51,406 nt of DNA from a virus. The notes beneath the pieces were generated by a model that ran no database searches, had not been told where the DNA came from, and saw nothing but the letters and a program-made list of their open reading frames with translations. Position numbers and translations under genes: made by a program. Below are positions 1 to 51,406 of the stretch, piece after piece (position 1 is the first letter of the stretch; the number at the start of each line of letters is the position of its first letter). Where the stretch lies: IMG/VR virus record IMGVR_UViG_3300012204_000001, one strand, 5' to 3'.

Positions 1-123
1 AGATGAAGAGAAGGAGACAGAAGAAGCGGTAGCAGTATAACCTCGACAAAAAAGAGGTGCAAAATGTCTCGTAAAATCTGGCTGTGGGCCTTGATTGGCT
101 TGCTGCTAACCAGCACAATGATG
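1..123. repeat. terminal direct repeat, left copy (circular assembly overlap)
   Basis: nt 1-123 read identical to nt 51284-51406, so the unit length is 51283 bp. The repeat carries the stop of the polymerase N-part and the start of ORF 64..309. Confidence 0.9.
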
Positions 124-309
124 CCACCAAGGAGCAATGCACAGGGTCGCTACTACGGAGGTGACCCAGAATGTTTCCTCGGGCCGTTTGGAATCGCCAT
201 CGGGCTCGCTGGGTTGGCTGGCTCCGGTGTCGGGTTCGTCGGTGCGGTCGCTGGATTCTTCGGACTCACAGCGTGGTGGTGGAGAACGGTGGCCGTATGC
301 CGTCGATAA
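64..309 (+). CDS. small secreted or membrane glycine-zipper protein (81 aa)
   Basis: GAGG-type RBS (aaaagaggtgcaaaATG). N-terminal signal-like hydrophobic segment ending AQG, then a GxxxG-rich segment GIAIGLAGLAGSGVGFVGAVAGFFG. No family recognised. Confidence 0.5.
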   Translation: MSRKIWLWALIGLLLTSTMMPPRSNAQGRYYGGDPECFLGPFGIAIGLAGLAGSGVGFVGAVAGFFGLTAWWWRTVAVCRR

Positions 310-407
310 ACGAACTGGTCGCGACCTGGGCATTACCTGTCGGAGGCGCCGTGGTATTGCTCGGCCTGATCTACGAGTTGCGCCGTCGCCGTCGGCGTGA
401 GCGATAA
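297..407 (+). CDS. 36-aa single-TM peptide with poly-Arg tail
   Basis: Found by hand in the frame of track ORF 171..407: MPSINELVATWALPVGGAVVLLGLIYELRRRRRRER. The ATG overlaps the end of ORF 64..309. The stop overlaps GTG 397 of the polymerase C-part. Confidence 0.3.
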   Translation: MPSINELVATWALPVGGAVVLLGLIYELRRRRRRER

Positions 408-1284
408 TAAGAAAATGCCTGAGCGAACGAAGGGGATCGAGAAGATACCAATTCGTAGCATGGTCATCGCACCGCCTGGCAAGCGGCTTGTACTCTTCGA
501 CCTCGCTCAGGCAGAAAGTTGGGTCGTCGCATATCTTGCTAATGAGCAGAACATGAAGCAAGCTCTGCATTTCGGCGACCTTCACAAGCAGACGGCCAAG
601 GAAGCTCTCTTCAAGTATTCCGACGACAAATGGGATGGGATGCCCAAAAATGACCAAAAGACTGCCAGATACGTCGGAAAGCGATACAATCACGCAACAG
701 CATATCGCATGGGTCCTGGAAGAGCTTGCGAAGTCATTAACAAGGATTCCGACAAACCTCCATTTGTTACAGTTACTCATGCGGAGTCGAAGGTCTTTTA
801 CCAAGCATGGCACGACTACTATGATATACAAGGCTGGTGGCGTGAAATTGAGTATCAGCTCTCGCAAACACATACTCTCCGCACGCCTTATGGTCGAATT
901 AGATATTTCTTCGCACCCTGGGGAAACGAACTCTTCAAAGAAGCCACAGCCCATGTCCCACAGTCAACGGTAGCGGATCACCTGAACGGCGCCGTGCAAG
1001 ATGAAGTAGGAGTCGAAGGAGGATTGATCGTAGTCGATAAGCAGTTTGTGCAAACTGGAATTATCAGCATCATCAATCAGTCCCACGACAGTATCCTGTT
1101 CGAGGTCGATGACGCAATCACAGCTGAGATCTGCGAACAGGTTCACAGACTTCTACTCCGTCCAATGGTCATCAACGATGAAGAATTTACTATCCCCGTT
1201 GACTGTGAAATTGGCGTCCGCTGGGGCGAGCTTGAAGAACAACATCGTGAAGTGGGCTCGTACGATATCAAGTTCGCGGCTTAA
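397..1284 (+). CDS. family A DNA polymerase, C-terminal part (palm/fingers, motifs A-C)
   Basis: Motif A-like FDLAQAESWVVA (cf DYSQIELR), motif B-like RYVGKRYNHATAYRMG, motif C-like SHDSILFEV. Start is GTG 397 or ATG 415. It continues the N-part that stops at 51323 (nt 40 of the circle). Confidence 0.85.
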   Translation: MSDNKKMPERTKGIEKIPIRSMVIAPPGKRLVLFDLAQAESWVVAYLANEQNMKQALHFGDLHKQTAKEALFKYSDDKWDGMPKNDQKTARYVGKRYNHATAYRMGPGRACEVINKDSDKPPFVTVTHAESKVFYQAWHDYYDIQGWWREIEYQLSQTHTLRTPYGRIRYFFAPWGNELFKEATAHVPQSTVADHLNGAVQDEVGVEGGLIVVDKQFVQTGIISIINQSHDSILFEVDDAITAEICEQVHRLLLRPMVINDEEFTIPVDCEIGVRWGELEEQHREVGSYDIKFAA

Positions 1285-1309
1285 GCCTTGGTTCTGGCGC
1301 ACACGAGAG

Positions 1310-1561
1310 ATGCAGGGAACAGTCATTCCGTTTCCATTCGGTTACGCATGGCATGACTGGGATCGAGATGCGTTGCTGTTCATCTGGATTCCATTCAACA
1401 AGCTCTTTGCATGGTGGAAACAGTTTGAGCTGTGGATACGTTTTGGCCGATGGGATGATGTAGTTCAACAAGCGTATCGCGCTGGTTACAATAAAGGACG
1501 TGATGATTATGATAGACGCGAAGCCGAGTGGAGCCGCTTTGTGAAAGCTAATAAGCCTTGA
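1310..1561 (+). CDS. hypothetical protein (83 aa, aromatic-rich)
   Basis: ATG 1310 in the frame of track ORF 1046..1561, directly after the polymerase stop. No family recognised. Confidence 0.5.
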   Translation: MQGTVIPFPFGYAWHDWDRDALLFIWIPFNKLFAWWKQFELWIRFGRWDDVVQQAYRAGYNKGRDDYDRREAEWSRFVKANKP

Positions 1562-1586
1562 CTTCCTCCGTGGAAAGTGTTATATT
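1558..1586 (+). promoter_or_regulatory. sigma70-type promoter with extended -10
   Basis: TTGACT (1558-1563), 17-nt spacer, TATATT (1581-1586) preceded by TGT. It has the same GTGTTATATT block as the promoters at 32647, 34525 and 35925. Confidence 0.6.
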
Positions 1587-1589
1587 ACC

Positions 1590-2051
1590 ATGCGAATTTT
1601 CGTGTCAGGTCCTATGACGAGTGGACCATCATATGAACGGAACCTGCGTCGTGCTTATGATGCTGCTGGCATCTTGTTAAAGTGCGAACAGCTTCCGTTT
1701 GTTCCACACCTGTACACTCATATCGACATCATCCACCCACAGACTTACGAGCAGTGGATGATGGTAACTCAGGGGTTCATTACCGCGTGTCACGCACTCT
1801 ATAGGATTCCAGGTGAATCCAGCGGCGCAGATCGTGAAGTCGAATACGCGCTCCAACACCACATCATCGTGTATCACAGTATGAAAGCCTTACTCACCTG
1901 GGCAAATGTCGAACCAAAGAAAGTGCGACAACTGGCTGCTGACATTCAGAGACTGGAGTCTCCCGAGGTCAGAAGCGCCGGAATCATATCATCTGTGGGC
2001 GGGACTCTTCACCATGGCGTCAGTGTTGAAACGCCGAGTGAGGGTGCCTAA
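1590..2051 (+). CDS. nucleoside 2-deoxyribosyltransferase-like protein (DUF4406-like)
   Basis: N-terminus MRIFVSGPMTSG and RIPGESSGADREVEYA fit the DUF4406 pattern (MKIYIaGPMtG ... S.G...E). No SD upstream. The last 146 nt overlap the next ORF. Confidence 0.65.
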   Translation: MRIFVSGPMTSGPSYERNLRRAYDAAGILLKCEQLPFVPHLYTHIDIIHPQTYEQWMMVTQGFITACHALYRIPGESSGADREVEYALQHHIIVYHSMKALLTWANVEPKKVRQLAADIQRLESPEVRSAGIISSVGGTLHHGVSVETPSEGA

Positions 2052-3144
2052 GAAACTACTTGGTGGTTGGGAAGTGAGTCCTACGCTATACATAGTTTTC
2101 GTTGGTCCTCCCGGCGGCCCTCGAAAGTCAACGTCTGCGAACTACAGTGAAGATCTGCTCAGTGAAATTCCAGTCGTAGAACGGGTCGCAACTTCAATCA
2201 CTAAAGAAAATTTGTTGAAGAAACTCTCAGAGATTGATGACTCCTCTCTGAGCATCTTTTCGAGCGAATTCGCGATGTTCATACAAAAAAGCGGATTCGA
2301 TATGTACGATGTACTCACGCATCTTTTCGATGCCAATAGGGATGTCTCGGTGGAAACCCTTGGCCGCGGGTTGGATTTTGCTGAGAAGCCCTGTGTTAAT
2401 CTTTTGGCCTGTACTACCCCTGACTGGATCTCGAATAATATGCCGGAGCATGTCATCGGGGGAGGATTTGCGTCTCGTGTTATCTTCGTGTTTGAGGAAG
2501 AAGTGCGTCGTCGCCAGCTCTATTATAACAAGCTGGGACTTGACTACGAGCGTATGAAGCAAATGCGTCTCGATCTGATTGACGATCTACTTCACCTAGC
2601 GAAGGATGTGGCAGGAGACTTCGAGATTGAATCTTCTGAAACAGAGGAATACATGGAGGCGTGGTATCGGGAAGTCGCTAGAAAGGCAGGTTCGATTGGT
2701 GAGAATTACAGAATGCGCGGATACATGGAGCGCAAACCAGCTCACGTCCACAAGCTCGCAATGCTACTCCATCTTGCTTACTCTGATGAGCTTGTGCTTA
2801 CTAAGGATGATTTCGATGGAGCTATCGCTATCTTGGACGATCTCGAACAGAAGATGCCACGGACGTTCTCGAATATCGGCAAGAACCCTTACGCCGTAGA
2901 CATGAACAGGATGTTGGAATGGATTGCGCGGCGGAGAGAAGTGACGAAGCGAGACCTCAAAGCAAACTTTTATCAATCAGCTGATCCAAGAAAGCTTGAA
3001 GAGTTGATTCAAGGGTTGATTGATATGGGGAAAATCAAGATGTACGTGGACGAAGAAGATCCCTACAACCAAGGGAAAACAAAACTTGTTTACTCCTTTC
3101 CAAAAGCTGCGTCTACTCAGTCTGGCGAATCCCGAAGCTCCTGA
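1906..3144 (+). CDS. P-loop NTPase, DUF3987/VirE-like putative replicative helicase
   Basis: 412 aa. Walker A-like VGPPGGPRKST, Walker B-like RVIFVFEEE. The N-terminal W..L....AP..YH.W pattern resembles phage DUF3987 proteins. Assigned from motif memory only. Confidence 0.65.
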   Translation: MSNQRKCDNWLLTFRDWSLPRSEAPESYHLWAGLFTMASVLKRRVRVPKKLLGGWEVSPTLYIVFVGPPGGPRKSTSANYSEDLLSEIPVVERVATSITKENLLKKLSEIDDSSLSIFSSEFAMFIQKSGFDMYDVLTHLFDANRDVSVETLGRGLDFAEKPCVNLLACTTPDWISNNMPEHVIGGGFASRVIFVFEEEVRRRQLYYNKLGLDYERMKQMRLDLIDDLLHLAKDVAGDFEIESSETEEYMEAWYREVARKAGSIGENYRMRGYMERKPAHVHKLAMLLHLAYSDELVLTKDDFDGAIAILDDLEQKMPRTFSNIGKNPYAVDMNRMLEWIARRREVTKRDLKANFYQSADPRKLEELIQGLIDMGKIKMYVDEEDPYNQGKTKLVYSFPKAASTQSGESRSS

Positions 3145-6100
3145 AAAAGGCACCGACAGGATCGCCACCGTTTATCATGATGTCAGCACCCTCATAAATA
3201 TCACGGATCAGATATGACCCAGGAACAGTCAGCATCGGAGCCTTCAAGAGCTGAGCTTTCGCTTCAGCCTGCTGCTTATCGGAGCCCGACAGATATTGTT
3301 GTCCCGTTCCTATTAGACCTGCTGCAGGACCTCCGCGAAAACCAAGCGCGCCGGGAACAAGATACCACGACGATAGATTTAGACCCAGCGCGGCTGAAGC
3401 AAGTGCTAGACTTGATTGGGTCATTGCAAATCTCGTCATCACGCCAGCTCTTTCTCGCGCAGTTCCTCTACTCGCAAGACGCATTAGCTGCGAGCGTGCC
3501 CATACAGGCCAGGACCCAAATTGTCCTAATATGCGTCCTGTATTTGTTCCCCAGCCCAGGGGATGATTTGCTAGGCCAAATACAGAAACTGTCTCGTATG
3601 ATGTGGCCTTTCCTAGGAAATCAGCCGCTTCCCTGAAACGCCCCTCCCTAACTAGCTGATCGAAGAACTGCTGAACTGGTGGATCGTAGGAGTTCATGAA
3701 CAGTTTATCGTAAGCCTTAACTTTCGCGGCGTCACCTGCTCCATACGATCCTCCCTCCATCTTACCAATCTCCTTCAAGGCACGAGTATACGTCTCTAAG
3801 TACACTGCGGAGTGTGCCCACTGGTAGATCGTGTGCTGTAGCCCCCACTTGATTCCTGCCTCACCCGTTTTCTGAATGAACTCACGAACTGGCTGCGTCC
3901 GTCCTGAAATCGAGTTAGCAAGACGTTCCTGTGGAGTTACGATGTTAATGGCTCCCATCGTTGGTATCTGACCTTCTCTCGTAAGCGCAGCACCTGTACT
4001 TTCTCCAGGCACAACTTCCTTGATGATCTTCGCAGCTTTCAGATCGTCCGGCGTTACTCTCGCCATTTGTGTGAGCATGGCTGCTGTCCGACGCTCACCG
4101 AACCGCGAGTAATACAAGGAAATAAGATTATGAAAATCTCTGATTCCTTGCATCGGACGGAAGCCAATGGTCGCAGATGACGTGAGAGACAAGAACGTGT
4201 TAACTAGATCTCTTCTCGTGTCCACAGAACTCTTGACCCCGAGCCGTTCGAGCATTCCATTGAGTGTCTTCTGCGCCCACTTGGATGTATCGTGTGGCAC
4301 TCCACGAAGCTGATCAATGTAATCATTGACGATGATCTTGCGAATCATCTCACGCTCAGGCAGGCGCGCAGTAGCTTCGTTTACATAATCGTATGCTTTC
4401 TCAAGTGCCTGTTTGGTGTACAGATTGTTATAGCCAGAATTCGTGTAGCGAACTGCTACATTGATCGGATCACGATCGAACTCGTCCATTTCTCCGGTTC
4501 GCAATAGCTCTGATGTGAAAACCGGCGCATTATCCCGACCTACAAAGATCACATCATCCTTGTAGATTCGGAGGTGTGGCATATAACCCTGAAGCTGTTG
4601 CTCCTCAGGAATGTTGAACTTCGGTGCAATTTGCTTATAGTATGACTTCAGCTCGTCGTACACCTTTCTCTGTTGAGGCGTGAACTTCTCGCGCTGCATG
4701 TACGCTTCAGGCTCTAGCGTTCCACCAGCAATCGCGTCCGCGAGTCTGACGATGCCATAGATAGAAAGCTCACCAGGCTTATTAATCGCTAAGACGCGAC
4801 CGAGAACACGAGCAGCTTCAAGATGATTCTCGTCCATGTTCAAGTTGACTTGCAGTCTCTTAACTGCTTCGTCAACTCGTGGACCAGTATCTCCCATCCG
4901 ACGCTCGAGATTCTTGAGACCGCGATAGTAAGCAAACGCTTTCTTCACGTCAATCTGATGATCAGCAAACCAACGTGCGCCAGCAATCTCTTTGTCTGTG
5001 AATCCACGCTTGAATAGTCCAGTTCCAGCCTTCACCATCTCTTCAGCTGATCGCGTTTCGAGAGCAGAAGTAATGGCATCGTACTGGTCAGGCTTCAATC
5101 CTTTTGCGAGCCGCGAAATCCCAGCGATGCGCCGCATATCCTCGTGCATGAAAGCATACTTGCGACGGAACGCTTCCTGTAGAGGATGCCAGACTTGCGA
5201 ATTGAACTGCGTACCTAGCTGAGAGTCAAGCGCGATCATCACCTCTCGCGGTTTAGTAACCAGTCTTCCCGGTAGAGTGGTATTGAACCAGTGACGAAAC
5301 TGCGCAAGTGGACCATCTTTCTGGTAATTGAAGGTCGAGGTGTGAGGACCATTGGGATCAGGCTGGGGAGCAATCAGTCCCTTAGCCACACCAGGAGGCA
5401 CACCGTTGTCACCGATCAAGTCAGTGCCCATCGCTTGATCAGCTGTGTTAACGAAATTCTTGGCTTCCTCCGAAGTTAGGAAGTGTCCGAGTTGCGTTCC
5501 AGTCTGCGCATCTCTGACAAAAATAGAGCCGTTCGCTCTCTCGACATACATACCGTTTGTGGTTGCCAGTTGAGAGAGTTCACCGGCGAGTTCTTTAGGA
5601 TAGCTGCGAGCCTCTGCAACCATGCCCTCGTAAGCAATACGTTCGTTCGGTGATAGTGACTGATTCCTAAGTTCTTCTCCGTAGCGATCACCGAGAAACT
5701 TGAAGAGTCCTGGGAGGTTCTCTGGCTGTTCATGTTTCGTGCTCGCATATTCCTCGACCAACTGTCGAAAAGTTCTGTTGACTGGACCATCAGCACCTTC
5801 AGGAGTTCGCAGACGAATGAACTTCCTGAAGTCCTCATACAGTCCTCTCTTAACATCTTCCTTCGTAATCTCAAAGGGATTCGCCATCACATCGAAGCCG
5901 CGACGAAGATGATCGAGTCCTACCTCGACTTCTGCGCCGTGTGCGTCCTTGATGATATGTCCTTCGAGATTACCCTTGGAGCTTAGAACCGGACGTTCGT
6001 ATGTATACTCGTTTCCGAGGAAATGGACTGGTTGTTCTGGTAGGAAGCCAGATACCTCAAAGAACGCCTTTGACTGTAGATCGGTGGGCGGATTCACCAT

Positions 6101-7417
6101 GATGTCATACAGACCATCAGAGCGTTTATGCGTGATGAAGTCGCCGTGCTCAGCTTCTGCCAACGCCATTGTTCTAATACGATCAGTCGTCAGAGCTGGA
6201 ATGACGGCACCCTCATTCAAATTTCTGGCTGTGCGAATCGCAGCAGTAGCCAAGTCTTTACTCGTCGCCATGTTGTAGAATGATTCGTTTGCTCTTCTTA
6301 TATTCACTCCTTCTGTGTATTGATTCTGTCTAATCAGTGATAAATCCTGAGCCTGAGCTGCTGCATCAGCGATCGGACCAAGGCTAGTCTTATTGGCTCC
6401 CTTGATTGCCTCGAAAGCTAACCCAGCGGGAATCGCCATCAGAGCATATGAGGCAGCTAGATCACGGCGCTCCTTGTTATCAGTACCTGAGAGGAATCCC
6501 ATGACAGCACCACCAGCGGCACCCTCATGAATACCAGTAACTACTTTCCCAAGCACTGTGTTCTCTACTTGCACAGCGCGAGGAAGCGTGGTACGGAGAA
6601 TATTCAGCTCCGCGTCGGTCATCGTCTCTCGTGCTCCAGCACGGAGAAACTCACGACCAACTCGCATCTCCGCCGAGATCCTGCCCATTGCACCGCCAAC
6701 GAGTAGACCTGCGACGTTAGCAACAGTCTCCCTCGTGTACTGCTCTTTCTCCTCCGGAAGTAGGAAACCTCCTGGCGTAGTCTTATCCATAACCAACGAG
6801 ACAGGTTGCGCCACGAGGTTATAGAAGAAGTGTGGAATCCCTAAGACTAAGCTCTTCGCAGTCTCAATCGGATGCGCAGCTGGAGCACCGACACCGAAGC
6901 CTGAATCATCTGACTGATCGAATTCAACTAAGCTCCTATTCGTGAACAAGCGCATGTTAAGGAGCTTGCCTTGGATGCGATCCTTCCAGTCTTCTGAGAT
7001 AGGACTGATCGTAGAGCGCGTCGCCAGCTCTTGAGCGCGTATCTGCTCCGCCGACCCCTGATACTCCCCACGCTTGCGTTCGAGATATTGACGACGTGAT
7101 TCCCCAGGTAGAATGTCACGTTGAGGACCCTCCGGCAATGGTTCCAGCGGTGCTGGTCTAGCTTCAGGAACCGCCTTTGTTTCATCCGCCGTGAACTGAG
7201 CAACACCGCCAAACGATGGAAGTTGTGTTGGTTCACCCATGCTTCCAATCAATTTATTGGCGGTCGTATGTGCTACAGATCCACCGAACAGATCATCGTC
7301 AGAGACGGGAGATTGATTAGTTGGAATCTCGGGTTTAGCCGTTAAAGAAGAGGTACCCGAGGGTCCGAAGAGATCATCATCGGAAACGGGAGATTGTGGA
7401 TCGCGAGGATCTTGCAT
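3113..7417 (-). CDS. giant virion protein (1434 aa), putative internal core/ejection protein
   Basis: Largest ORF and last gene of the late arm. No catalytic motif recognised. Position and size match T7 gp16-type proteins (inference). The N-terminus carries a duplicated QSPVSDDDLFG motif. Confidence 0.8.
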   Translation of the reverse strand: MQDPRDPQSPVSDDDLFGPSGTSSLTAKPEIPTNQSPVSDDDLFGGSVAHTTANKLIGSMGEPTQLPSFGGVAQFTADETKAVPEARPAPLEPLPEGPQRDILPGESRRQYLERKRGEYQGSAEQIRAQELATRSTISPISEDWKDRIQGKLLNMRLFTNRSLVEFDQSDDSGFGVGAPAAHPIETAKSLVLGIPHFFYNLVAQPVSLVMDKTTPGGFLLPEEKEQYTRETVANVAGLLVGGAMGRISAEMRVGREFLRAGARETMTDAELNILRTTLPRAVQVENTVLGKVVTGIHEGAAGGAVMGFLSGTDNKERRDLAASYALMAIPAGLAFEAIKGANKTSLGPIADAAAQAQDLSLIRQNQYTEGVNIRRANESFYNMATSKDLATAAIRTARNLNEGAVIPALTTDRIRTMALAEAEHGDFITHKRSDGLYDIMVNPPTDLQSKAFFEVSGFLPEQPVHFLGNEYTYERPVLSSKGNLEGHIIKDAHGAEVEVGLDHLRRGFDVMANPFEITKEDVKRGLYEDFRKFIRLRTPEGADGPVNRTFRQLVEEYASTKHEQPENLPGLFKFLGDRYGEELRNQSLSPNERIAYEGMVAEARSYPKELAGELSQLATTNGMYVERANGSIFVRDAQTGTQLGHFLTSEEAKNFVNTADQAMGTDLIGDNGVPPGVAKGLIAPQPDPNGPHTSTFNYQKDGPLAQFRHWFNTTLPGRLVTKPREVMIALDSQLGTQFNSQVWHPLQEAFRRKYAFMHEDMRRIAGISRLAKGLKPDQYDAITSALETRSAEEMVKAGTGLFKRGFTDKEIAGARWFADHQIDVKKAFAYYRGLKNLERRMGDTGPRVDEAVKRLQVNLNMDENHLEAARVLGRVLAINKPGELSIYGIVRLADAIAGGTLEPEAYMQREKFTPQQRKVYDELKSYYKQIAPKFNIPEEQQLQGYMPHLRIYKDDVIFVGRDNAPVFTSELLRTGEMDEFDRDPINVAVRYTNSGYNNLYTKQALEKAYDYVNEATARLPEREMIRKIIVNDYIDQLRGVPHDTSKWAQKTLNGMLERLGVKSSVDTRRDLVNTFLSLTSSATIGFRPMQGIRDFHNLISLYYSRFGERRTAAMLTQMARVTPDDLKAAKIIKEVVPGESTGAALTREGQIPTMGAINIVTPQERLANSISGRTQPVREFIQKTGEAGIKWGLQHTIYQWAHSAVYLETYTRALKEIGKMEGGSYGAGDAAKVKAYDKLFMNSYDPPVQQFFDQLVREGRFREAADFLGKATSYETVSVFGLANHPLGWGTNTGRILGQFGSWPVWARSQLMRLASRGTARERAGVMTRFAMTQSSLALASAALGLNLSSWYLVPGALGFRGGPAAGLIGTGQQYLSGSDKQQAEAKAQLLKAPMLTVPGSYLIRDIYEGADIMINGGDPVGAFFRSFGIRQTE

Positions 7418-8844
7418 TACTCCTCCTCTTCGCTCGTGCTGTCAGGCCCTTGTGCTTCAATGTAGTCTGTAAGTCCAGCACCTTGCAAGGTTCTGGTAGT
7501 GGTCGATCCGTCTCCACCACGAGCCCGTTCTGCCGTATACATCCGAGTTGCTTCCGCCTCCTTTGCATCATCAGAGAGTGAATTCAACCATGCTCCTTTC
7601 TGACGCATCACAGGAGTTAACTGACTGTCAGCCACAGCACGTCCATCCTGCGTAAACGGATTCGGTGTGCTCGACAACAGCACACTCGGATCTGGTGTGA
7701 TGTTACCTTGTTTATCCTGGAACAAGATGCGAGTCTTGTGGTATGGCGGCAATTCCCAAGCCCAACCAGGACCCTGAGCAACTGCGGTCCATGTAGTATC
7801 ACCACTTTCCTTGAGCGCCGCGTTAATGTCAGCAGCAGCTTTCTGCGCGTTCTCGGGACGAACCTTAACGTCCTTTTTGGGATTGTTCACAGCATCTAGA
7901 ACAGGGGAGATAGTTCTCCAAAGCCGTTGTTTACGCTGGATGCCTTTGTCAGCTCCAGTGTCTTTCAAGAACTGTTCAGCTTGCTTCATGTCCTCGTCAG
8001 ACGGGGGTGGACCACCCTCGTACTGCTCGCCCCAGAGCTTCTGGTAGAAAGCAGAGAAGGGAACAGAGCCACCGGAAAGACGAGTGAGATCGGAAGCAAC
8101 ACCGAAACGTGCGCGTGCCTGCCAGTCGTCTAGCTTCTTACCAGCTCTGAGCAAACGCATTCTCATCTCTTCTTCTTTATTCTGTGCAATCATGTGCAGC
8201 GCGAACTTCGTTCCAGCCTCTGTCTCTGGATTCACGACACCACCAGAGAGGTCAGCAATGCTGATCGTACCAGCCACGACCTTATCAGCAAGCGAAGTAG
8301 GTGTCTCGTTCTTTAGCGTCGCGCCACGTTTGAAGGCTGCGAGTTGTGCTGTCTCCTCAGCTGCTTTGATGCCGGTTGGAAGGCCAAGTTTCTCTCTGAC
8401 TGCACGTTGAAAAGCAACGGGGTCTTTTTGGAGAAGATCTACACCACCAGTACTCATCCACTTGGCGAGAGTATCAGTGGCTACTTGACCTTCCGTCAAT
8501 CCTGTCGCTTCACGCGAGACAGCTTCGCGGCGCGCTGCTCCTGGCTTCGTGAGAGCTTCCTCGGTTCCAGGCTGAAGCACACGCTCCTTCATACCAGCAA
8601 TGGACTCCTGCATTCCGGACAGCAGATCCGTTGCACGCTCGTTAAAGCCAAACGCCTTCAGCGTTCCTGGGTTGGCCTTCTCGACATCGACCATCTTCTG
8701 CATCAGCTCAGGCTTCTGCAAGAAGAGTAGCTTTGCCTGCTGATTAAACTGCGCGTTTGGCTGAATCAGGTTTCCGATGGCAGATGCAAGCTTGCCAAGG
8801 TCCTCTCCTACGTCGCCGCCAACGAATGGAATAGTCATCGTCAA
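7417..8844 (-). CDS. virion protein (475 aa), putative internal core protein
   Basis: Long ORF whose stop overlaps the start of the 1434-aa gene. Helix-rich, charged composition. Function inferred from position only. Confidence 0.7.
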   Translation of the reverse strand: MTMTIPFVGGDVGEDLGKLASAIGNLIQPNAQFNQQAKLLFLQKPELMQKMVDVEKANPGTLKAFGFNERATDLLSGMQESIAGMKERVLQPGTEEALTKPGAARREAVSREATGLTEGQVATDTLAKWMSTGGVDLLQKDPVAFQRAVREKLGLPTGIKAAEETAQLAAFKRGATLKNETPTSLADKVVAGTISIADLSGGVVNPETEAGTKFALHMIAQNKEEEMRMRLLRAGKKLDDWQARARFGVASDLTRLSGGSVPFSAFYQKLWGEQYEGGPPPSDEDMKQAEQFLKDTGADKGIQRKQRLWRTISPVLDAVNNPKKDVKVRPENAQKAAADINAALKESGDTTWTAVAQGPGWAWELPPYHKTRILFQDKQGNITPDPSVLLSSTPNPFTQDGRAVADSQLTPVMRQKGAWLNSLSDDAKEAEATRMYTAERARGGDGSTTTRTLQGAGLTDYIEAQGPDSTSEEEE

Positions 8845-9551
8845 GCTCCGATGTAACCGGCGAGAGATGGATTACCCATTCCAGTGCCACCAAACTGGTA
8901 ATTGGAGCCGGGGAAGAAGTTCCAGTTCTGTGCTGCCTGACCGAAGTTGAGTGGTTGACCACCATATACGTTGGGATTCGTGACCCCTCCTGTCGCAATA
9001 TCGCCGGAAGGTGCTCCTGGGATTCCGCCGCCAAATCCACCAGTGAAGAATGGAGCGGCTGCGCCAGCAAGTCCTGTAACAGCTCCCAAGGCTTGCCCAA
9101 ACCCAGTCTTCTGCTGCACCAACTGTCTCGGAGCGATTCCCAACTTCGAGAGATCACCGAACTGTGCGAGCAGAGGTAACGCAGCAGATAACTGAAGCTG
9201 CCCCAAGGCAGTTGTCAGTTTTGGTGCTGTCTCAGAGCGAAGCAACGACTCTCCGAACGCAGCAGGCGTTCCATATGCCGTTCCACCACCAGCTCCGAAC
9301 CTTGAGCGAAGTGAGTTCACATCTCGCTCGCCCTGTTTCGAGATGATGTCCTGAATCGCCTTACCTTGCTGTCCGTTGGGATTGAGTAATCCCTGAAGGA
9401 CTTGCATCACTCCCATCGTAGAGCCGCCAGCGTTCGGAGAACCTGCCGTGCCCATTCCTCCGCCGTTGATGAGAGATTGCAAGGCGCTGACATAAGAGTC
9501 AGCCAACCCTGTTGCTGGCCCTCCCCCCAACTCCTTCGTTTTGGCTGTCAT
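8841..9551 (-). CDS. Gly-rich virion protein (236 aa)
   Basis: GGAG 6 nt upstream of ATG 9551. Gly/Ala/Gln-rich low-complexity protein. ATGA overlap with the next gene. Confidence 0.65.
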   Translation of the reverse strand: MTAKTKELGGGPATGLADSYVSALQSLINGGGMGTAGSPNAGGSTMGVMQVLQGLLNPNGQQGKAIQDIISKQGERDVNSLRSRFGAGGGTAYGTPAAFGESLLRSETAPKLTTALGQLQLSAALPLLAQFGDLSKLGIAPRQLVQQKTGFGQALGAVTGLAGAAAPFFTGGFGGGIPGAPSGDIATGGVTNPNVYGGQPLNFGQAAQNWNFFPGSNYQFGGTGMGNPSLAGYIGA

Positions 9552-10113
9552 CGGCAGCTCCGTTGAGTGCTTCTTCCTTCAGGATACCAAACGATGCTAC
9601 GTCGAACCAGTCATCATTGTGCCAGATTGCCTTCCGTCGCCGTCCCTCTTTCTTAAATCCCATTGACACTACAAAGTCAAACGTGTGTCGCGAGGCATAG
9701 AGAGGAATCTCGACTGTTAATCGACGGAAGTTGTATTTTCTGAAGACGTACTTGAGCATCTCCCTAGATAGCTCTTGTCGTCCTCTGTGTCTCCGGTCGA
9801 AGAATGTATAATGAACTTCTGCATCTTGACCTGGGATGATCCTGGTCATGTAAAAGATGCCGACCCAATCATCCACGACCCAGAACAGACCATTGGAGCA
9901 GAGTTCTCCAGCTGGCCCAGCGTAGAGAAACAGCTCGCAGAACCTCTTGAAATCTCCGTTTACACTGTTGTCGAAGATGTACTTGAAGTTCCTGGATTTC
10001 TCCCAGAACAACTTGAGATTCTCGGGAGTCAAGAACATAGGGTACACAAAGCGTTCGACTTCGCCCTCGGGCTCGGCACAGATGGCCGAAAGAACTGGGA
10101 TTGGTTCCGTCAC
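9499..10113 (-). CDS. GNAT family N-acetyltransferase (RimJ/RimL-like)
   Basis: 204 aa. AEVHYTFFDRRHRGRQELSREMLKYVFRKYNFRRLTVEIP ... MGFKKEGRRRKAIWHNDDWFDV fits the GNAT core and the C-terminal GF..EG pattern. Confidence 0.7.
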   Translation of the reverse strand: MTEPIPVLSAICAEPEGEVERFVYPMFLTPENLKLFWEKSRNFKYIFDNSVNGDFKRFCELFLYAGPAGELCSNGLFWVVDDWVGIFYMTRIIPGQDAEVHYTFFDRRHRGRQELSREMLKYVFRKYNFRRLTVEIPLYASRHTFDFVVSMGFKKEGRRRKAIWHNDDWFDVASFGILKEEALNGAADDSQNEGVGGRASNRVG

Positions 10114-11813
10114 TGCTTAGATTCTCCAGACTTATAGACGTGAACTTCGTAACCGATGATGTCACACTGGCCAGCCTGAGTGACCAGTCGCCATGCAAAC
10201 CGTCGTGCCTTTATCTGTTTCACCCACTTAAATACTCGTGGCTTATCAAGCTCGGCAGATGCGATCACACGAGTCTTAGATGCCGCCGAGAATGTCTCAC
10301 CTCCATCCTTAGAGTAAGTCAATGTCAGATCACCAGCACGACGAGGAACCAATTCAATTCTGATCTCCGCGATGTAGATGTCATCTGTTGGCATCGTGTA
10401 AGACTTAGAAATCAATTCCGTTGTGTAGACGCCAGTAGACAGCGGATCACTCGGGAAGACCGGGTCTGTATCTGTCTCGTTATTCAGCGGATCAGGGTTC
10501 GGGTTCTCGATGATGATTTCCCCATCCGTCCTTCCGAACGTCCGAACAGGAATGATCGGCGATGCCGGAGAGAGATCATCAATCGTACCACCAGGCGCAG
10601 GATTGAGTTGGTCAATCGGAATATCACCGAGGTCATCGATGGTGATGATTGATTCCGAGAGGTCCACATCATCAATCGAGCTAATGGCTTCATACTCATC
10701 ACGAGCCCATGCGTTGGTGCGAAAGTTGAATGTCCAGGCTGTGACAAAAGCTCCGCTGACTTGTGGAATACAAACTGTATACTCTTGCTCGATAGGCGCA
10801 TACGACGCGAAGACCTGACTTGGATCATCCAGACCACGCATCAAATCTCGCTCGATGGAACGCCCAATCGGTTCTGGTTTGCCTCCAGGTTCATAGAACC
10901 ATACCGATCCAGAACGCTGATCTACCCAGGTTATACCATTCAGTGTGATAACCGCTGACTCTGGGCAGTTAGAACCGAGTCCAGGAAACGCAGTATAGAA
11001 GAAAAACGGGTTCGTTGGAATCGGCTGCTTTGTCGCCAACCACACTGACTGCTCACGCAATACGATCATTACATTGGTGAAGCCGAAGAGACCACTGATG
11101 TAGTCAGCGCGATCTGACGGTGAATCTACTAGAGGACTCGATCCTGCCGTTTCATCAACGAGAGGGTCCCACTCATCGAGCCCAACTCCTGTGATTCCAC
11201 CTTCTGCGGACCATCCAACTTGCGTAGCATCAGCCAGAAGCCCTGTTCTGTTTGCGCCGACAACACGATTGAAGAAGGCGGTGATATACTTATACGATGG
11301 TGCGTTACCGAGCTTCTTGAACTTGTTATCGGTAACGTCAACGTAATGAAGTATATCTACTCCATTCGTGTAGATGAAACGATCAAACGCCACAACCGCC
11401 TGGAAGCGGTCAGTAGCACCTCCGGTAAGAGTAGCACCAACACCAGCAGTGATAGGAGTCCAAGAACCGCCATCTCGAAAATGAATCGTAGTTGGCGTGA
11501 AACGAAAGAAGAATGTGCTACCATCATTTTTCTTAAAGAAGAAGGTTCCGAGTACTCTGTTGGAGTTCGGTTTAGTTGGCGTCAGGAGCTTGGTTCCTGG
11601 TCTCCGAGTTGTCCTGTCAAATCTGCAGCGTGCGTTCCTGCAGAGCTGAAGTGCTCCTGGAGGAATGTCAGCAGGGTCGAGCATGGTAATCATGCCCTGG
11701 TTGACACGCGCCTCAATGAACTTACTCTTCCCAGGCAGTGGGGGAATCCGAGATAGAATCGGATTATACACCGCGTTCGGTTGCGAGTATGGACGGGCGT
11801 TCTTATAGTTCAT
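10110..11813 (-). CDS. tail structural protein (567 aa)
   Basis: Long beta-rich ORF with ATGA-type overlaps on both sides. Its position corresponds to T7 gp12-like tail tubular protein (inference). Confidence 0.7.
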   Translation of the reverse strand: MNYKNARPYSQPNAVYNPILSRIPPLPGKSKFIEARVNQGMITMLDPADIPPGALQLCRNARCRFDRTTRRPGTKLLTPTKPNSNRVLGTFFFKKNDGSTFFFRFTPTTIHFRDGGSWTPITAGVGATLTGGATDRFQAVVAFDRFIYTNGVDILHYVDVTDNKFKKLGNAPSYKYITAFFNRVVGANRTGLLADATQVGWSAEGGITGVGLDEWDPLVDETAGSSPLVDSPSDRADYISGLFGFTNVMIVLREQSVWLATKQPIPTNPFFFYTAFPGLGSNCPESAVITLNGITWVDQRSGSVWFYEPGGKPEPIGRSIERDLMRGLDDPSQVFASYAPIEQEYTVCIPQVSGAFVTAWTFNFRTNAWARDEYEAISSIDDVDLSESIITIDDLGDIPIDQLNPAPGGTIDDLSPASPIIPVRTFGRTDGEIIIENPNPDPLNNETDTDPVFPSDPLSTGVYTTELISKSYTMPTDDIYIAEIRIELVPRRAGDLTLTYSKDGGETFSAASKTRVIASAELDKPRVFKWVKQIKARRFAWRLVTQAGQCDIIGYEVHVYKSGESKQ

Positions 11814-12415
11814 GAAGCGCTCCGACAGTCTGGAACGGTAACAGTGATACGAATACCGTAACAGGATACAAACTGTCCTGGTGCAATGAGCCTCACTCCG
11901 TAGTGAGCACTACCATCCACAGCTTCTGACAACGCTGCACTTGAGGCAATACCTGGACTTGTACCGGAGCGCGTGACAGTCGAGATTGAAGTCTTCGCTC
12001 CGGTCGTGAGGTTCACTTTATAAAGCTCACACTGCACGCTTCCAGCTACTGCGCTAAGTGTAGCTTCAAATAAGGTAATGGTGACGCCAGTTGGAATCTT
12101 AAGCGCCATGCAAGCATGCTTACCAGCTTCGTTGTCAGATCTGAACGATTCCTCCGTGACAACAGTATCATCCTCATCGTTCAGCGACTGGAATCCTTGA
12201 GGACCAAAGACGAGCTTTCTCGCCGTTACATTTCCAAGAATCTCTGGACGAACAACAAGGTTAGCCTCAACCGTGTCGTTTGGCAGTGCGCTGAAGAGTT
12301 TTGCAAGAAGGCGTTCCGAGAGGTCAACCTTCAATTCTCGGATTGCATCGTCAATCTGCTTCGCCGCCCGTGTACCTGGGGGAGTGGCATTGTTCCAGCC
12401 GCGTGTAAACGCCAT
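11810..12415 (-). CDS. tail structural protein (201 aa)
   Basis: The N-terminus MAFTRGWNNATPPGTRAAKQIDDAIRELKVDLSERL resembles conserved N-termini of podophage tail/fibre proteins. GGAG RBS upstream. Confidence 0.65.
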   Translation of the reverse strand: MAFTRGWNNATPPGTRAAKQIDDAIRELKVDLSERLLAKLFSALPNDTVEANLVVRPEILGNVTARKLVFGPQGFQSLNDEDDTVVTEESFRSDNEAGKHACMALKIPTGVTITLFEATLSAVAGSVQCELYKVNLTTGAKTSISTVTRSGTSPGIASSAALSEAVDGSAHYGVRLIAPGQFVSCYGIRITVTVPDCRSAS

Positions 12416-12445
12416 GTCTCAAGCTCCGTATTTACTCGCTAAAGA

Positions 12446-12889
12446 TCAGGTTCCCACCTGATACCACTTGCCATTCAAGCGGAGAAGTTGGTACACTTTA
12501 TTCGCTGCAAGAAGCAGGTTCACGCCACCAAGCAGGAAGATGTTAGTTCCGTGCTGGAGGGTCGTGTTCCCGTCTCCAAGGATGTATAAATGCTGTGCGG
12601 GCTGCCCGTTCAGGAAGTCCGTTACCGTTATGGCTCCTGTGTTTTGGCACGTCCAGTGCTCTAAGTTTAGCACGGACGGCGTGACCTCTCCTGCCTTGAT
12701 GCGCCCCTCGAATCTTTTGTCGAGGACTAATCTCGTCTCCGGAGACTCTATAATCCTCTCGTGCGTGATCCTCTCCGGCACGATCTTCTTTTCTAATTCT
12801 GTTGACGTACGCGAGGACCGCTCGGCCATCACGCCAGAGGAGACCGGAAAGCCCCTTGTGTCTGCGTCTCTTTCGTCTCGCCTCGGCAT
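12446..12889 (-). CDS. hypothetical virion-module protein (147 aa)
   Basis: The C-terminal two thirds look clearly protein-like (HWTCQNTGAITVTDFLNGQPAQHLYILGDGNTTLQHG...). The start is uncertain because ORF 12543..12995 overlaps in another frame. Confidence 0.6.
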   Translation of the reverse strand: MPRRDERDADTRGFPVSSGVMAERSSRTSTELEKKIVPERITHERIIESPETRLVLDKRFEGRIKAGEVTPSVLNLEHWTCQNTGAITVTDFLNGQPAQHLYILGDGNTTLQHGTNIFLLGGVNLLLAANKVYQLLRLNGKWYQVGT

Positions 12890-13047
12890 CGTAGAGACTT
12901 TTCTCCTCTCCTCGTTCCTTGACGATTACTAAGATTGCTTCTTCAAGTTCTCTCATCTCTCGAAGGATCGAGAGTCGTAATTGACGTACAAACATTACGA
13001 GACCGTCTTGTATATCGCTGGTCTACCCTTTACGCCATTCCCTCGGT

Positions 13048-13233
13048 TCATGTTTCGTGGAAGGTGCGGCGCATTGGCTGGCGTCGGCCCTTTTTTACCG
13101 AAAGTCCCCTTCTTTTTCTTTTGCTCGTTTTTCTTCTTCGCCATTGAATCTCACTCCAAGCAAAAAGTATCGCTACTGCGATATAAGTGAAGACCTCAAG
13201 AATTCTGAAGTCTAAGATAGCACGACGGATCAT
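13048..13233 (-). CDS. small membrane protein with basic tail (61 aa)
   Basis: ATGA overlap with the stop of gene 13230..14432. One hydrophobic segment (VFTYIAVAILFAW) followed by an RRRKTSKRKRR tail. Confidence 0.35.
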   Translation of the reverse strand: MIRRAILDFRILEVFTYIAVAILFAWSEIQWRRRKTSKRKRRGLSVKKGRRQPMRRTFHET

Positions 13234-14432
13234 CGAATGAGACTAACCTTGGGAATCACGGCGAACGTTCCGCCTTCCATCCCCACGCTATCAAAAAAGA
13301 CACGAATCTGTTTCGTATTCGGAATCACCGCAGCCACCTTCTTCGGCAGCAGTGGTATCACAGCAAAAAGACTGTTGCACCTAACTACGTTGGTATCGTT
13401 CGGAACGCGGCCCCAAGTCTTAGTTGCCGAATCACGAACGAAGGTACAGAATTGCAAACCAGCCCATGTTGCAGCACCAACTGCCGATCTACCTATCTTG
13501 GCTTTCTCGATGATACCAGACAAGGTGTAGGTAACACCGATTGGATTGAGTGTGTCGAACACAGCTGCTGTGGGACTCAGGAGCACGGAATCAACAGCAG
13601 CAGCACCAACTGGTCCTTGACCTGCGGTATAGCACGGAATCGGAGCAGACCATGCACTGACCGCAGAGGTGAATCCAGATTTATCGAAGCGCGCTCGGAT
13701 GCGGTAGCAGTATGTCACGCCGCTCGCGATTCCTGATCGAATCGAACTCGTAGCTGTTGGTGAGAGTGTTGCTACTGTAGCAAACGAACCTGTTGCTGAA
13801 TTCGATCGCTGAAGTTCCAGAGACGTAGCCCCAGTGGTATTGGCGTTGTTCGTCCATGAGACCTTGATCTTCGTCGAATCTGTTTGTGACGAGATCATCG
13901 CGTTGATGGGTGCGCATAGCGTGTATGCAGGGCTCGTAGACACCTTACAACCAGTCAACGGCGGTGTCTTGACCGTCACATACGACGTGTCTGACTTCTC
14001 GCCTGCAATCGCACCAACCTGGAACACTCCTGGAGTTGGACCAGCTTTGTAGATGAACTGACCAGACACGGAGTCGATGATGGTCATGCCACCAGCGCCA
14101 CCAAACGAGAGAAATGCAGTTCCGTGATTCAAGCCATCAGACCATGTGGCCTTCGCTACGAATGTAGCTGTTCCTCCAGTATCAACAGCAACAGACTCCG
14201 GAGTAACCGTTACACTGGTTACAGTCGGTGGAGGTAGCGGAGGATAAATCCTGGCTGTGTCACAAGCAGGATTGCTTCCCGGAGGAGGCTTCGTAATGGT
14301 ACTGGTTCCGCTGAATGCTGATGTCCTGAAGCAGTGCTCGACCCACACAGAGTCAAGCTTTGTTCCTGTCTGGGCGCGTCCCGACGAAAGCGGGAGAATT
14401 AAAAGAAGCGCCACGAAAATCAATTTCTTCAC
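13230..14432 (-). CDS. secreted protein with Big_2-like and fibronectin type III-like domains
   Basis: Signal peptide MKKLIFVALLLILPLSSGRAQT. The segment TVTSVTVTPESVAVDTGGTATFVAKATWSDG is Ig-like. KIKVSWTNNANTTGATSLELQRS...GVTYCYRIRA is Fn3-like. Confidence 0.75.
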   Translation of the reverse strand: MKKLIFVALLLILPLSSGRAQTGTKLDSVWVEHCFRTSAFSGTSTITKPPPGSNPACDTARIYPPLPPPTVTSVTVTPESVAVDTGGTATFVAKATWSDGLNHGTAFLSFGGAGGMTIIDSVSGQFIYKAGPTPGVFQVGAIAGEKSDTSYVTVKTPPLTGCKVSTSPAYTLCAPINAMISSQTDSTKIKVSWTNNANTTGATSLELQRSNSATGSFATVATLSPTATSSIRSGIASGVTYCYRIRARFDKSGFTSAVSAWSAPIPCYTAGQGPVGAAAVDSVLLSPTAAVFDTLNPIGVTYTLSGIIEKAKIGRSAVGAATWAGLQFCTFVRDSATKTWGRVPNDTNVVRCNSLFAVIPLLPKKVAAVIPNTKQIRVFFDSVGMEGGTFAVIPKVSLIR

Positions 14433-14830
14433 TTTTCCTCCACCAACTCGAAGTGTGGTAAATCGTTGAACTTCTGGTCGTTCAAATCACGGTCAGAGTC
14501 CCAGTCTCCACCCCATCTGATCTTGATACCAAGCTGCGTTGAGATTCCCACAACGAAGCCTCCGAACGCGTAGAATCTCTTGGTGTCACCCCAGACGATG
14601 GGATATGGAGCAACGTCTGCTGCGAGTGATGGAGCACCAATCGGATAGACATGCTTGGAGTGATTGGTGTGACTCGTTCCATCAGCTAAATGCTGAGCCT
14701 CTTCACTTTCTGTTCTCTTTCCCTGAACTATTGTACAATCCCAATGCTTGATGACCTCGTTGAACAAGCGTTGTAAACGCTCGTCGCACGTCTCCAACTG
14801 TTTTAACGAGGCCGGACCGAACGCTGGCAT
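14429..14830 (-). CDS. endolysin, peptidase M15 family (L-alanyl-D-glutamate or DD-peptidase type)
   Basis: SKHVYPIGAPSLAADVAPYP (H...D) and IRWGGDWDSDRDLNDQKFNDLPHFEL are the zinc ligand and WGGDW...HFE motifs of M15 phage endolysins. ATG 14830 makes a TGATG overlap with the holin stop. The track ORF offers an alternative start at 14872. Confidence 0.85.
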   Translation of the reverse strand: MPAFGPASLKQLETCDERLQRLFNEVIKHWDCTIVQGKRTESEEAQHLADGTSHTNHSKHVYPIGAPSLAADVAPYPIVWGDTKRFYAFGGFVVGISTQLGIKIRWGGDWDSDRDLNDQKFNDLPHFELVEEK

Positions 14831-15093
14831 CAGCCCTCCGGAGGCTTCGAGAACTTCAAGAACGGAAGCCAATCTGCTACGTGTTTCACAACATCATCAA
14901 ACGGCTTCGGACGCACAAGTGCAAGGACAAGAAGAAGGATGGCTACAACTTCGATCACTTCCATCCTCGTGTCACTGTGACCACTGACTCGACTGATGAC
15001 CAGCACAGCGCCGATGATTACACAGAGAATGATTGCCAGCAATACATATGCTGGTCCAATATCACTTTCATTCTTGCCGAGTGCCATAACCAC
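14830..15093 (-). CDS. holin candidate (87 aa, two TM segments)
   Basis: Hydrophobic segments PAYVLLAIILCVIIGAVLVI and VIEVVAILLLVLALV. It lies immediately upstream of the endolysin. Confidence 0.6.
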   Translation of the reverse strand: MVMALGKNESDIGPAYVLLAIILCVIIGAVLVISRVSGHSDTRMEVIEVVAILLLVLALVRPKPFDDVVKHVADWLPFLKFSKPPEG

Positions 15094-15358
15094 CTCCTCT
15101 TGGTTGACTTCGCTGATCTAACCTACGGAGAACTTCTGTAAAGCGTCCAAGATTCTCTTCGTGTTGACGATCCATCTGCTTCATTAACCACGCGACATTG
15201 GTTGCGCCCTCCTGAATTTTCTGCGCATGTATATCACGAGAAGTCATCAGGTTACGTAAGATGAACATTGCAACTGATGCTACTATAGTTGATATGATTG
15301 TGAACCCCCACTGAATAACTGTCCACAAGATTTCTACCTTAGTTTCTTGGAGAATCAT
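15068..15358 (-). CDS. N-terminally anchored membrane protein (96 aa), lysis accessory candidate
   Basis: TM segment ILWTVIQWGFTIISTIVASVAMFIL followed by a charged helical tail. Adjacent to the holin candidate. Confidence 0.55.
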   Translation of the reverse strand: MILQETKVEILWTVIQWGFTIISTIVASVAMFILRNLMTSRDIHAQKIQEGATNVAWLMKQMDRQHEENLGRFTEVLRRLDQRSQPRGGGYGTRQE

Positions 15359-15528
15359 CCTTGACCCCTCGGGTAAATCTGCCCCTCTGTTGGAACTGGT
15401 GCACCACTGCTATCGCTAACCAGAGCTGGTCTGAGACGAAAGAACGCAGCAGAATCAACTTGATTCGTAATAGCAAGCTGTGGACCAAGTTTGCATGGTA
15501 CCAATACGAAGTTGATCGAGTTTGCCAT
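15355..15528 (-). CDS. hypothetical 57-aa protein
   Basis: Found by hand: MANSINFVLVPCKLGPQLAITNQVDSAAFFRLRPALVSDSSGAPVPTEGQIYPRGQG. TAATG overlap upstream and ATGA overlap downstream fill an otherwise empty 170-nt gap. Confidence 0.45.
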   Translation of the reverse strand: MANSINFVLVPCKLGPQLAITNQVDSAAFFRLRPALVSDSSGAPVPTEGQIYPRGQG

Positions 15529-16442
15529 TAGTCATACCTTATTCCAACGCGAGTATTAGATCGCGTCGCAACAGCCCCGTTGCCCGTTGTAACTGCTACT
15601 GGCTGAGTACTACTATCACAAAGCTGGTAAGTGCGCGACGACCCGTAAAGCGAAAGACTGGGCACCGCCTGTGCCAAAAAGTCACCTGAATTAGTTACAA
15701 TGATTCCAGTGCCTGGTTGCTGTGCTATGCCTTTGAACAATATAGGAATACCTACTCCTACATCGCCAGTAAATGCACTTGTGGCTTGGTTCGATATGAC
15801 AAACGATAATCCATTTTCAACTGGAGGCTGTGAACCTCCGGCACGCACGATGTAATTGCACTTATTGAGCTGACCAATGCTGCCAGGCTGCTCCGAGAAC
15901 ATTAACAAGCCATCCCCAGTATCATTACCACTGGCATCTTTTGTCCGCTCCAACGAGAAGGCCATCATGTCAATGGCTGCAGCACGAACAAACATTAACA
16001 GCTGAATTCGGCTTGTATCAGCGGAGCCATAGGAGTTACATGCACTTGTTGCGTTTCCGCCGGGACGAAATGTAGCCTGTGTCACGGAACCACCATCATA
16101 GGTGATTCCAGTAATCGTACCGGAGCCATTTGATCCAGTGCCGATAGTAACCCACACGCCAGGTTCAAGGCCAGCTCCTGTAGTACCAGAGCCATAATCG
16201 AGGCGCATGAAAACTGGGAAACTACCTTGGAGTGAGTCAGCCATCCGATACATGCGATAGCCGACTTTCGTGTTGATCGCTACTGGCTTGGTTGCACCAG
16301 AGATAGTCAACTGCCCTGTGTCACCTGGGTCAACCCATCCGCCTGTCGAGATTAACGTATCATGGATGAACTGTGCCCAAGCCCTGAACAGAGCGTCAGT
16401 GCTGTTTGACATCTGCAAGGTGCTGTCGAATCTCGTCGCCAT
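15528..16442 (-). CDS. virion structural protein (304 aa), fibre or receptor-binding candidate
   Basis: Beta-rich, Gly/Ser/Thr-rich ORF within the tail gene block. No family recognised. Confidence 0.65.
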   Translation of the reverse strand: MATRFDSTLQMSNSTDALFRAWAQFIHDTLISTGGWVDPGDTGQLTISGATKPVAINTKVGYRMYRMADSLQGSFPVFMRLDYGSGTTGAGLEPGVWVTIGTGSNGSGTITGITYDGGSVTQATFRPGGNATSACNSYGSADTSRIQLLMFVRAAAIDMMAFSLERTKDASGNDTGDGLLMFSEQPGSIGQLNKCNYIVRAGGSQPPVENGLSFVISNQATSAFTGDVGVGIPILFKGIAQQPGTGIIVTNSGDFLAQAVPSLSLYGSSRTYQLCDSSTQPVAVTTGNGAVATRSNTRVGIRYD

Positions 16443-17047
16443 TACGGCTCCAGGAGGATGCGCGTAAATGTGATGGTGATTACGCCATCAGTATCATCAT
16501 TGCGAATTGCGTAATAAATGTCAGCTGCTGGAACTGTGTCCATGTTGTTCAGTGCTGGGAGTGGAGACAATTTCAGCGTCAATCCAGTTCCCACCGTGAA
16601 CACGAGTTCACAAAGGAGACCAGAGGCTGTCGCTGGGTCCGTACCAACTGGACGCGAAGAATCCGCCGTCCGAGCTGCTGATGTATAATACAGGCGAAGC
16701 CTGCACTTCTTTGTCACAGTTACAGCAAGGAGATCGCTCCGTTTACCAAGTGCAGCTGTTCCCGTATTCTCCACACCAGAAACAATAGACCCAGTAACAA
16801 CCTGAACATCGCCACGAACGATGATGTTTTGCTTTGCTGCACCAAGCGCCACATCAGCTGCGATCCTATCTGCGATTTCAGTAGCGAGTCCTAAAGGATT
16901 CGCAAACGCTACGTCTGGATCGTCCGGCGAAAGTCCTGATTGTGCTATGAGCTGCTTGAGCGCACGATTGATAGTGTCTTCCCTTGTGGGATGACCTTCG
17001 CCAGTCGCACGTTCAGTATATCTCGCGTACTCTAGAGCAGGCATCAA
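16442..17047 (-). CDS. virion structural protein (201 aa)
   Basis: ORF with start and stop overlaps to both neighbours in the tail gene block. Confidence 0.6.
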   Translation of the reverse strand: MMPALEYARYTERATGEGHPTREDTINRALKQLIAQSGLSPDDPDVAFANPLGLATEIADRIAADVALGAAKQNIIVRGDVQVVTGSIVSGVENTGTAALGKRSDLLAVTVTKKCRLRLYYTSAARTADSSRPVGTDPATASGLLCELVFTVGTGLTLKLSPLPALNNMDTVPAADIYYAIRNDDTDGVITITFTRILLEP

Positions 17048-17502
17048 AACACTCCGAGAAACTTCGAGCCGTCCAAGAAGTACGTTCCATCGAGAATCCA
17101 GCCACCATCAAACTCGCAAGTGAACTCTGCACCAAGAGGAGCGAGATCACCACAAGGCTCGATTACTTTCGGCTCATCAACAGTATCTTCTATGACCTGC
17201 GTTTTATCCGCAGGATCAACACTGTCGATTAAAGCCACTGAGTAAGCTTCAGCTATTTGAATCTCAACACTGAAACCATAGGTGTTTCCGATTAGTCCAG
17301 CCTGAGCCTCGATAGCTGGTGGAACACCTTCTACTCTAGAAACTACGATTGTTGGTTCTTCTGATGGTGTCGTGTATGTTCCTTGAGCACCATCTCCATA
17401 CGAGATAACGTTTACAACAGGCAACGGTGCCGAAATCGCTGGCTGATTTGTAGTAAATGAAAGCCAGCCAGGAGTCGGTATGCTCACGGATAACGACCCC
17501 AA
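17044..17502 (-). CDS. virion structural protein (152 aa)
   Basis: ORF in the tail gene block with an ATGA overlap downstream. Confidence 0.55.
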   Translation of the reverse strand: MGSLSVSIPTPGWLSFTTNQPAISAPLPVVNVISYGDGAQGTYTTPSEEPTIVVSRVEGVPPAIEAQAGLIGNTYGFSVEIQIAEAYSVALIDSVDPADKTQVIEDTVDEPKVIEPCGDLAPLGAEFTCEFDGGWILDGTYFLDGSKFLGVF

Positions 17503-18494
17503 GAGCGACGCTCAGTAATCGTTAGGCGCTTCGTATTATCCTTCGCAAATTTGGGGCTAAAGCTCACCTGGAAGATCTGGTTTTGCGCTGCTGATGGATT
17601 GGCTCCCCACACTTTCATGGAACCAATACCAGTTGCAAAATTCGCTGATGTTGGTTCCCAAACTGATGTTGAATCAAGGAAATAGTTACTTGAACTATAT
17701 GAGCTGAGCGAAGTTGAGTCAGCATCAGCTGGTGATCCAGCTGGTGACCCAGATGTAGTCCCAAGGGTATCAGTCTCGAAAGCTCTGTTTATTCTTGTTG
17801 TATTGGTGAAGTCCCCAAGTATTCCTAGAATACCAGAACCCATTCCACCCCAGGTAGACTGGTCATCAATCTCTGATGCACGAATCGTATATGTGTACAT
17901 TGTGCCAGAGATTGTAACAGTGTTCACAACATCTGAGGTTGGTGGATACACACGAAGTTCATAGGTCACTCTCAGCTGATCTGATGAGGTTTTAACAATT
18001 GTCGTAGGCGTTCCACCACCATCCTTGAACAATTGCCTCGTCCACATCGTGCCACCACTGTTCACATCAAACCAACCTACTTCTGTCAAATTACCATTTG
18101 CCTGCGCTTCCAAAAAGAGGCGCACTCTTTTTACGGACCAATACGTGAATGATGCTCCTGAGGCGATGACATCGACTATCCCACCATTACTGTTTGTACG
18201 GTGAGTAGTTGTCGGAGAGATCTCCGCTACCAACGCAGTATCTGTATTAGCTGGCGCAGTTGAGCCAGTTCCTACGCCCATATAAGCGAGCATGTTCCTG
18301 AGCTGAATGTTGTTCGCTCCAATTCTGTCGAGTCCAGCATTAGTAATCAGATTCTCGAAATGAAGTACCCTTTTGATCAGACCACTCTTGGCGTCGATCA
18401 ACTCAACTGTGAAGAATCCCCTGAAGCGTAAGCGTGGTGCTTCGACAGGAATTTCAATCGTCTTCGGAACATAGATGAGAGGATGAAATCTCAT
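17484..18494 (-). CDS. virion structural protein (336 aa), fibre-like
   Basis: Beta-rich with Ser/Thr-rich loops. ATGA overlap with the upstream repeat-containing gene. Confidence 0.65.
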   Translation of the reverse strand: MRFHPLIYVPKTIEIPVEAPRLRFRGFFTVELIDAKSGLIKRVLHFENLITNAGLDRIGANNIQLRNMLAYMGVGTGSTAPANTDTALVAEISPTTTHRTNSNGGIVDVIASGASFTYWSVKRVRLFLEAQANGNLTEVGWFDVNSGGTMWTRQLFKDGGGTPTTIVKTSSDQLRVTYELRVYPPTSDVVNTVTISGTMYTYTIRASEIDDQSTWGGMGSGILGILGDFTNTTRINRAFETDTLGTTSGSPAGSPADADSTSLSSYSSSNYFLDSTSVWEPTSANFATGIGSMKVWGANPSAAQNQIFQVSFSPKFAKDNTKRLTITERRSWGRYP

Positions 18495-19888
18495 GCTGCA
18501 ACCAAGCTCCCGCTGACGATAGAGGTTAGATTACACTTGAACTCGTCGATGTCGAACAAAGTGTGTTCGATCACGACTATTAGCATTGTACCACCAGTGA
18601 TACTCAGAAGTTCTGCTTTGAACTTATCTATATCGAACAGTGTATGCTCAATGACGACAACTGCCAAGACTCCACTCTGTATACTCGGAACCTCTGCCTT
18701 GAACTCATCGACATCAAATAGAGTGTGGTCGATGACAATTGCAGCCAACGTACCACTCTGGATTGAAAGCAAGTTAGCTCTGAACTCATCAATATCGAAG
18801 AGTGCGTGTTCGAGTATAATCGAGGCCAAGATACCTGAGATAACATCTGGACTTGGCCTAAATCCCTCAGGCTCCAAGATCTGGGGATAGAGTGTACTCT
18901 CCAAGCGCGATAACGAATATTGTCCAGCTACTACATTATGAGTTGAAATAACAGCAACAACTCTGAAATCTGTTGACCTGAACACTTCTTCTAGGTACTT
19001 GTCAGTAACTCCTGTGATAGGCGTGCTGTACTCCGTCCCATAACGATCTCTTTGTTGCCGATATACCAAACCATCTGCAACGTCGCTGATGTAGAACACC
19101 AAAACGTCAGAATCAGTGGTGTCCGGAGGATTGTCAAGTAGGCACCTTGGATTTCGACCAACTCCGAAGTCCGTTAACGTGAACGCTGGAATCAGCGGAT
19201 CAAACCAATAGAGCCATAAGTGACCCGAGATTTCTAGGCAAACTACTGCTCTGGCAAGCTGCTCAAAGGCCAGATCAATTTCACTCGCGACTCCCGCATA
19301 GGTGAAGAGGGCAACTTCTGATTCCCACGCGGTATTTGCGTCGTTGGCTCTTGCAACGTACACTGTGTTAGTAGTGTTGTCAGCACGAGCTTTCCAGACT
19401 CGATTGACTGGTCCAGAGTTAGCATCGCCAAGAGCAATAGGACCGAGACTATAAGAGACAAGATAGTCAGGTGATACCGCATCCGGTCTCTTGACCAGCG
19501 ATCCGCCCGCACCGAGAGCGTGCGTCGGGGTATCAAAATCGGCAAGGAACTCCCTAAGGTCGGACGACGCATCTGGATCAAATACCTCAACTTCAGGTGG
19601 CGTTTCTCCAGCAGGCGGTGTTACTATTACTACTTCACAAGACTGCTTGACAACAGTTGCCTTGGGAGGACATCCTTCCGCCGTGAAAACTGGAGTAAAG
19701 AGTTCGGAAACGCTTTGTACTACTTCTATCGGTAACGCCGCGTCAGTTTCAACTGCTGGAGCTAACGACTGCACGGCGAAATGTGCTGAGTCTACCTCAC
19801 TTGCGATACCGACGTGAACTAGCTTCTGCGGTGATACGCTAAGCGCAGAATCAGCTTCATTAACCTGTCCAACGTTGATATTTGGCAC
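18491..19888 (-). CDS. virion structural protein (465 aa) with C-terminal 27-aa tandem repeats
   Basis: Long ORF. The last 117 aa are four and a third copies of I.SG.L..VVIEHTLFDIDEFKA.L.S. Confidence 0.7.
   Translation of the reverse strand: MPNINVGQVNEADSALSVSPQKLVHVGIASEVDSAHFAVQSLAPAVETDAALPIEVVQSVSELFTPVFTAEGCPPKATVVKQSCEVVIVTPPAGETPPEVEVFDPDASSDLREFLADFDTPTHALGAGGSLVKRPDAVSPDYLVSYSLGPIALGDANSGPVNRVWKARADNTTNTVYVARANDANTAWESEVALFTYAGVASEIDLAFEQLARAVVCLEISGHLWLYWFDPLIPAFTLTDFGVGRNPRCLLDNPPDTTDSDVLVFYISDVADGLVYRQQRDRYGTEYSTPITGVTDKYLEEVFRSTDFRVVAVISTHNVVAGQYSLSRLESTLYPQILEPEGFRPSPDVISGILASIILEHALFDIDEFRANLLSIQSGTLAAIVIDHTLFDVDEFKAEVPSIQSGVLAVVVIEHTLFDIDKFKAELLSITGGTMLIVVIEHTLFDIDEFKCNLTSIVSGSLVAA
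18494..18844 (-). repeat. 81-bp (27-codon) in-frame tandem repeat, about 4.3 copies
   Basis: Read from the translation: VISGILASIILEHALFDIDEFRANLLS / IQSGTLAAIVIDHTLFDVDEFKAEVPS / IQSGVLAVVVIEHTLFDIDKFKAELLS / ITGGTMLIVVIEHTLFDIDEFKCNLTS / IVSGSLVAA. Confidence 0.85.
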
Positions 19889-20356
19889 TTACGCAGCTCT
19901 GTAGAATCCAGCTGCATTGATGACTGCCACGATGTCAGTTCCATCAGGCGTAACAGCGAACGTATGATGTGTCAGCGGGATGATTGCCGAATCAGCACTG
20001 GAGTTCGGATCATAGCCGACGACGATAGATCCCACAGCGTTACCTGTTGCCAAAGCCCAGGTAATATCTGGAATGTCCACGTCCATCCTGTTGTTGGTGT
20101 TGTCTGGTGTAGACCCAGCACCAGCTGCTAAGTCAGCGTCGGCCAAGAACTTCCGACCCATAGTGGTCTGCTCGTTGGTTGCGCCATCGAGAACTTCTGT
20201 AATACTGGCGCTATCCTCCAAGGCAGACTGTGCTTCCAGTCCAGATGATTCTAGCGGGATAATGACGAGTCTGGACGTTCCTGGGTCGTTTGACTTGACC
20301 CTATTCACAAACTCTGCTACACGACCCTTTGCGATGTTGAAAACGAAGTCAGCCAT
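19889..20356 (-). CDS. virion protein (155 aa)
   Basis: ORF between the adaptor-like gene and the repeat protein. No family recognised. Confidence 0.6.
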   Translation of the reverse strand: MADFVFNIAKGRVAEFVNRVKSNDPGTSRLVIIPLESSGLEAQSALEDSASITEVLDGATNEQTTMGRKFLADADLAAGAGSTPDNTNNRMDVDIPDITWALATGNAVGSIVVGYDPNSSADSAIIPLTHHTFAVTPDGTDIVAVINAAGFYRAA

Positions 20357-20359
20357 TGT

Positions 20360-21016
20360 TCACCCCAGGTAGTCGTCAGACCGGCGAAGGACCTCCAACC
20401 CTGCACGCGGCGAGTCGATCTCCTCTTTGGCTTCCATTGGAATCGACGTATTGATTAAACTCTCCTGCAATTTCTTCGTGGCTGCAGATCGGTCGAATGC
20501 ACCTTGGTCAAGGAACGCTCTCCAATAAGCGCCGTAGAGAACAATCTCATGCCAGGTTTGTGGTAGTCCAGGTTGAGTGCCAGCCACTAAATCCGTTAAT
20601 ACCGTCCAGTACCGCTCGACGATTGTGTAGACCTGATCTGGTGTCGGCCACAGTCTAACGCCACAGCCTTCCCTGATATAATCTGTGGGTATGGCATAGG
20701 AGTCAGAGCCTTCTTGGTACTTGCCCTCGTACCAATCCTCGCTTTTCCGATTCAGAGGAATGTGTTGCAGTGAAGTTGGATGAACGATGGCGAGGTTACG
20801 CAGAGCCTCGAATGGAGACGGAACCGAGTAGAAGCGCTCACCAACTGCTGTAGCGAAGGTGAGGAGCACTTCTTTCTCTCGAAACTTGAACCGATCGAGA
20901 ACGTCCCAATATGACAGATTCAGGTATAAATCTGCTTCCGCATCTGGCATATCATCTTCATCGGTTCCAGTCGCGTTCCGTAACTTGGAGCGCATCGTCT
21001 CGACATCGAGTCCCAT
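20360..21016 (-). CDS. putative head-tail adaptor/connector protein (218 aa)
   Basis: Located after the capsid genes. The acidic N-terminal helix with ADLYLNLSYWDVL resembles head-tail adaptor families. Weak assignment. Confidence 0.5.
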   Translation of the reverse strand: MGLDVETMRSKLRNATGTDEDDMPDAEADLYLNLSYWDVLDRFKFREKEVLLTFATAVGERFYSVPSPFEALRNLAIVHPTSLQHIPLNRKSEDWYEGKYQEGSDSYAIPTDYIREGCGVRLWPTPDQVYTIVERYWTVLTDLVAGTQPGLPQTWHEIVLYGAYWRAFLDQGAFDRSAATKKLQESLINTSIPMEAKEEIDSPRAGLEVLRRSDDYLG

Positions 21017-21315
21017 TACATCCTCGTCGCGTAGATACTGATGTACGACTCTTGACCAGACTCGAGAATTTCAGCACATATTTCCGCTGGGCCTTGCACC
21101 AGAGGAACGTTACCATTCCCGTTGAACTGAATGATCTTTGGATGGTCAACGATCCCGTGTTCCGCTTGGACCTTCGTAAAGACTATGATCTGAATCTTTG
21201 AACTCACCAAGTTCTCAGACGTAATCTTCCACGAACCTCGTCCAAGCGGAACGCGCGGAAACGGCTTGCCTCTTGTGAAACCTGGGCGGGCGCCAATGAT
21301 AAGTCCCTGACGCAT
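21016..21315 (-). CDS. hypothetical head-module protein (99 aa)
   Basis: ORF with a 1-nt start/stop overlap to the adaptor-like gene. Confidence 0.5.
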   Translation of the reverse strand: MRQGLIIGARPGFTRGKPFPRVPLGRGSWKITSENLVSSKIQIIVFTKVQAEHGIVDHPKIIQFNGNGNVPLVQGPAEICAEILESGQESYISIYATRM

Positions 21316-21333
21316 ATGATGAAACCTCCTGTC

Positions 21334-21828
21334 CTAGCGGTGATTGATCAGCGCGAGGATCTTGTCTCCTGCGTTCGCGGCAGCTTCGAGCGCGATGCCG
21401 ATAATTTGACCTTGCGTCGCAGAAGCTGAGTCATCCACACGTCCTGCAGTTGTGGCGCCCTGTGTGAGCTGGCCAGCAGCTGCAATCGCGGCATCAGCGA
21501 TAACCTTGAATTTGCCAAGGTAGCCGACGAGTACAACCTCGTTCACCAGCGCTGCCTGCAGACCAACTGCGCCGTCATCCTGGAGCACACGGTAGTCAGT
21601 GCGAAAACCTCCGACGACAACACCAGCGAACTTCTGGTAGCTAGCAGGGGTGTTGTTCTTGTTCACCGCGAATGCCGCAGAAATGAACACGACATCACCG
21701 ATGAGAAGAGTTGCTGCTGCGTTATACGCCAAGATGAGGCCACCAGGCGTATCCGCATCGTTCTCCTGCTCCCCTTGGTAAAGATACCCAAAGGCAGTAG
21801 GCTGATAGTCGCCACCTTCGTAGGACAT
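21334..21828 (-). CDS. DUF2190-like head decoration/cement-type protein (164 aa)
   Basis: Gly/Ala/Val-rich beta protein (IGDVVFISAAF..., GQIIGIALEAAANAGDKILALI) typical of DUF2190 proteins found next to capsid genes. AGGAGG RBS. Confidence 0.5.
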   Translation of the reverse strand: MSYEGGDYQPTAFGYLYQGEQENDADTPGGLILAYNAAATLLIGDVVFISAAFAVNKNNTPASYQKFAGVVVGGFRTDYRVLQDDGAVGLQAALVNEVVLVGYLGKFKVIADAAIAAAGQLTQGATTAGRVDDSASATQGQIIGIALEAAANAGDKILALINHR

Positions 21829-21842
21829 GACTTCCTCCTATC

Positions 21843-22757
21843 TCAGGTGGGGTTGACCCCAACCCAGCCCTTCCAATCCACGAACCAGATCAGAAAGCGG
21901 GTCGTGGTCTTGTAGAGCGCGGCGTCGGTGTTGAAGTCGAAATCGTCATCGAACTCGACGGCGCGCCGAGTGACGTAATGCGCGTCGTTGTACCGCTGGT
22001 CGATGAAGAAATACGACTTCGTGGACTGCTTGAAGTGCGAGACTTCGACCTGCATACTCGGCATCCGAGCCTTGATCGCGTTGTCCTGGTTGTTCGCGGT
22101 GAAGGGCTCTTTTGCTGAGTTGAAGATCTGCCACGCACGGTTGATGTCGCCAGCGTTGTTGCCGATGATGAGCTTGTTCGGCCACATCTTGGTCGGATCA
22201 CCGTTTTCATCCTTCATGAGCCCATAGAGGTCCATGACAGCGGTGACGCCAGTGATGGAGAGACCGACATCGGCAGCAGGCCGGTTTGCGACCGTCACGC
22301 CGCTCGTCCCAATGAGCGTGTGCGCGGTGTGGCACAGCGCGAGTGCGTCGATGCCCTTGAACACTGATCCTGCGAAGGCATCGTCCAGCAGCGCTGCGGA
22401 GCGATACTCGGATGTCATCCGAGCAGCGTGTGCCAGCCACTTGGCAGCTTGGTTCGCCTTGCCGTACTGATCATCTTCGACCGTGCGGCGGGTGATCATG
22501 AAGCCGAGGGCGAACTCCTTGTCCACACCCATGACCTTGGGACCGATGATCGCATCCTCGTAGGTCACAGGCTCACCGTCACCACGCTCGAGTAACCTAC
22601 TCGGTCCGGTCATGATGGTGGCGGCCTGCTCCGCTTTGTCCGTAGTCTCCGCTGCCAGATACACCGGATACTCCGGCTCGTACTCATCGTACGAGTCGCG
22701 GAAGTCCGGTCGGAGACCAGGACGGAACAGAAGGTTGAATGCTCCCTGTGTGACCAC
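21843..22757 (-). CDS. major capsid protein (304 aa from GTG 22757)
   Basis: Position after the scaffold-like genes and a size near 33 kDa. Strong RBS gaggaaaggaag before GTG 22757. The track ORF extends to 22931, but that part overlaps the upstream gene and intergenic signals. Confidence 0.7.
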   Translation of the reverse strand: MVTQGAFNLLFRPGLRPDFRDSYDEYEPEYPVYLAAETTDKAEQAATIMTGPSRLLERGDGEPVTYEDAIIGPKVMGVDKEFALGFMITRRTVEDDQYGKANQAAKWLAHAARMTSEYRSAALLDDAFAGSVFKGIDALALCHTAHTLIGTSGVTVANRPAADVGLSITGVTAVMDLYGLMKDENGDPTKMWPNKLIIGNNAGDINRAWQIFNSAKEPFTANNQDNAIKARMPSMQVEVSHFKQSTKSYFFIDQRYNDAHYVTRRAVEFDDDFDFNTDAALYKTTTRFLIWFVDWKGWVGVNPT

Positions 22758-22793
22758 TACTACTTCCTTTCCTCTGCGCTCAAATTTAGCTGA

Positions 22794-22824
22794 TAAAAAT
22801 GAGCGCCGTTGAATTGTTACGGCG
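22794..22824 (-). terminator. hairpin plus T-run, attenuator/terminator candidate upstream of the capsid gene
   Basis: On the minus strand: CGCCGT-aacaattca-ACGGCG followed by CTCATTTTTA. The stop codon of gene 22817..23308 lies in the loop. Confidence 0.35.
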
Positions 22825-23308
22825 TGGAGAGCACCGCCTCCAAGAACTTGCAGAAGAAGATCTTGTTGTCGATGTCCACGTCGACGATCTCGAAGACCAA
22901 CGCTGTGACTTCGGTGATGTCCAGCACCCACTCACCAGCGCCAGTCTTGAGGACACCGTACTTCTCGTCGATGTTGGTGATGGCTGGAGTCACCGGATCG
23001 GTGCCGCCACTCACCGCACGCATGGAGAAGATGGTGTTGCGATCTGCCTTGAACATCGAGACTTCCTGAACCCGTCCAGTTACCACCGTCGGGCTGTTCG
23101 CAGCATCGAACCCAGGCTTGGAGCCTGCGTTTTCACATGCGACACCAGCGACCAACGCGGGATCAGCACCGCACTCCGAGACTTCCCCTGCGGCGGTGTA
23201 GACCACTAGCGCACCGCGGAGAAAGGTTTGGCCCGTCGTGTATGGTGCGGAGATAACCAGAGGCACTCCGCCATTCGGAACACGGGCCGCTGTGATTCTA
23301 CGTCCCAC
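22817..23308 (-). CDS. DUF2190-like protein (163 aa)
   Basis: GQTFLRGALVVYTAAGEVSECGADPALVAGVACENA fits the DUF2190 core pattern. It is a second such gene flanking the capsid gene. Confidence 0.5.
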   Translation of the reverse strand: MGRRITAARVPNGGVPLVISAPYTTGQTFLRGALVVYTAAGEVSECGADPALVAGVACENAGSKPGFDAANSPTVVTGRVQEVSMFKADRNTIFSMRAVSGGTDPVTPAITNIDEKYGVLKTGAGEWVLDITEVTALVFEIVDVDIDNKIFFCKFLEAVLSTP

Positions 23309-23318
23309 GGTGACCTCC

Positions 23319-23900
23319 TTACTTGATGATCGTCGCTCCTGCGGGAACCTTGACGCCCTCGTTCACCTTCTGGAGAGCTGCTTCGAGATCTGCTTTGCGA
23401 GCTGCTCGGGAGGCTGACTCCTCGATCACAGGCATCCCGATTGCTTCGCTCTGAGCCTTGAACTCCGACTCTTCCTTCTGACGCTTCGTTGTCGCCCCTG
23501 GCTTGCCGTTCATCCGCTCGAAGTTATCGCGCCTAATCTCGTCGATAATATCCTTCGTTTCACGGTCGCAGGTCATGAAAACCGTGTCCCCGACAATGGA
23601 CCTCCCATCGCCCTCGTCATGGAGGGCTCGCTTTACAGCAAACTCATCGTCGATCTTGAAGCCGAGCATCTTCATGCGGTAGATTTCCGACTTGTCGTTC
23701 GGCACCCATTCGCCATGAACTTCAGGTGGGAGATCGACAGTCAAACGATCAGCGATCATTCCACGCTCAAGAATCCGAGCGAGTTTCGCTTTCTTCTCTG
23801 CGCGAAGCTTCTGGATCTCCTTCGGGTCAGACTTGATCGCCTCGGACATGGGAAACTCTGCACCAGACGAGGGATCGACTACTGTGCGTTCGATGGACAT
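23319..23900 (-). CDS. head-module protein (193 aa), function unknown
   Basis: Charged helical termini with a central beta region. It lies between the scaffold-like and DUF2190-like genes. Confidence 0.6.
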   Translation of the reverse strand: MSIERTVVDPSSGAEFPMSEAIKSDPKEIQKLRAEKKAKLARILERGMIADRLTVDLPPEVHGEWVPNDKSEIYRMKMLGFKIDDEFAVKRALHDEGDGRSIVGDTVFMTCDRETKDIIDEIRRDNFERMNGKPGATTKRQKEESEFKAQSEAIGMPVIEESASRAARKADLEAALQKVNEGVKVPAGATIIK

Positions 23901-24766
23901 TATTTCTTCTCCGGTCTGCCGATTTGTGATCTGACAACTTCCTCGGGCGGAACGTCCAGCCAGTCGAGGTATTGCTCCGGAGACTGTCCACGCTCACGAG
24001 CGAGACGGCGTTCGTTCTCGGTGAGTTCGCGGCGCTCTTTCTTTGTCCCTGCTTCTGTTCCAGGGACAGTTGGCGCGCTTGGCCGAAGATGAGGAGGCGT
24101 GACCACAGTTGGCTCCGTAGTAGGAGGTTGAGGAGGAGTCGGTCTCGGCGTAGTTGTTGGTGCCGCGACTCCAGGTAACTGCCCTCTATAGTACGCCCCA
24201 GACGCTGCCAACGCTGCAACACCGAGAAGCTGGTTGTTGACCTCGTTACCAGCTGCGACAGCCTGCTCCACGAAGCTGTCAATCGTACCTTCGATGTGAG
24301 GCCAGATGTCACCGTACTGCGCCTTCAAACCAGCTTTCATCCTGTCGTAGGCTGACGCGCCTTCCGTGCGGACTCTGAAGTCATTGAGCGGTCCTACTGT
24401 GCGCTTGAGTTCTTCCTGAATCAGAGTCTGCATCGCGCCGATTGGATTCTTCCAGAACTCCTGATTGAGTTCATCGGCGTCAGGTGCTGGTGCTTCCAAC
24501 TTTCTCACGCGCTCGTCTACACCACGCATCCGCTGCGTGATCTGCGCGTTCATGTCACGAATGACTTGATCCTGTGCGGCGATGAGCTGCTTCGCACGAT
24601 CAAGCTCTTCCTGCGGAACACCAGCTCCTGGAGCTGTTGGTTCAGTAGGAGGGGCCGGTGGGTCGCTCGTCGGCTGGGTTCTCTGGGATGCTAATTCCGC
24701 TGCCGACTTGACTGGGGTTCCCGACCCAGGTGTCCCTGTAGGAACTGGTTGTACTGGTGCCGCCAT
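23900..24766 (-). CDS. scaffolding-like protein (288 aa)
   Basis: Directly after the portal gene. Pro/Thr-rich termini and a long helical middle (QEELDRAKQLIAAQDQVIRDMNAQITQRMR). Call is by position and composition. Confidence 0.55.
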   Translation of the reverse strand: MAAPVQPVPTGTPGSGTPVKSAAELASQRTQPTSDPPAPPTEPTAPGAGVPQEELDRAKQLIAAQDQVIRDMNAQITQRMRGVDERVRKLEAPAPDADELNQEFWKNPIGAMQTLIQEELKRTVGPLNDFRVRTEGASAYDRMKAGLKAQYGDIWPHIEGTIDSFVEQAVAAGNEVNNQLLGVAALAASGAYYRGQLPGVAAPTTTPRPTPPQPPTTEPTVVTPPHLRPSAPTVPGTEAGTKKERRELTENERRLARERGQSPEQYLDWLDVPPEEVVRSQIGRPEKK

Positions 24767-24837
24767 GTGACCCTCTCTCAGCTAATGTTGAAAGTATTTC
24801 TAAGCCTAAGCGAAAACCTTCGAGTTTTCCACGGCGC

Positions 24838-26808
24838 TCAAAAGCTTCTTCTGCCGTTTGGAACGCCAGGAACTCCGTTACCACCAGCTGCTCCAAGCGT
24901 CTGAATAATTGAAGCAAGCTGGCCCATTCCCGCCTCTTCACCAGCTCCACCAGGTCCGATTGCTGCTCTTGGCTGAGCTGCTGATTGAGGACCTCCGCCG
25001 CCGATGGCATTAGGCGTGGCTCCACTCCCCATCTTGAGGAGTTCGCTAAGGATGATGCGTTCTTCGTTCTTAACTTCGAACGTTTCCAACACTTGTCTCA
25101 TTGCCTCGGTTCCGGCGACGAGTCCCTTCTGGATTATATACTGTATTAGCTGTTGATTTCCGCCCATTTGAGCGAGCTGCAACATCCCGGTATAGTATTG
25201 TTGCAAGATGGTGGCAACCTGCATCCAGTTCTGTCTATCGAGTACTTTGTTCTGTTGCTGACCTGCGGCGTTCAGCTCAATCAGCAAACCGTGGCGAATC
25301 AGCTCAACAGGCATATCGAAGAACTGTTGAACCATTCGTCCACCTTCGGCTACTTCCCAATACTCGACACGACGAGGGCCGAACTGCTGCACTACTACTG
25401 CTGTGTCAATGATCAGCTCCTGCACGAACTCTTTCACGTTTTGGTAAACGTAGTCGAACTTTTTCGCTCCTTCTTGGATGCGCGCAAGGTCGCCAGTAGC
25501 CGTGCCAGGAGTACCCGCAGGAGGTTGGCCAAGAGTTGTCTCGTTAACTCCTGATCGCTGCTGCGAGTACATGAGGGTGGCTTGTTCATTATTGAATGCA
25601 GAGTTATAGACTTCTCCAAGCTGCATGGTTTCAACATGGCTCATGTCATCCACGAACCACATCTTACCAGGGAAGATCGGTTCACCTGGCTTATAACCAG
25701 CGAGCTTGGAAATCTTTATCATCCGCATGTTCGCCAGCGTAGCGTTGTCGAGACGCTGACGATGTTGCGTCGTGATCTCACGCTGGAACTGCTCGTTCTG
25801 CTTACAGATGCCGATGCCAGTCCAACGATGTTCTACTGGGAAGTAGACGCCAACACGGTAGGGACGGTGCAGATCCTCATGCCAGTTGTATCGAGCTGAC
25901 ATGATGAAGCCTGCGCCACGATGGTAGTGGACTACGATCTCCTTATCGAACTTGCCTCCATCCACATTGAAGCTAACCCAGATTTCGACCCAATCTAACA
26001 ACTTTGGCCACACAGCCTCACGCTTCTCAAGAGTCTCTTGAGCGCGCTGGAACTTCCGTTCCTGTCCTGATGTACCTGTGACTGTTGATTTCGTGACCCA
26101 GCTCTCTAGCCTCTTAAAGGTCCCTTTCTTGAAGAAGCCAGACTGCTCCATCGTCAGGACTTCGTATGGAGACCTCGCGTGTTCCTCTCCACACCAGGGT
26201 GATGTCTGGGGGTCGGTTGCTGAGAAGGGCATGAGGAAGCGACCACTTGCGACTGGATCAAGAACTGCTCCATCTCGAACTGTGACGGGGTACTCGGACT
26301 CGATTCCTCCAACTTGACGGACTGCGGTGCGAACGATCTTCTCATATCCCACCTTTCCTATGCCAGTGCCGAACTTCTCGATTTCCAACACAGCAGAGTC
26401 AAGCCGACGACGGACCTTCATCTCTTTCAGTAGCTCGTGATCCAAAAAGCGCTCCACAGGGCGCGCGTAGTCCTGCCAAGAAGGCGAGCGTGCTTGAGCT
26501 GAGACCATTTGGTTGAGTGCGAACAATGTCGTCATAGTCCTCGCATGGACAGCCTCTACAGCAATCGCTGTCAGCGGAATAACGATAGTTGCCGCACCTG
26601 AGAACGGGAAGGTCGCTCTTTTTGTAGTCGGCTCCGCCCAGTAGTCCTTCTGGTACGAGAGCAGCCGGTCCATCCATGGCTGTCGCTCTGCGTAATGGTT
26701 CAAAAGCTCGGACTCTAGGTACGAGACGAGCCTTCTCTCTGTATCTTCGTCGAGATTTAGTTCACGAGGGTAGTCAGCCACGTCATCTCGCCGTGTTATA
26801 GGCTGCAC
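24838..26808 (-). CDS. portal protein (656 aa)
   Basis: Size and position downstream of the large terminase. The Gly-rich C-terminal tail is typical of portals. No search run. Confidence 0.75.
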   Translation of the reverse strand: MQPITRRDDVADYPRELNLDEDTERRLVSYLESELLNHYAERQPWMDRLLSYQKDYWAEPTTKRATFPFSGAATIVIPLTAIAVEAVHARTMTTLFALNQMVSAQARSPSWQDYARPVERFLDHELLKEMKVRRRLDSAVLEIEKFGTGIGKVGYEKIVRTAVRQVGGIESEYPVTVRDGAVLDPVASGRFLMPFSATDPQTSPWCGEEHARSPYEVLTMEQSGFFKKGTFKRLESWVTKSTVTGTSGQERKFQRAQETLEKREAVWPKLLDWVEIWVSFNVDGGKFDKEIVVHYHRGAGFIMSARYNWHEDLHRPYRVGVYFPVEHRWTGIGICKQNEQFQREITTQHRQRLDNATLANMRMIKISKLAGYKPGEPIFPGKMWFVDDMSHVETMQLGEVYNSAFNNEQATLMYSQQRSGVNETTLGQPPAGTPGTATGDLARIQEGAKKFDYVYQNVKEFVQELIIDTAVVVQQFGPRRVEYWEVAEGGRMVQQFFDMPVELIRHGLLIELNAAGQQQNKVLDRQNWMQVATILQQYYTGMLQLAQMGGNQQLIQYIIQKGLVAGTEAMRQVLETFEVKNEERIILSELLKMGSGATPNAIGGGGPQSAAQPRAAIGPGGAGEEAGMGQLASIIQTLGAAGGNGVPGVPNGRRSF

Positions 26809-27343
26809 AAGCTACTGTACCGGCCCCAAAGCCGATCCCTAACATCTTTAGTTTGTAAAGAAAAGACGGCTTTTTGGGCTCTGGGAACGGTGCAAACGTC
26901 ATTTTTGGTGTTGGCGTCGAGTCTGCGTCAATTCCGATCAGAATTCCTGGAATGTAGACCCGAGAAATGTCCAAATTACCGCTCCGTAACGAAAAAGTAG
27001 CAACAGAAGCAGTGTCACCCAGCTTAGTCCCGCCGTGATACGACAAAACAGGACGAATCTGCGATCGTTGGGCAGTGTCACAGGGGATTCTAACGTACTC
27101 AGTATCCACATGGGTGACACTGTGGACAAGGTTGAGCGTATCCGTCGTCGCTTTCCGTCTTTTCCAGATACGCACAGAGTCCTTGAACCATTCTGGAACT
27201 GTTTTGACTGTATCATACTGCGTTATTATGATCGGAACTGCTGGTTTTGTTATCGTTCGAGGCAAAAACTCACGAGTTGCAAAGCCAGTCGTCAGTGCTG
27301 TGACAGCGATCAACGCGAGAGTTGCCTTAAAATCCATTTTCAC
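26783..27343 (-). CDS. membrane-anchored protein (186 aa) between terminase and portal
   Basis: N-terminal hydrophobic segment ATLALIAVTALTTGFA and C-terminal segment MLGIGFGAGTVACAAY. ATGA overlap with the terL stop. Confidence 0.6.
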   Translation of the reverse strand: MKMDFKATLALIAVTALTTGFATREFLPRTITKPAVPIIITQYDTVKTVPEWFKDSVRIWKRRKATTDTLNLVHSVTHVDTEYVRIPCDTAQRSQIRPVLSYHGGTKLGDTASVATFSLRSGNLDISRVYIPGILIGIDADSTPTPKMTFAPFPEPKKPSFLYKLKMLGIGFGAGTVACAAYNTAR

Positions 27344-29013
27344 ATCGAATACCCTGTCTCGATGTCACGGTTAGCCATCAACTCCGTCTCTGTCCTCGCG
27401 TACTGATCGAATTTTGCTCGGCTGAGACCAGGCATCCACACGTCTGGTCCGTATGCGAGGGCGTCAAGCATGTGAATCTTCTTACTGGCCCCAAAGGAGT
27501 CATACTCTTTAATAAGCTCTTTCGAGTCATCTTCTTGTCCATCGACAGGGAAGAAGATGGAACCTGAACTAAAGTAATTCGCCAGGCCTCTGACTCGCAT
27601 CGGTTTAGATAGAGCACGCCCTCCCACCACAGGCGAAATTGGGACAATGTTAAAGTATGTCCCTCTGAAGAGCATTTCTCTCTCGAACCAGTGTTTAAAA
27701 ACACCACTAAACAAGACTTCCTCAATGGCCACCAAGCGAGGCTGCCATCTAGCAACCCGCTTAAATACAAAGTCGCACAACTGAGGAGGCTTCCAATCGC
27801 GTTCGAACGCCTGTAAGATGAAACAACGATTAAGCGAGTCGGTCCCTGTAACAACAAAGCCACCAAGACCAGACATAGCAGGGTCGATAAGGATGCAAAT
27901 ATCCAGATCACGGACGTTCAGCCTGGTCTGAACCTTCCCAGAAAAGACGACAATCGTGTTGAAGCCCACCCAATGATACCACCTCTTCCAGCCCTTGTCG
28001 AACTCCGTCGCCCCCTCTTCAGGATTATTCGCATACTGAGCGGTCCAAACCTTACGGTTTTTACGAAGTATGGCAAGTGCATCCTGCGTGAAACCACCCT
28101 CGGGGAATATTGGAGTGAGTTCAGGTACATTGCCTTCCAAGAGCTTGCCAGTTGGCTCCTCAACTCCCCGGATATATTTGAGTAGCTGATCACCGTAACG
28201 CTCGTGTATGTGTGAGTACAGGTCGTCGTATGCCCAACGAGTACCGATCAAGTCGAAGTGATCGCGACCAAAGTCAGAGAAGAAAGACTGGATGTTGTCA
28301 AACCACTCTTTGGCTGCGGCCATAACTGCTTCGGAGTCTCTTGCTTTATCTCCGATGAGGTCATCGAACTTGATATAGTTGTAGTGGCGACCCTGAGACC
28401 GACCACCGACACCCATAGTGTCAATAGTAGGCTCAGGCCACGTCTGTGAACGCGGTAGTTCGAGTTCGTGCCGATTGATGCGCTGCTTTCGTGGCGAAGG
28501 GACAATCTCTGGAAAGAGCCCCATGAGAAGCGGGTTCCCAAGAAAATGCCCTGTGATTGCAAAGAGAAAATTCGAGGCTTGTCCATCGGTCTCGTGACAG
28601 ATTAAGAGACGACAGTCTGGACCAGCGTTTCGAGGCCACGGCTCCGATTCAGTTACGTCCGGTAGAACAATCTGAATCGAATCACCAATCGTATCAACCG
28701 TCGATTTCAGGTGGCCACGAGGAAGGAGGATCTCGCGGAAGCGCCACTCTTTGTTTCTTTCCATCCAGCTGCATAGATGTCCATGCAGATTCTCGGCTAG
28801 TCTATCATAACCGAGGATTGATTGGTTGAGGAAGAAAAGGTCTATCTTTGCGCGTCTACGGAGATAGTTCCATGTATCTGTGTCAATTTCACGGAATTTC
28901 TCCTCAACTTTCTTCTTCGTATCAGAAATGGTTGTTTCGTCTAGTAGCTTTCTCCATTCCTCATCCGAGACTTCGCCTTCTTGCTCGTAATTACGGATTA
29001 GAAGGCTTGGCAT
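27340..29013 (-). CDS. terL: terminase large subunit
   Basis: 557 aa. Walker A-like LLPRGHLKSTV, Walker B-like LLICHETDG. The C-terminal nuclease pattern is ILIDPAMSG ... AIEEV ... MLDALAY. Confidence 0.9.
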   Translation of the reverse strand: MPSLLIRNYEQEGEVSDEEWRKLLDETTISDTKKKVEEKFREIDTDTWNYLRRRAKIDLFFLNQSILGYDRLAENLHGHLCSWMERNKEWRFREILLPRGHLKSTVDTIGDSIQIVLPDVTESEPWPRNAGPDCRLLICHETDGQASNFLFAITGHFLGNPLLMGLFPEIVPSPRKQRINRHELELPRSQTWPEPTIDTMGVGGRSQGRHYNYIKFDDLIGDKARDSEAVMAAAKEWFDNIQSFFSDFGRDHFDLIGTRWAYDDLYSHIHERYGDQLLKYIRGVEEPTGKLLEGNVPELTPIFPEGGFTQDALAILRKNRKVWTAQYANNPEEGATEFDKGWKRWYHWVGFNTIVVFSGKVQTRLNVRDLDICILIDPAMSGLGGFVVTGTDSLNRCFILQAFERDWKPPQLCDFVFKRVARWQPRLVAIEEVLFSGVFKHWFEREMLFRGTYFNIVPISPVVGGRALSKPMRVRGLANYFSSGSIFFPVDGQEDDSKELIKEYDSFGASKKIHMLDALAYGPDVWMPGLSRAKFDQYARTETELMANRDIETGYSM

Positions 29014-29584
29014 TGTCGATCAGGATTGGCTGTAAGCCGTGAAGGCGTCGAGCTTCGTCCGCCTTTTCCATTCCCTTGAGCAGTCTATCCAATCCCTGCT
29101 CGGAGACGATCATTGCGTTCTTGATGTTGGTAGTCTCTTCAGTCGCGATCTTCTTAGTTCCTTTCAGGAGAACGATTGCACGGTCGAAGAGACCGAGAGG
29201 ATTCTTCTCAGCAAGCTCGTCGTTCTGCATCACTTCTTCTACACGATCCATTGCTTTCAGTGCCATTTTCTCGAGACGCTGGTCAATCGTCTCTTCATGC
29301 TTCTTTCTCAGTCGAGCGATCAGCAGTTGCTTAATTATTTTTGCTTGCTCGGTATTCATGATGTTGGTGACATGCGTCTCAGTGAAGCCTTTTTCGAGTG
29401 CAATGTCCTTACGCGACAAGCCCATGGCATCCAGGAGTACGACTTCCTCGTAGATTGGATGCCACTGCTTGGGATTCCACTTGGGCCGCGTAATCCGAGC
29501 GCGACGAGCGACACGATTCTGCTCGAACGCATCAAGATCCGGATTACGCTGTACCTCCGTCAACTCACGTGCAGCTTCTGACAT
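28991..29584 (-). CDS. terminase small subunit candidate (197 aa)
   Basis: Immediately upstream of and overlapping terL. HTH-like segment GLSRKDIALEKGFTETHVTNIM followed by coiled-coil-like helices. Confidence 0.55.
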   Translation of the reverse strand: MSEAARELTEVQRNPDLDAFEQNRVARRARITRPKWNPKQWHPIYEEVVLLDAMGLSRKDIALEKGFTETHVTNIMNTEQAKIIKQLLIARLRKKHEETIDQRLEKMALKAMDRVEEVMQNDELAEKNPLGLFDRAIVLLKGTKKIATEETTNIKNAMIVSEQGLDRLLKGMEKADEARRLHGLQPILIDNAKPSNP

Positions 29585-29586
29585 GG

Positions 29587-29829
29587 TTACGCCTGAGCAA
29601 CTGTGACGGTTATTGCCTCGTGAGGAGCATGATTCTCGTTGGCATGACCAGACAACGAAACACTAAGATTGGTACCGTCAGGACCAACTGCGCCGGACGA
29701 GATGATGAGTTTCGCTGCTTCAACAGCGACCCACACTTGCTGCTTCACAGCCTCATTGATCTCGTAGTCCGGTTGGAGGCCATCCAGCTCCGAAGGAGCG
29801 GTGACTTGTTTGCTACAGCTCCAGCTCAT
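29587..29829 (-). CDS. hypothetical protein (80 aa)
   Basis: ORF in the late-operon leader with an ATGA overlap to the upstream micro-ORF. Confidence 0.5.
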   Translation of the reverse strand: MSWSCSKQVTAPSELDGLQPDYEINEAVKQQVWVAVEAAKLIISSGAVGPDGTNLSVSLSGHANENHAPHEAITVTVAQA

Positions 29830-29948
29830 ACTTTCCTCTTTCCGAAGTGACGAAGTTGTTTCCTGTACTCGCGGAGTTTCTTCCCCAACACTGTTTGCTT
29901 GGGCGGCGGAGTAGCCTGTCTAACTCGACTAGTTCCTGTTTTCTTCAT
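29826..29948 (-). CDS. 40-aa highly basic peptide
   Basis: Found by hand: MKKTGTSRVRQATPPPKQTVLGKKLREYRKQLRHFGKRKV. ATGA overlaps at both ends. Confidence 0.4.
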   Translation of the reverse strand: MKKTGTSRVRQATPPPKQTVLGKKLREYRKQLRHFGKRKV

Positions 29949-30118
29949 TTCAGGTTAAGTGCTGGAGCCAACCACTCCTTGAGCAGATATATGAATATCG
30001 CCACAGTTACGACGATATAGATAATCTGCTTGACTGTCGCGTCGATCTTCAGGAGGCTAACGATGACAAGAATGGCCCCCAGAACAACCAACACGACGAT
30101 CAGGTCGATGAGGCTCAT
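29945..30118 (-). CDS. 57-aa two-TM membrane peptide
   Basis: Found by hand: MSLIDLIVVLVVLGAILVIVSLLKIDATVKQIIYIVVTVAIFIYLLKEWLAPALNLK. ATGA overlaps at both ends. Confidence 0.5.
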   Translation of the reverse strand: MSLIDLIVVLVVLGAILVIVSLLKIDATVKQIIYIVVTVAIFIYLLKEWLAPALNLK

Positions 30119-30270
30119 TTCTTCTTACCCTTACGAGGAATGTCCGCGCCGGCTTCGCGAGCAGTCTCCAGGGCGATGGCAACCGCTTGCTTGTGCGGCC
30201 GTCCTGCTTCCTCTTCCTTCTTGATGTTGCGTCCGATGGCCTTCTTGGACGCTGACTTTTCGAGCGGCAT
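30115..30270 (-). CDS. small basic protein (51 aa), DUF6496-like
   Basis: MPLEKSASKKAIGRNIKKEEEAGRPHKQAVAIALETAREAGADIPRKGKKK. The HKQAVAIAL...AR core resembles the DUF6496 family. The track ORF starts earlier at 30369 but overlaps the upstream gene. Confidence 0.5.
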   Translation of the reverse strand: MPLEKSASKKAIGRNIKKEEEAGRPHKQAVAIALETAREAGADIPRKGKKK

Positions 30271-30305
30271 ACCGTACCATCCTTTCCAGTCTGCTGGTAG
30301 TAACA

Positions 30306-30503
30306 CTAGCCCTCCATAATCTCCTTTAGCTCCGTGAGACGTGTTGTTACCTGTTCCATTCGCCAACACAGGTAAGCTTCTGGAAATGTGAAACCTTGTT
30401 CTTGGAACATCGGCCAGATCTTCTCACGAAACTCAATGAAGTAATTTCTCCACTCAATTTCGCTAGCTTCATCTATGCCGATGAGTTCCTCGTCAGGAGG
30501 CAT
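30306..30503 (-). CDS. hypothetical protein (65 aa)
   Basis: Acidic helical ORF in the late-operon leader. Confidence 0.5.
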   Translation of the reverse strand: MPPDEELIGIDEASEIEWRNYFIEFREKIWPMFQEQGFTFPEAYLCWRMEQVTTRLTELKEIMEG

Positions 30504-30690
30504 CGCGTTCGAAGATGTGTCGAACTTTGTCGAGGCCTCGCTTCACGAAAGACTTGGTTTCCGCTGGAGCAGACTCCAGTCCCTCAGACATCTTCGCAGC
30601 TGTCTTACGCATGGCTGCGCCACGAACGCCATACGCTTCAACCGCAGCGGAATCTTCTTCAGACATCTTCGGTTTGATCGGAGACGACAT
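30493..30690 (-). CDS. hypothetical protein (65 aa)
   Basis: ORF with a GGAGG-like sequence upstream (aataggaggctcttATG). Confidence 0.5.
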   Translation of the reverse strand: MSSPIKPKMSEEDSAAVEAYGVRGAAMRKTAAKMSEGLESAPAETKSFVKRGLDKVRHIFERDAS

Positions 30691-30707
30691 AAGAGCCTCC
30701 TATTCGT

Positions 30708-31214
30708 TTAATACGAGCCCGCCATTACTCCGGAGAGTTCTACCCTCTTGAACACCTTGAAGGTGAGCGGAGCGCCTGGTGCGGCTGTCATGTGGAGACG
30801 AAAACCTTGGGCGGGAATTGCGAACTCTGCTACTTTGCCAGCGAGCGGGAGGGGAACATCAGCTAACGCTCCACCCAACGGCCGATCTTGTAAGGTATAG
30901 AACGTAGGGGCTGCTGCGTCCGGATCATCAGTACATTCGATTGTTCCTGCTGTAGCTGATGTCGGAGCATACAGTACTATCGTCCTTGCATCAGCATAGA
31001 CTTCTCTCGCTTTTACAACGGGAGATAGTCCTGTGCCGGTTGCCACGATCATATCTGGGCACTTCACAAGATCGAATGACATGGAGAACCCGAGAATATT
31101 GGAGGAGTTTACTGCACGATCCCGCAATATACAAGAATTGTGTCCCATCGTCAAGCCCCCAGGTTCATATGCGCCGCGCGGATCGTTCCATGCGCGATTC
31201 GGCTGTGGGTACAT
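30708..31214 (-). CDS. hypothetical protein (168 aa), first gene of the late arm
   Basis: ATG 31214 is preceded by AGGA. The track ORF starts at TTG 31232. No family recognised. Confidence 0.6.
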   Translation of the reverse strand: MYPQPNRAWNDPRGAYEPGGLTMGHNSCILRDRAVNSSNILGFSMSFDLVKCPDMIVATGTGLSPVVKAREVYADARTIVLYAPTSATAGTIECTDDPDAAAPTFYTLQDRPLGGALADVPLPLAGKVAEFAIPAQGFRLHMTAAPGAPLTFKVFKRVELSGVMAGSY

Positions 31215-31265
31215 GGTTCCTGAGATTAGCAACGTGATTTTGAGCTGAGGAGAGCGGAAATAATT

Positions 31266-31278
31266 TTTAGCCGCTAAA
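31266..31278. promoter_or_regulatory. 13-bp dyad TTTAGC-C-GCTAAA (operator-like), site 1
   Basis: Perfect inverted repeat in the divergent control region. Related copies lie at 39183, 46551, 22785 and 12431. Confidence 0.5.
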
Positions 31279-31338
31279 TTTGAGGCAGGTCGCTAAAATC
31301 TCATCTCTAACACTAAAATCTCGTCTTTAGTTGGTAAA
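31272..31338 (+). promoter_or_regulatory. four phased (G/A/C)CTAAA-type half-sites, about 20-bp period
   Basis: cGCTAAAtttgag (31272), cGCTAAAatctcatct (31291), cACTAAAatctcgtct (31311), gGGTAAAtatgag (31332). The middle two are 12/12 nt CTAAAATCTC(A/G)TCT repeats. Confidence 0.5.
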
Positions 31339-31426
31339 TATGAGTTCTTCATGTCAAAAACTCACGGTACAATTAGTCGCGGATCAATGATGATAAACTG
31401 TCACTCGTTTTTTGACGGTACCGCCC

Positions 31427-31626
31427 CCGAAGAGAAGCCGAAGGCCACCGAAGATACACCGTGCCCCGAACAGACACCGAATGCGGCGCTTGATAATGAT
31501 TATCATTCGCATCTGAGGTGACCCTGGGTCGCACCAGTTGAGAATGGTTTTCAGTCGCATCCCCAGCGAGGTGTGACGGAATGTTACACCAGTGTGTGGC
31601 TCGCATCCCCCGAAGCGGACCCGAAG
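31427..31626. repeat. array of seven CCGAA(G) pentamers, mostly 10-12 bp apart
   Basis: CCGAA at 31427, 31438, 31448, 31466, 31477, 31609 and 31621. TCGCATCCCC occurs at 31555 and 31601. Confidence 0.6.
31491..31505. promoter_or_regulatory. 15-bp perfect palindrome TGATAAT-G-ATTATCA
   Basis: AT-rich dyad embedded in GC-rich non-coding sequence. Confidence 0.45.
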
Positions 31627-31841
31627 CGGGCCTCGTTCCATATCGCAACGCTGAGCTAACTCTATGTCCTGCAATGAGTTAGGAACGTGGCACGCGTCCT
31701 GCTCTACTGAGATCTGTCGGGCGGAGGCACCAGACTCCCTGGCACGGTTCTCGCAATATTCTCTGGTGCAACGGGACGGCAACGGCGCATATACACGCGG
31801 ACTGGCCTGGCCCCCACATACCCTAACGGAGGGGAACGAGT

Positions 31842-32126
31842 ATGGCGCACGCAATCGGGTGCATTGGCTCCAGTACGGACCAGCGCACGGCGAGGCGAGA
31901 GCCAATGACCAAGGAGCAGCGTGCAAAGAATCGCAAGCTTGTTCCACGGCGGAACCAAGATCGCAAGATCGCCTTTGTGGAGATCAAGCGGGATGGTGAA
32001 AGGCCGAAGGTCAAGGCGATCCGAGCAGGTCACGCGCATCACTACCAGCAGGCGTTCTGGTGGGCTGATGTGAGTCTCGTCAAAGATGCTGATGGGAAAG
32101 TGGTGACGATTAAACGTCACAAATAA
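31842..32126 (+). CDS. small basic protein (94 aa, or 73 aa from ATG 31905)
   Basis: GGAGGGG RBS 7 nt before ATG 31842. Lys/Arg-rich (KEQRAKNRKLVPRRNQDRK). Followed 9 nt later by tRNA-like element A. Confidence 0.55.
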   Translation: MAHAIGCIGSSTDQRTARREPMTKEQRAKNRKLVPRRNQDRKIAFVEIKRDGERPKVKAIRAGHAHHYQQAFWWADVSLVKDADGKVVTIKRHK

Positions 32127-32135
32127 TGTGACGAA

Positions 32136-32211
32136 GTGTGCGGTCCTGTGGGACTGAGCCGAGTCTCGTTTAGCACGGGAACGGTCACAGGTTCAAATCC
32201 TGTCGCACACA
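32136..32211 (+). ncRNA. tRNA-shaped element A (non-canonical)
   Basis: Perfect 7-bp terminal stem GTGTGCG/CGCACAC, directly abutting the T-arm ACAGG-TTCAAAT-CCTGT. The interior does not give a standard D-arm plus anticodon arm. Hairpin GGGACT-GAGCCG-AGTCTC lies at 32150-32167. Confidence 0.5.
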
Positions 32212-32234
32212 TTGAAGTCTGGCTCGTTGGGAGG

Positions 32235-32435
32235 ATATCCCATCCATCCCATCCACGCACATGGATGGAATAGGGCTCCCTCCCAAGGGGTGGGTACCCC
32301 CCCCCATTGTTCTCAGTCTATCTATAAAAATAATATATATAGATAGAGAGACTGAGAATAGATAGGGGGGAGGGGGGACGGTCAGGAGGGGAAGGGGTCA
32401 GTCCATCCACATGGATGGATGCGATGGATGGGATA
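32235..32435. repeat. composite dyad-symmetric element of about 200 bp (origin, terminator or resolution-site candidate)
   Basis: Outer arms ATATCCCATCCATCCCATCC (32235-32254) and GGATGCGATGGATGGGATAT (32416-32435) match 19/20. Inner arms are TTCTCAGTCTATCTATA (32310-32326) and TATAGATAGAGAGACTGAGAA (32338-32358), around an AT-only centre. C8 and G6AG6 tracts flank the core. Confidence 0.8.
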
Positions 32436-32646
32436 TTCACGCGGGGAGATAGATGCTGAATCTGAGAATCCGAGTGTGGCGATGGGAGTTCGCGGTGACT
32501 CTCAAGCCCATCCGCTCGTTACATGAGTGGAGATCGGCAGACCGTGCAATTCGTGATGCGTGGGGCCATTAGCCTCAGATTGTAAGTAGGGTCCGCCGGT
32601 CAGGTGTGGTGTGAAAGCCACACTTGGCATTGCCGAAAGTTGGGGC

Positions 32647-32675
32647 TTGACAACGTGTCGTGACCGTGTTATATT
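32647..32675 (+). promoter_or_regulatory. sigma70-type promoter with extended -10
   Basis: GGGGCTTGACAA: TTGACA (32647-32652), 17-nt spacer ending in TGT, TATATT (32670-32675). Confidence 0.7.
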
Positions 32676-32812
32676 TACGGTGCGTTGTAGGAAATGAGTG
32701 GGTACGGAGAACAACCGTTAATCCAGGGTAATAAGCCTGGTACACTCATTGGCTCTTTGACAATCGCGTGAGCGCTGAATCCCCTCACATATCACCACGA
32801 GGGAGGTTCGGT

Positions 32813-33247
32813 ATGTTGTATGTGAAGCAGGAGAAGCCTGTCACCACGAAGCACGAGAAGCTCGGTGACATCAGCTTCGAGGTCGAGGTCCCCCAGCCAC
32901 AGGATCTGGAAGAGTTGAAGGTCGCCTGCGGTGGAGAGGCCAACCTGGTCGAGTTCGCGTGTGGTCAGATCGCGACCAACGCGAAGAACGTGGCTCGGGC
33001 TTACGCCAGGGGCTTCGAGGTTCCGAAGGATGTGACACTGACTCCCGAGAAGATCGCGGAGTTCGTGGCACAGATCGCGAAGCGGGGTCAGGAACTGGCT
33101 CACGACTACTCGCCTGCGGCCGAGGGCGCGGGTGGGCCGAGCAAGGCGAAGAAGGCTGCCGCGTACGATCAGATCGCGGCGCTCGTCGAGAGCGGGCAGG
33201 AGTTCACGAAGGAGCAGCTGTTCTCGCTCCTTCAGCAGGCGAAGTAA
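32813..33247 (+). CDS. acidic early protein (144 aa)
   Basis: ATG 32813 preceded by GAGGGAGG. First gene after a strong promoter. The track ORF starts at GTG 32768. No family recognised. Confidence 0.65.
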   Translation: MLYVKQEKPVTTKHEKLGDISFEVEVPQPQDLEELKVACGGEANLVEFACGQIATNAKNVARAYARGFEVPKDVTLTPEKIAEFVAQIAKRGQELAHDYSPAAEGAGGPSKAKKAAAYDQIAALVESGQEFTKEQLFSLLQQAK

Positions 33248-33516
33248 CGTCGGGGACAGCGCTCACATGCGATTGGTCAACCAGATCAAATCTGGGAAGA
33301 GCAATAGGGCGTGAGAGGTAGCTGAAGTGATAAAGCTCGTATGCCAGCCTGCCTGGCTATAACCGTACGAGTCGCGCCGAAATGTCCGAAGCCTGAAGCA
33401 CTCTCACAACAGGCTAGGCGGAGGCTGGACCCGAAAGGTGATGTCCTCACCATCCAGCCCATTAGGGCGGCGCAACACTGAATTACTGAATTAATCTCGT
33501 CATTCTGTGAGGCTAT

Positions 33517-33963
33517 GTGCTCAAGAATAGCACAGATATTCCCGATAAGCTGATCGCGATTGCGGTCGCATTCGGGATGCCTCAAGGGATGAGCAAAGAG
33601 GCAGTCCAGAAGATCGTCGTCAAGAACAAGCGACGAGGCAAGACACATGGTAGATGGGGCTGGTATTACCCTGGGGATCAACGAATCGTCGTTATCGTTC
33701 CCAGGGTAATTTCACGTCCCCATACCTTTCCAAGACCATATTCGAGGCGAAGGATAATCATATCGTCTCGAGCTGAATTCCTCGTGACTTTGTTGGCTCA
33801 CGAGATGAGACACGCCTGGCAATACGAGAATTGGCGTACACCAAACATGCTCTGGCGACTGGACAGGAGTTCAGTTGCCAAGTACGCACGTGAGGTGGAC
33901 GCTGAACTGTGGGAAAGTGAAGTGTTGGAGAGATGGAAGCATAATCTCATGTTTAACGACTAA
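33517..33963 (+). CDS. HExxH metallopeptidase-like protein (148 aa)
   Basis: LLAHEMRHAWQYENW contains a HExxH motif in a helical context. My hand reading of nt 33516-33543 disagreed by one base with the track translation, so the start is uncertain. Confidence 0.55.
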   Translation: MLKNSTDIPDKLIAIAVAFGMPQGMSKEAVQKIVVKNKRRGKTHGRWGWYYPGDQRIVVIVPRVISRPHTFPRPYSRRRIIISSRAEFLVTLLAHEMRHAWQYENWRTPNMLWRLDRSSVAKYAREVDAELWESEVLERWKHNLMFND

Positions 33964-33983
33964 AGATGAGGGGGTGATCCGGG

Positions 33984-34199
33984 ATGAAGCAGGAGGAGGT
34001 CGAGACGCTCCTCATCGAGCTGTGTGATCGTGTGGCAAGTGCAAAGGCGCGATACGCGAAGCTCAACGCAATCGAGGACACGATCCGTAGTGTCAACTCT
34101 CTCGCACATGGGATGGTTAACTCGAAACCCATTCGAGATGCGAAGGAGTTGCTCGCGGACATCGTGAGGGAGCAAGCGTTGTCGGAGGATCGCCTGTGA
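33984..34199 (+). CDS. hypothetical helical protein (71 aa)
   Basis: ATG preceded by gagggggtgatccggg. Helical, charged. Confidence 0.55.
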   Translation: MKQEEVETLLIELCDRVASAKARYAKLNAIEDTIRSVNSLAHGMVNSKPIRDAKELLADIVREQALSEDRL

Positions 34200-34254
34200 C
34201 GTGCGCTCATCATCAGCGCCGCTGAGCAATTCGCCGAGAAGGAGGTGAGTCAGA

Positions 34255-34521
34255 GTGGGACTGAACTTCGGTCGCCGTCGCAGTGACGCAGAGACCACGC
34301 TGGACTTCGCAGCTGACGAGGCGACGCAAGTGGAGATTCAGCCAGAGGTTGGACTCCCTGGGAGCTTCAAGCTCTATGTTCATCACCAGGGACGCACTAT
34401 CGTCAGGGTCTGCAAGTTGAGAGCGACCCAGATCAAGCTCGATCCGAACGTGACAGCAGAGGTCGGACGTGCTGAGGTCGAGCAGTACCTCCGAGAACAA
34501 GGGCTGGCTGGCAACGACTGA
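34255..34521 (+). CDS. hypothetical protein (88 aa)
   Basis: GTG start preceded by GAAGGAGGTGAG. The stop abuts the next promoter. Confidence 0.55.
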   Translation: MGLNFGRRRSDAETTLDFAADEATQVEIQPEVGLPGSFKLYVHHQGRTIVRVCKLRATQIKLDPNVTAEVGRAEVEQYLREQGLAGND

Positions 34522-34524
34522 GGC

Positions 34525-34553
34525 TTGACAAACGGCCCGCGATGTGTTATATT
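34525..34553 (+). promoter_or_regulatory. sigma70-type promoter with extended -10
   Basis: GAGGCTTGACAAAC: TTGACA (34525-34530), 17-nt spacer ending in TGT, TATATT (34548-34553). Confidence 0.75.
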
Positions 34554-34620
34554 ACGTTGCGGGTTGTTTCCCGTTCCATTTCAGGAGGTCTCAGATCACA
34601 TCATCGGAGGAACAGAGAAT

Positions 34621-35190
34621 ATGGCCGACGAGGGCAAAAAGCTCACGCTCTCGGAAGTGGAGGAGTTCGTTAATGATTTTGCGGTGAAATATGCGCAGGA
34701 TCATTACACGATGCCAAGGACAGCGTTCAGAATTTTCCTGTGGCCTAGCGATACGCTCGTGAAGATCACTCGCGAACCTACCGCCAGAATTATCATGGGG
34801 ATTCTGCCGCACCATCCTCGCTTCAACGAGACAATGCGGAGCGCAATCGACAAGGTGGCGGTCCACAAGCTGTACAGTGGTATGGCCGTCGAGAAATTGG
34901 CGCTTATCCTCGAAAGGGATACGCACCTCAATCGGTGGTTGAAGGAGAAGTACAATTTCGAGCCGGAGTTGATTCCTCACATGCTGAGCGACGAGGAGAT
35001 CACGGTTCGCTACATCGAGCGTGTCGAGGTCGTTCACAAGGCGACAGGGATGCGCGAGGTGGTCGAGACCGATGAAGGGCAGGCCAGGACCACATTCGCA
35101 GCGAGACATATCGCTCGGATGAGGCTCGCTCGGCGCGTGCATGAAGCACGGCTCGCTGAGTTGGTGAAAGATCAGCACGACGCAGCATGA
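34621..35190 (+). CDS. hypothetical early protein (189 aa)
   Basis: ATG 34621 preceded by GGAGGA. The track ORF start at 34525 is the TTG inside the promoter -35 box. Confidence 0.65.
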   Translation: MADEGKKLTLSEVEEFVNDFAVKYAQDHYTMPRTAFRIFLWPSDTLVKITREPTARIIMGILPHHPRFNETMRSAIDKVAVHKLYSGMAVEKLALILERDTHLNRWLKEKYNFEPELIPHMLSDEEITVRYIERVEVVHKATGMREVVETDEGQARTTFAARHIARMRLARRVHEARLAELVKDQHDAA

Positions 35191-35299
35191 AAGTAAGGCT
35201 AGGCTGAGTCAAAGCATCGGTAATGCTCGTGACGTTGAGTTGGTGCTTGGGTAAACACTTCCTGCGCTAACGAGAACCAGTCCTAGTCGAAAATGAAGT

Positions 35300-35390
35300 A
35301 TGGCGGGGTGGTTGACTGTTGGTATGTCACGACGGACTGTAAATCCGTTGCCTTCGGGCTTCGAGGGTTCGATTCCCTCCCCTTAGCCAT
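35300..35390 (+). tRNA. tRNA-Tyr(GUA)-like element B with non-canonical terminal helix
   Basis: D-arm TGAC-TGTTGGTAT-GTCA, anticodon arm ACGGA-CTGTAAA-TCCGT (GTA at 35339-35341), long variable arm GCC-TTCG-GGC, T-arm GAGGG-TTCGATT-CCCTC. The ends pair as ATGGC+GGG with CCC[TTA]GCCAT, which is a bulged helix rather than a 7-bp acceptor stem. Confidence 0.5.
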
Positions 35391-35435
35391 AAAGGTCGGC
35401 AGGCAGGGCTTTCGCAGAGTGTGACGACCTATCAC

Positions 35436-35530
35436 AGCACAGAGCCTTCCTCCGAGGGCATGGCAGCTAGGGACTGAGCGTGGCCATCGCGAGTCTCCCT
35501 GGATTGTGGGTTCGATTCCCACCTGTGCTT
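35436..35530 (+). ncRNA. tRNA-shaped element C (94 nt, non-canonical)
   Basis: Perfect 7-bp terminal stem AGCACAG/CTGTGCT and T-arm GTGGG-TTCGATT-CCCAC. The 63-nt interior contains GGGACTGAGC (35470-35479) and CGAGTCTC (35490-35497), as in element A. Confidence 0.5.
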
Positions 35531-35531
35531 T

Positions 35532-35750
35532 ATGTCCGCGATTTATGGACCCAACGCTCATCCGGGCCATCTATGCGCGAGAGTGGACAATGGATTCCCT
35601 TGCGAACGCAGGGTAGAGTTCATTCTCTATGATATGGATGGCAGCGGAGGAACATCGAGAACATGCCGCTATCACATGATGATGTTCGTTATCATCTGTG
35701 CATTCAGCAGTGGAGTTCTCCCGCTCTGGAGTGAGATTCGTGAACATTGA
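35532..35750 (+). CDS. hypothetical Cys/His-containing protein (72 aa)
   Basis: The ATG lies 2 nt after element C. No clear RBS. Coding status is uncertain. Confidence 0.35.
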   Translation: MSAIYGPNAHPGHLCARVDNGFPCERRVEFILYDMDGSGGTSRTCRYHMMMFVIICAFSSGVLPLWSEIREH

Positions 35751-35928
35751 GTTTCGCAAAGTGAAGCGAGTCGGCAATAACTGCGTGGCCGATATGTTCT
35801 TTGATGGCTACAAGGTTGCAGAGATTCACTGTATGCCAAGTGAGTTCACTATACTCACCACGTTGCTACATGATGGCAACATGGCAAACGGTGGATCGAG
35901 TGAACAGATAGTTGTCAGCGAGGCTTGA
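35740..35928 (+). CDS. hypothetical protein (62 aa from GTG 35740)
   Basis: GGAG 8-9 nt upstream of GTG 35740. The track ORF starts at GTG 35698. The stop TGA lies inside the next promoter's TTGACA. Confidence 0.4.
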   Translation: MNIEFRKVKRVGNNCVADMFFDGYKVAEIHCMPSEFTILTTLLHDGNMANGGSSEQIVVSEA

Positions 35929-35953
35929 CAAACGCGGTACAATGTGTTATACT
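35925..35953 (+). promoter_or_regulatory. sigma70-type promoter with extended -10
   Basis: GAGGCTTGACAAAC: TTGACA (35925-35930), 17-nt spacer ending in TGT, TATACT (35948-35953). Confidence 0.75.
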
Positions 35954-35986
35954 AAGTATAACACCAAATAGTGCGAGGCACAATCA

Positions 35987-38227
35987 GTGACCGAAAGTAG
36001 CAGGGAACCGTCCGATGCTCAACTCGACAGCGAGCTAGAAGCTGCTGATCTTGAGCATGAGCTTGAGGCGATTCGTACTCGGGAAGCCGAGTTGAATCGT
36101 CAGAAGCTCGAAATCATGGACAGACAACGAGTAGCATTGCGTCGCGCTCATGAGGAGAAGCTGCGCCGCGAACGCGAGGCTGAGCAGGAGCGGATACGGA
36201 AGGAGCAGGAACAAGAAATCGAGATCCGTGTATGTGACTTCAACGGATTCTTCGTGAACGTGAAGGTCCTTCCAGATATTCGCTCGGACATCCTCAATCT
36301 CCTCAGGAACATCTACGGTCGGCAGTTCGATGCGTTCTCTGCAGTTAACCGCATCCCTGCTGAATCGTGGGTGAAGTTCAAGGAAGATGTGACGACCTTG
36401 CCTCACGTGAAGGTCACGCATCTTCTTGGCATCGAGGGCAAGATCAAGAAGTACCTCACGATGCCAGACTTCAGCATTTCGATTGACAGCAAACAGCTAA
36501 AGGTCGAGACGCACTCGCAGGCGCCCACCAGATATATCGCTGACATTCCTGGATCTGAGTTCTTCCGCGACAAAGGCTATTGGACAGCGCCGCTCACTGA
36601 GGGCTGGCGTCTATTCCAGAAGCTAGAGCTTTACGCAGCGGAGATTCCGGAGGATAGACAACGAGGCGTGATCTGGGCGCCTGACGCACTGAGACTAGTA
36701 GAAGCAGAAGTTGAGCGTCGCACGAAGCTTGACACGGTGGCGCTCCAACAGGACTCAACATTCGATGTCAAGTTCGAGAATGGATTTGTACTACGGCCAT
36801 TTCAGAGAGTTGGAATCGAGTTCATCGACCTCTCCAAAGGTCGTGCGCTTGTGGCTGATCAGATGGGACTCGGCAAGACTTGGGAATCTATTGGTTGGAT
36901 TATCCTCAGAAATCTCCGATCAGTCATTGTCTGCCCTGCCCATCTCAAGGCTAATTGGGCGCGTGAGATCCACCAACTCACCGGCCAGTTTCCCGCGATA
37001 CTCTCTGGTCGCGAACCTTCCAAGTACGATGTAGAGCTGCTCCTAATCACCAAACCACAGTTCACGATCATCAACTACGATATTCTCGCAGCTAAGACAA
37101 AGGTGGACGAGCAAAGGGTCGTCGATGAGAAAGGCGATATTCACGTCACGCCACCCAAGGAGAGATTCCTCTGGGCTGAGCTGATCATGATGTCGAAGCC
37201 TGACGTGATCGTAGTTGACGAGGCGCACTACACCAAGAACACGGACAGCAATCGGTCCAAAGCTACTCGAATGCTGCAAGTCGAGCACCGCATCGCCATG
37301 ACTGGAACACCAGTCTTGAATCGTCCCGGAGAATATTGGGCGATTCTCAACTGGCTACGTCCAGAGCTGTTCCCTTCCGAAGACAAATTCATCTGGCAAT
37401 ACACGAACAACGGACGCACGGCTCGGAATGTAGAAGAGTTGCGAGATCTCCTCAAGCCTATCATGATTCGTCGGCTGAAGAAGGATGTCGTCTCGGAATT
37501 GCCTCCGATCAATCGCATCACAGAGCTGCATGAACTCTCCGAAGATGCAGTCGTTGTCTACAAGAAAGTTCTCGCGGGTGTGTACAAGGCGATTGACGAC
37601 GCTGGTAATCAAATTGAGCGGAACGTCGCCAACATCCTAGTTGAGATCGGAAAGCTGAAAGAGGTCTGTGCTCATGACAAGGTTGACCGAGTTGCGGACC
37701 TGGCAACGGAACTGTTTGACACGGAGCAGGATGCGGCGGACGCGAAGCTTGGGAACAAGAAGGTCCTCATCTTCTCGCAATACAAAGACGTTGTTCGTAA
37801 GGTGGCTGCAAGACTTGGACGAGAAGCTATCTACTGGACAGGTGACACAGATTTCGCAGAGCGCACTCGTCTTGAAAACGAATTCCAGACTAATCCGGAT
37901 GTGCATTTCCTGGTGGTAAGCCTGATGACAGGCCAGACAGGACTAAACCTCACCGCTGCCGGACACGTCATCTTCGCAGACCTCTACTGGACACCGGCTG
38001 CACACGCACAGGCAGAGGAGCGCGCATACGGACGACTCTCGAACATGCACGGTTGCGACAGTTACTATGTCGTAGCCGAGCGTACAATCGAAGAGTGGAT
38101 TCAGGAGATGCTCGCTGCCAAGCTCGAAACGATCAACGCAGTCGTGGAAGGAATCGACAGCGAGCGTGATCCGAGCATCGGAATGGCAATCATCCAGAAG
38201 TTGAAACAGCTGAGGGGGCAGCTATGA
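35987..38227 (+). CDS. SNF2 family helicase with N-terminal Glu/Arg-rich coiled coil
   Basis: 746 aa. Motif I ADQMGLGKT, motif II VVDEAHYTKN, motif III MTGTPVLN, then LIFSQYKDV, TGQTGLNLT and QAEERAYGR. Confidence 0.9.
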   Translation: MTESSREPSDAQLDSELEAADLEHELEAIRTREAELNRQKLEIMDRQRVALRRAHEEKLRREREAEQERIRKEQEQEIEIRVCDFNGFFVNVKVLPDIRSDILNLLRNIYGRQFDAFSAVNRIPAESWVKFKEDVTTLPHVKVTHLLGIEGKIKKYLTMPDFSISIDSKQLKVETHSQAPTRYIADIPGSEFFRDKGYWTAPLTEGWRLFQKLELYAAEIPEDRQRGVIWAPDALRLVEAEVERRTKLDTVALQQDSTFDVKFENGFVLRPFQRVGIEFIDLSKGRALVADQMGLGKTWESIGWIILRNLRSVIVCPAHLKANWAREIHQLTGQFPAILSGREPSKYDVELLLITKPQFTIINYDILAAKTKVDEQRVVDEKGDIHVTPPKERFLWAELIMMSKPDVIVVDEAHYTKNTDSNRSKATRMLQVEHRIAMTGTPVLNRPGEYWAILNWLRPELFPSEDKFIWQYTNNGRTARNVEELRDLLKPIMIRRLKKDVVSELPPINRITELHELSEDAVVVYKKVLAGVYKAIDDAGNQIERNVANILVEIGKLKEVCAHDKVDRVADLATELFDTEQDAADAKLGNKKVLIFSQYKDVVRKVAARLGREAIYWTGDTDFAERTRLENEFQTNPDVHFLVVSLMTGQTGLNLTAAGHVIFADLYWTPAAHAQAEERAYGRLSNMHGCDSYYVVAERTIEEWIQEMLAAKLETINAVVEGIDSERDPSIGMAIIQKLKQLRGQL

Positions 38228-38361
38228 CTCCACTCGAAGAAACGCTCCGTGGTCTCCTCATCGTCTACGAGCGTGGGCCACACACGAGGGCACGGCGGGA
38301 ACAGCTCATGAACGTGGTCAAGAAGGTTCTCGATTACTTCATCCCACAGTTCGTGATATGA
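38224..38361 (+). CDS. 45-aa protein
   Basis: Found by hand: MTPLEETLRGLLIVYERGPHTRARREQLMNVVKKVLDYFIPQFVI. ATGA overlaps at both ends. Confidence 0.45.
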   Translation: MTPLEETLRGLLIVYERGPHTRARREQLMNVVKKVLDYFIPQFVI

Positions 38362-38537
38362 CCAACGATCCAGTGGTACACATGATCGAGCAACTTATCA
38401 AGACTCGTGACGCGCAGATCACAGCCCTCGAGAATATTGAGAACATCCTCAAAGGGATGGACCTGCTCCGTGGCGAGACACGCTTTGCGGGGCTGAACCA
38501 AGAACGTATCCTTCAGCTTCTCAAGGAGAAACCGTGA
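38358..38537 (+). CDS. 59-aa protein
   Basis: Found by hand: MTNDPVVHMIEQLIKTRDAQITALENIENILKGMDLLRGETRFAGLNQERILQLLKEKP. ATGA overlap upstream and GTGA overlap downstream. Confidence 0.5.
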   Translation: MTNDPVVHMIEQLIKTRDAQITALENIENILKGMDLLRGETRFAGLNQERILQLLKEKP

Positions 38538-38653
38538 CCGACGCAGAGAGGATCAAGCGAATCGCGGTTGTACTGAAGAAGCACTTCACGAATCTCGATG
38601 TGATGAGAACACTAGACATCGCACAAGAGATCATCATGGAGCTTGATAAGTGA
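38534..38653 (+). CDS. 39-aa protein
   Basis: Found by hand: GTG start, MTDAERIKRIAVVLKKHFTNLDVMRTLDIAQEIIMELDK. GTGA overlaps at both ends. Confidence 0.4.
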   Translation: MTDAERIKRIAVVLKKHFTNLDVMRTLDIAQEIIMELDK

Positions 38654-38808
38654 GACGCAGCTACACACCTCCGTCATCAGATGAACAGGCCATCTCTGAC
38701 TTGGTGACAGAGCTATACATCAAAGTACGCGACCATGCTCACGGTGACACGGAAGCGAAAGAGGAAGCGAAGGCCATCTGTCGAAAGATACTGGCGAGGT
38801 TAGGATGA
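38650..38808 (+). CDS. 52-aa protein
   Basis: Found by hand: GTG start, MRRSYTPPSSDEQAISDLVTELYIKVRDHAHGDTEAKEEAKAICRKILARLG. Overlapping stop and start on both sides. Confidence 0.4.
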   Translation: MRRSYTPPSSDEQAISDLVTELYIKVRDHAHGDTEAKEEAKAICRKILARLG

Positions 38809-38963
38809 AAGCCAGCGAACTAAGATCACTGATCGAGGACATCCCGGATGACGAGGACATCGTTATCTACGACAGCAGCTACATCGGCTTCATCGAGATT
38901 GCTGACGTAGGAATCCAGGGTGGCAAGCGTGTGATCTACACAGGAGCTGAGATCGAGGAATGA
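38805..38963 (+). CDS. 52-aa acidic protein
   Basis: Found by hand: MKASELRSLIEDIPDDEDIVIYDSSYIGFIEIADVGIQGGKRVIYTGAEIEE. ATGA overlaps at both ends. Confidence 0.45.
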   Translation: MKASELRSLIEDIPDDEDIVIYDSSYIGFIEIADVGIQGGKRVIYTGAEIEE

Positions 38964-39187
38964 TCTGCTTCCTAAAGTGCCAGGTCTGTAGTTGGGAGGC
39001 GAAGTACAAAGCGGAGGCTGATCCCAGGCACACAGGGTATCTCTGTCCTCATTGTGGCAAGCCTCCAATCGTTCAGAAGGAGGTGGATGCTGATAATAGA
39101 GTGTTAGCATTACCTGTTGAACCGTTGCCGTTGCCTGATCTGGAACGGAAGCTCACTCCGCGTCAACTTGCGCGGGCTGGTTTTTAA
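38960..39187 (+). CDS. zinc-ribbon protein (75 aa)
   Basis: CFLKCQVC ... YLCPHCGK gives two CxxC-type pairs. ATGA overlap upstream. Confidence 0.55.
   Translation: MICFLKCQVCSWEAKYKAEADPRHTGYLCPHCGKPPIVQKEVDADNRVLALPVEPLPLPDLERKLTPRQLARAGF
39158..39185 (+). terminator. weak intrinsic terminator candidate
   Basis: CCGCG-tcaacttg-CGCGG, then GCTGG and TTTTT. A 5-nt gap between stem and T-run lowers confidence. Confidence 0.3.
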
Positions 39188-39195
39188 CCGCTAAA
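39183..39195. promoter_or_regulatory. 13-bp dyad TTTAAC-C-GCTAAA, site 2
   Basis: One mismatch to a perfect dyad. The context TTTTTAACCGCTAAAGATGAGG matches site 1 (TTTTTAGCCGCTAAATTTGAGG). Lies upstream of gene 39208. Confidence 0.45.
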
Positions 39196-39207
39196 GATGA
39201 GGATGCT

Positions 39208-39471
39208 ATGAAGATCGTGGATCGCATCAAAGCCGCGCTCGCATACGCCAAGTTCGAGAACCCCGACATTCAAGGGGCGCTCGACAGCGTGCTGAGCAAT
39301 CACAAGACAGACCTGCACGATGTCGGATACGAGGAGTCAACCTCGACCGAGGCTGCGCTCGTCGAACTCGACAACATCCTGAACGAGATGGACAGCAATC
39401 GCGAGCGTCGTCGGGAGGACCTGAGCGAGAGCATCGCACGGTCACACGAGGAGCCGTCGGAGGAGAGCTGA
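39208..39471 (+). CDS. hypothetical acidic protein (87 aa)
   Basis: ATG preceded by GAGGA. Helical, acidic. Confidence 0.6.
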   Translation: MKIVDRIKAALAYAKFENPDIQGALDSVLSNHKTDLHDVGYEESTSTEAALVELDNILNEMDSNRERRREDLSESIARSHEEPSEES

Positions 39472-39854
39472 TGGACACAGCACAACTCCTCAAGATCGAA
39501 GGCTCGATAGCAGCTATCCTTTCTGGAGCTAAGGGTCTGCATCGAGCCGCAGGGAAACTCGCAGAGTCTTGCATAACAGATATCTACGAGGCCGTTGCAA
39601 AGTTCCGCCGTGAGATTGGGAGTGCTGAAGTCACTCCAACCGTTCAGCTAGAGAAGCCAGCGATAACGAAGAAGAAATCGAACGAAGAGAAAATAGCTGA
39701 ACGCCAAGCGAGACTCGCGGCGGAGCGATCCGAGTTAATGAGTATGAGAGAGCCAGAGGTCGTAGAAGAATCACGCTCAAACATTCCTGAGCATATCATG
39801 CAGCGTGCGAAGGAAGAACTTGAGCAAATCAGGAGAGATCTCTACGGTGGCTGA
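39471..39854 (+). CDS. hypothetical protein (127 aa)
   Basis: TGATG overlap with the upstream stop. Helical, Lys/Glu-rich. Confidence 0.6.
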   Translation: MDTAQLLKIEGSIAAILSGAKGLHRAAGKLAESCITDIYEAVAKFRREIGSAEVTPTVQLEKPAITKKKSNEEKIAERQARLAAERSELMSMREPEVVEESRSNIPEHIMQRAKEELEQIRRDLYGG

Positions 39855-40218
39855 CAAAGTGTTCCCAACATTCTCGATCAAGGTTGACACGCCTGACGGG
39901 AGGATGTTCGTTCACATCCTAGAGAACGATGGTCTTCCTGTTCAGGTACTCATCAACATCGGGAAGTCAGGAACCAACCTCTCGGCTTGGGCGGATGCAG
40001 TCAGTAGGATGGTGTCACAAATGCTCAAGTATACGAGTATCTATGTCATCATCGAGGAGCTGAGTGGTATCACTTCATCACGATTCATTCGGCTCGCTCA
40101 AGGTGAAGTGATCCGCTCTGGACCTGAGGGTGTAGCATACGCGCTGGTGAAGTACCGCAATCGAAAGTACAAAGACAACAGACCGAAGGACAAACCAGGG
40201 AGAGCGAGTATCGAATGA
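39847..40218 (+). CDS. TSCPD domain protein (123 aa from GTG 39847)
   Basis: VDTPDGRMFVHILENDGLPVQVLINIGKSGTNLSAWADAVSRMVSQMLK...LSGITSSRF...GPEGVAYAL follows the TSCPD (PF12637) pattern found at class II RNR C-termini. The Cys of the name motif is replaced (TSSRF). Confidence 0.65.
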   Translation: MADKVFPTFSIKVDTPDGRMFVHILENDGLPVQVLINIGKSGTNLSAWADAVSRMVSQMLKYTSIYVIIEELSGITSSRFIRLAQGEVIRSGPEGVAYALVKYRNRKYKDNRPKDKPGRASIE

Positions 40219-40427
40219 AAATGGATGACTTCGTGAAGGCCGCTAAGTCGTACGCAGGTGACGATCACAGTGGCTGGTGGGCAGAAGAAGTAAGGCGTGG
40301 AAGCGCTGATGTGCTCGTCATCTACAAGAAGGAAGAGCCCAAGGGCACTATCGAAGTTGATTCCTATGAGGAAAAAGCCGCATGGGTAGCAGCCCTACAG
40401 GTCGTGAATTCGACATTGAAAAGGTGA
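40215..40427 (+). CDS. hypothetical protein (70 aa)
   Basis: ATGA overlap upstream and TGATG overlap downstream. Confidence 0.55.
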   Translation: MKMDDFVKAAKSYAGDDHSGWWAEEVRRGSADVLVIYKKEEPKGTIEVDSYEEKAAWVAALQVVNSTLKR

Positions 40428-40720
40428 TGCATGAGGTAGATCAGCTCAGAGCCTCACCGCAGGAACGCGCCGTAAGAGTAATTGAGTTTCTACGACGTAA
40501 CGGCAAATTCACGAACTGGGACCTGGTCTGCTTCTCTGTAGAGTACCTCGCAAGCATGTCAGGTACACTTGAGTGGCTGATGGAACCAGTGAAACATCTG
40601 GTGCGCCTCGTATATCTCGCGCACTACATCAGATTCGGAGACCACAAGTGGCTGGACAGTTCGGATGGACAACCAGGGAACGGGACGGACTCGTCTGGAC
40701 CGCGCACATCTGGCCGCTAG
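40427..40720 (+). CDS. hypothetical protein (97 aa from ATG 40427)
   Basis: The N-terminal 70 aa look protein-like. The C-terminal tail is low-complexity and overlaps alternative-frame ORF 40648..40920. Confidence 0.5.
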   Translation: MHEVDQLRASPQERAVRVIEFLRRNGKFTNWDLVCFSVEYLASMSGTLEWLMEPVKHLVRLVYLAHYIRFGDHKWLDSSDGQPGNGTDSSGPRTSGR

Positions 40721-40920
40721 ACCTTTTCAGGAGGCACTTCAATGGCTTCGGAGAGTCTGATACAGAAGATTGGAAAGCGGCTGTCTACAAGTGGGGAGGC
40801 CCAAAGCCCTCCAGAATCGAACGAGTTGACATCTCCTACGACGCAGCCGCAGGAGCAGTCCTCGTTCTCTGGCGTGAACGCAGCGAAGGTACAGCAGTTC
40901 ATCAACACAGCGAGCAGTGA
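40648..40920 (+). CDS. alternative-frame ORF (90 aa from GTG 40648)
   Basis: GGAG 7 nt upstream. The sequence GQFGWTTRERDGLVWTAHIWPLDLFRRHFNGFGESDTEDWKAAVYKWGGPKPSRIERVDISYDAAAGAVLVLW looks globular. It overlaps both neighbours. Confidence 0.4.
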   Translation: MAGQFGWTTRERDGLVWTAHIWPLDLFRRHFNGFGESDTEDWKAAVYKWGGPKPSRIERVDISYDAAAGAVLVLWRERSEGTAVHQHSEQ

Positions 40921-41035
40921 CATCGACTACTACATCGACTGGTGCGAGCATGAAATCGAAAAGCGTCTCGCTGACGTAGCAGTGCTGGAGGATACGCTTC
41001 TTCAACTCCAGAGACTCCGCCGTGGGCTACAGTAA
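40742..41035 (+). CDS. hypothetical protein (97 aa)
   Basis: AGGAGG 7 nt upstream of the ATG. The N-terminal half is low complexity and the C-terminal half is helical (IDYYIDWCEHEIEKRLADVAVLEDTLLQLQ). Confidence 0.5.
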   Translation: MASESLIQKIGKRLSTSGEAQSPPESNELTSPTTQPQEQSSFSGVNAAKVQQFINTASSDIDYYIDWCEHEIEKRLADVAVLEDTLLQLQRLRRGLQ

Positions 41036-41510
41036 GAATCTAGCGGTTCTCGAGCGTATGAAACCGTTACTGGATCAGATGCTCGCAGCCCAACGTGATC
41101 TGGCGTGGCCGACAGACAACGCGCACATGCTCGGATATAGACTCCGAGAGGCAATGAACATCGCCAAGCGCGGGAAAATAGAGCCGTATCAGAACTTGAA
41201 GGACAAGTTCGTGATTCGTAATAAAGGCGACAAAGTGTACGCTGAGTACAGACACCCCGAAACAATCGCAGCTTTGCGTGAGGTGCTCTCAAAGATGACG
41301 TTGGCTGACATCGAACAGCCGATGGAGATCGTTGGTGCAGCTATCTTACACAAGGCACAGGAGATGTACTTCCCGAGCGTAACGCTGACCGATGAAGACA
41401 AGCTCACGTTGTACCAGTGGACAAGCAAGAACGGGTACTACATGATCGTTGCCGAGGTTGGCGTAACACTTACTCGGGTGAATCCAGGAGATGTCGCGTG
41501 GGAGCCGTAG
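41022..41510 (+). CDS. hypothetical protein (162 aa)
   Basis: GTG start overlapping the previous stop by 14 nt. Globular-looking sequence. Confidence 0.6.
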   Translation: MGYSKNLAVLERMKPLLDQMLAAQRDLAWPTDNAHMLGYRLREAMNIAKRGKIEPYQNLKDKFVIRNKGDKVYAEYRHPETIAALREVLSKMTLADIEQPMEIVGAAILHKAQEMYFPSVTLTDEDKLTLYQWTSKNGYYMIVAEVGVTLTRVNPGDVAWEP

Positions 41511-41872
41511 AGCTGGTGGAGCAGGAAATAGAACAGCCTCGTGTGTTCGTAGCCAACTTTGCAGGCCACGACTATACGAAGGCCAAGAAGTACGGTGAAG
41601 TAGTCTTTGTAACGAAGGGCTTTATCTCGTTTCAGGGACTAGATCGTCTCAAGTTCCAGATCGCTGAGCGTCTGCTGGACTCACGTCCAGAGGATTGGCT
41701 CGCGCTCTCTGGCACGAACATCATCAATGTGCTCGCTGGTATTCTTTGGTATCAGCGTCACGGCGTTGTGAAGATTCTCAACTTTGATAAGACCTCCCAG
41801 ACGTATCGGGAATTGATTGTCACAGTTGACAACAACCAGAAGCTATTTGAAGTTCTGGATGGCTCAAGCTGA
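41498..41872 (+). CDS. hypothetical protein (124 aa from GTG 41498)
   Basis: AGGAG 8 nt upstream of GTG 41498. The track ORF starts at 41417, inside the previous gene. Confidence 0.55.
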   Translation: MGAVELVEQEIEQPRVFVANFAGHDYTKAKKYGEVVFVTKGFISFQGLDRLKFQIAERLLDSRPEDWLALSGTNIINVLAGILWYQRHGVVKILNFDKTSQTYRELIVTVDNNQKLFEVLDGSS

Positions 41873-41875
41873 GGC

Positions 41876-41904
41876 TTGACAAACCGACGTGACTGGGTTA
41901 TCTT
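41876..41904 (+). promoter_or_regulatory. sigma70-type promoter
   Basis: GAGGCTTGACAAAC: TTGACA (41876-41881), 17-nt spacer, TATCTT (41899-41904). ATG 41910 follows 5 nt later. Confidence 0.6.
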
Positions 41905-41909
41905 TAGCA

Positions 41910-42134
41910 ATGCCTTCTCTTGTAAGAAAGCACGTTGACCTATCAGAGGACAACGTCACCTGGTTCTATGACACATACGGTAACTCCAACAATAGGCCAT
42001 CGCTGAGCTGGCTGTTGGATCTCTTACTCCAGAAGTTTCGTGATGCTCACGAGATGACACCAGAAGAACTAGCAATAATGGGCGCAGAGGCAATGAGGAA
42101 GATGATGCAAGAAGGCCCCACGGGGGAAGTCTGA
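41910..42134 (+). CDS. hypothetical protein (74 aa), possibly leaderless
   Basis: ATG 41910 has no SD and lies 5 nt after the -10 box. The track ORF starts at GTG 41889, inside the promoter spacer. Confidence 0.55.
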   Translation: MPSLVRKHVDLSEDNVTWFYDTYGNSNNRPSLSWLLDLLLQKFRDAHEMTPEELAIMGAEAMRKMMQEGPTGEV

Positions 42135-42135
42135 G

Positions 42136-42489
42136 ATGGGATGGGATTCCAGCTTAGACCCAACAACAGCTCCAACGAGTGTACTCATGTCAGCCACAGA
42201 GTATTGGAAAAAGATGACGCCAGAAGAACGGTCGGCTGAAATGAAGCGACGAATGGGAAAGAGATCACGAGGAGTTAAGAAAAGCGCAGCCAAGGTTAAG
42301 GCTGCAAACAAGTCAACCCGTGTAAAGGAGCACAAAGATGATGGCCGCGAGGAAAACTCGAATCACATCGCGTACCTCTTCGGGAAGGTCGAGACCATCA
42401 TCGAGCACTACGCTTCCAGCGCGGGTGTACCTCGGGCCGCTCTTGCCAGTGGGGTGGGCAGGCTACTTCAAGGAAAAGAGGTGTGGTAA
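42136..42489 (+). CDS. hypothetical basic protein (117 aa)
   Basis: The ATG lies 1 nt after the previous stop. Lys/Arg-rich middle region. Confidence 0.55.
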   Translation: MGWDSSLDPTTAPTSVLMSATEYWKKMTPEERSAEMKRRMGKRSRGVKKSAAKVKAANKSTRVKEHKDDGREENSNHIAYLFGKVETIIEHYASSAGVPRAALASGVGRLLQGKEVW

Positions 42490-42622
42490 GTACTGGGGCT
42501 TGACAATCGAGTGCCCTACCTGCGGCTACACTCCGCCGCCCAAGCTTCTCGGAGCACAACGTTGGCGTAACCTCTGTGTTCACGAGGCGAAGCACAACAA
42601 GGTGAGGTTGGCCAGGTGAAGC

Positions 42623-42901
42623 ATGATTCCTATATCGACATTCAAGAAGCTCGTGGATCGTTTCGAGAAAGCGGTCCGCGTCAGAGAATGTGCCCTTGCG
42701 GCAGGTCGGTTGGATCATGCCACCACGTTCGAGTACCGCCAGGCAAAGCGCGAGCTGATAGCGATGGGACAGCTTCTCATCACCGGCGAGAACCCAGATC
42801 GCGCAATGGAGCCAGCAAGCTCCTCCAAGAAATCCTCGCCAAGCCAAAGAATCCTAACTGGGACGGAGTCATTAGGTGAGCCCGTTACAAGAGGCCGTTG
42901 A
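42623..42901 (+). CDS. hypothetical helical protein (92 aa), 3' end uncertain
   Basis: The N-terminal 65 aa are protein-like. The tail is low complexity and overlaps the nuclease gene. Alternative-frame ORF 42616..42879 ends in a GTGA overlap with that gene. Confidence 0.45.
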   Translation: MIPISTFKKLVDRFEKAVRVRECALAAGRLDHATTFEYRQAKRELIAMGQLLITGENPDRAMEPASSSKKSSPSQRILTGTESLGEPVTRGR

Positions 42902-43880
42902 GCTGACACACATCAGGCCTGTCCCGAAGCAGACCTTCATGAAGCGCTTCAAGCGGTATGAGCCTACCGTCTTGGATCACTCCTCTATCATCCTCGCGAA
43001 GGAATGTCTCCGCAAGTACTTCTATCGTGTCGTCCTCGGATTTGCTCCGCCGGTCGTTCCTCAGTATCTCGGCTTCGGCTCTGCTTATCACAAGTTCAGA
43101 GAGATTCTTGAGAAGGAGTTCATGAAGGGAACGGACGATCAGCAAAAGACCGAGGACTTCCAGATGACCTGTTTCCAGACAGCAATGGGAGCAGCGCTGA
43201 AACTCTGGACTGATAGGAAGATGAAAGATCCTATTGTCGGAGACAAGTGGGACTTCATGACGAAGACGCGACTGGCTCTGACATGTGGTACAGCGTTCAA
43301 GCATTGGCAAAGGGAAAAGCAGCAGGGTAGGATCGAAGTCATCGCAACAGAACAGAACATCGTCGTGCCACTCCCTGACGGTGAGCATGTCGGCGGCAAA
43401 GCTGACGAAATCGTTAGATGGAACGGAAAAGTCTGGGGACGCGACTTCAAAACGTCCTCGCAAGAACAGAACGAGTATTTCAAGCGGACGCTCGATCCAA
43501 ACGATCAATTCACTGGCTACTCATTCATGGAGCAGGAACTCTGTGGTGAGCCAGTCCAGGGTCAGCTAGTGCAGGTGATGTATAACGCGAAGGGTACGAA
43601 GAAAGAGCCGCAGCGTGGGCCAGAGATTTTTCCGTACATGGCTACGCGAAGCTCGTGGCAGATCGAGAAGTGGGTCGAAGAGCGAATGCACTTCAATCTA
43701 ATCCTCCAACTCTCTCGTGAACGCGATGTCTGGCCGCAGGAAGAGAAGAACTGTCGCTACTGCGCGTATCACAGTGTTTGTAAGGGCGCGACGGAGAACG
43801 CCCAGGCTGCGAAGTTGGAGGCGGAAATGGTTGTCTCGCCTTGGAACTTTCTGGAAAGGGATGCTGACACTGATGGCTGA
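42876..43880 (+). CDS. PD-(D/E)xK exonuclease, Cas4/RecB-like
   Basis: 334 aa. GGKADEIV ... GRDFKTS (D, DxK), QFTGYSF (QxxxY), one N-terminal Cys plus C-terminal CRYCAYHSVC, as in Cas4-type 4-Cys nucleases. Confidence 0.8.
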   Translation: MSPLQEAVELTHIRPVPKQTFMKRFKRYEPTVLDHSSIILAKECLRKYFYRVVLGFAPPVVPQYLGFGSAYHKFREILEKEFMKGTDDQQKTEDFQMTCFQTAMGAALKLWTDRKMKDPIVGDKWDFMTKTRLALTCGTAFKHWQREKQQGRIEVIATEQNIVVPLPDGEHVGGKADEIVRWNGKVWGRDFKTSSQEQNEYFKRTLDPNDQFTGYSFMEQELCGEPVQGQLVQVMYNAKGTKKEPQRGPEIFPYMATRSSWQIEKWVEERMHFNLILQLSRERDVWPQEEKNCRYCAYHSVCKGATENAQAAKLEAEMVVSPWNFLERDADTDG

Positions 43881-44085
43881 ACATAAACCAGTGCCGGGCG
43901 AAGACTACTTCCGAGGAGAAGAGGAAGAGTATTCGCCGCAAAGTACCACGTTCAAGATCGAAGAAGTTGGTGAACGATTCGAGGATGGTGGATGGGAAGT
44001 CCTCACCAGCGACGGCATCTGGGGTGTCGTATACTGGAGTGAAAGGCATAAGCTTTGGGTAACCGTACTAGAGAGGAGTCTTTGA
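43873..44085 (+). CDS. hypothetical protein (70 aa)
   Basis: ATG 43873 overlaps the nuclease stop by 8 nt. Taken from the frame of track ORF 43717..44085. Confidence 0.5.
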   Translation: MAEHKPVPGEDYFRGEEEEYSPQSTTFKIEEVGERFEDGGWEVLTSDGIWGVVYWSERHKLWVTVLERSL

Positions 44086-44399
44086 TGAAGCCTCGCAGTG
44101 TCATCATGGTAGCCTTCGCAACAGGCTCCATTACGATTCAATCAGCGAAGTCACCTGATGAACTTCGTGCACAGATGAACGAGCGCGATTTCGATGACAA
44201 CGAAAACGCCATCGAGATCCGAATTAACTCCATCAGCGAAACGGAGGTGAAGTCGAATCCACGGGACACCGATCCAGCCTACATCCTCAAGAACGAGGAG
44301 ATTCATTTTCGCAAGAAGGATGTAGTGTTCTGGAGTATCAGTGAGGCATTTGATCCACCACGAGTCAAGGCAGCAGGAGGAGGGCTGGTGAAAATATGA
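44085..44399 (+). CDS. hypothetical protein (104 aa)
   Basis: TGATG overlap. GAGAGGAG upstream of ATG 44085. Confidence 0.6.
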   Translation: MKPRSVIMVAFATGSITIQSAKSPDELRAQMNERDFDDNENAIEIRINSISETEVKSNPRDTDPAYILKNEEIHFRKKDVVFWSISEAFDPPRVKAAGGGLVKI

Positions 44400-44578
44400 G
44401 TCATCACTTGAAGCCACCACTACACCAATGGTTCTGGACACCGTGGCCGAAGGTAGGCAACTACCATATCGTTGTCGGCGTATACGGTTCAAGCAATGAT
44501 GCTGAAAGAGTATCAAACGATCTAAACAGACTCGGCAGCGTGGAGGTCCCAGATGACGACAGTGATGGGTCCAGGTGA
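44396..44578 (+). CDS. hypothetical protein (60 aa)
   Basis: ATGA overlap upstream. Trp/Pro-rich N-terminus. Confidence 0.45.
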   Translation: MSHHLKPPLHQWFWTPWPKVGNYHIVVGVYGSSNDAERVSNDLNRLGSVEVPDDDSDGSR

Positions 44579-45497
44579 TCTGAAGAAGGCGCAGGATGCC
44601 GCTGGTTATGATCCTCTCAAGGACCCAGCTGCACCTGTAGTCTTCCAAACCTTGGACGAAATGAAGCCACATGAAAGCGTGACTCTGTTGCTCTACGGTG
44701 GCTCGGCAACAGGTAAGACATGGTTCGTAGCCACGGCAGGACCGCGAACGCTCATCATCAACATTGGTGATGGGCTGGCAACGATTCAGTCGCAGGTCGT
44801 CAAGAAGAAGTTCTATCAAGACGGTATGCCAATCGTCGCCACGATTCACGAGGAGCGTGACCCAACGACTGGTATGTTCCTCACAGCCACTGCGCTTGAC
44901 CAGGTGATGCGGGCCATTGACTGGGCAATGGACAAGTTTCCAGATCGCTTTGACACCATCGCAGTGGACGACGCAACGCAGCTTCGATCTTTCGCAATGA
45001 ACAAAGGGCTGGAGCTGAATCAAGACTTCGACCGATCCAAGACTCTGGAGAAGGCGAGGAAGGAAAAGAACTTCGGAGCGTTCGTTCCTGCGATTCAGGA
45101 TTACGGTGCCGAGATGGACCTGATTGAATTGTTCATCGCGGAAACGATGACGCTTTGCAAGAAAGAAAAGAAACACTTTATCCTCACGGCTCACGAACGT
45201 CATACATACAAGCCTATGAAGGATATGAGTGGAAAGAAGATCGGGGAGGAACTTGACAAGATCCGTCCTGGGTTCACTGGTAAGACGTTCCCAGATGACA
45301 TCACCAACTACTTCGATCTGGTTTGGCGCATGGAAGCTTTGCAGACAGGTCAGGGTCCGGTTCACCGTGCGCAGACAGCAGACTCGAAGGGTATCAAGGC
45401 GAAGTCGCGGTATCCCGGTGTGTTCTCAGCGCTGGAGACTTATCCTAACTTTCTCTCCATCGTGGAACGCATCAAGAAGTCTCACGTCGCAGCATAG
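44553..45497 (+). CDS. AAA_24 family ATPase (Sak4-like recombination protein)
   Basis: 314 aa. Walker A LLLYGGSATGKTWF, Walker B IAVDDATQL. Size and neighbours are typical of phage AAA_24/Sak4. Confidence 0.75.
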   Translation: MTTVMGPGDLKKAQDAAGYDPLKDPAAPVVFQTLDEMKPHESVTLLLYGGSATGKTWFVATAGPRTLIINIGDGLATIQSQVVKKKFYQDGMPIVATIHEERDPTTGMFLTATALDQVMRAIDWAMDKFPDRFDTIAVDDATQLRSFAMNKGLELNQDFDRSKTLEKARKEKNFGAFVPAIQDYGAEMDLIELFIAETMTLCKKEKKHFILTAHERHTYKPMKDMSGKKIGEELDKIRPGFTGKTFPDDITNYFDLVWRMEALQTGQGPVHRAQTADSKGIKAKSRYPGVFSALETYPNFLSIVERIKKSHVAA

Positions 45498-45509
45498 GAG
45501 GTTCGAAGT

Positions 45510-46022
45510 ATGGGACGCTATACGCATGATCCGACATCAGTTGTTGCTGCAATCCCCATCTTCCCCAAAGACGACTACGAGTTGAAGATCGGGAAGCCCA
45601 AGCCGTTCGAGAGAACTGCTCGGAAGGGCCATCAGTCGTATGGCATTCGCTTCCCGATGACCGCAGTTGGCGGGATGATGGATGGGAAGAGGACCGTGTT
45701 CACCATCTACTTGCACTCGGAAGGTGCGCAGCAGATGGCGAAGCGCTTTCAGATGGCCGTGTACGGTCTGAAAGTCAACGAGAGGAACGAGAAAGAGTTC
45801 GACCAGTGGGCTCACGACAAGGACTGGACCTACGATCCCGAGAGTGGTGAACTCGGTGAGGCCTGGGCCGAATACGAGGGCAAGCACGTCATGGTTGATC
45901 TCGACATCGACCTCGCTCGTGACGAAGTGGGCCAGCCTCTGAAGGACGCCGAGGGCAACGAGACTCAGCAGCAGACGTGGGGAACGTGGAGGCCTGTCGC
46001 AGCAGTCGAAGCGGCAGTCTGA
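45510..46022 (+). CDS. putative ssDNA-binding protein (DUF669-like by position)
   Basis: Strong AGGAGG RBS. 170 aa with an acidic C-terminal part. Follows AAA_24, as DUF669 proteins usually do. Weak assignment. Confidence 0.5.
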   Translation: MGRYTHDPTSVVAAIPIFPKDDYELKIGKPKPFERTARKGHQSYGIRFPMTAVGGMMDGKRTVFTIYLHSEGAQQMAKRFQMAVYGLKVNERNEKEFDQWAHDKDWTYDPESGELGEAWAEYEGKHVMVDLDIDLARDEVGQPLKDAEGNETQQQTWGTWRPVAAVEAAV

Positions 46023-46030
46023 AGAACGGG

Positions 46031-46555
46031 ATGGGTGCAATGGAAGTCAAGGTTATAGACCAGATTGCACCCATACCCACTGTTGAGTTGTGGCGTCGGA
46101 GGATGGTGCGCTGGCGCAAAATGTATCCTGATCCGTCACGGATTCGGGGAAAGTATGAGCCTGCACAAATACGTGCAACTCCGCTCAAATGTGCTAAGTG
46201 CGGAGGTGATGGAAACGTTACACGTCACCACAAGGGGCATGAGTATTTTTTCGCTTGCATCATGGAGGAATGGTATGCCGCAAGGTATATTCGGTTCCTC
46301 AAAGAAGATGTCGTGCCACTATGCCATGATAAGTGTCACATCAAGATACACACCATCTACCAGCCCATCATCGAAGAAGCTCGTGCGTATATCCGAGCTT
46401 GCATTGAACGTGTCGAGTACGATGCTGACGGCATTTCGATTTTCCGCTGGAAACACAAGCCTGATTTTCGTGTCCTAGAATCGTTTAGAAAGCGACTGAT
46501 CTCCAAGTGTAACTCCTGGCTAGCGCGGAAACGGAAGCGCCGCAAACGTTTTTAG
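46031..46555 (+). CDS. HNH endonuclease-like protein (174 aa from ATG 46031)
   Basis: CAKCGGDGNVTRHHKGHEY ... VVPLCHDKCHIKIH matches the CxxC ... HH ... CxxxCHxxxH HNH pattern. Basic C-terminal tail. Confidence 0.6.
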   Translation: MGAMEVKVIDQIAPIPTVELWRRRMVRWRKMYPDPSRIRGKYEPAQIRATPLKCAKCGGDGNVTRHHKGHEYFFACIMEEWYAARYIRFLKEDVVPLCHDKCHIKIHTIYQPIIEEARAYIRACIERVEYDADGISIFRWKHKPDFRVLESFRKRLISKCNSWLARKRKRRKRF

Positions 46556-46563
46556 CTGCTAAA
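46551..46563. promoter_or_regulatory. 13-bp dyad TTTAGC-T-GCTAAA, site 3
   Basis: Perfect inverted repeat spanning the HNH stop codon, 7 nt upstream of ATG 46570. Confidence 0.45.
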
Positions 46564-46569
46564 GACGAG

Positions 46570-46770
46570 ATGACAGTCATCAAATGTCCGGACGACGCAA
46601 GTTACTTCTGCATCTTAGAATACGATGGCCGAAGGTGGATCATGCCTCAGCCGCATCGCATCTACCACCGTACATCTCTGCTTAATCACGAGTTCGTGAG
46701 GTTCGTTCTTGACAAACATTTTCCGTGGCTAGGAACTAAAGAAAAGCATTACCCCTGGATCGGAGTGTGA
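46570..46770 (+). CDS. hypothetical protein (66 aa)
   Basis: ORF following dyad site 3. No family recognised. Confidence 0.5.
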   Translation: MTVIKCPDDASYFCILEYDGRRWIMPQPHRIYHRTSLLNHEFVRFVLDKHFPWLGTKEKHYPWIGV

Positions 46771-46776
46771 AATCCC

Positions 46777-47241
46777 ATGCTTCAAATGATTGGCACGAAA
46801 CTCGCAGTCATCCCGCTCTTCGATCCCGATAAGACGCCGAGCGGATTGCTCTACATCCCAGAAGTAGCCAAAGAGCGATGTGATCAAGGCATCGTAAAGT
46901 ACGTCGGCCCTGATTGCAAGCTGGTAAAGCCTGGAGATTACGTCATGTTCTCGGGCTATACTGGCACAGCACTCAAGTTCGAGGAAGAAGGAACCTTGAT
47001 CTTATTCCACGAAGAGTTCGTCGTGGCGAAGATCGAAGGGCAAGTGATCGACGAGACTGAGGTACCTGGACTCTTCTTCGAAGGTGTACGCAAGCGCGGC
47101 CATCGTACATTCTTCCCTGCAACAGTCGAGTTCGCGCTCACTCTGATTGCCAAAGCGCTGGAAGAGGCGCCGTGGCGTCGAGACCTGAAGAGCACGGAGA
47201 TGCTGGATCACAGGCCAAAGGAGGCCGCTTCGAGGAGGTAG
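46777..47241 (+). CDS. GroES/Cpn10-like co-chaperonin with C-terminal extension
   Basis: IGTKLAVIPLFDPDKTPSGLLYIPEVAKERCDQGIVKYVGPDCKLVKPGDYVMFSGYTG...LILFHEEFVVAKIEG follows the GroES pattern along its length. About 60 extra C-terminal residues. Confidence 0.7.
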   Translation: MLQMIGTKLAVIPLFDPDKTPSGLLYIPEVAKERCDQGIVKYVGPDCKLVKPGDYVMFSGYTGTALKFEEEGTLILFHEEFVVAKIEGQVIDETEVPGLFFEGVRKRGHRTFFPATVEFALTLIAKALEEAPWRRDLKSTEMLDHRPKEAASRR

Positions 47242-47243
47242 TG

Positions 47244-47471
47244 ATGGAACTGAACGACCGTGAGCAGAGAATCATCAAGTCATTCACCTACAACAAGTCA
47301 GGACCGGAGGACTACGATAAGTACGTGATCGTGGGAGCGAAGCTCGAAGAGGCCGCGCTCACTATCATCGAGAACGCACCAGACTGCGCCGACAGAACGA
47401 CAGCACTCCGCTGCCTGCGTGAGGCGCGCATGTGGGCAAACGCAGCAATCAACCTGAAGGCACTCATCTGA
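47244..47471 (+). CDS. hypothetical protein (75 aa)
   Basis: GAGGAGG RBS. The C-terminal helix RTTALRCLREARMWANAAI is a pattern common in small phage proteins of unknown function. Confidence 0.6.
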   Translation: MELNDREQRIIKSFTYNKSGPEDYDKYVIVGAKLEEAALTIIENAPDCADRTTALRCLREARMWANAAINLKALI

Positions 47472-47857
47472 TGGGATCAACATTCCAGGGGAAGCACAGA
47501 CACATCGCGGTCGCAGAAGTAGTGGTAGAAGCGCTGAAGGTTTTCGACAAGGTCGAGGGCCATCCTTCTCGTGGCTGGAAGGACATGCCCATCGGCGAGA
47601 AGCTGGAAGCCGAGGTCGAGATCAAGGACATCGAGGAGAAGCTGCCAGAGGTCGAGACTCCGAAAACTCTCCGCGATGCTGTGAAGCTAGGCCTCATCTA
47701 CACCCTTCTTCATGATCGCCCCACACTGGAGTCCTCGCTGCCAGCAAGCGATGCTGGAGGCGATACTCAATCGTCTCAACCGAACGTGATCGACGTGCAG
47801 TCTGAAGCTGAGGCCATTGAAGCTGGAACCGAACCCAAGGGAACGACAATCAAGTGA
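47471..47857 (+). CDS. hypothetical acidic protein (128 aa)
   Basis: TGATG overlap upstream and GTGA overlap downstream. Confidence 0.55.
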   Translation: MGSTFQGKHRHIAVAEVVVEALKVFDKVEGHPSRGWKDMPIGEKLEAEVEIKDIEEKLPEVETPKTLRDAVKLGLIYTLLHDRPTLESSLPASDAGGDTQSSQPNVIDVQSEAEAIEAGTEPKGTTIK

Positions 47858-49167
47858 ACACAGTACATTTCAGTAAGGTCGAGATTCGCGAGCGGCTTCG
47901 TGAAGACATTGGCGAGGAAGAACTCGAATGGCTCATGAAGTCACTCGTGGCTCTCGGTCAGCTGCAGCCCATCGTCCTTCAGCAAGAGGATGGAAAGTAT
48001 ATCCTTCGCGCTGGTGAAAGAAGGCTCCGTGCAGTCGAGAGACTTGCTAAGGAGAATCTTGCTCCGAAAGGGCATGAAGTCGGGCATCTCTCCTTCTCGA
48101 TCATTGGGCATCTCCCGCAGCACGTCCAGCTCATGGTCGAATTTGATGAAAACGAAAAACGCAAAGACTTCACATACGTCGAAAAGGCACGCTTCATCCG
48201 CAAGTTCCACGAAGAAATGGAGAGACAGTCAATTGCTGCAGGTGGAAAGTGGACTGCAGAACTTACGGCTGCATCTCTTCGTCTCTCACCAGCGTCTATC
48301 TCTCATTACCTCCGAATTGAAGAAGCTATTAAAACAGACCCTGGAGTTGCAAAAGCAACTACGCTCTCTTCGGCTGTTAAAAGGATGAAGGTAGCAGAGA
48401 AGCTTCGCGCACGCCATGTGGAGGTAAGAGACAATGCAGCAGAAGCGTATAGTCGAGCTGCTGATATTGCCAAGATGGGTGACGCCCTCGACCTTATCAG
48501 AGCCATTCCATCCAACTCTGTTGACCTCGTTAACTTTGACCCTCCCTGGGGAGATGACACAGGTCATAAGAGTAACGACAACTGGGAAGGCTTCGACGAT
48601 GATACTGAAAGTTCTGACCGCATTATTAACGGTCTGCTTCCAGAGTTATGTCGCGTGCTACGAGATGATAGATTTCTCATCTTCTGGTATCGAGCCTGGG
48701 CGTATGGAGACATGGTTGGGAGACTCTCAGCCGCCGGCTTCTCATTGAAGTTTGGGCGTACACCATGTATCTGGTTCAAACCTGATAAGGTGTCAGACCA
48801 GAACAGATTCCCGGAGAAGCAGCTGATTGACGCATACGAGACATTCATGATCGTGCGGAAAGGTGATCCAGTTCTGCACGAGCAAGGACGACCCAATGTC
48901 TTCTGTTACAACCGCGTACCCGTGGCTGCGCTTATCCATCCCACTGAGAAGCCCATTGATCTTTGCGAGGCTCTCATCAAGCTGCTTACAGTCCCAGGTG
49001 AGCTGGTTCTTGATCCAACAGCTGGCTCGATGGCAATACTCCATGCCGCCCTACGTCAGAATAGGCGAGCCCTTGGATTCGAGCTTAATGAAACGAGTCA
49101 TCAGCGAGGACTTACTCGTCTGGGCGAGTACCTTAAGACACTTCACCAAGTAGAGATACTGAAATGA
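47854..49167 (+). CDS. ParB-like nuclease domain fused to DNA methyltransferase (N6A/N4C, beta class)
   Basis: ParB N-domain LGQLQPIVL...ILRAGERRLRAVERL. Methylase motif IV NFDPPWG, then HPTEKP and motif I LDPTAGSMA. Confidence 0.85.
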   Translation: MNTVHFSKVEIRERLREDIGEEELEWLMKSLVALGQLQPIVLQQEDGKYILRAGERRLRAVERLAKENLAPKGHEVGHLSFSIIGHLPQHVQLMVEFDENEKRKDFTYVEKARFIRKFHEEMERQSIAAGGKWTAELTAASLRLSPASISHYLRIEEAIKTDPGVAKATTLSSAVKRMKVAEKLRARHVEVRDNAAEAYSRAADIAKMGDALDLIRAIPSNSVDLVNFDPPWGDDTGHKSNDNWEGFDDDTESSDRIINGLLPELCRVLRDDRFLIFWYRAWAYGDMVGRLSAAGFSLKFGRTPCIWFKPDKVSDQNRFPEKQLIDAYETFMIVRKGDPVLHEQGRPNVFCYNRVPVAALIHPTEKPIDLCEALIKLLTVPGELVLDPTAGSMAILHAALRQNRRALGFELNETSHQRGLTRLGEYLKTLHQVEILK

Positions 49168-49343
49168 CTCCCAACGAACAGCGTGAGTGGGCTGCTAGTA
49201 AATTGAAGGGCGAAATTCCTCCATCGAGAATCGAGTTTGCATTAGTTCTCGCAGAACTGACAAACATCAAGCCAGATGATACACTGAAAATCGTAACCGA
49301 CATTCGTGAGCGCGTACAAGAAGCATTCAGAGCATTGAAGTGA
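49164..49343 (+). CDS. 59-aa protein
   Basis: Found by hand: MTPNEQREWAASKLKGEIPPSRIEFALVLAELTNIKPDDTLKIVTDIRERVQEAFRALK. ATGA overlap upstream. Confidence 0.5.
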   Translation: MTPNEQREWAASKLKGEIPPSRIEFALVLAELTNIKPDDTLKIVTDIRERVQEAFRALK

Positions 49344-49344
49344 T

Positions 49345-49530
49345 ATGGCTAAGCTGAGCATAGAGCTTAACGGCTTCGCATTTGATGTCAGGAATCCTGA
49401 TGAAGCCGTTGTAATAATTTCCGAACCAACGATGGGACGCGAGTTAGGTAGCAGTATCTCGGTTCCACTGAAGGTGCTTCGTCAAGCAATGGATCAAATC
49501 AATAAAGGTTGGAAAGGTTCTCGCAAGTGA
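49345..49530 (+). CDS. hypothetical protein (61 aa)
   Basis: The ATG lies 1 nt after the previous stop. GTGA overlap with the polymerase start. Confidence 0.5.
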   Translation: MAKLSIELNGFAFDVRNPDEAVVIISEPTMGRELGSSISVPLKVLRQAMDQINKGWKGSRK

Positions 49531-51323
49531 CTACCGGCATCGGCACCAAGCGCGTACCAAACGAGGGTCCACTGGATGCTCGAATCTATTGCGTTGGTGA
49601 GGGACCGGGTGCAGATGAGGTTATTGAAGGACGGCCGTTTATTGGTGCGTCTGGCAGTAAGCTTAGAGCTGTCCTTGGAAACAACGGAGTTAGTGAAGAT
49701 TCCGTTCGATTCTGCAATCTGGTCCAACATCGTCCGCCGAACAACGTCTTCGCAGCGGTCCTCCGTAGTAGTGAGCTGGCAGCCGGAGTCGAGGAGCTTG
49801 CTAGTGACATTAGAAAGTTTCGTCCTAATGTCGTCGCCGCGCTTGGAGCTTGGCCCCTTTATTTCCTCACTGGTAAGCGGGGAAAGAAAGCTGCTGGAAC
49901 AGGAATTGGAAAGTGGAGAGGATCTATTCTCCCATGTACTCTCCCAGGATGCGAAGGAGTAAAGGTAATTGCCTCCTATCACCCTGCTTTTATCATCAGG
50001 CAGCCAACAGCGTATCCTATATTCGACACCGACATTAAGCGTATTGTTTCTGATTCAAGCTTTGCCGAACTCCGGCTTCCTGTTCGCAACGTCATTATCG
50101 ATCCTAGAGGTGAAGAACTCGAGTCTTGGGTTCAACGGCTTTGCGAAGCTGAGTATCTTGCCTGTGATATTGAGACTATTAAGAAGTCGGCCCGCATCCT
50201 CTGTCACGGCTTCAGCCCTGATCCTCTTACGTCTGTTGTCTTTCCGCACTCACCAGGAGACTTTTCTCGCTTCAGTGCCGTTGACGCGATATATCGCAGC
50301 AGAGCACAGAAAATCTTCCATAATGGAGGGACTTTCGACATACCCATCCTAGAAGCAAACGACTTCGTTATAGAGAACTTCTTCTGGGATACGATGGCTT
50401 GTCAACATGTGATGTGGGCGGAGTTGCCTAAGAGTCTGGAATATCTCTGCTCCGTCTACACTAGACAACCTTACTATAAGACGGCCGGTCGAGCTGAGAT
50501 TCCAGAGGACGCGAAGGGATGGAGTGAGAAGTTCGAGAAGAAAGAACTCTACATCTACAACGGCACCGATACTGGTGTGACGTACGAAGTGTTCGAGAAT
50601 CAAGTGAGGGAGATGGCAGAAGGTCCAAAGGACTGGATGAAAGTGTTCAGGTTCGAAATGTCACAATATGCTCCAGCCGCACGAATCAGCAACGCAGGAA
50701 TGCTCATAGACCTGGAGCGTCGCGCGATGCTGAAGCGAGCACTGGAGATAAAGTGGGCAATCAATCAGTTCGTACTGGATAGATTGACTGGTTACAAGAC
50801 CAATGTCAACTCTCCAAAAGTAATAGCCAAGATACTCTATGACAAGGACAAGTTCGGACTTCCACCACGCACGAGCCACAAGACTGGAGAGGTAACGACA
50901 GATGAAGATGCTATCGTATCCCTCATCGCCTTTACCAAAGACAGACTTTCTAAGCTCAAGCCAGGTGGAAACGCCGTCGAGTTCTGGAGAGTCAGGTACG
51001 AAGCTCTCAAGACAATCCTTGTCATCCGCGGAGTTAGAAAGTTGTTGTCTTCTTACATCAATGTTCCAATCAGTTCAGATGGGAGACTCCGCGCTACATA
51101 TAAGCCTGTTGGTCCTGAGACGGGACGGTGGGCTTGCGCCATGTACTTTGATGGTACAGGAGCTAATGCGCAGACGTTTCCTCGGGAGGTGTTTGAACTT
51201 AAGAATTACGAGGATAATGAACTCATGAAGTCTGTTCTACCATACATTCTCGAATGCGAAAAGGAGGATCTCGAATTGGAGGTAGATGAAGAGAAGGAGA
51301 CAGAAGAAGCGGTAGCAGTATAA
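49527..51323 (+). CDS. UDG (family 4-like) - 3'-5' exonuclease - family A DNA polymerase N-terminal part
   Basis: UDG motifs GEGPGADEV, GRPFIGASGSKL, SYHPAFI. Exonuclease motifs ACDIETIK, HNGGTFDIPIL, YNGTDTGVTY. Polymerase thumb region LLSSYI...DGRLRATY...ETGRWAC and NAQTFP (cf NLQNIP). The ORF ends in an acidic tail before motif A. Confidence 0.85.
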   Translation: MTTGIGTKRVPNEGPLDARIYCVGEGPGADEVIEGRPFIGASGSKLRAVLGNNGVSEDSVRFCNLVQHRPPNNVFAAVLRSSELAAGVEELASDIRKFRPNVVAALGAWPLYFLTGKRGKKAAGTGIGKWRGSILPCTLPGCEGVKVIASYHPAFIIRQPTAYPIFDTDIKRIVSDSSFAELRLPVRNVIIDPRGEELESWVQRLCEAEYLACDIETIKKSARILCHGFSPDPLTSVVFPHSPGDFSRFSAVDAIYRSRAQKIFHNGGTFDIPILEANDFVIENFFWDTMACQHVMWAELPKSLEYLCSVYTRQPYYKTAGRAEIPEDAKGWSEKFEKKELYIYNGTDTGVTYEVFENQVREMAEGPKDWMKVFRFEMSQYAPAARISNAGMLIDLERRAMLKRALEIKWAINQFVLDRLTGYKTNVNSPKVIAKILYDKDKFGLPPRTSHKTGEVTTDEDAIVSLIAFTKDRLSKLKPGGNAVEFWRVRYEALKTILVIRGVRKLLSSYINVPISSDGRLRATYKPVGPETGRWACAMYFDGTGANAQTFPREVFELKNYEDNELMKSVLPYILECEKEDLELEVDEEKETEEAVAV

Positions 51324-51406
51324 CCTCGACAAAAAAGAGGTGCAAAATGTCTCGTAAAATCTGGCTGTGGGCCTTGATTGGCTTGCTGCTAACCAGCACA
51401 ATGATG
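51284..51406. repeat. terminal direct repeat, right copy
   Basis: Identical to nt 1-123. Confidence 0.9.

What the first reader, a model, noticed from the sequence alone, without database searches (positions are those of the whole stretch)
32136..32211. tRNA-shaped element A has a perfect acceptor stem and T-arm but no standard D or anticodon arm
This 76-nt element starts 9 nt after the stop of ORF 31842..32126. It has a flawless 7-bp terminal helix (GTGTGCG/CGCACAC) stacked directly on a consensus T-arm (ACAGG-TTCAAAT-CCTGT), as in a tRNA. The 44 interior nucleotides do not fold into a normal cloverleaf. The competing folds are three. One is a 6-bp hairpin GGGACT-GAGCCG-AGTCTC (32150-32167). 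One is a mini-hairpin GTCC-TGTG-GGAC with no GG D-loop. One is TCTCG-TTTAGCA-CGGGA, which would give anticodon UAG but has C at position 37 and no partner D-stem. No CCA is encoded. The 18 nt GGGACTGAGC+CGAGTCTC recur in element C 3.3 kb away, which suggests a shared function beyond decoding. Possibilities include a tRNA mimic, a Y-RNA/YrlA-like module, a processing signal or a decoy for tRNA-targeting defences.
Basis: seen in the sequence. Interest (0 to 1): 0.7.

Follow-up and report, generated by a model that had tools for sequence, protein, structure and literature searches.

The report
Non-decoding tRNA-shaped RNA in a phage
This 76-nt element is probably not a working tRNA but one member of a previously undescribed family of tRNA-derived, anticodon-less RNA modules in an uncultured soil phage lineage, and it most likely acts as a handle that host tRNA-processing enzymes use to cut the phage's early transcript.

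Summary
They include a perfect 7-bp acceptor stem stacked on a consensus T-arm, no encoded CCA, and 18 nt shared with a second tRNA-shaped element (C, 35436-35530).

ARAGORN calls element A tRNA-Leu(UAG), but that call does not hold up:
- Rfam's tRNA model scores 22.1 bits, below the 29-bit threshold.
- ARAGORN's cloverleaf needs a defective D-stem and is 12 kcal/mol less stable than the minimum-energy fold.
- Five homologous A-type or A-slot elements in four related phages keep the acceptor stem, the T-arm and a GUCC-NNNN-GGAC hairpin. All cells pair, 10 of 16 pairs show double compensatory changes, and 0 of 500 shuffles reach this.
- In those relatives the "anticodon arm" is replaced by unrelated arms, some of them only a 3-4 bp stem with a GNRA tetraloop.

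Where the element follows the conserved ORF94 gene it starts 5-15 nt after the stop codon. Two relatives have a plain hairpin in that slot.

The best explanation is a tRNA-derived module resembling plant-mitochondrial t-elements or mascRNA. Host RNase P, RNase Z and the CCA-adding enzyme would excise it, which would set the ORF94 mRNA 3' end and release a small stable RNA. A trans-acting decoy role is not excluded. YrlA, tmRNA and a genuine tRNA-Leu are not supported. No expression data were available.

The parts
32136..32211 (+). Element A: a 76-nt tRNA-shaped, probably non-decoding RNA module (A-type family member), including discriminator A at 32211
   Evidence: ARAGORN reports tRNA-Leu(tag). 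Rfam tRNA gives 22.1 bits against a gathering score of 29. The A-type covariance model R1 recovers homologs in L115, L118 (two copies) and L248 at E <= 3e-5.
32136..32142 (+). Acceptor-stem 5' strand GUGUGCG, which pairs with 32204-32210 (CGCACAC)
   Evidence: Seven of seven Watson-Crick pairs. Across six homologs, six of the seven pairs show changes on both sides and all cells remain paired.
32143..32154 (+). Hairpin 1, GUCC-UGUG-GGAC, starting directly after the acceptor stem with no nucleotides 8-9. It takes the place of a D-arm.
   Evidence: It is conserved and covaries: GUCC/GGAC in the window, L115 and L248, GUCCC/GGGAC in L118a, and GUCUC/GAGAC in L118b. It is part of the minimum-energy fold.
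32155..32158 (+). Conserved single-stranded linker UGAG (GAG in L248). It may stand in for the D-loop guanines that dock on the T-loop.
   Evidence: Present in all five A-type members. The docking role is an inference.
32159..32186 (+). Variable arm, specific to this lineage. It contains the pseudo-anticodon stem-loop UCUCG-UUUAGCA-CGGGA (32164-32180).
   Evidence: In relatives it is replaced by a 14-nt stretch (L115), GCC-GAAA-GGC (L118a), CAUC-GCAA-GAUG (L248) or a 40-nt arm (L118b). The window copy has 14 more nucleotides than L115.
32187..32203 (+). T-arm ACAGG-UUCAAAU-CCUGU
   Evidence: The GGTTCAAATCC consensus lies at 32190-32200. Three of the five stem pairs covary.
32150..32167 (+). 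The 18 nt shared with element C: GGGACUGAGC + CGAGUCUC
   Evidence: Two matches in the window against none expected by chance. Each half is a motif native to the A-type or C-type family.
31842..32126 (+). ORF94, a small basic protein gene whose stop codon lies 9 nt upstream of element A
   Evidence: Homologs at about 60% identity in L007, L008, L115, L117, L118 and L119. The tRNA-shaped element follows at 5-15 nt in five genomes.
35436..35530 (+). Element C: a sister tRNA-shaped RNA (C-type family) with an enlarged anticodon-type arm and the conserved loop core CGGCCAUC
   Evidence: Rfam tRNA gives 25.8 bits against 29, with about 15 extra nucleotides in the anticodon loop. It is conserved in nine genomes, with covarying acceptor and T stems and an invariant CGGCC.
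35304..35389 (+). tRNA-Tyr(GUA), the only element in the window that passes as a tRNA
   Evidence: Called by ARAGORN. Rfam tRNA gives 29.8 bits.

Best explanation
Element A is a tRNA-derived RNA module that no longer decodes. It belongs to a family restricted to one lineage of uncultured soil phages of about 51 kb. The family keeps the 'top half' of a tRNA: the 7-bp acceptor stem stacked on the T-arm, discriminator A73, U74 and no encoded CCA. It also keeps a compact hairpin followed by (U)GAG in place of the D-arm. The anticodon arm is free to vary or shrink.

Proposed mechanism, all of it inferred rather than shown:
1. The element is co-transcribed with the early gene ORF94.
2. Host RNase P cuts at G1 (32136), which defines the 3' end of the ORF94 mRNA.
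3. RNase Z or 3' exonucleases trim after A73, and the CCA-adding enzyme caps the RNA.
4. This releases a stable small RNA of about 76-79 nt.

Plant-mitochondrial t-elements and mascRNA work in this way.

The apparent UAG anticodon arm exists only in the window lineage. It goes with 14 extra nucleotides that carry a motif otherwise typical of the sister C-type element. That extra stretch explains both ARAGORN's tRNA-Leu call and the 18-mer shared with element C.
For: Shown:
- The acceptor stem, T-arm and hairpin 1 are conserved through compensatory change. All 95 cells pair, 10 of 16 pairs change on both sides, 0 of 500 shuffles reach this, and slid registers pair only 38-48%.
- The variable arm is not conserved. 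It is 28 nt in the window, 14 nt in L115, GCC-GAAA-GGC in L118, CAUC-GCAA-GAUG in L248 and 40 nt in L118b. ARAGORN at default settings calls none of these a tRNA.
- Real tRNAs in the same phages score 41-77 bits on Rfam tRNA. Element A scores 22.1 and element C 25.8.
- The family fold is the minimum-energy fold at -32.0 kcal/mol. ARAGORN's cloverleaf is -20.0.
- Strand bias is 21 to 0 in favour of the gene-sense strand, so these are RNA-level elements inside early transcripts.
- The element starts 9, 5, 8, 5 and 15 nt after the ORF94 stop codon in the window, L115, L248, L247 and L007. In L117 and L119 the same slot holds a plain stable hairpin, which fits a role as an mRNA 3'-end structure.
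- A73 followed by U74 is present in all eight A-slot elements, and none encodes CCA.

From the literature:
- Non-canonical tRNA-like t-elements that keep the GGTTCRANYCC motif sit just downstream of ORFs. RNase P and RNase Z cleave them to form mRNA ends and to release stable, C/CA-tailed t-element RNA (PMC1920247).
- mascRNA is produced in the same way (PMC4919922).

From my own knowledge, not checked here: the acceptor/T-arm minihelix is enough for RNase P and for the CCA-adding enzyme, and a uracil just after the discriminator activates B. subtilis RNase Z on precursors that lack CCA.
Against: - There are no expression, cleavage or CCA-addition data. Every enzymatic step is inferred.
- No convincing sigma70-type promoter was found upstream of ORF94, so even co-transcription is an inference.
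- A pure processing signal does not obviously require the conserved hairpin 1 and (U)GAG. It also does not explain why A and C are identical over 18 nt within one genome.
- No ORF follows A in the same transcription unit. What follows is a conserved palindromic block and then a new promoter at 32647. The benefit of cutting at this position is therefore unclear.
- The slot is dispensable, because L117 and L119 lack a T-arm there.
- The strict A-type family has only five members from four genomes.
Confidence: 0.55

Rival explanations
1. Trans-acting tRNA mimic. After excision and CCA addition, A (and C) would act as a decoy or sponge for a host factor that recognises the acceptor/T-arm half of tRNAs. 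An example would be a defence toxin that modifies tRNA 3' ends. Alternatively, they would bind a shared partner through the GGGACUGAG...CGAGUCUC module.
For: - The parts kept under selection are the ones that acceptor-end-binding proteins see.
- Several such elements occur per genome, all in the early region.
- Hairpin 1 and (U)GAG are conserved beyond what cleavage alone seems to need.
- A and C are identical over 18 nt only within the window genome, which could reflect co-evolution with one partner.
Against: - No partner protein was identified. The 20 window proteins scanned include no RNA-handling enzyme.
- The A slot is empty in L117 and L119.
- The two halves of the 18-mer are largely native family motifs.
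- The ORF94 structure model was too poor to suggest RNA binding.
Confidence: 0.2
2. Genuine, if aberrant, tRNA-Leu(UAG) that is charged and decodes CUA/CUG codons for the phage.
For: - ARAGORN calls it at default stringency.
- A 5-bp stem with a 7-nt loop and U33 can be drawn.
- The discriminator is A73, which from my own knowledge is the Leu identity element in E. coli.
- The same phages do carry real tRNAs.
Against: - Rfam tRNA gives 22.1 bits against 29, with the D-arm left unaligned.
- The D-stem has a mismatch, and G replaces U8.
- Position 37 is C.
- There is no long variable arm, which bacterial tRNA-Leu normally has (my own knowledge).
- The cloverleaf is 12 kcal/mol above the minimum-energy fold, and the minimum-energy fold closes the loop to 5 nt.
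- The covarying hairpin 1 is incompatible with the D-stem.
- No homolog keeps the anticodon arm. The closest, L115, has 14 fewer nucleotides there.
Confidence: 0.07
3. Decaying tRNA pseudogene with no present function.
For: - Phage tRNA clusters turn over quickly.
- The interiors are highly variable, and the slot is present in some genomes and absent in others.
- A range of forms exists in the clade, from real tRNAs through tRNAs with enlarged anticodon loops to bare minihelices.
Against: - Neutral decay would not keep 16 base pairs fully paired through 26 double substitutions across genomes that are only about 60-74% identical in neighbouring proteins.
- It would not produce a 21 to 0 strand bias.
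- It would not hold the element 5-15 nt from the ORF94 stop codon.
Confidence: 0.1
4. DNA-level element, such as an integration site that copies part of a host tRNA gene or a component of the adjacent palindromic origin- or operator-like block.
For: - Element A lies about 20 nt upstream of a strongly conserved palindromic non-coding block at 32230-32440.
- Phage attachment sites often overlap the 3' halves of tRNA genes (my own knowledge).
Against: - No integrase was seen among the proteins scanned, and no prophage relative exists in 185,579 reference genomes.
- An attachment site would copy only the 3' part of a tRNA gene and would not maintain a covarying 5' acceptor strand.
- The palindromic block is conserved in L117 and L119, which lack the tRNA-shaped element.
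Confidence: 0.03

Closest known systems
Plant-mitochondrial t-elements (Forner et al. 2007, PMC1920247)
   Same: - Both are non-canonical cloverleaves that keep a perfect acceptor stem and the GGTTCRANYCC T-arm.
- Both lie a few nucleotides downstream of an ORF.
- Neither has a decoding role.
- In mitochondria, RNase P and RNase Z cleavage creates the mRNA end and a stable small RNA tailed with C or CA. That is the mechanism proposed here.
   Different: - This element is in a bacteriophage, so bacterial RNA-based RNase P would be the enzyme.
- The family has its own conserved hairpin-(U)GAG module in place of a D-arm.
- Cleavage has not been shown here.
- There is no sequence homology to t-elements.
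mascRNA / menRNA (Rfam RF01684)
   Same: These are small tRNA-like RNAs of about 60 nt with a reduced anticodon arm. RNase P and RNase Z excise them from the 3' end of a longer transcript, and CCA is then added (PMC4919922).
   Different: They are eukaryotic nuclear lncRNA products. The Rfam model does not match A and gives only 15.5 bits (gathering score 42.5) on C, so these phage elements are not members.
Canonical tRNA (Rfam RF00005), specifically tRNA-Leu(UAG)
   Same: The acceptor stem, T-arm and discriminator A73 are shared, and the element evidently descends from a tRNA. ARAGORN calls it tRNA-Leu.
   Different: - It scores below the Rfam gathering score.
- It has no canonical D-arm.
- Position 37 is C.
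- It has no class II variable arm.
- The anticodon arm is absent from all homologs.
Bacterial and phage YrlA / Y RNAs (PMC4201824; Rfam RF02553)
   Same: These are non-coding RNAs with a tRNA-like domain. RNase P and the CCA-adding enzyme accept them as substrates, and they also occur in phages.
   Different: - In YrlA the RNA ends form a Ro60-binding stem, and the tRNA-like domain is internal.
- YrlA genes lie within about 4 kb of a Ro60/TROVE gene.
- Here the ends form the acceptor stem, no TROVE protein was found, and the Rfam YrlA model does not match A.
tRNA-like domain of tmRNA
   Same: An acceptor stem and T-arm without a normal D-stem or anticodon arm.
   Different: There is no G3:U70 pair, no tag reading frame and no pseudoknots. 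ARAGORN's tmRNA search is negative.

Membership tests
Canonical tRNA (RF00005) | 7-bp acceptor stem stacked on a 5-bp T-stem with a 7-nt T-loop (TTCRANY consensus) | tested here: met
   GTGTGCG/CGCACAC and ACAGG-TTCAAAT-CCTGT. Both stems covary in homologs.
Canonical tRNA (RF00005) | D-arm: U8, a 3-4 bp D-stem and a D-loop with G18 G19 | tested here: not met
   Position 8 is G. ARAGORN's D-stem CUGU/GCCG has one mismatch and one G-U, with abnormal spacers. Infernal leaves 18 nt unaligned at this position. The competing GUCC/GGAC hairpin is the one that covaries.
Canonical tRNA (RF00005) | Conserved anticodon arm: 5-bp stem and 7-nt loop with U33 and a purine at 37 | tested here: not met
   The window copy can form UCUCG-UUUAGCA-CGGGA, but position 37 is C and the minimum-energy fold closes the loop to 5 nt. 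The arm is absent or unrelated in all homologs.
Canonical tRNA (RF00005) | Score at or above Rfam's curated gathering threshold | tested here: not met
   22.1 bits against 29. Real tRNAs of related phages score 41-77 bits.
Canonical tRNA (RF00005) | Aminoacylation and decoding on the ribosome | not testable with these tools
   Needs an acid-gel northern, a LeuRS assay and polysome association.
Bacterial tRNA-Leu | Class II architecture with a long variable arm | tested here: not met
   Only 6 nt (AACGGU-C region, 32181-32186) lie between the pseudo-anticodon stem and the T-stem. That bacterial tRNA-Leu is class II is my own knowledge.
t-element / mascRNA-type processing module | Non-canonical tRNA-like fold that keeps the acceptor stem and the GGTTCRANYCC T-arm | tested here: met
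   The motif definition is from PMC1920247.
t-element / mascRNA-type processing module | Position immediately next to an mRNA end or ORF boundary | tested here: met
   Starts 9 nt after the ORF94 stop codon, and 5-15 nt after it in four other genomes.
t-element / mascRNA-type processing module | Cleavage by RNase P and RNase Z, non-templated CCA, and a stable excised RNA | not testable with these tools
   No transcriptome data were available. Needs end-mapping in infected cells or in vitro cleavage.
YrlA / Y RNA (RF02553) | Match to the YrlA covariance model | tested here: not met
   No YrlA hit on 32050-32300 even at E <= 10. The only hit is 14 bits (gathering score 69), at 35336-35441.
YrlA / Y RNA (RF02553) | A Ro60/Rsr (TROVE) gene within about 4 kb on the same strand | tested here: not met
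   None among the 20 window proteins scanned, which include all genes between 31.8 and 38.2 kb of at least 94 aa. Not every small ORF was scanned.
YrlA / Y RNA (RF02553) | 5' and 3' ends pair into a Ro-binding stem carrying the GNCGAAN0-1G motif | tested here: not met
   The ends form a tRNA acceptor stem, and no such motif lies near the 5' end. The feature is defined in PMC4201824.
tmRNA | tRNA-Ala-like domain with G3:U70, a tag reading frame and pseudoknots | tested here: not met
   ARAGORN's tmRNA search is negative. Pair 3:70 is G-C, and the element is only 76 nt.

The most novel reading that the evidence does not exclude
This phage lineage has converted tRNA genes into a set of small, CCA-tailed mimics of the tRNA top half (A-type, C-type and bare minihelices) that act in trans early in infection. 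They might, for example, soak up host immune toxins or sensors that recognise tRNA acceptor ends. The GGGACUGAG...CGAGUCUC module shared by A and C would be the docking site for a common partner.
Probability: 0.15. Interest if true: 0.8.

Novelty: new variant of a known kind. Interest (0 to 1): 0.5.

Why it matters
If these elements are cut by host tRNA-processing enzymes, tRNA punctuation of mRNAs would operate in a bacteriophage early operon. That mechanism is currently known from mitochondria and from a few nuclear lncRNAs. It would also show that phage "tRNA genes" can drift into non-decoding roles while staying under selection.

There is a practical point as well. The element is a clear case where an automatic tRNA call (tRNA-Leu) is misleading, which affects codon-usage and host-range inferences drawn from phage tRNA content.

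The families defined here have clear covariation and are absent from Rfam. They include the A-type elements, the C-type elements with their invariant CGGCC loop, and minihelices of 41-45 nt. They are small, tractable substrates for testing what RNase P, RNase Z and the CCA-adding enzyme need in vivo, and for asking whether phages use tRNA mimics against tRNA-directed defences.

Tried and rejected
- Near-identical DNA search in deposited phages found nothing. The terminase is at most 30% identical to any deposited phage, so there is no annotated relative to lean on.
- An exact search for the 18-mer in IMG/VR gave five chance hits in unrelated sequence with no T-arm.
- Two pattern searches combining a conserved motif with the T-loop returned mostly ordinary tRNAs or coding sequence. 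Only L012 was a true relative. L181 and L191 looked A-like but share no proteins with this clade, so I left them out.
- The metagenome scan with the helicase profile returned the same three relatives. The genome scan returned only generic SNF2 helicases at 31% identity or less, so there is no host clue and no prophage.
- MAFFT could not place the indels inside the hairpins. I therefore seeded a covariance model from two sequences and used Infernal's alignment. That alignment still puts hairpin 1 of L118b in the wrong register, so the hairpin-1 covariation also rests on direct reading of the sequences.
- The ORF94 structure prediction was too poor to use (pLDDT 59, pTM 0.25), so I ran no fold search. 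ORF94 has no Pfam or PHROG match.
- I considered a hammerhead-type ribozyme core in CUGAG...GAG and rejected it by inspection, because the CUGANGA and GAAA core motifs are not present.
- I considered a tRNA intron in element C. The extra 15 nt are far too short for a group I intron, which is the only kind known in bacterial tRNAs (my own knowledge).
- The literature searches found no description of a comparable phage family.
Full report
**Context.** The window is a complete, circularly permuted genome of an uncultured tailed phage.
- It encodes a large terminase (27340-29013, minus strand), an SU10-type portal, an SNF2 helicase (35987-38227), a PD-(D/E)XK nuclease, an AAA_24 protein, a ParB-methylase and a PolA gene split across the window ends.
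- It is the ENA record DNA_vOTU_10185 (51,422 bp), and part of it is also in GCA_009772115.1. Element A is identical in both.
- Nothing similar has been deposited as a phage genome. The terminase is at most 30% identical to any deposited phage.
- Element A lies in the early, plus-strand region, 9 nt after the stop codon of a small basic gene, ORF94 (31842-32126).

**The observation.** All stated features are real.
- The acceptor stem GTGTGCG/CGCACAC has seven Watson-Crick pairs.
- The T-arm ACAGG-TTCAAAT-CCTGT follows directly.
- The discriminator is A, followed by TTG, so no CCA is encoded.
- The 18 nt GGGACTGAGC+CGAGTCTC (32150-32167) recur, split by 10 nt, at 35470-35497 (none expected by chance). 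That second site lies inside another tRNA-shaped element, C (35436-35530), which no tRNA finder calls.
- The window has three T-arm-bearing elements in all: A, tRNA-Tyr(GUA) at 35304-35389, and C.

**What the tRNA detectors say.**
- ARAGORN reports A as tRNA-Leu(tag).
- Its cloverleaf uses a D-stem CUGU/GCCG with one mismatch and one G-U. It has 3-nt and 2-nt spacers where tRNAs have 2 and 1, and C at position 37.
- Rfam's tRNA model gives 22.1 bits against a gathering score of 29 and leaves 18 nt of the D-region unaligned.
- The ARAGORN structure evaluates at -20.0 kcal/mol. The minimum-energy fold is -32.0 kcal/mol (z = -2.9). It consists of the acceptor stem, the GUCC-UGUG-GGAC hairpin, a long irregular arm and the T-arm.

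**Relatives.**
- Helicase homologs led to IMG/VR contigs L006-L008 (67-69% identity). L012 is a probable further relative, found by the C-type DNA pattern rather than through the helicase.
- The larger protein collection gave about 170 helicase homologs. From these I fetched L115-L122 and L246-L249, which span 74% down to 52% helicase identity.
- A detector that asks only for a T-arm and a closing 7-bp acceptor stem found such shapes throughout these early regions.
- With strict criteria there are 21 on the gene-sense strand and none on the opposite strand. Twenty shuffles produced one in total. These are real RNA-level elements.

**The A-type family.** Four other elements share A's architecture:

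| Element | Coordinates | Length | Arm in place of the anticodon arm |
|---|---|---|---|
| Window A | 32136-32211 | 76 nt | 28 nt, with the pseudo-anticodon stem-loop |
| L115 | 385-446 | 62 nt | GCAGAGUAUCGCUC (14 nt) |
| L118a | 5168-5227 | 60 nt | CCGAAAGGCC (10 nt), containing the hairpin GCC-GAAA-GGC |
| L118b | 6536-6625 | 90 nt | 40-nt arm |
| L248 | 3202-3262 | 61 nt | CAUCGCAAGAUGUG (14 nt), containing the hairpin CAUC-GCAA-GAUG |

- All five have the same layout. The acceptor stem is followed directly by a hairpin (GUCC/GGAC, GUCCC/GGGAC or GUCUC/GAGAC), then (U)GAG, a variable arm, the T-arm xxAGG-UUCRAAU-CCUxx, and A73-U74.
- A covariance model seeded from the window and L115 recovers all of them at E <= 3e-5. 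It also recovers L007's element in the same slot at E about 1e-3.
- On the resulting six-sequence alignment, all 95 cells of the 16 modelled pairs form standard pairs. Ten pairs change on both sides, no shuffle out of 500 reaches these values, and slid registers pair only 38-48%.
- This alignment was fitted to the model, and some members were originally found by requiring a closed acceptor stem. The covariation figure is therefore somewhat favourable. Position after ORF94 and the strand control give independent support.
- ARAGORN calls none of the relatives a tRNA at default stringency. No A-type or C-type element reaches Rfam's tRNA threshold, whereas genuine tRNAs of these phages score 41-77 bits.
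- The conserved function therefore cannot be decoding.

**Why the window copy looks like tRNA-Leu, and why it shares 18 nt with C.**
- Aligned to its closest homolog, L115, the window copy has 14 extra nucleotides in the variable arm.
- GGGACUGAG is the A-type family's own motif. It comprises the 3' strand of hairpin 1 and the linker, and is also present in L115 and L118a.
- CGAGUCUC(GUU) is typical of C-type elements. The window's A matches L118's C over 11 nt and L115's C over 7 nt.
- Only in the window genome do both halves coincide between A and C. Within L115 and L118, A and C share no more than 5 nt.
- My inference is that sequence passed between the two paralogous elements in the window lineage, or that both track one shared partner.
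- The extra stretch supplies the 5' half of the stem that ARAGORN reads as an anticodon stem.

**Position.**
- ORF94 is conserved at about 60% identity in six relatives.
- Where a tRNA-shaped element follows it, the gap is 9, 5, 8, 5 and 15 nt in the window, L115, L248, L247 and L007.
- In L118 a minihelix of about 45 nt starts 1 nt after the stop codon, and the A-type copy lies 186 nt downstream of the stop.
- In L117 and L119 the slot holds only a stable plain hairpin.
- A strongly conserved palindromic block follows in every genome, and then a sigma70-type promoter, TTGACA-17-TATATT, at 32647 in the window.
- A is therefore the 3'-terminal structure of the ORF94 transcription unit, not a spacer between two co-transcribed genes.

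**Mechanism (inferred).**
- The conserved parts are the ones that tRNA end-processing enzymes recognise. My own knowledge is that the acceptor/T-arm minihelix is sufficient for RNase P and for the CCA-adding enzyme, and that a uracil after the discriminator activates RNase Z on precursors that lack CCA. All eight A-slot elements have A73-U74 and no CCA.
- The closest described analogues are plant-mitochondrial t-elements. They are non-canonical cloverleaves that keep GGTTCRANYCC and sit just 3' of ORFs. RNase P cleavage there makes the mRNA 3' end, and the excised RNA is stable and carries C or CA tails (PMC1920247). mascRNA is made in the same way (PMC4919922).
- I therefore propose that A is excised by host RNase P and RNase Z and capped with CCA. 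This would set the ORF94 mRNA 3' end and produce a small tRNA-like RNA.
- The conserved hairpin 1 and (U)GAG may preserve an L-shaped elbow for these enzymes, or they may serve a further function in trans. I cannot tell these apart.

**The C-type family.**
- Element C is conserved in nine genomes. Five of seven acceptor pairs and three T-stem pairs show compensatory changes, and the alignment has an invariant CGGCC core.
- That core lies in the apical loop of a long arm whose stem differs between genomes: GGGACU..AGUCUC, GCAAGG..CCUUGC and CUCAUG..CAUGAG.
- Rfam reads C as a tRNA with about 15 extra nucleotides in the anticodon loop, at 25.8 bits.
- The clade also contains tRNA genes with enlarged anticodon loops and bare acceptor/T-arm minihelices. 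Together these form a graded series from tRNA to minimal mimic.

**Rivals.**
- A real tRNA-Leu is unlikely (0.07), for the reasons given above.
- A neutral pseudogene (0.10) is contradicted by the compensatory changes, the strand bias and the fixed position.
- A trans-acting decoy or mimic (0.20) is compatible with everything seen, but I found nothing that specifically supports it and identified no partner.
- YrlA and tmRNA membership fail their defining tests (PMC4201824).
- A DNA-level role (0.03) does not explain a covarying 5' acceptor strand.

**Limits.**
- There are no expression data, and the host is unknown.
- No clear promoter was found for ORF94.
- The strict A-type set has only five members.
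- The number of contigs I could retrieve was capped.

**Verdict.** The ARAGORN tRNA-Leu label is best treated as a false positive on a tRNA-derived, non-decoding module. This is a new variant of a known kind, tRNA-like processing or mimic elements, in a phage setting where I found no prior description.

Noticed in passing
window 32230-32440: A large non-coding block conserved in all relatives. It has CCATCC repeats and two CCATCCACATGGATGG palindromes flanking GGGTGGGTACCCCCC-type runs and a perfect AT-rich palindrome (...TCTATAAAAATAATATATATAGA...). A TTGACA-17-TATAWT promoter always follows 130-250 nt later. It could be a replication origin or an operator region.
   Followed up: partly
window 31492-31507: An exact Fur-box-like palindrome, GATAATGATTATCATT, in the non-coding region of about 600 nt upstream of ORF94 (0.02 expected by chance). 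Weaker copies lie upstream of the ORF94 homologs in L008 (3885) and L118 (4393).
   Followed up: partly
window 32647-32675, 34525-34553, 35925-35953: Three near-identical sigma70-type promoters (TTGACA, 17 nt, TATATT or TATACT, with an extended -10 TG) divide the early region into short transcription units. The same consensus recurs in all relatives. No comparable promoter was found upstream of ORF94.
   Followed up: partly
window 35304-35389: The tRNA-Tyr(GUA) has two mismatches and two G-U pairs in the acceptor stem as ARAGORN draws it. It scores higher on Rfam's tRNA-Sec model (34.8 bits, 9-bp acceptor register) than on the tRNA model (29.8 bits). ARAGORN calls a tRNA-Tyr in seven related loci (L006, L008, L116, L118, L121, L246, L247), so an unusual acceptor/T-stem geometry is possible.
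   Followed up: no
L115 13244-13328; L120 3281-3366: These tRNA genes have canonical D-arms and T-arms and pass Rfam tRNA (47.9 and 49.2 bits). ARAGORN misses them because the anticodon loop or arm is enlarged, for example a 14-nt loop ACGGCGCCACGACG on the stem ACAGG/CUGUU.
   Followed up: no
L121 6888-6929; L118 4983-5026: Bare minihelices of about 41-45 nt. Each is a 6-7 bp acceptor-type stem and a T-arm joined by a bulge of 10-12 nt. One of them starts 1 nt after the stop codon of the ORF94 homolog.
   Followed up: no
L007 5388-5455; L008 4623-4706: The element in the A slot of these two genomes has a different interior (GCCGCUAWUAUAGGGUAGA...). It also carries sigma70-like hexamers: TTGACA just upstream, and TATTAT or TAATAT inside, 17-18 nt apart. 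A promoter may therefore overlap the tRNA-shaped element. The acceptor stems still show two compensatory changes between the two genomes.
   Followed up: partly
window 49509-51323 and 397-1284: The family A DNA polymerase is split across the window ends, and its N-terminal part is fused to a uracil-DNA-glycosylase-superfamily domain and a 3'-5' exonuclease domain. This indicates a circularly permuted complete genome, and the UDG-PolA fusion is unusual.
   Followed up: no
L115 385-446; L118 6536-6625; L248 4680-4742: A short motif, (GCAGAGU)AUCGCU, recurs in the variable arms or loops of three otherwise different tRNA-shaped elements from three genomes. Its significance is unknown.
   Followed up: no

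Follow-up and report, generated by a model that had tools for sequence, protein, structure and literature searches.

A conserved single-copy fold-back dyad between the divergent gene arms of an uncultured phage is a candidate replication origin

In the phage genome of IMG/VR record IMGVR_UViG_3300012204_000001, of which we analysed the whole stretch of 51,406 nt (the window), a quasi-palindrome of ~250 nt with an A/T-only middle stands out, and the question is what this element does. The non-coding region of 1.5 kb that houses it is the place where the − strand structural arm (3113–31232) and the + strand replication arm (32813 onward) diverge. The original prediction had placed a composite dyad at 32235–32435, outside any gene, and had proposed a replication origin, a bidirectional terminator, a cruciform resolution site or a packaging signal. 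The dyad is indeed non-coding and lies between a tRNA-like element and the first strong σ70 promoter. Its symmetry is real, but the proposed extent is too small, as self reverse-complement local alignment and an inverted-repeat search follow the imperfect symmetry out to ~32208–32464. The outer arms, local hairpins, inner arms, A/T centre and G tracts were all found where they had been placed, while the C8 tract described on the left is a C9 tract (32297–32305). The parts of the dyad are as follows.

32208–32464, symmetric about ~32332–32336: whole quasi-palindrome (fold-back dyad), from self reverse-complement local alignment, inverted repeat I1 and folding
32235–32254: left outer arm, an array of CCATC units, ATATCCCATCCATCCCATCC, 19/20 complementary to its right partner GGATGCGATGGATGGGATAT (32416–32435)
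32249–32268: left box P1, CCATCC-ACGCACAT-GGATGG, a local palindrome with an 8-nt spacer in the window
32287–32305: left G/C clamp GGGGTGGGTACCCCCCCCC, a local palindrome with C9 at its end (inverted repeat I13)
32310–32326: inner left arm TTCTCAGTCTATCTATA, pairing with 32338–32358
32323–32341, + strand: A/T-only centre TATAAAAATAATATATATA, A-rich on this strand
32338–32358: inner right arm TATAGATAGAGAGACTGAGAA, pairing with 32310–32326
32365–32398, + strand: right G-rich clamp, G6AG6 (32365–32377) and then GGAGGGGAAGGGG (32386–32398)
32403–32418: right box P1, CCATCC-ACAT-GGATGG, a perfect 16-bp palindrome
32413–32435: right outer arm, an array of GATGG units, GGATGGATGCGATGGATGGGATAT

The dyad is far beyond what chance would produce. 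Folding gives it z-scores of −6.45 (DNA) and −9.52 (RNA), none of 200 shuffled sequences being equally stable, and among 1279 overlapping 260-nt windows across the genome it ranks first in stability (GC-corrected z of −6.0, compared with −3.3 at the next independent site). The centre is the longest A/T-only run of the ~51-kb genome (19 nt; the next is 12 nt), and the dyad also has the lowest-GC 40-mer there. The genome has four G/C homopolymers of at least 6 nt, and three of them lie beside the centre inside the dyad. The density of CCATC/GATGG units is ~9 times the genome background, the exact pattern CCATCC-N4-GGATGG occurs in the genome only at the right box, and the dyad as a whole is single-copy. 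Three independent assemblies contain the region and are 100%, 100% and 99.9% identical over 1651 nt, indicating that the dyad is not a chimera, an artefact that the original prediction had named as a possible undoing of the element.

That prediction had also made conservation in related genomes a test of the element, and the same architecture is kept at the same position in at least 10 diverged uncultured relatives. Each side has a CCATC/GATGG array in mirror arrangement, the 16-bp palindrome CCATCC-N4-GGATGG and a G/C clamp, and further in lies an inverted repeat with an A-rich A/T centre. The arrays are mirrored in 9/11 relatives, with n copies of CCATC and one GATGG on the left and one CCATC and n copies of GATGG on the right, where n varies from 1 to 6. 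The half-sites CCATCC/GGATGG are invariant in a 6-sequence alignment, and the right box is identical in 8 relatives; the central four bases differ (ACAT, ATGT, ACGT or GCAT), leaving the half-sites as the invariant part of the box. The left-box spacer is 4 nt in most relatives compared with 8 nt in the window, and the spacer within a box ranges from 1 to 18 nt in some copies. A Gn-loop-Cn element stands at the left-clamp position in all relatives. The A/T-only centre is present in all 11 relatives, at 17–24 nt and with near-invariant sequence, and its A fraction on the + strand is 0.61–0.94; the right arm has a GC skew between +0.12 and +0.56 in every relative. Dyad length varies from 187 to 287 nt, and the boxes lie 136, 139, 140, 141, 151, 152 or 225 nt apart. 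The boxes and the centre are near-invariant although the neighbouring early protein of these relatives is only 51–69% identical, and the spacers between them diverge, which points to sequence-specific recognition. Three more distant relatives (L046, L047 and L063) have no dyad at this position and carry other repeats instead.

Beyond this clade, blastn of the region against GenBank phages gave no match. A search of 185,579 bacterial and archaeal genomes for the two-box pattern returned only two matches, both by chance in coding DNA (a Luteolibacter MAG and an unclassified MAG), and offers neither a host clue nor genomic copies. The exact 18-mer ATCCCATCCATCCCATCC occurs at 45 IMG/VR loci and was discarded as a marker of the element: ~33 of them are located within a homologous coding region in unrelated phages, the remaining ones are tandem repeats or isolated matches, and none has such a dyad. 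The clade has been seen in metagenomes alone, and its nearest cultured relatives reach no more than 30% amino-acid identity in terminase and polymerase; our literature searches found no description of the element or the clade.

We found that the fold-back symmetry is under constraint and that the ability to fold back is conserved. RNAalifold on a MAFFT alignment of nine dyads paired only the invariant outer boxes and was unusable as a covariation statistic, because the dyad interior is too indel-rich to align; fold-back was judged instead from per-sequence arm alignments, + and − strand energies and the correlation of arm lengths. The arm lengths range over 60–126 nt and correlate with r = 0.87, which points to fold-back, and in the per-sequence alignments the inner-arm sequence differs between relatives while complementarity is kept. 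The basal helix is predicted to have 20–27 near-perfect base pairs. Overall, the arms are only ~75–85% complementary, only about 63% of the arm-alignment columns match, with many transversions and indels, and the two dyad substitutions that separate the near-identical L054 and L055, one in each arm, are not partners in the minimum-energy fold. The polarity is consistent, with an A-rich loop and a G-rich 3′ arm on the + strand; the + strand RNA fold is the more stable one in 10/11 relatives, and mismatches between the arms are G·T rather than A·C by 41 to 19.

The dyad is also part of a module whose order is conserved, running from σ54-type promoters through a small basic ORF, the tRNA-like element and the dyad to σ70 early promoters. 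In the window, its other members are the following.

31688–31755, + strand: two σ54-type promoter motifs, TGGCAC-N5-YYGCW, upstream of the ORF
31842–32126, + strand: small basic ORF of 94 aa, the syntenic partner of the dyad in alignments
32136–32211, + strand: tRNA-like element directly upstream of the dyad, called tRNA-Leu(TAG) by ARAGORN
32647–32675, + strand: first strong σ70 early promoter, TTGACA-17-TATATT, downstream of the dyad and conserved in relatives

The σ54-type motif is on the + strand in 16/21 related loci and lies upstream of the ORF wherever the position of the ORF is known, except in L060 and L061, where it is inside the called ORF. Enhancer-like palindromes accompany these promoters. 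The 94-aa ORF has 45 homologues, none of them named and only the weakest with a Pfam domain; its protein matched nothing in Pfam or PHROG, its AlphaFold model (AF2 pLDDT 80.6) found no fold match in the PDB (best E = 1.7), and searching IMG/VR singly with the 94-aa ORF and with a flanking 174-aa protein returned nothing. In the relatives, the tRNA-like element keeps an acceptor stem and the T-arm GGTTCAAATCC and is not called as a tRNA, and an Rfam search of the window at E ≤ 1 listed no tRNA match at 32136–32211. The dyad is always found with the small basic ORF, usually with the tRNA-like element, and downstream of σ54-type promoters, so that the earlier statement that no adjacent gene explains it was too strong.

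Several features of this module bear on transcription. No terminator separates the tRNA-like element from the dyad, the gap being ~7–30 nt in most relatives. In L076 and L069, a σ70 promoter directly upstream of the tRNA-like element is aimed into the dyad. In L052, L054 and L058, a small ORF with a ribosome-binding site begins 15–35 nt past the dyad with no promoter between; therefore, transcription must cross the dyad in these three relatives. From this arrangement, the dyad is very probably transcribed. The surrounding module is unusual for a phage and suggests a conditionally expressed control region next to early promoters.

These observations remove several of the identities proposed for the element. 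A strong bidirectional terminator does not fit: neither strand has a U/T tract, no leftward transcription enters the dyad, and transcripts cross it in three relatives. An intrinsic (Rho-independent) terminator was likewise rejected, since a T tract is missing after both arms on both strands, the loop measures 19 nt, and ORFs begin 15–35 nt downstream; terminator scans showed no enrichment. The G-quadruplex potential that had been pointed out is not a defining feature, as the strict motif (four runs of at least three G, with loops of 1–7 nt) is absent from the window, where one of the loops between the four G-runs is 10 nt, and from 9/11 relatives, being present only in L052 and L054. A cruciform resolution site for hairpin ends is contradicted by the centre, which is never self-complementary; it is asymmetric and A-rich on one strand in every relative (A fraction 0.61–0.94), which excludes a telomere resolution site of the N15 telRL type, and no protelomerase was found among the proteins scanned, which cover the small ORFs in part. 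A MITE or insertion-sequence remnant was dismissed on the single copy, the fixed syntenic position in all relatives and the lack of an evident duplication at the ends.

What remains is a single-copy cis-acting fold-back element that is most likely an origin of bidirectional replication, an assignment that we make tentatively and at somewhat less than an even chance. The dyad is probably either an origin, still the best single candidate of the roles first proposed, or a structured RNA, a close rival, two roles that sequence analysis alone does not separate. The origin reading is favoured by the A/T centre, the clamps, the mirror arrays, the unique palindrome, the single copy between divergent arms, the conserved fold-back and the replisome that the phage encodes for itself, which consists of PolA, an SNF2 helicase and a DUF3987 primase-helicase, the last at 1906–3144. 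An A/T-rich unwinding element of 19 nt (17–24 nt in all 11 relatives) is present, and beside it stand conserved repeated sites, namely the mirror arrays and the two 16-bp palindromes, which are putative initiator sites. In the mechanism that we propose, a phage initiator, possibly the DUF3987 primase-helicase, another early protein or the adjacent 94-aa basic protein, would bind the CCATC/GATGG repeats and the two mirror-oriented boxes. The centre, predicted to be the easiest melting place in the genome, would then open; the flanking G/C homopolymer clamps would confine the bubble, and the complementary inner arms could fold into hairpins that keep the region open for loading of helicase and primase. 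Transcription from the upstream σ54 and σ70 promoters may aid opening or priming, and forks would run co-directionally with both divergent gene arms.

Other evidence weakens this assignment. We found no recognisable origin-binding protein, and the adjacent ORF has no known fold. Box-to-centre distances of 60–126 nt are unusual for a rigid initiator complex, the dyad is missing at this position in L046, L047 and L063, and the + strand polarity together with the very probable transcription fits an RNA role at least as well. A GC-skew switch, which the original prediction had suggested looking for, is present as a plateau of the cumulative minimum at 30.7–31.9 kb, to the left of the dyad, with the dyad on the rising flank. 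It tracks the change of gene orientation and not the dyad; therefore, the skew is not independent support for an origin. A DnaA-box origin was tried and rejected: ATCCACA in the right box matches 7/9 of a TTATCCACA-like 9-mer, but the central four bases vary among relatives.

Known origins offer partial likenesses. The HSV oriS and oriL, the papillomavirus origin and the origins of phages P4 and lambda have inverted sites or short repeats around an A/T core, and the P4 origin is recognised by the P4 primase-helicase. Like those of HSV-1, papillomavirus, P4 and lambda, the dyad has an A/T centre between inverted or palindromic sites or short repeats, a non-coding position between divergent units, the potential to form a hairpin once unwound and a variable repeat number, and this phage, like P4, encodes a primase-helicase, the protein class that recognises the P4 origin. 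In contrast to them, the putative origin described here resembles none of them in sequence, lacks a recognised origin-binding protein, and has far longer and variable arms (60–126 nt) with G/C homopolymer clamps and a tight linkage to a tRNA-like element and a small ORF. Origins or promoters that act as single-strand hairpins include the mitochondrial OriL, which lies beside tRNA genes, ssoA of rolling-circle plasmids and Frpo of the F plasmid. The dyad shares with these a strand-specific fold-back in which the stem varies while the A/T-rich loop, here T-rich on the − strand, is conserved, and with OriL the adjoining tRNA or tRNA-like sequence. However, they act on DNA that is single-stranded in its life cycle, whereas this is a tailed dsDNA phage with its own primase, and the hairpin is ~10 times longer than OriL. 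The dyad is the most conspicuous cis element of the clade, and it makes a concrete, testable candidate for a replication origin.

The closest rival is that the dyad acts as + strand RNA, within a unit that runs from the σ54 and σ70 promoters through the small ORF and the tRNA-like element; we regard this as possible but doubtful. The transcript would fold as one hairpin of ~250 nt or as five local hairpins in a row and could serve as an RNase III processing or stability determinant that parts the upstream unit from the downstream genes, as a leader regulating the downstream genes, or as a free non-coding RNA that RNase P/Z releases beside the tRNA-like handle. The unterminated passage from the tRNA-like element, the promoters aimed into the dyad in L076 and L069 and the obligatory crossing in three relatives all support this reading, as do the greater stability of the + strand fold, the excess of G·T mismatches, the A-rich + strand loop in all relatives and the covariation of inner stems and arm lengths. 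The wobble bias, however, could be due to C-to-T mutations that favour the non-template strand and not to selection, the arm columns match poorly, and a helix requires neither self-palindromic boxes nor the same sequence in both, whereas L073 and L079 have changed both copies together, to CCATAC-ACGT-GTATGG. Long G/C homopolymers and variable (GGAT)n arrays are also unusual in functional RNAs, and a second tRNA-like element in the window (~35436–35530) has no dyad after it. No Rfam family matches: Rfam 15 gave only generic long-hairpin (miRNA precursor) matches in the window region, at 19–27 bits against gathering scores of 54–200 bits, and no match at E ≤ 0.01 in 10 relatives. RNase III cuts long near-perfect helices of ~20 bp or more, and the predicted 20–27-bp basal helix, in a probably transcribed region, is the kind of substrate that it cuts; cleavage here is putative. 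Hairpins cut by RNase III include the T7 R-sites and the lambda N leader in phage early transcripts and the long-range stems flanking rRNA. These resemble the dyad as imperfect hairpins in transcribed intergenic regions with a basal helix of at least 20 bp, but the dyad is four to five times longer than the T7 sites and, unlike the T7 and lambda hairpins, has a conserved A-rich apical loop of 17–24 nt, internally palindromic boxes and homopolymers and no Rfam match. A narrower form, in which σ54 or σ70 promoters drive the tRNA-like element and the dyad as one expressed unit and a tRNA-like handle directs RNase P/Z processing that frees a ~250-nt hairpin RNA with a conserved A-rich loop, appears unlikely. 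If it were true, phages would have a non-coding RNA of a new class, corresponding in a bacterial virus to the tRNA-hairpin RNAs of herpesviruses, and this RNA might sequester protein as a sponge, supply double-stranded RNA or prime an RNA-primed origin. More generally, if the dyad is an RNA instead of an origin, it would be a new long-hairpin RNA with a link to a tRNA mimic. The activator RtcR acts through σ54. Transcription of the Salmonella YrlA is under RtcR (PMC4201824), a control that parallels the σ54-type motifs near the dyad. The MHV68 tRNA-miRNA-encoded RNAs and the YrlA Y RNAs likewise join a tRNA-like module to a stem or hairpin (PMC4201824); here, in contrast, the hairpin is 3′ of the tRNA-like element and does not enclose it. 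We saw no Ro60 gene and no Rfam match to YrlA or Y RNA, and the dyad hairpin is far longer than a pre-miRNA.

Three further readings explain less of the evidence. One ties the dyad to the genome ends, as a terminase recognition (pac-like) site or a concatemer-processing palindrome beside direct terminal repeats, with the physical ends in the divergent non-coding region as in podoviruses with convergent early and late genes; we consider this distinctly unlikely. N4-like linear genomes, compared on gene architecture, are convergently organised, and after circularisation their termini would fall in such a divergent region. T7 uses a palindrome near its terminal repeat in concatemer processing, and the pac site of phage P1 is similar to the dyad in having short-repeat clusters on both sides of a bendable A/T centre. 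In addition, strong early promoters follow the dyad immediately, and the large terminase has distant relatives in cyanopodoviruses with terminal repeats, Anabaena phage A-4L among them. Assemblies of these phages tend to break in the dyad: at least five contigs (L053, L065, L066, L069 and L072) end inside it and L070 close by. However, the breaks fall at different positions (left arm, centre and right arm), as assembly or sequencing trouble at a homopolymer-bearing hairpin would produce and a defined end would not, three assemblies pass through the dyad unbroken, and the terminase genes are 2.6–5 kb distant. A regulatory or partition-like nucleoprotein site on double-stranded DNA, at which a dimer binds both boxes and loops the A/T centre to control central or neighbouring early promoters in the manner of a gal-type repressosome or a P1 parS-type centromere, is very unlikely. 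The two identical palindromes have 6-bp half-sites one helical turn apart, typical of helix-turn-helix dimers, the A-tract centre could bind a bending protein and contains weak promoter-like hexamers, and the phage encodes a fusion of a ParB-N domain and a methyltransferase at 47854–49167. Nevertheless, the box-to-box spacings are out of helical phase, differing by 5 nt even between the near-identical L052 and L053, which also sets aside a gal/lac-type operator pair with DNA looping. The variable spacer within the box and the distance to the early promoter, from ~5 nt (L064) to >200 nt (the window, L054 and L058), also speak against it, and the covariation of inner arms and arm lengths is left unexplained. 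The −35-like sequences of the centre are not conserved, and a promoter there was set aside. That the dyad has no function, being an assembly chimera, an inverted-terminal-repeat junction, a hairpin-telomere site or a selfish miniature inverted-repeat element, is highly improbable and already largely refuted. Long palindromes do arise as assembly artefacts or mobile elements, and several contigs break here, but the independent assemblies agree, synteny is kept across at least 10 diverged relatives, the arms are too imperfect for terminal repeats, and the element is single-copy, with no copies found in bacterial genomes. Furthermore, no protelomerase, protein-primed polymerase or transposase was seen among the proteins scanned.

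Complex conserved cis elements of viruses have been found by comparison alone before. One paper describes a lineage-wide viral element of ~155 bp, with highly conserved nucleotide clusters at fixed positions and high AT content, as essential for an undefined DNA transaction. That element belongs to another virus realm, has no sequence relation to the dyad and keeps a strictly conserved length, whereas the dyad varies from 187 to 287 nt.

The dyad, a quasi-palindromic fold-back element with mirror arms around an A/T-only centre, lies in a 1.5-kb non-coding region at which two gene arms diverge. The window is the genome of an uncultured tailed phage, complete or nearly so, whose terminase and polymerase share at most 30% amino-acid identity with those of the nearest cultured phages. 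Its gene arms and the conserved module that ends with the dyad are arranged as follows.

3113-31232, - strand: structural and packaging genes, including a virion protein and a 1434-aa orphan
24838-26808, - strand: SU10-type portal
27340-29013, - strand: large terminase
31491-31505 and 31539-31553: enhancer-like palindromes
31688-31703 and 31740-31755, + strand: sigma-54-type motifs
31842-32126, + strand: small basic ORF, 94 aa
32136-32211, + strand: tRNA-like element
32208-32464: dyad
32813 to the end, then 1-3144, + strand: early and replication genes (SNF2 helicase, PD-(D/E)XK exonuclease, AAA_24 ATPase, ParB-N/methyltransferase fusion, UDG-fused family A polymerase, DUF3987 primase-helicase)

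The polymerase ORF (49509-51323, + strand) has an N-terminal uracil-DNA-glycosylase-superfamily domain, and just one third of its polymerase domain precedes the stop codon, namely the first; the rest may be a separate 295-aa ORF at 397-1284 (+ strand), in which case the polymerase would be split.

All the motifs listed in the original prediction were found at their coordinates, except that the C tract given as C8 is C9. The predicted symmetry was confirmed but not its extent, as imperfect symmetry reaches 32208-32464. The dyad is far beyond chance expectation, with folding z-scores of -6.45 as DNA and -9.52 as RNA, and it is the most stable among 1279 genome windows (z -6.0; next independent site -3.3). 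Its centre is the longest A/T-only run in the genome (19 nt; next, 12 nt), and it contains the lowest-GC 40-mer and three of the genome's four G/C homopolymers of at least 6 nt. In a whole-genome search, the 16-bp palindrome CCATCC-ACAT-GGATGG had an exact copy only in the dyad. The 1651 nt around the dyad were matched in an ENA viral OTU, an NCBI MAG contig and another ENA assembly at 100%, 99.9% and 100% identity, respectively; because these three independent assemblies agree, the dyad is not the chimera that had been considered possible. Independent assemblies of related metagenomic loci (L-numbers) often break in or beside the dyad at differing positions (L053 1-30, L065 1-25, L066 1, and the ends of L069, L070 and L072), homopolymer length varies between near-identical genomes (G11 vs G14; L052 1040-1046 vs L053 155-171), and the A run in the centre can be as short as 5 or as long as 23 nt. 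Either the dyad is difficult to assemble or sequence, or it is truly length-variable.

Relatives were retrieved from many metagenomes using the first early protein and the upstream 94-aa ORF as queries. The original prediction counted lack of conservation among its refuting findings; all relatives with an early protein at least 51% identical and a contig spanning the region carry the dyad at the same position (187-287 nt). From outside to inside, the shared plan consists of a CCATC array, a CCATCC-N4-GGATGG box, a Gn-loop-Cn clamp, an inner inverted repeat and the A/T-only centre, T-A(5-23)-TAATATATATAG in relatives; the right half is the mirror image, with a GATGG array outermost. The unit counts are also mirror-symmetric, with n CCATC and one GATGG on the left and one CCATC and n GATGG on the right (n = 1-6). 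Divergence is concentrated in the segments between the boxes and the centre, which themselves hardly vary. In two lineages the outer arms were replaced with symmetry retained: L073/L079 have CCATAC-ACGT-GTATGG boxes on both sides, and in L064 the left arm carries GGGGTGGTACTGTC and the right arm GACAGTACCACCCC. Likewise, the inner arms vary by lineage and keep their complementarity (TTCTCAGTCT/AGACTGAGAA; CTCCTCA/TGAGGAG; CCTCAGTAG/CTACTGAGG; GTGTACTCT/AGAGTACAC). Left and right arm lengths correlate (r=0.87 over 60-126 nt), which points to a fold-back (hairpin or cruciform): it would require matched arms, for which protein sites acting separately on duplex DNA would have no need. The dyad is absent at this position in the more distant L046, L047 and L063 (47-49% identity), in which other repeats occupy the same region. 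L063 (2350-2860) has a canonical intrinsic terminator (GCCCCCATTCGTGGGGGCTTTT) after a small ORF, followed by five AATGAGGACATTG repeats overlapping the -35 regions of tandem early promoters. The dyad is real, conserved and lineage-specific.

The dyad is also strand-asymmetric. On the + strand, 11 of 11 relatives have an A-rich centre (A fraction 0.61-0.94), and the + strand RNA fold beats that of the - strand by 5.5-17 kcal/mol in 10 of 11. The GC skew is +0.12 to +0.56 in the right arm and near zero in the left, and among inter-arm mismatches G.T (41) is commoner than A.C (19). All these counts come from mutually related sequences and are thus not independent trials. This polarity is compatible with selection on the + single strand, as RNA or DNA; alternatively, a strand bias in C-to-T mutation, in a region with rightward transcription, could have produced it.

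As for the rest of the module, 16 of the 21 related loci searched carry the sigma-54-type motif TGGCAC-N5-TTGCW on their + strand, frequently in two tandem copies, against a rough hand estimate of ~0.02 chance matches per locus. It lies upstream of the small basic ORF wherever the ORF position is known, except in L060/L061, where it is within the called ORF. Enhancer-like palindromes, whose sequence differs by lineage, are located 150-270 nt further upstream: four copies of TGAGAATGATTCTCATTCGCA in L046 and L047, two degenerate copies (TGATAATGATTATCA and TGAGAATGGTTTTCA) in the window and, in L079, numerous TTGCATTTTGCAA-like repeats. For a phage, sigma-54-dependent promoters are uncommon, and the phage proteins scanned included no recognisable enhancer-binding ATPase. 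The small basic ORF has 45 homologues, none of them named, with a Pfam domain only in the weakest match, and its confident model (pLDDT 80.6) matched none of the solved folds. Next comes the tRNA-like element, in which an acceptor stem of 7 bp is combined with a canonical T-arm (GGTTCAAATCC) and a D-like hairpin (GTCCnnnnGGGAC) that has TGAG behind it; the anticodon domain is aberrant. Only the first copy in the window was called by ARAGORN, as tRNA-Leu(TAG), and an Rfam search of 31000-33000 and ten relatives gave no tRNA match. A second copy (~35436-35530, + strand) lies just after a normal tRNA-Tyr (35304-35389) without a dyad behind it. The positions in relatives are as follows.

Sigma-54-type motifs: L046 4510; L047 4323; L052 216/390; L054 1749/1813; L057 2039/2080; L058 1934/1986; L062 1415; L064 1369; L079 ~1905
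Enhancer-like palindrome arrays: L046 4236-4360; L047 4049-4166; L079 1700-1900
tRNA-like elements: L051 388-445; L054 ~2205-2278; L060 ~2293-2349; L062 ~2432-2508; L064 ~2070-2133; L069 ~765-847; L073 ~330-374; L076 ~7925-7968

In L076 and L069, a sigma-70 promoter immediately precedes the tRNA-like element and is aimed at the dyad. L052, L054 and L058 each have a small ORF, equipped with a good ribosome-binding site, that starts 15-35 nt past the dyad and leaves no room for a promoter; transcripts thus have to cross the dyad, which consequently is not an efficient terminator. Neither strand has a U tract after it, and the strong bidirectional terminator listed originally as a candidate is not supported.

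We tentatively consider the dyad to be a replication origin. This would account for a melting centre that has no equal in the genome and is clamped by G/C runs, for short units whose copy number varies within mirror arrays, for two palindromic boxes that match each other and are conserved in sequence, for the presence of just one dyad at a position from which both gene arms run outward, and for the phage's own primase-helicase. Once melted, the arms could fold back, which would stabilise the open state. In plan, the dyad resembles known origins, namely HSV oriS/oriL, the papillomavirus origin, the P4 origin and lambda ori. An RNA hairpin, slightly less likely as the dyad's acting form, would explain the + strand polarity, the covarying stems, the very probable transcription of the dyad and its close coupling to a tRNA-like RNA, but it leaves unexplained why each box is itself palindromic with both copies kept identical, and must absorb the homopolymers and just ~63% matched arm columns. 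The two readings are close to each other and are not mutually exclusive, because an origin can be transcription-activated or transcription-primed.

The clustering of contig breakpoints at the dyad would suit a terminus, packaging or concatemer-processing palindrome, which we regard as improbable; the breaks fall at differing positions, suggesting difficulties in assembly more than a defined end. Less probable still is a looped complex of the operator or partition type, weakened by the unphased, variable spacing of the boxes, and an artefact, telomere site or mobile element is very hard to credit. Judged by defining features, the dyad does not qualify as an intrinsic terminator, telomere resolution site, MITE, DnaA-box origin, phased operator pair or canonical G-quadruplex; the G-quadruplex potential noted originally came from G-runs that miss the usual definition (one loop is 10 nt). 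Neither sequence nor covariance-model searches matched it to known elements. At the sequence level it has what an origin would call for, a putative unwinding element and repeated candidate initiator sites. We class it as a dyad-type viral origin or cis element, and as a member of no named family. The general type is familiar. Unusual traits, all directly testable, are the dyad's size, its strand polarity, its build from palindromic modules and, for a phage, its linkage to sigma-54-type promoters and a tRNA mimic.

Beyond the dyad, one or two TTGACA-17-TATATT early promoters are followed by a GCTCTTTGACAA box and the first early gene. The box (32752-32763), ~50-60 nt upstream of the start codon, has a -35-like core without a matching -10, occupies the same position in L051, L052, L054, L057, L058, L060, L062, L064, L065 and L079, and may be an operator or leader element. 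Small ORFs with ribosome-binding sites directly after the dyad (window 32454-32573, + strand, 39 aa; 52-53 aa in relatives) share no homology between lineages. Judging by eye from a manual translation, the ORF of L058 (2615-2776) resembles one in L072 (1587-1750) that precedes the tRNA-like element; if this holds, small genes move about within and around the module.

The 18-mer ATCCCATCCATCCCATCC is a trap for motif searches with the dyad: it is common to ~33 unrelated viral contigs (among the IMG/VR matches L001-L045) through a homologous coding region, which on the opposite strand would read as a Gly-Trp-Asp repeat (manual translation, provisional frame), and the other matches are tandem repeats or isolated. 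GGATGG occurs 50 times in the window against 24 expected; because nearly all copies outside the dyad follow the sense strand of their arm (- in 3-31 kb, + in 32-51 kb), this excess seems to reflect coding or strand composition and not a scatter of binding sites.

Follow-up and report, generated by a model that had tools for sequence, protein, structure and literature searches.

Element C, at positions 35436-35530 of the window (the whole stretch of viral DNA analyzed here, 51,406 nt of IMGVR_UViG_3300012204_000001), is a real, conserved tRNA-shaped RNA gene that has no anticodon arm and that tRNA-finding tools and Rfam miss. It is one of 12 distinct members of a family, the other 11 being further elements, all from uncultivated phages. 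The conservation of its structure, its family membership, the tRNA features that are missing from it, and its place in an operon are established here. We assign a probability of roughly 0.6 to the reading that element C is the gene for a stable, tRNA-mimicking small RNA rather than for a decoding tRNA.

The element reads AGCACAG-A-GCCUUCCUCCGAGGGC-AUGGCAG-CUAGGGACUGAGCGUGGCCAUCGCGAGUCUCCCUGG-AUU-GUGGGUUCGAUUCCCAC-CUGUGCU-U, for a length of 95 nt with the discriminator or 94 nt without it, and an interior of 63 nt. Its parts are as follows.

35436-35442, + strand: 5′ strand of the acceptor stem, AGCACAG, perfectly paired with 35523-35529
35443, + strand: single-stranded A, first nucleotide after the acceptor stem and the equivalent of position 8
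35444-35459, + strand: hairpin 1, GCCUUC-CUCC-GAGGGC, in both the MFE and the centroid fold, located where a D arm would start
35460-35466, + strand: D-loop-like linker AUGGCAG, with the invariant GG at 35462-35463
35467-35502, + strand: long hairpin 2, of 12 pairs, interrupted by an internal loop and a 2-nt bulge, where a tRNA has its anticodon arm
35481-35487, + strand: apical loop UGGCCAU, with the GGCC motif; core of what had been described as a 10-nt insertion
35503-35505, + strand: joint AUU, far shorter than the tRNA variable region
35506-35522, + strand: T arm GUGGG-UUCGAUU-CCCAC, as read from the sequence
35523-35530, + strand: 3′ strand of the acceptor stem, CUGUGCU, and discriminator U; CCA is not encoded

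A direct check of the sequence agreed with the original prediction on the perfect terminal helix (AGCACAG at 35436-35442 with CTGTGCT at 35523-35529), on the consensus T arm (GTGGG-TTCGATT-CCCAC at 35506-35522, with the discriminator T at 35530), and on the extent of the 63-nt interior and the positions of its blocks: GGGACTGAGC at 35470-35479, GTGGCCATCG at 35480-35489, and CGAGTCTC at 35490-35497. The interior had also been said to resist folding into a cloverleaf, and this is the case: the GG lies in an open linker, and hairpin 2 is too long. The MFE fold instead comprises the acceptor stem, a 6-bp hairpin, the long hairpin, and the T arm. Taken as a single sequence, element C is mildly more stable than its shuffles (z = -1.89; 6/200).

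Standard annotation tools do not report the element. ARAGORN, with default or intron settings, did not call it a tRNA and found two genes only over the window, a tRNA-Leu(UAG) that corresponds to element A (32136-32211; see below) and a tRNA-Tyr(GUA) at 35304-35389. A search of all Rfam families at E ≤ 10 gave zero matches at element C, and the two tRNA models RF00005 and RF01852, applied to the window at the same threshold, did not match it either; at gathering thresholds, the tRNA-Tyr was the sole match in the window. With ARAGORN and Rfam both silent on element C, the ordinary class II tRNA that the original prediction had allowed for did not materialize.

Relatives were fetched from IMG/VR, Logan, ENA, and JGI assemblies by means of two flanking genes, those encoding the downstream SNF2 helicase and the upstream protein gpX, and sequence-pattern scans were also used to collect C-type loci. 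The fetched loci were searched with a descriptor that consists of a T-loop-like 7-mer, a 5-bp T stem, and a perfect 7-bp acceptor stem. The descriptor and the pattern scans yielded 11 further distinct elements, none of which is called by ARAGORN. These C-family members are listed with the locus that holds each.

3228-3325 of L155: C-family member
3442-3545 of L232: C-family member
5404-5509 of L235: C-family member
5430-5525 of L238: C-family member
1186-1287 of L239: C-family member
5055-5153 of L007: C-family member
5333-5426 of L240: C-family member
4730-4819 of L008: C-family member
2996-3088 of L159: C-family member
814-888 of L158: C-family member
9927-10026 of L022: C-family member

A covariance model built from element C alone and run on viral loci retrieved homologues with compensatory changes, on whose existence the original prediction had staked its case. 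Nine of the 11 other members, L022 included, score 23-48 bits with this model, and ordinary tRNAs in those loci reach at most 22.9 bits. L158 and L159 fall below the model's cutoff of E ≤ 1 and were admitted on the basis of their common architecture and genomic position. Applied at E ≤ 1 to seven loci that contain six of the homologues, the Rfam tRNA models named above gave no match. The earlier suggestion of an undescribed RNA family thus stands insofar as there is a noncanonical tRNA-like family that is absent from Rfam; the part that placed element A in the same family falls, as A is not a member.

Gene order is as in the window for ten members, two occur in more distant relatives, and one of the 12, L022, comes from an unrelated phage. 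That phage has a GC content of ∼45% and a Sak4-like gene; the SNF2 helicase and gpX are absent nearby, and its element is flanked by a DUF4031-like gene (phrog_4887) and a tRNA-Leu(UAA). Near-identity searches of GenBank phages gave only generic T-arm matches and no close phage, and the SNF2 helicase has no cultured relative at >30% identity. When JGI metagenomes and a set of one genome per bacterial species were scanned with sequence patterns, the contigs from which L008 and L022 derive were recovered, and everything else was a chance match; the family is therefore rare under that pattern, and a copy on a host chromosome was not seen. In L006, a close relative of the window phage, a tRNA-Tyr-like gene occupies the C site and no C element is present in its 7.6 kb, from which it follows that the element is dispensable or replaceable.

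With constraints placed on the acceptor and T arms alone, all 12 members fold alike. They range from 75 to 106 nt, with 60-91 nt enclosed by the acceptor strands. The joint that follows the acceptor stem is A, AG, or AA in 10 members and is absent from L158 and L159. Hairpin 1 is found in 12/12 members as a stem of 4-7 bp with unrelated sequences, and roughly half of the members have CUCC, CCUCC, or CCCUCC as its loop. The linker, which resembles a tRNA D loop, contains GG in every member (AUGGCAG, GAUAGGAU, AUGGA, GUAACGGAU, AACGGAU, CUUGGA, ACUUGGA, AUGGG, AUGGGA, CAUGGG, CAAUUGGA, and AAUAGGU); by analogy with G18/G19 of tRNA, this GG may touch the T loop. Hairpin 2 has 9-17 pairs in 12/12 members, with a different stem sequence in each. 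The joint before the T arm is 0-3 nt long in all members. In the hand alignment described below, the T arm reads GGUUCGAUUCC, with GGUUC-A-UCC invariant in 12/12. The discriminator is U in five members, A in six, and G in one, and CCA is not encoded.

The apical loop of hairpin 2 varies in size from 4 to 14 nt and holds no constant triplet in an anticodon context. GGCC nevertheless lies in or at this loop in 10 of the 12 members, L158 and L159 being those without it. The apex is CGGCCAUC in L007, L008, L022, L232, and L235; UGGCCAUC in the window; AGGCCAUC in L239; and UCGGCC in L155, L238, and L240. The stem sequences that flank the loop differ in every C relative. The original prediction had treated the 10-nt GTGGCCATCG as an insertion that splits a motif of element A, a view that we reject, given that this segment carries the most conserved interior feature of the C family, GGCC in 10/12. 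A pseudoknot between the GG linker and the hairpin-2 loop was considered and set aside, with matches of 2-6 bp found by eye being at about chance level.

MAFFT alignments of the members clashed with the structure and were replaced by a hand alignment, built module by module with N padding, that MAFFT left intact. The acceptor stem is paired in 84/84 cells across the 12 members, with two-sided changes at 7/7 positions and as many as four pair types at each; the members are kin by descent and have 10 distinct acceptor sequences, so independent events are fewer than cells. The T stem is paired in 57/60 cells, with covariation at three of its five pairs. Over the whole structure, in which the 100% pairing of hairpins 1 and 2 is partly built in because their columns were fitted to each sequence's own predicted fold, 99.2% of cells are paired compared to 57.5 ± 2.1% in shuffles, and the covariation score is 0.931 compared to 0.207 (reached by 0/500 shuffles). 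When partners were slid by 1 to 3 columns as a control, pairing dropped to 34-46%. Given the fitted hairpin columns, only the acceptor and T stems are independent tests; they are fair ones, since they stand in a fixed register with the invariant T loop. The flanking proteins of the member phages share 42-72% identity, and the folds of L008 and L022 are far better than those of their shuffles (z = -4.25 and -3.93, respectively). The recurrence of two hairpins of unrelated sequence at the same places, together with these z scores, points to a selected structure and argues against a decaying pseudogene.

The window contains a second tRNA-like RNA, with which element C had been paired.

32136-32211, + strand: element A, a poor Leu(UAG) cloverleaf in ARAGORN, with a mismatched D stem

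Element A is not matched by the Rfam tRNA model at E ≤ 10. As previously stated, the two blocks that are separated in element C are contiguous in it: the 18-mer GGGACTGAGCCGAGTCTC has a single occurrence in the window, at 32150-32167, inside element A. The proposal that A and C are simple paralogues was not sustained. The C model, with filters off, gives element A 13.5 bits, which is the level of an ordinary tRNA, and A-type elements differ in hairpin 1, linker, T loop, and discriminator. Relatives of A were found at 385-446 of L232 and at 1254-1313 and 2622-2711 of L235, with lengths of 60-90 nt. In the A-type design, a 7-bp acceptor stem abuts a GUCC-N3-4-GGAC hairpin, with a UGAG(C) linker, a variable hairpin, and a 3′ part having a UUCAAAU T loop and discriminator A. 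The conserved fold of A coincides with its MFE fold, in which the string GGGAC-UGAGC-CGAGUCUC spans three elements (the 3′ strand of hairpin 1, the linker, and the 5′ strand of hairpin 2) and not one hairpin; the hairpin GGGACU/AGUCUC drawn in the original prediction is not conserved among A's relatives. This one phage thus encodes two distinct tRNA-like designs, A and C.

The 18 nt that these two RNAs share appear too long to have arisen by chance, with an estimated probability of ∼1e-6 for a 10-mer plus an adjacent 8-mer in two 90-nt sequences. Because exact GGGACTGAGC occurs among C members in the window only, and the 3′ block GAGUCUC otherwise only in L232 and L235, the shared sequence is more suggestive of exchange or convergence that took place locally in this phage than of a family-defining feature. 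Use of the motif as a family signature was also tried and rejected: searching viral contigs for GGGACTGAGC-N0-30-CGAGTCTC returned chance matches with no tRNA-like frame. The pattern GACTGAG upstream of AGGTTCAAATCCT was found at 12 loci. At one of these, 4292-4379 of L243, lies a true class II tRNA (Rfam, 53.5 bits) whose CUGAGGU motif resembles the anticodon loop of tRNA-Leu(GAG), and on the strength of this motif A-type elements may be descended from such a tRNA.

Element C lies in a transcription unit whose upstream part is composed of the following features.

34525-34553, + strand: likely promoter of the unit, TTGACA-17-TATATT with an upstream TG, 11/12 consensus matches
34621-35190, + strand: gpX, first gene of the unit, with its true start at 34621
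35304-35389, + strand: class II tRNA-Tyr(GUA), called by ARAGORN, with an Rfam tRNA score of 29.8 bits compared to a gathering score of 29

Three near-identical strong promoters of the form TTGACA-17-TATAYT, each with an upstream TG, are located at 32647, 34525, and 35925. The sequence of the one at 34525 is conserved upstream of gpX in relatives, and between it and element C there is no terminator-like site apart from the element's own T arm. The unit that starts there includes gpX, the tRNA-Tyr (46 nt upstream of element C), element C, a small ORF (35532-35750), and a 76-codon ORF, after which the next promoter drives the SNF2 helicase (35987-38227). In relatives, the island between gpX and the helicase holds a varying mix of the C element, tRNA-Tyr (present there also in L008 and L237), a structured noncoding stretch, and genes for small membrane proteins; L159 has two tRNA-like elements in tandem. 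A minus-strand ORF at 35283-35570, which lies over both RNA genes, is most likely spurious. The genome encodes DNA polymerase A, the SNF2 helicase, a DUF3987 protein, a PD-(D/E)XK nuclease, and a methylase, and the phage looks lytic, judging by its sequence. For gpX, searches gave no Pfam or PHROG family and no PDB sequence match at E < 0.06, and an AlphaFold model (pLDDT of 68) gave no Foldseek match with E < 1.

RNase P, RNase Z, the CCA-adding enzyme, and T-loop modifying enzymes read exactly those parts of a tRNA that are conserved in the C family. Because the conserved parts are the ones read by tRNA maturation enzymes, we infer that the RNA is excised and stabilized as a tRNA look-alike, and its processing, its stability, and the role of its loop are proposed on that footing. 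The RNA keeps the top half of a tRNA, namely, the 7-bp acceptor stem, the 5-bp T stem, the canonical T loop, and a GG that could form the elbow, and a small hairpin and a long, fairly rigid helix stand where a tRNA has its D stem and anticodon arm. The long helix has approximately the length of stacked D and anticodon stems and could hold the GGCC loop roughly at the site of the anticodon. Transcription would start at the early promoter at 34525 and yield a polycistronic RNA with gpX, the tRNA-Tyr, and two small ORFs. Host RNase P would then cut the 5′ end, and RNase Z, or exonucleases together with the CCA-adding enzyme, would form the 3′ end; excision of element C would also split the operon transcript. 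The released RNA may finally act in trans via its apical loop, either by base pairing or by binding a protein that recognizes the tRNA shape. Substrates of RNase P include the phage M3 RNA, the C4 antisense RNA of P1/P7, and tRNA-like molecules of T-even phages (PMC11143913).

A more specific version, in which the family is a new class of riboregulator on a tRNA chassis that is excised by host enzymes and whose GGCC loop pairs with an RNA target or forms a kissing dimer, strikes us as possible but on the unlikely side. An example target under that version is the AUG-GCC start or the leader of the operon's first gene (L007 and L008). Closely related, and in our estimate unlikely, is an antisense riboregulator of the element's own operon, in which the hairpin-2 loop would be directed against the gpX start (AUG GCC G) or leader. 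In this scheme a CCUCC-like loop of hairpin 1 would also pair with the gpX Shine-Dalgarno sequence. In its favor, the loops of L007 and L008 are complementary over their full lengths of 12 and 14 nt, respectively, to AGGAUGGCCGUGAA, which lies in the long 5′ leader of gpX, on the same strand and ∼0.9-1 kb upstream (shuffled-loop P = 0.0085 and 0.003), and that leader is predicted to fold such that CCCCUCCC sequesters the gpX Shine-Dalgarno sequence. In addition, gpX begins AUGGCCGA in the window, L155, L232, L235, L238, and L006, and several hairpin-1 loops are CCUCC, CCCUCC, or CCACCUC. However, L007 and L008 are homologous and count as one event. The window element and six other members show a match of 6-8 nt only, which a shuffled loop equals in 45-80% of trials. 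By RNAduplex, the gpX start is not consistently the best target within the gene set of its locus (ranks 2/13, 8/18, 6/16, 1/19, 1/4, and 12/16). The leader occurs in L006 in the absence of a C element, the same loop occurs in L022 in the absence of gpX, and hairpin 1 of L008 is without an anti-Shine-Dalgarno sequence. Antisense pairing with gpX as a general mechanism was rejected on its failure in the rank and shuffle tests outside L007 and L008, and the search for a loop partner yielded none common to the whole family; what the sequences leave is a lead for one sublineage and not an established mechanism of the family. Only two GATGGCC sites (34621 and 42341) lie at a plausible gene start behind a Shine-Dalgarno-like sequence. 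A genome-wide excess of GGCCATC (16 sites compared to 6.45 ± 2.96 expected) was discarded as probably a codon effect.

The reading of element C as the gene for a stable, tRNA-mimicking small RNA has further competitors. One example of a known tRNA-like processing signal is mascRNA, which lies at the 3′ end of MALAT1, and element C lies between protein-coding genes of one transcription unit; it could thus be a purely cis-acting "tRNA punctuation" signal, the excised RNA itself having no function. RNase P and RNase Z would then separate gpX from the downstream ORFs and perhaps create a nearly leaderless mRNA. In the window and L022, an ATG is located 1 nt past the discriminator (U73-U-AUG-UC), which leaves no space for a Shine-Dalgarno sequence, and in L022 profile alignment identifies this ATG as the true start (residue 1 on position 1 of phrog_4887). 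No start codon abuts the 3′ end in the other members, though, and processing needs the acceptor stem, T arm, and elbow only, such that the GGCC loop and long helix conserved in two unrelated phage lineages go unexplained; we judge a signal without further role to be quite unlikely. Very unlikely, in turn, is a functional decoding tRNA of aberrant shape, in which the anticodon stem is extended and the D stem is missing. Acceptor stem, T arm, and elbow-type GG all resemble those of a tRNA, the element sits within a tRNA island, and the window's 7-nt loop UGGCCAU would place GCC at positions 34-36 and A at 37, with a discriminator U73 as in tRNA-Gly. Yet loops among the members range from 4 to 14 nt, some having no 7-nt loop at all, the would-be anticodon in the window is preceded by G and not by U33, and L155 would read CGG after U33. 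Relaxed ARAGORN settings (-i, -ps80) assign a different, mutually inconsistent identity to each member, and the Rfam tRNA model finds nothing. A decaying tRNA pseudogene or recombination relic with no present function could be suspected from the varying content of the island, the lack of the element in L006, the 18 nt in common with element A (which suggest local sequence exchange), and the possible origin of some A-type relatives from tRNA-Leu(GAG), as in L243. It is highly improbable all the same: 7/7 acceptor pairs are kept through two-sided changes in 12 members, where a pseudogene would gather mismatches, and the same architecture and loop recur in the unrelated phage of L022. Least credible of all is a site that acts at the level of DNA or transcription, either an intrinsic terminator or an attP that includes part of a tRNA gene of the host. 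The 3′ end of a tRNA gene is often duplicated in the attP of a phage, and a terminator-like site was flagged at the T arm with CTGTGCTTTA behind it, but no integrase was found among the ORFs scanned in this lytic-looking genome, both acceptor strands covary, for which an attP has no need, and the scan of one genome per bacterial species gave no host copy.

The C family shows that a conserved, structured relative of tRNA can be invisible to standard tools and absent from Rfam, despite the routine search of phage genomes for tRNAs. It also shows that phages keep RNAs in which only the enzyme-recognized top half of tRNA is retained and the decoding half has been swapped for another module. For annotators, it serves as a warning that non-tRNA genes can hide in tRNA islands. 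If the proposed processing and trans-acting roles are correct, the family would be a new one among the phage tRNA mimics (C4, T4 species 1/2, and M3), a natural scaffold for stable small RNAs, and a handle on early-operon control in an uncultivated phage lineage. Were the riboregulator reading to hold, some phages would, with the A-type elements, possess a repertoire of "anticodon-less tRNAs."

In comparison with known systems, the C family shares with canonical tRNA (RF00005) the 7-bp acceptor stem, the 5-bp T stem, the GGUUCGAUUCC T loop, the elbow-capable GG, a single discriminator base, and the absence of an encoded CCA, and element C lies among tRNA genes. It departs from tRNA in having no D arm (a 3- to 4-bp stem with G18/G19 in its loop); the GG is in an open linker in 12/12 members. 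Nor does it have the 5-bp anticodon stem, 7-nt loop, U33, and purine 37 of a tRNA: the helix at this site has 9-17 pairs, or two to three times the tRNA length, and a joint of 0-3 nt stands in for the variable region. The tRNA-like domain of tmRNA (RF00023) is similar in its top half, its stemless D-loop analogue, and its long helix in place of the anticodon arm. However, the G3-U70 pair of alanine identity in tmRNA is missing (3:70 is C-G in nine members, G-C in two, and U-A in one), and the C-family RNA is 75-106 nt long, with no messenger part, too little space between the acceptor strands for a tag reading frame, no pseudoknots, and an extra hairpin 1; ARAGORN in tmRNA mode and the Rfam tmRNA families did not match element C.

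Two other groups combine a tRNA-like fold with a different setting. RNAs of the mascRNA/MALAT1 type likewise form a tRNA-like fold within a longer transcript and are cut by RNase P and RNase Z, but they are eukaryotic cloverleafs in which the anticodon arm is poorly conserved, whereas the C family conserves a specific apical loop. YrlA (RF02553) is a noncoding RNA with a tRNA-mimicking module that also occurs in phages. Its ends form a Ro-binding stem, with the tRNA-like part distal, whereas those of element C form the acceptor stem, and RF02553 gave no match to element C or to the homologue loci searched.

The nearest parallels are found among phage RNAs. Species 1 and 2 of T4 (rnaC and rnaD) and M3 of phi80 are, by description, similar phage tRNA-like stable RNAs, and those of T4 map within or next to the tRNA cluster and mature through tRNA enzymes. 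Element C has nothing beyond the generic T arm in common with the nearest phage records. The C4 antisense RNA of P1/P7 (RF01695) is, like element C, a small tRNA-like phage RNA within an operon transcript. C4 RNA acts by loop pairing with a target in its own operon, and, with RNase P excision and loops that pair with a same-operon target, it provides the closest analogy for a possible mode of action, although RF01695 does not match element C or the homologue loci searched, the architecture is different, and target complementarity is significant in L007 and L008 but not in the window. The C family joins a known class of phage tRNA-like small RNAs, and within that class the family itself is new.

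An AUG codon lies 1 nucleotide past the discriminator of the C element, the tRNA-shaped RNA under study, in two unrelated phages: as U-U-AUG-UC at 35530-35534 of the window and at 10026-10030 of L022, a phage of ∼45% GC. This arrangement leaves no space for a ribosome-binding site. In L022, the abutting ATG is the genuine start codon for a DUF4031-like protein, as the alignment to phrog_4887 begins at residue 1. Cleavage at the 3′ end of the tRNA-like element would yield a nearly leaderless mRNA. The other features discussed here are as follows.

Features accompanying the C element in the window and in viral loci fetched for comparison (L numbers)
Window 32647-32675, 34525-34553, and 35925-35953: three near-identical strong sigma-70-type promoters heading early units
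L006 1-95, L007 4036-4135, L008 3793-3895, and upstream of gpX in L237 and L240: gpX 5′ leader hairpin, ∼100 nt
L006 985-1100, L008 4820-5010, L007 5155-5262, and L155 3328-3448: conserved non-coding stretch directly 3′ of the C element
L159 3090-3166: second, tandem tRNA-like element directly after the first
Window 35304-35389: phage tRNA-Tyr(GUA)
Window 32136-32211, L232 385-446, and L235 1254-1313 and 2622-2711: A-type tRNA-like elements
L007 1388-1455 and L240 1362-1427: further variant of these elements, in the same genomic position
Window 32215-32445 and L007 1480-1640: large inverted repeat

The early promoters consist of TTGACA, a 17-nt spacer, and either TATATT or TATACT, and a TG lies upstream. 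Their sequence is kept in all relatives 5′ of both gpX, the first gene of the unit carrying the C element, and the downstream SNF2 helicase gene. The gpX leader hairpin, which is absent from the window and from L155, pairs a GGGAGGG ribosome-binding site with CCCCUCCC; its apex holds as many as three (A/G)UGGCCG(A/U)RAAC copies, followed by CUCAGAUA. This leader could serve as a translational operator or contain a short upstream open reading frame. On the other side of the C element, the conserved non-coding stretch includes ACAUAUCGGGCAG and has a closing terminal helix (e.g., GACCGUC...GGCGGUC). The window lacks this stretch, and Rfam gave no match for it. The tandem element of L159 combines a terminal helix (UAUAGCGUC/GACGCUAUA) with a long hairpin bearing a UAUU loop and a weak T stem.

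A sequence shared identically by L260 (10432-10506) and L261 may be a C-family relative that lacks hairpin 1. It comprises an acceptor core (GGAGG/CCUCC), the linker UUUGGAAAA, a hairpin loop (AUUUCGGCCAUCUU), and a T arm (GGUUCGAUUCC), and it scored just 18.4 bits with the covariance model built from the window C sequence alone. GGCCATC occurs at 16 sites on both strands of the whole window, against 6.45 ± 2.96 expected, a count reached in 1 of 100 shuffles; a codon effect (GCC AUC, AUG GCC) probably accounts for this excess.

The A-type elements (60 to 90 nt) form a second set of short tRNA-like sequences. Their acceptor stem has 7 bp, a hairpin reads GUCC-N3-4-GGAC, the linker UGAG, and the T loop UUCAAAU, with A as the discriminator. 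A perfect TTGACA-17-TATTAT promoter overlaps with the 5′ half of the L007 variant. The window's inverted repeat is located where the late and early gene blocks diverge; its center is AT-only (TATAAAAATAATATATATAGA) with flanking G/C runs, and copies of the palindrome CCATCCACATGGATGG lie on both sides. The region looks like a candidate origin or operator. Its sole Rfam matches, to microRNA hairpin models, were judged spurious.

The tRNA-Tyr(GUA) of the window narrowly passed the Rfam tRNA threshold (29.8 versus 29 bits); its 3′ acceptor strand is irregular by 2 nt (CCCCUuaGCCA), and the acceptor stem of the L006 copy (896-981) is badly paired. Two unrelated viral contigs retrieved by pattern scan, L244 (3546-3624) and L242 (4762-4831), jointly account for a type II hammerhead ribozyme match (39.4 bits versus a threshold of 37) and a partial, sub-threshold YrlA-like match (35 bits) within a phage array of ∼20 tRNA genes.
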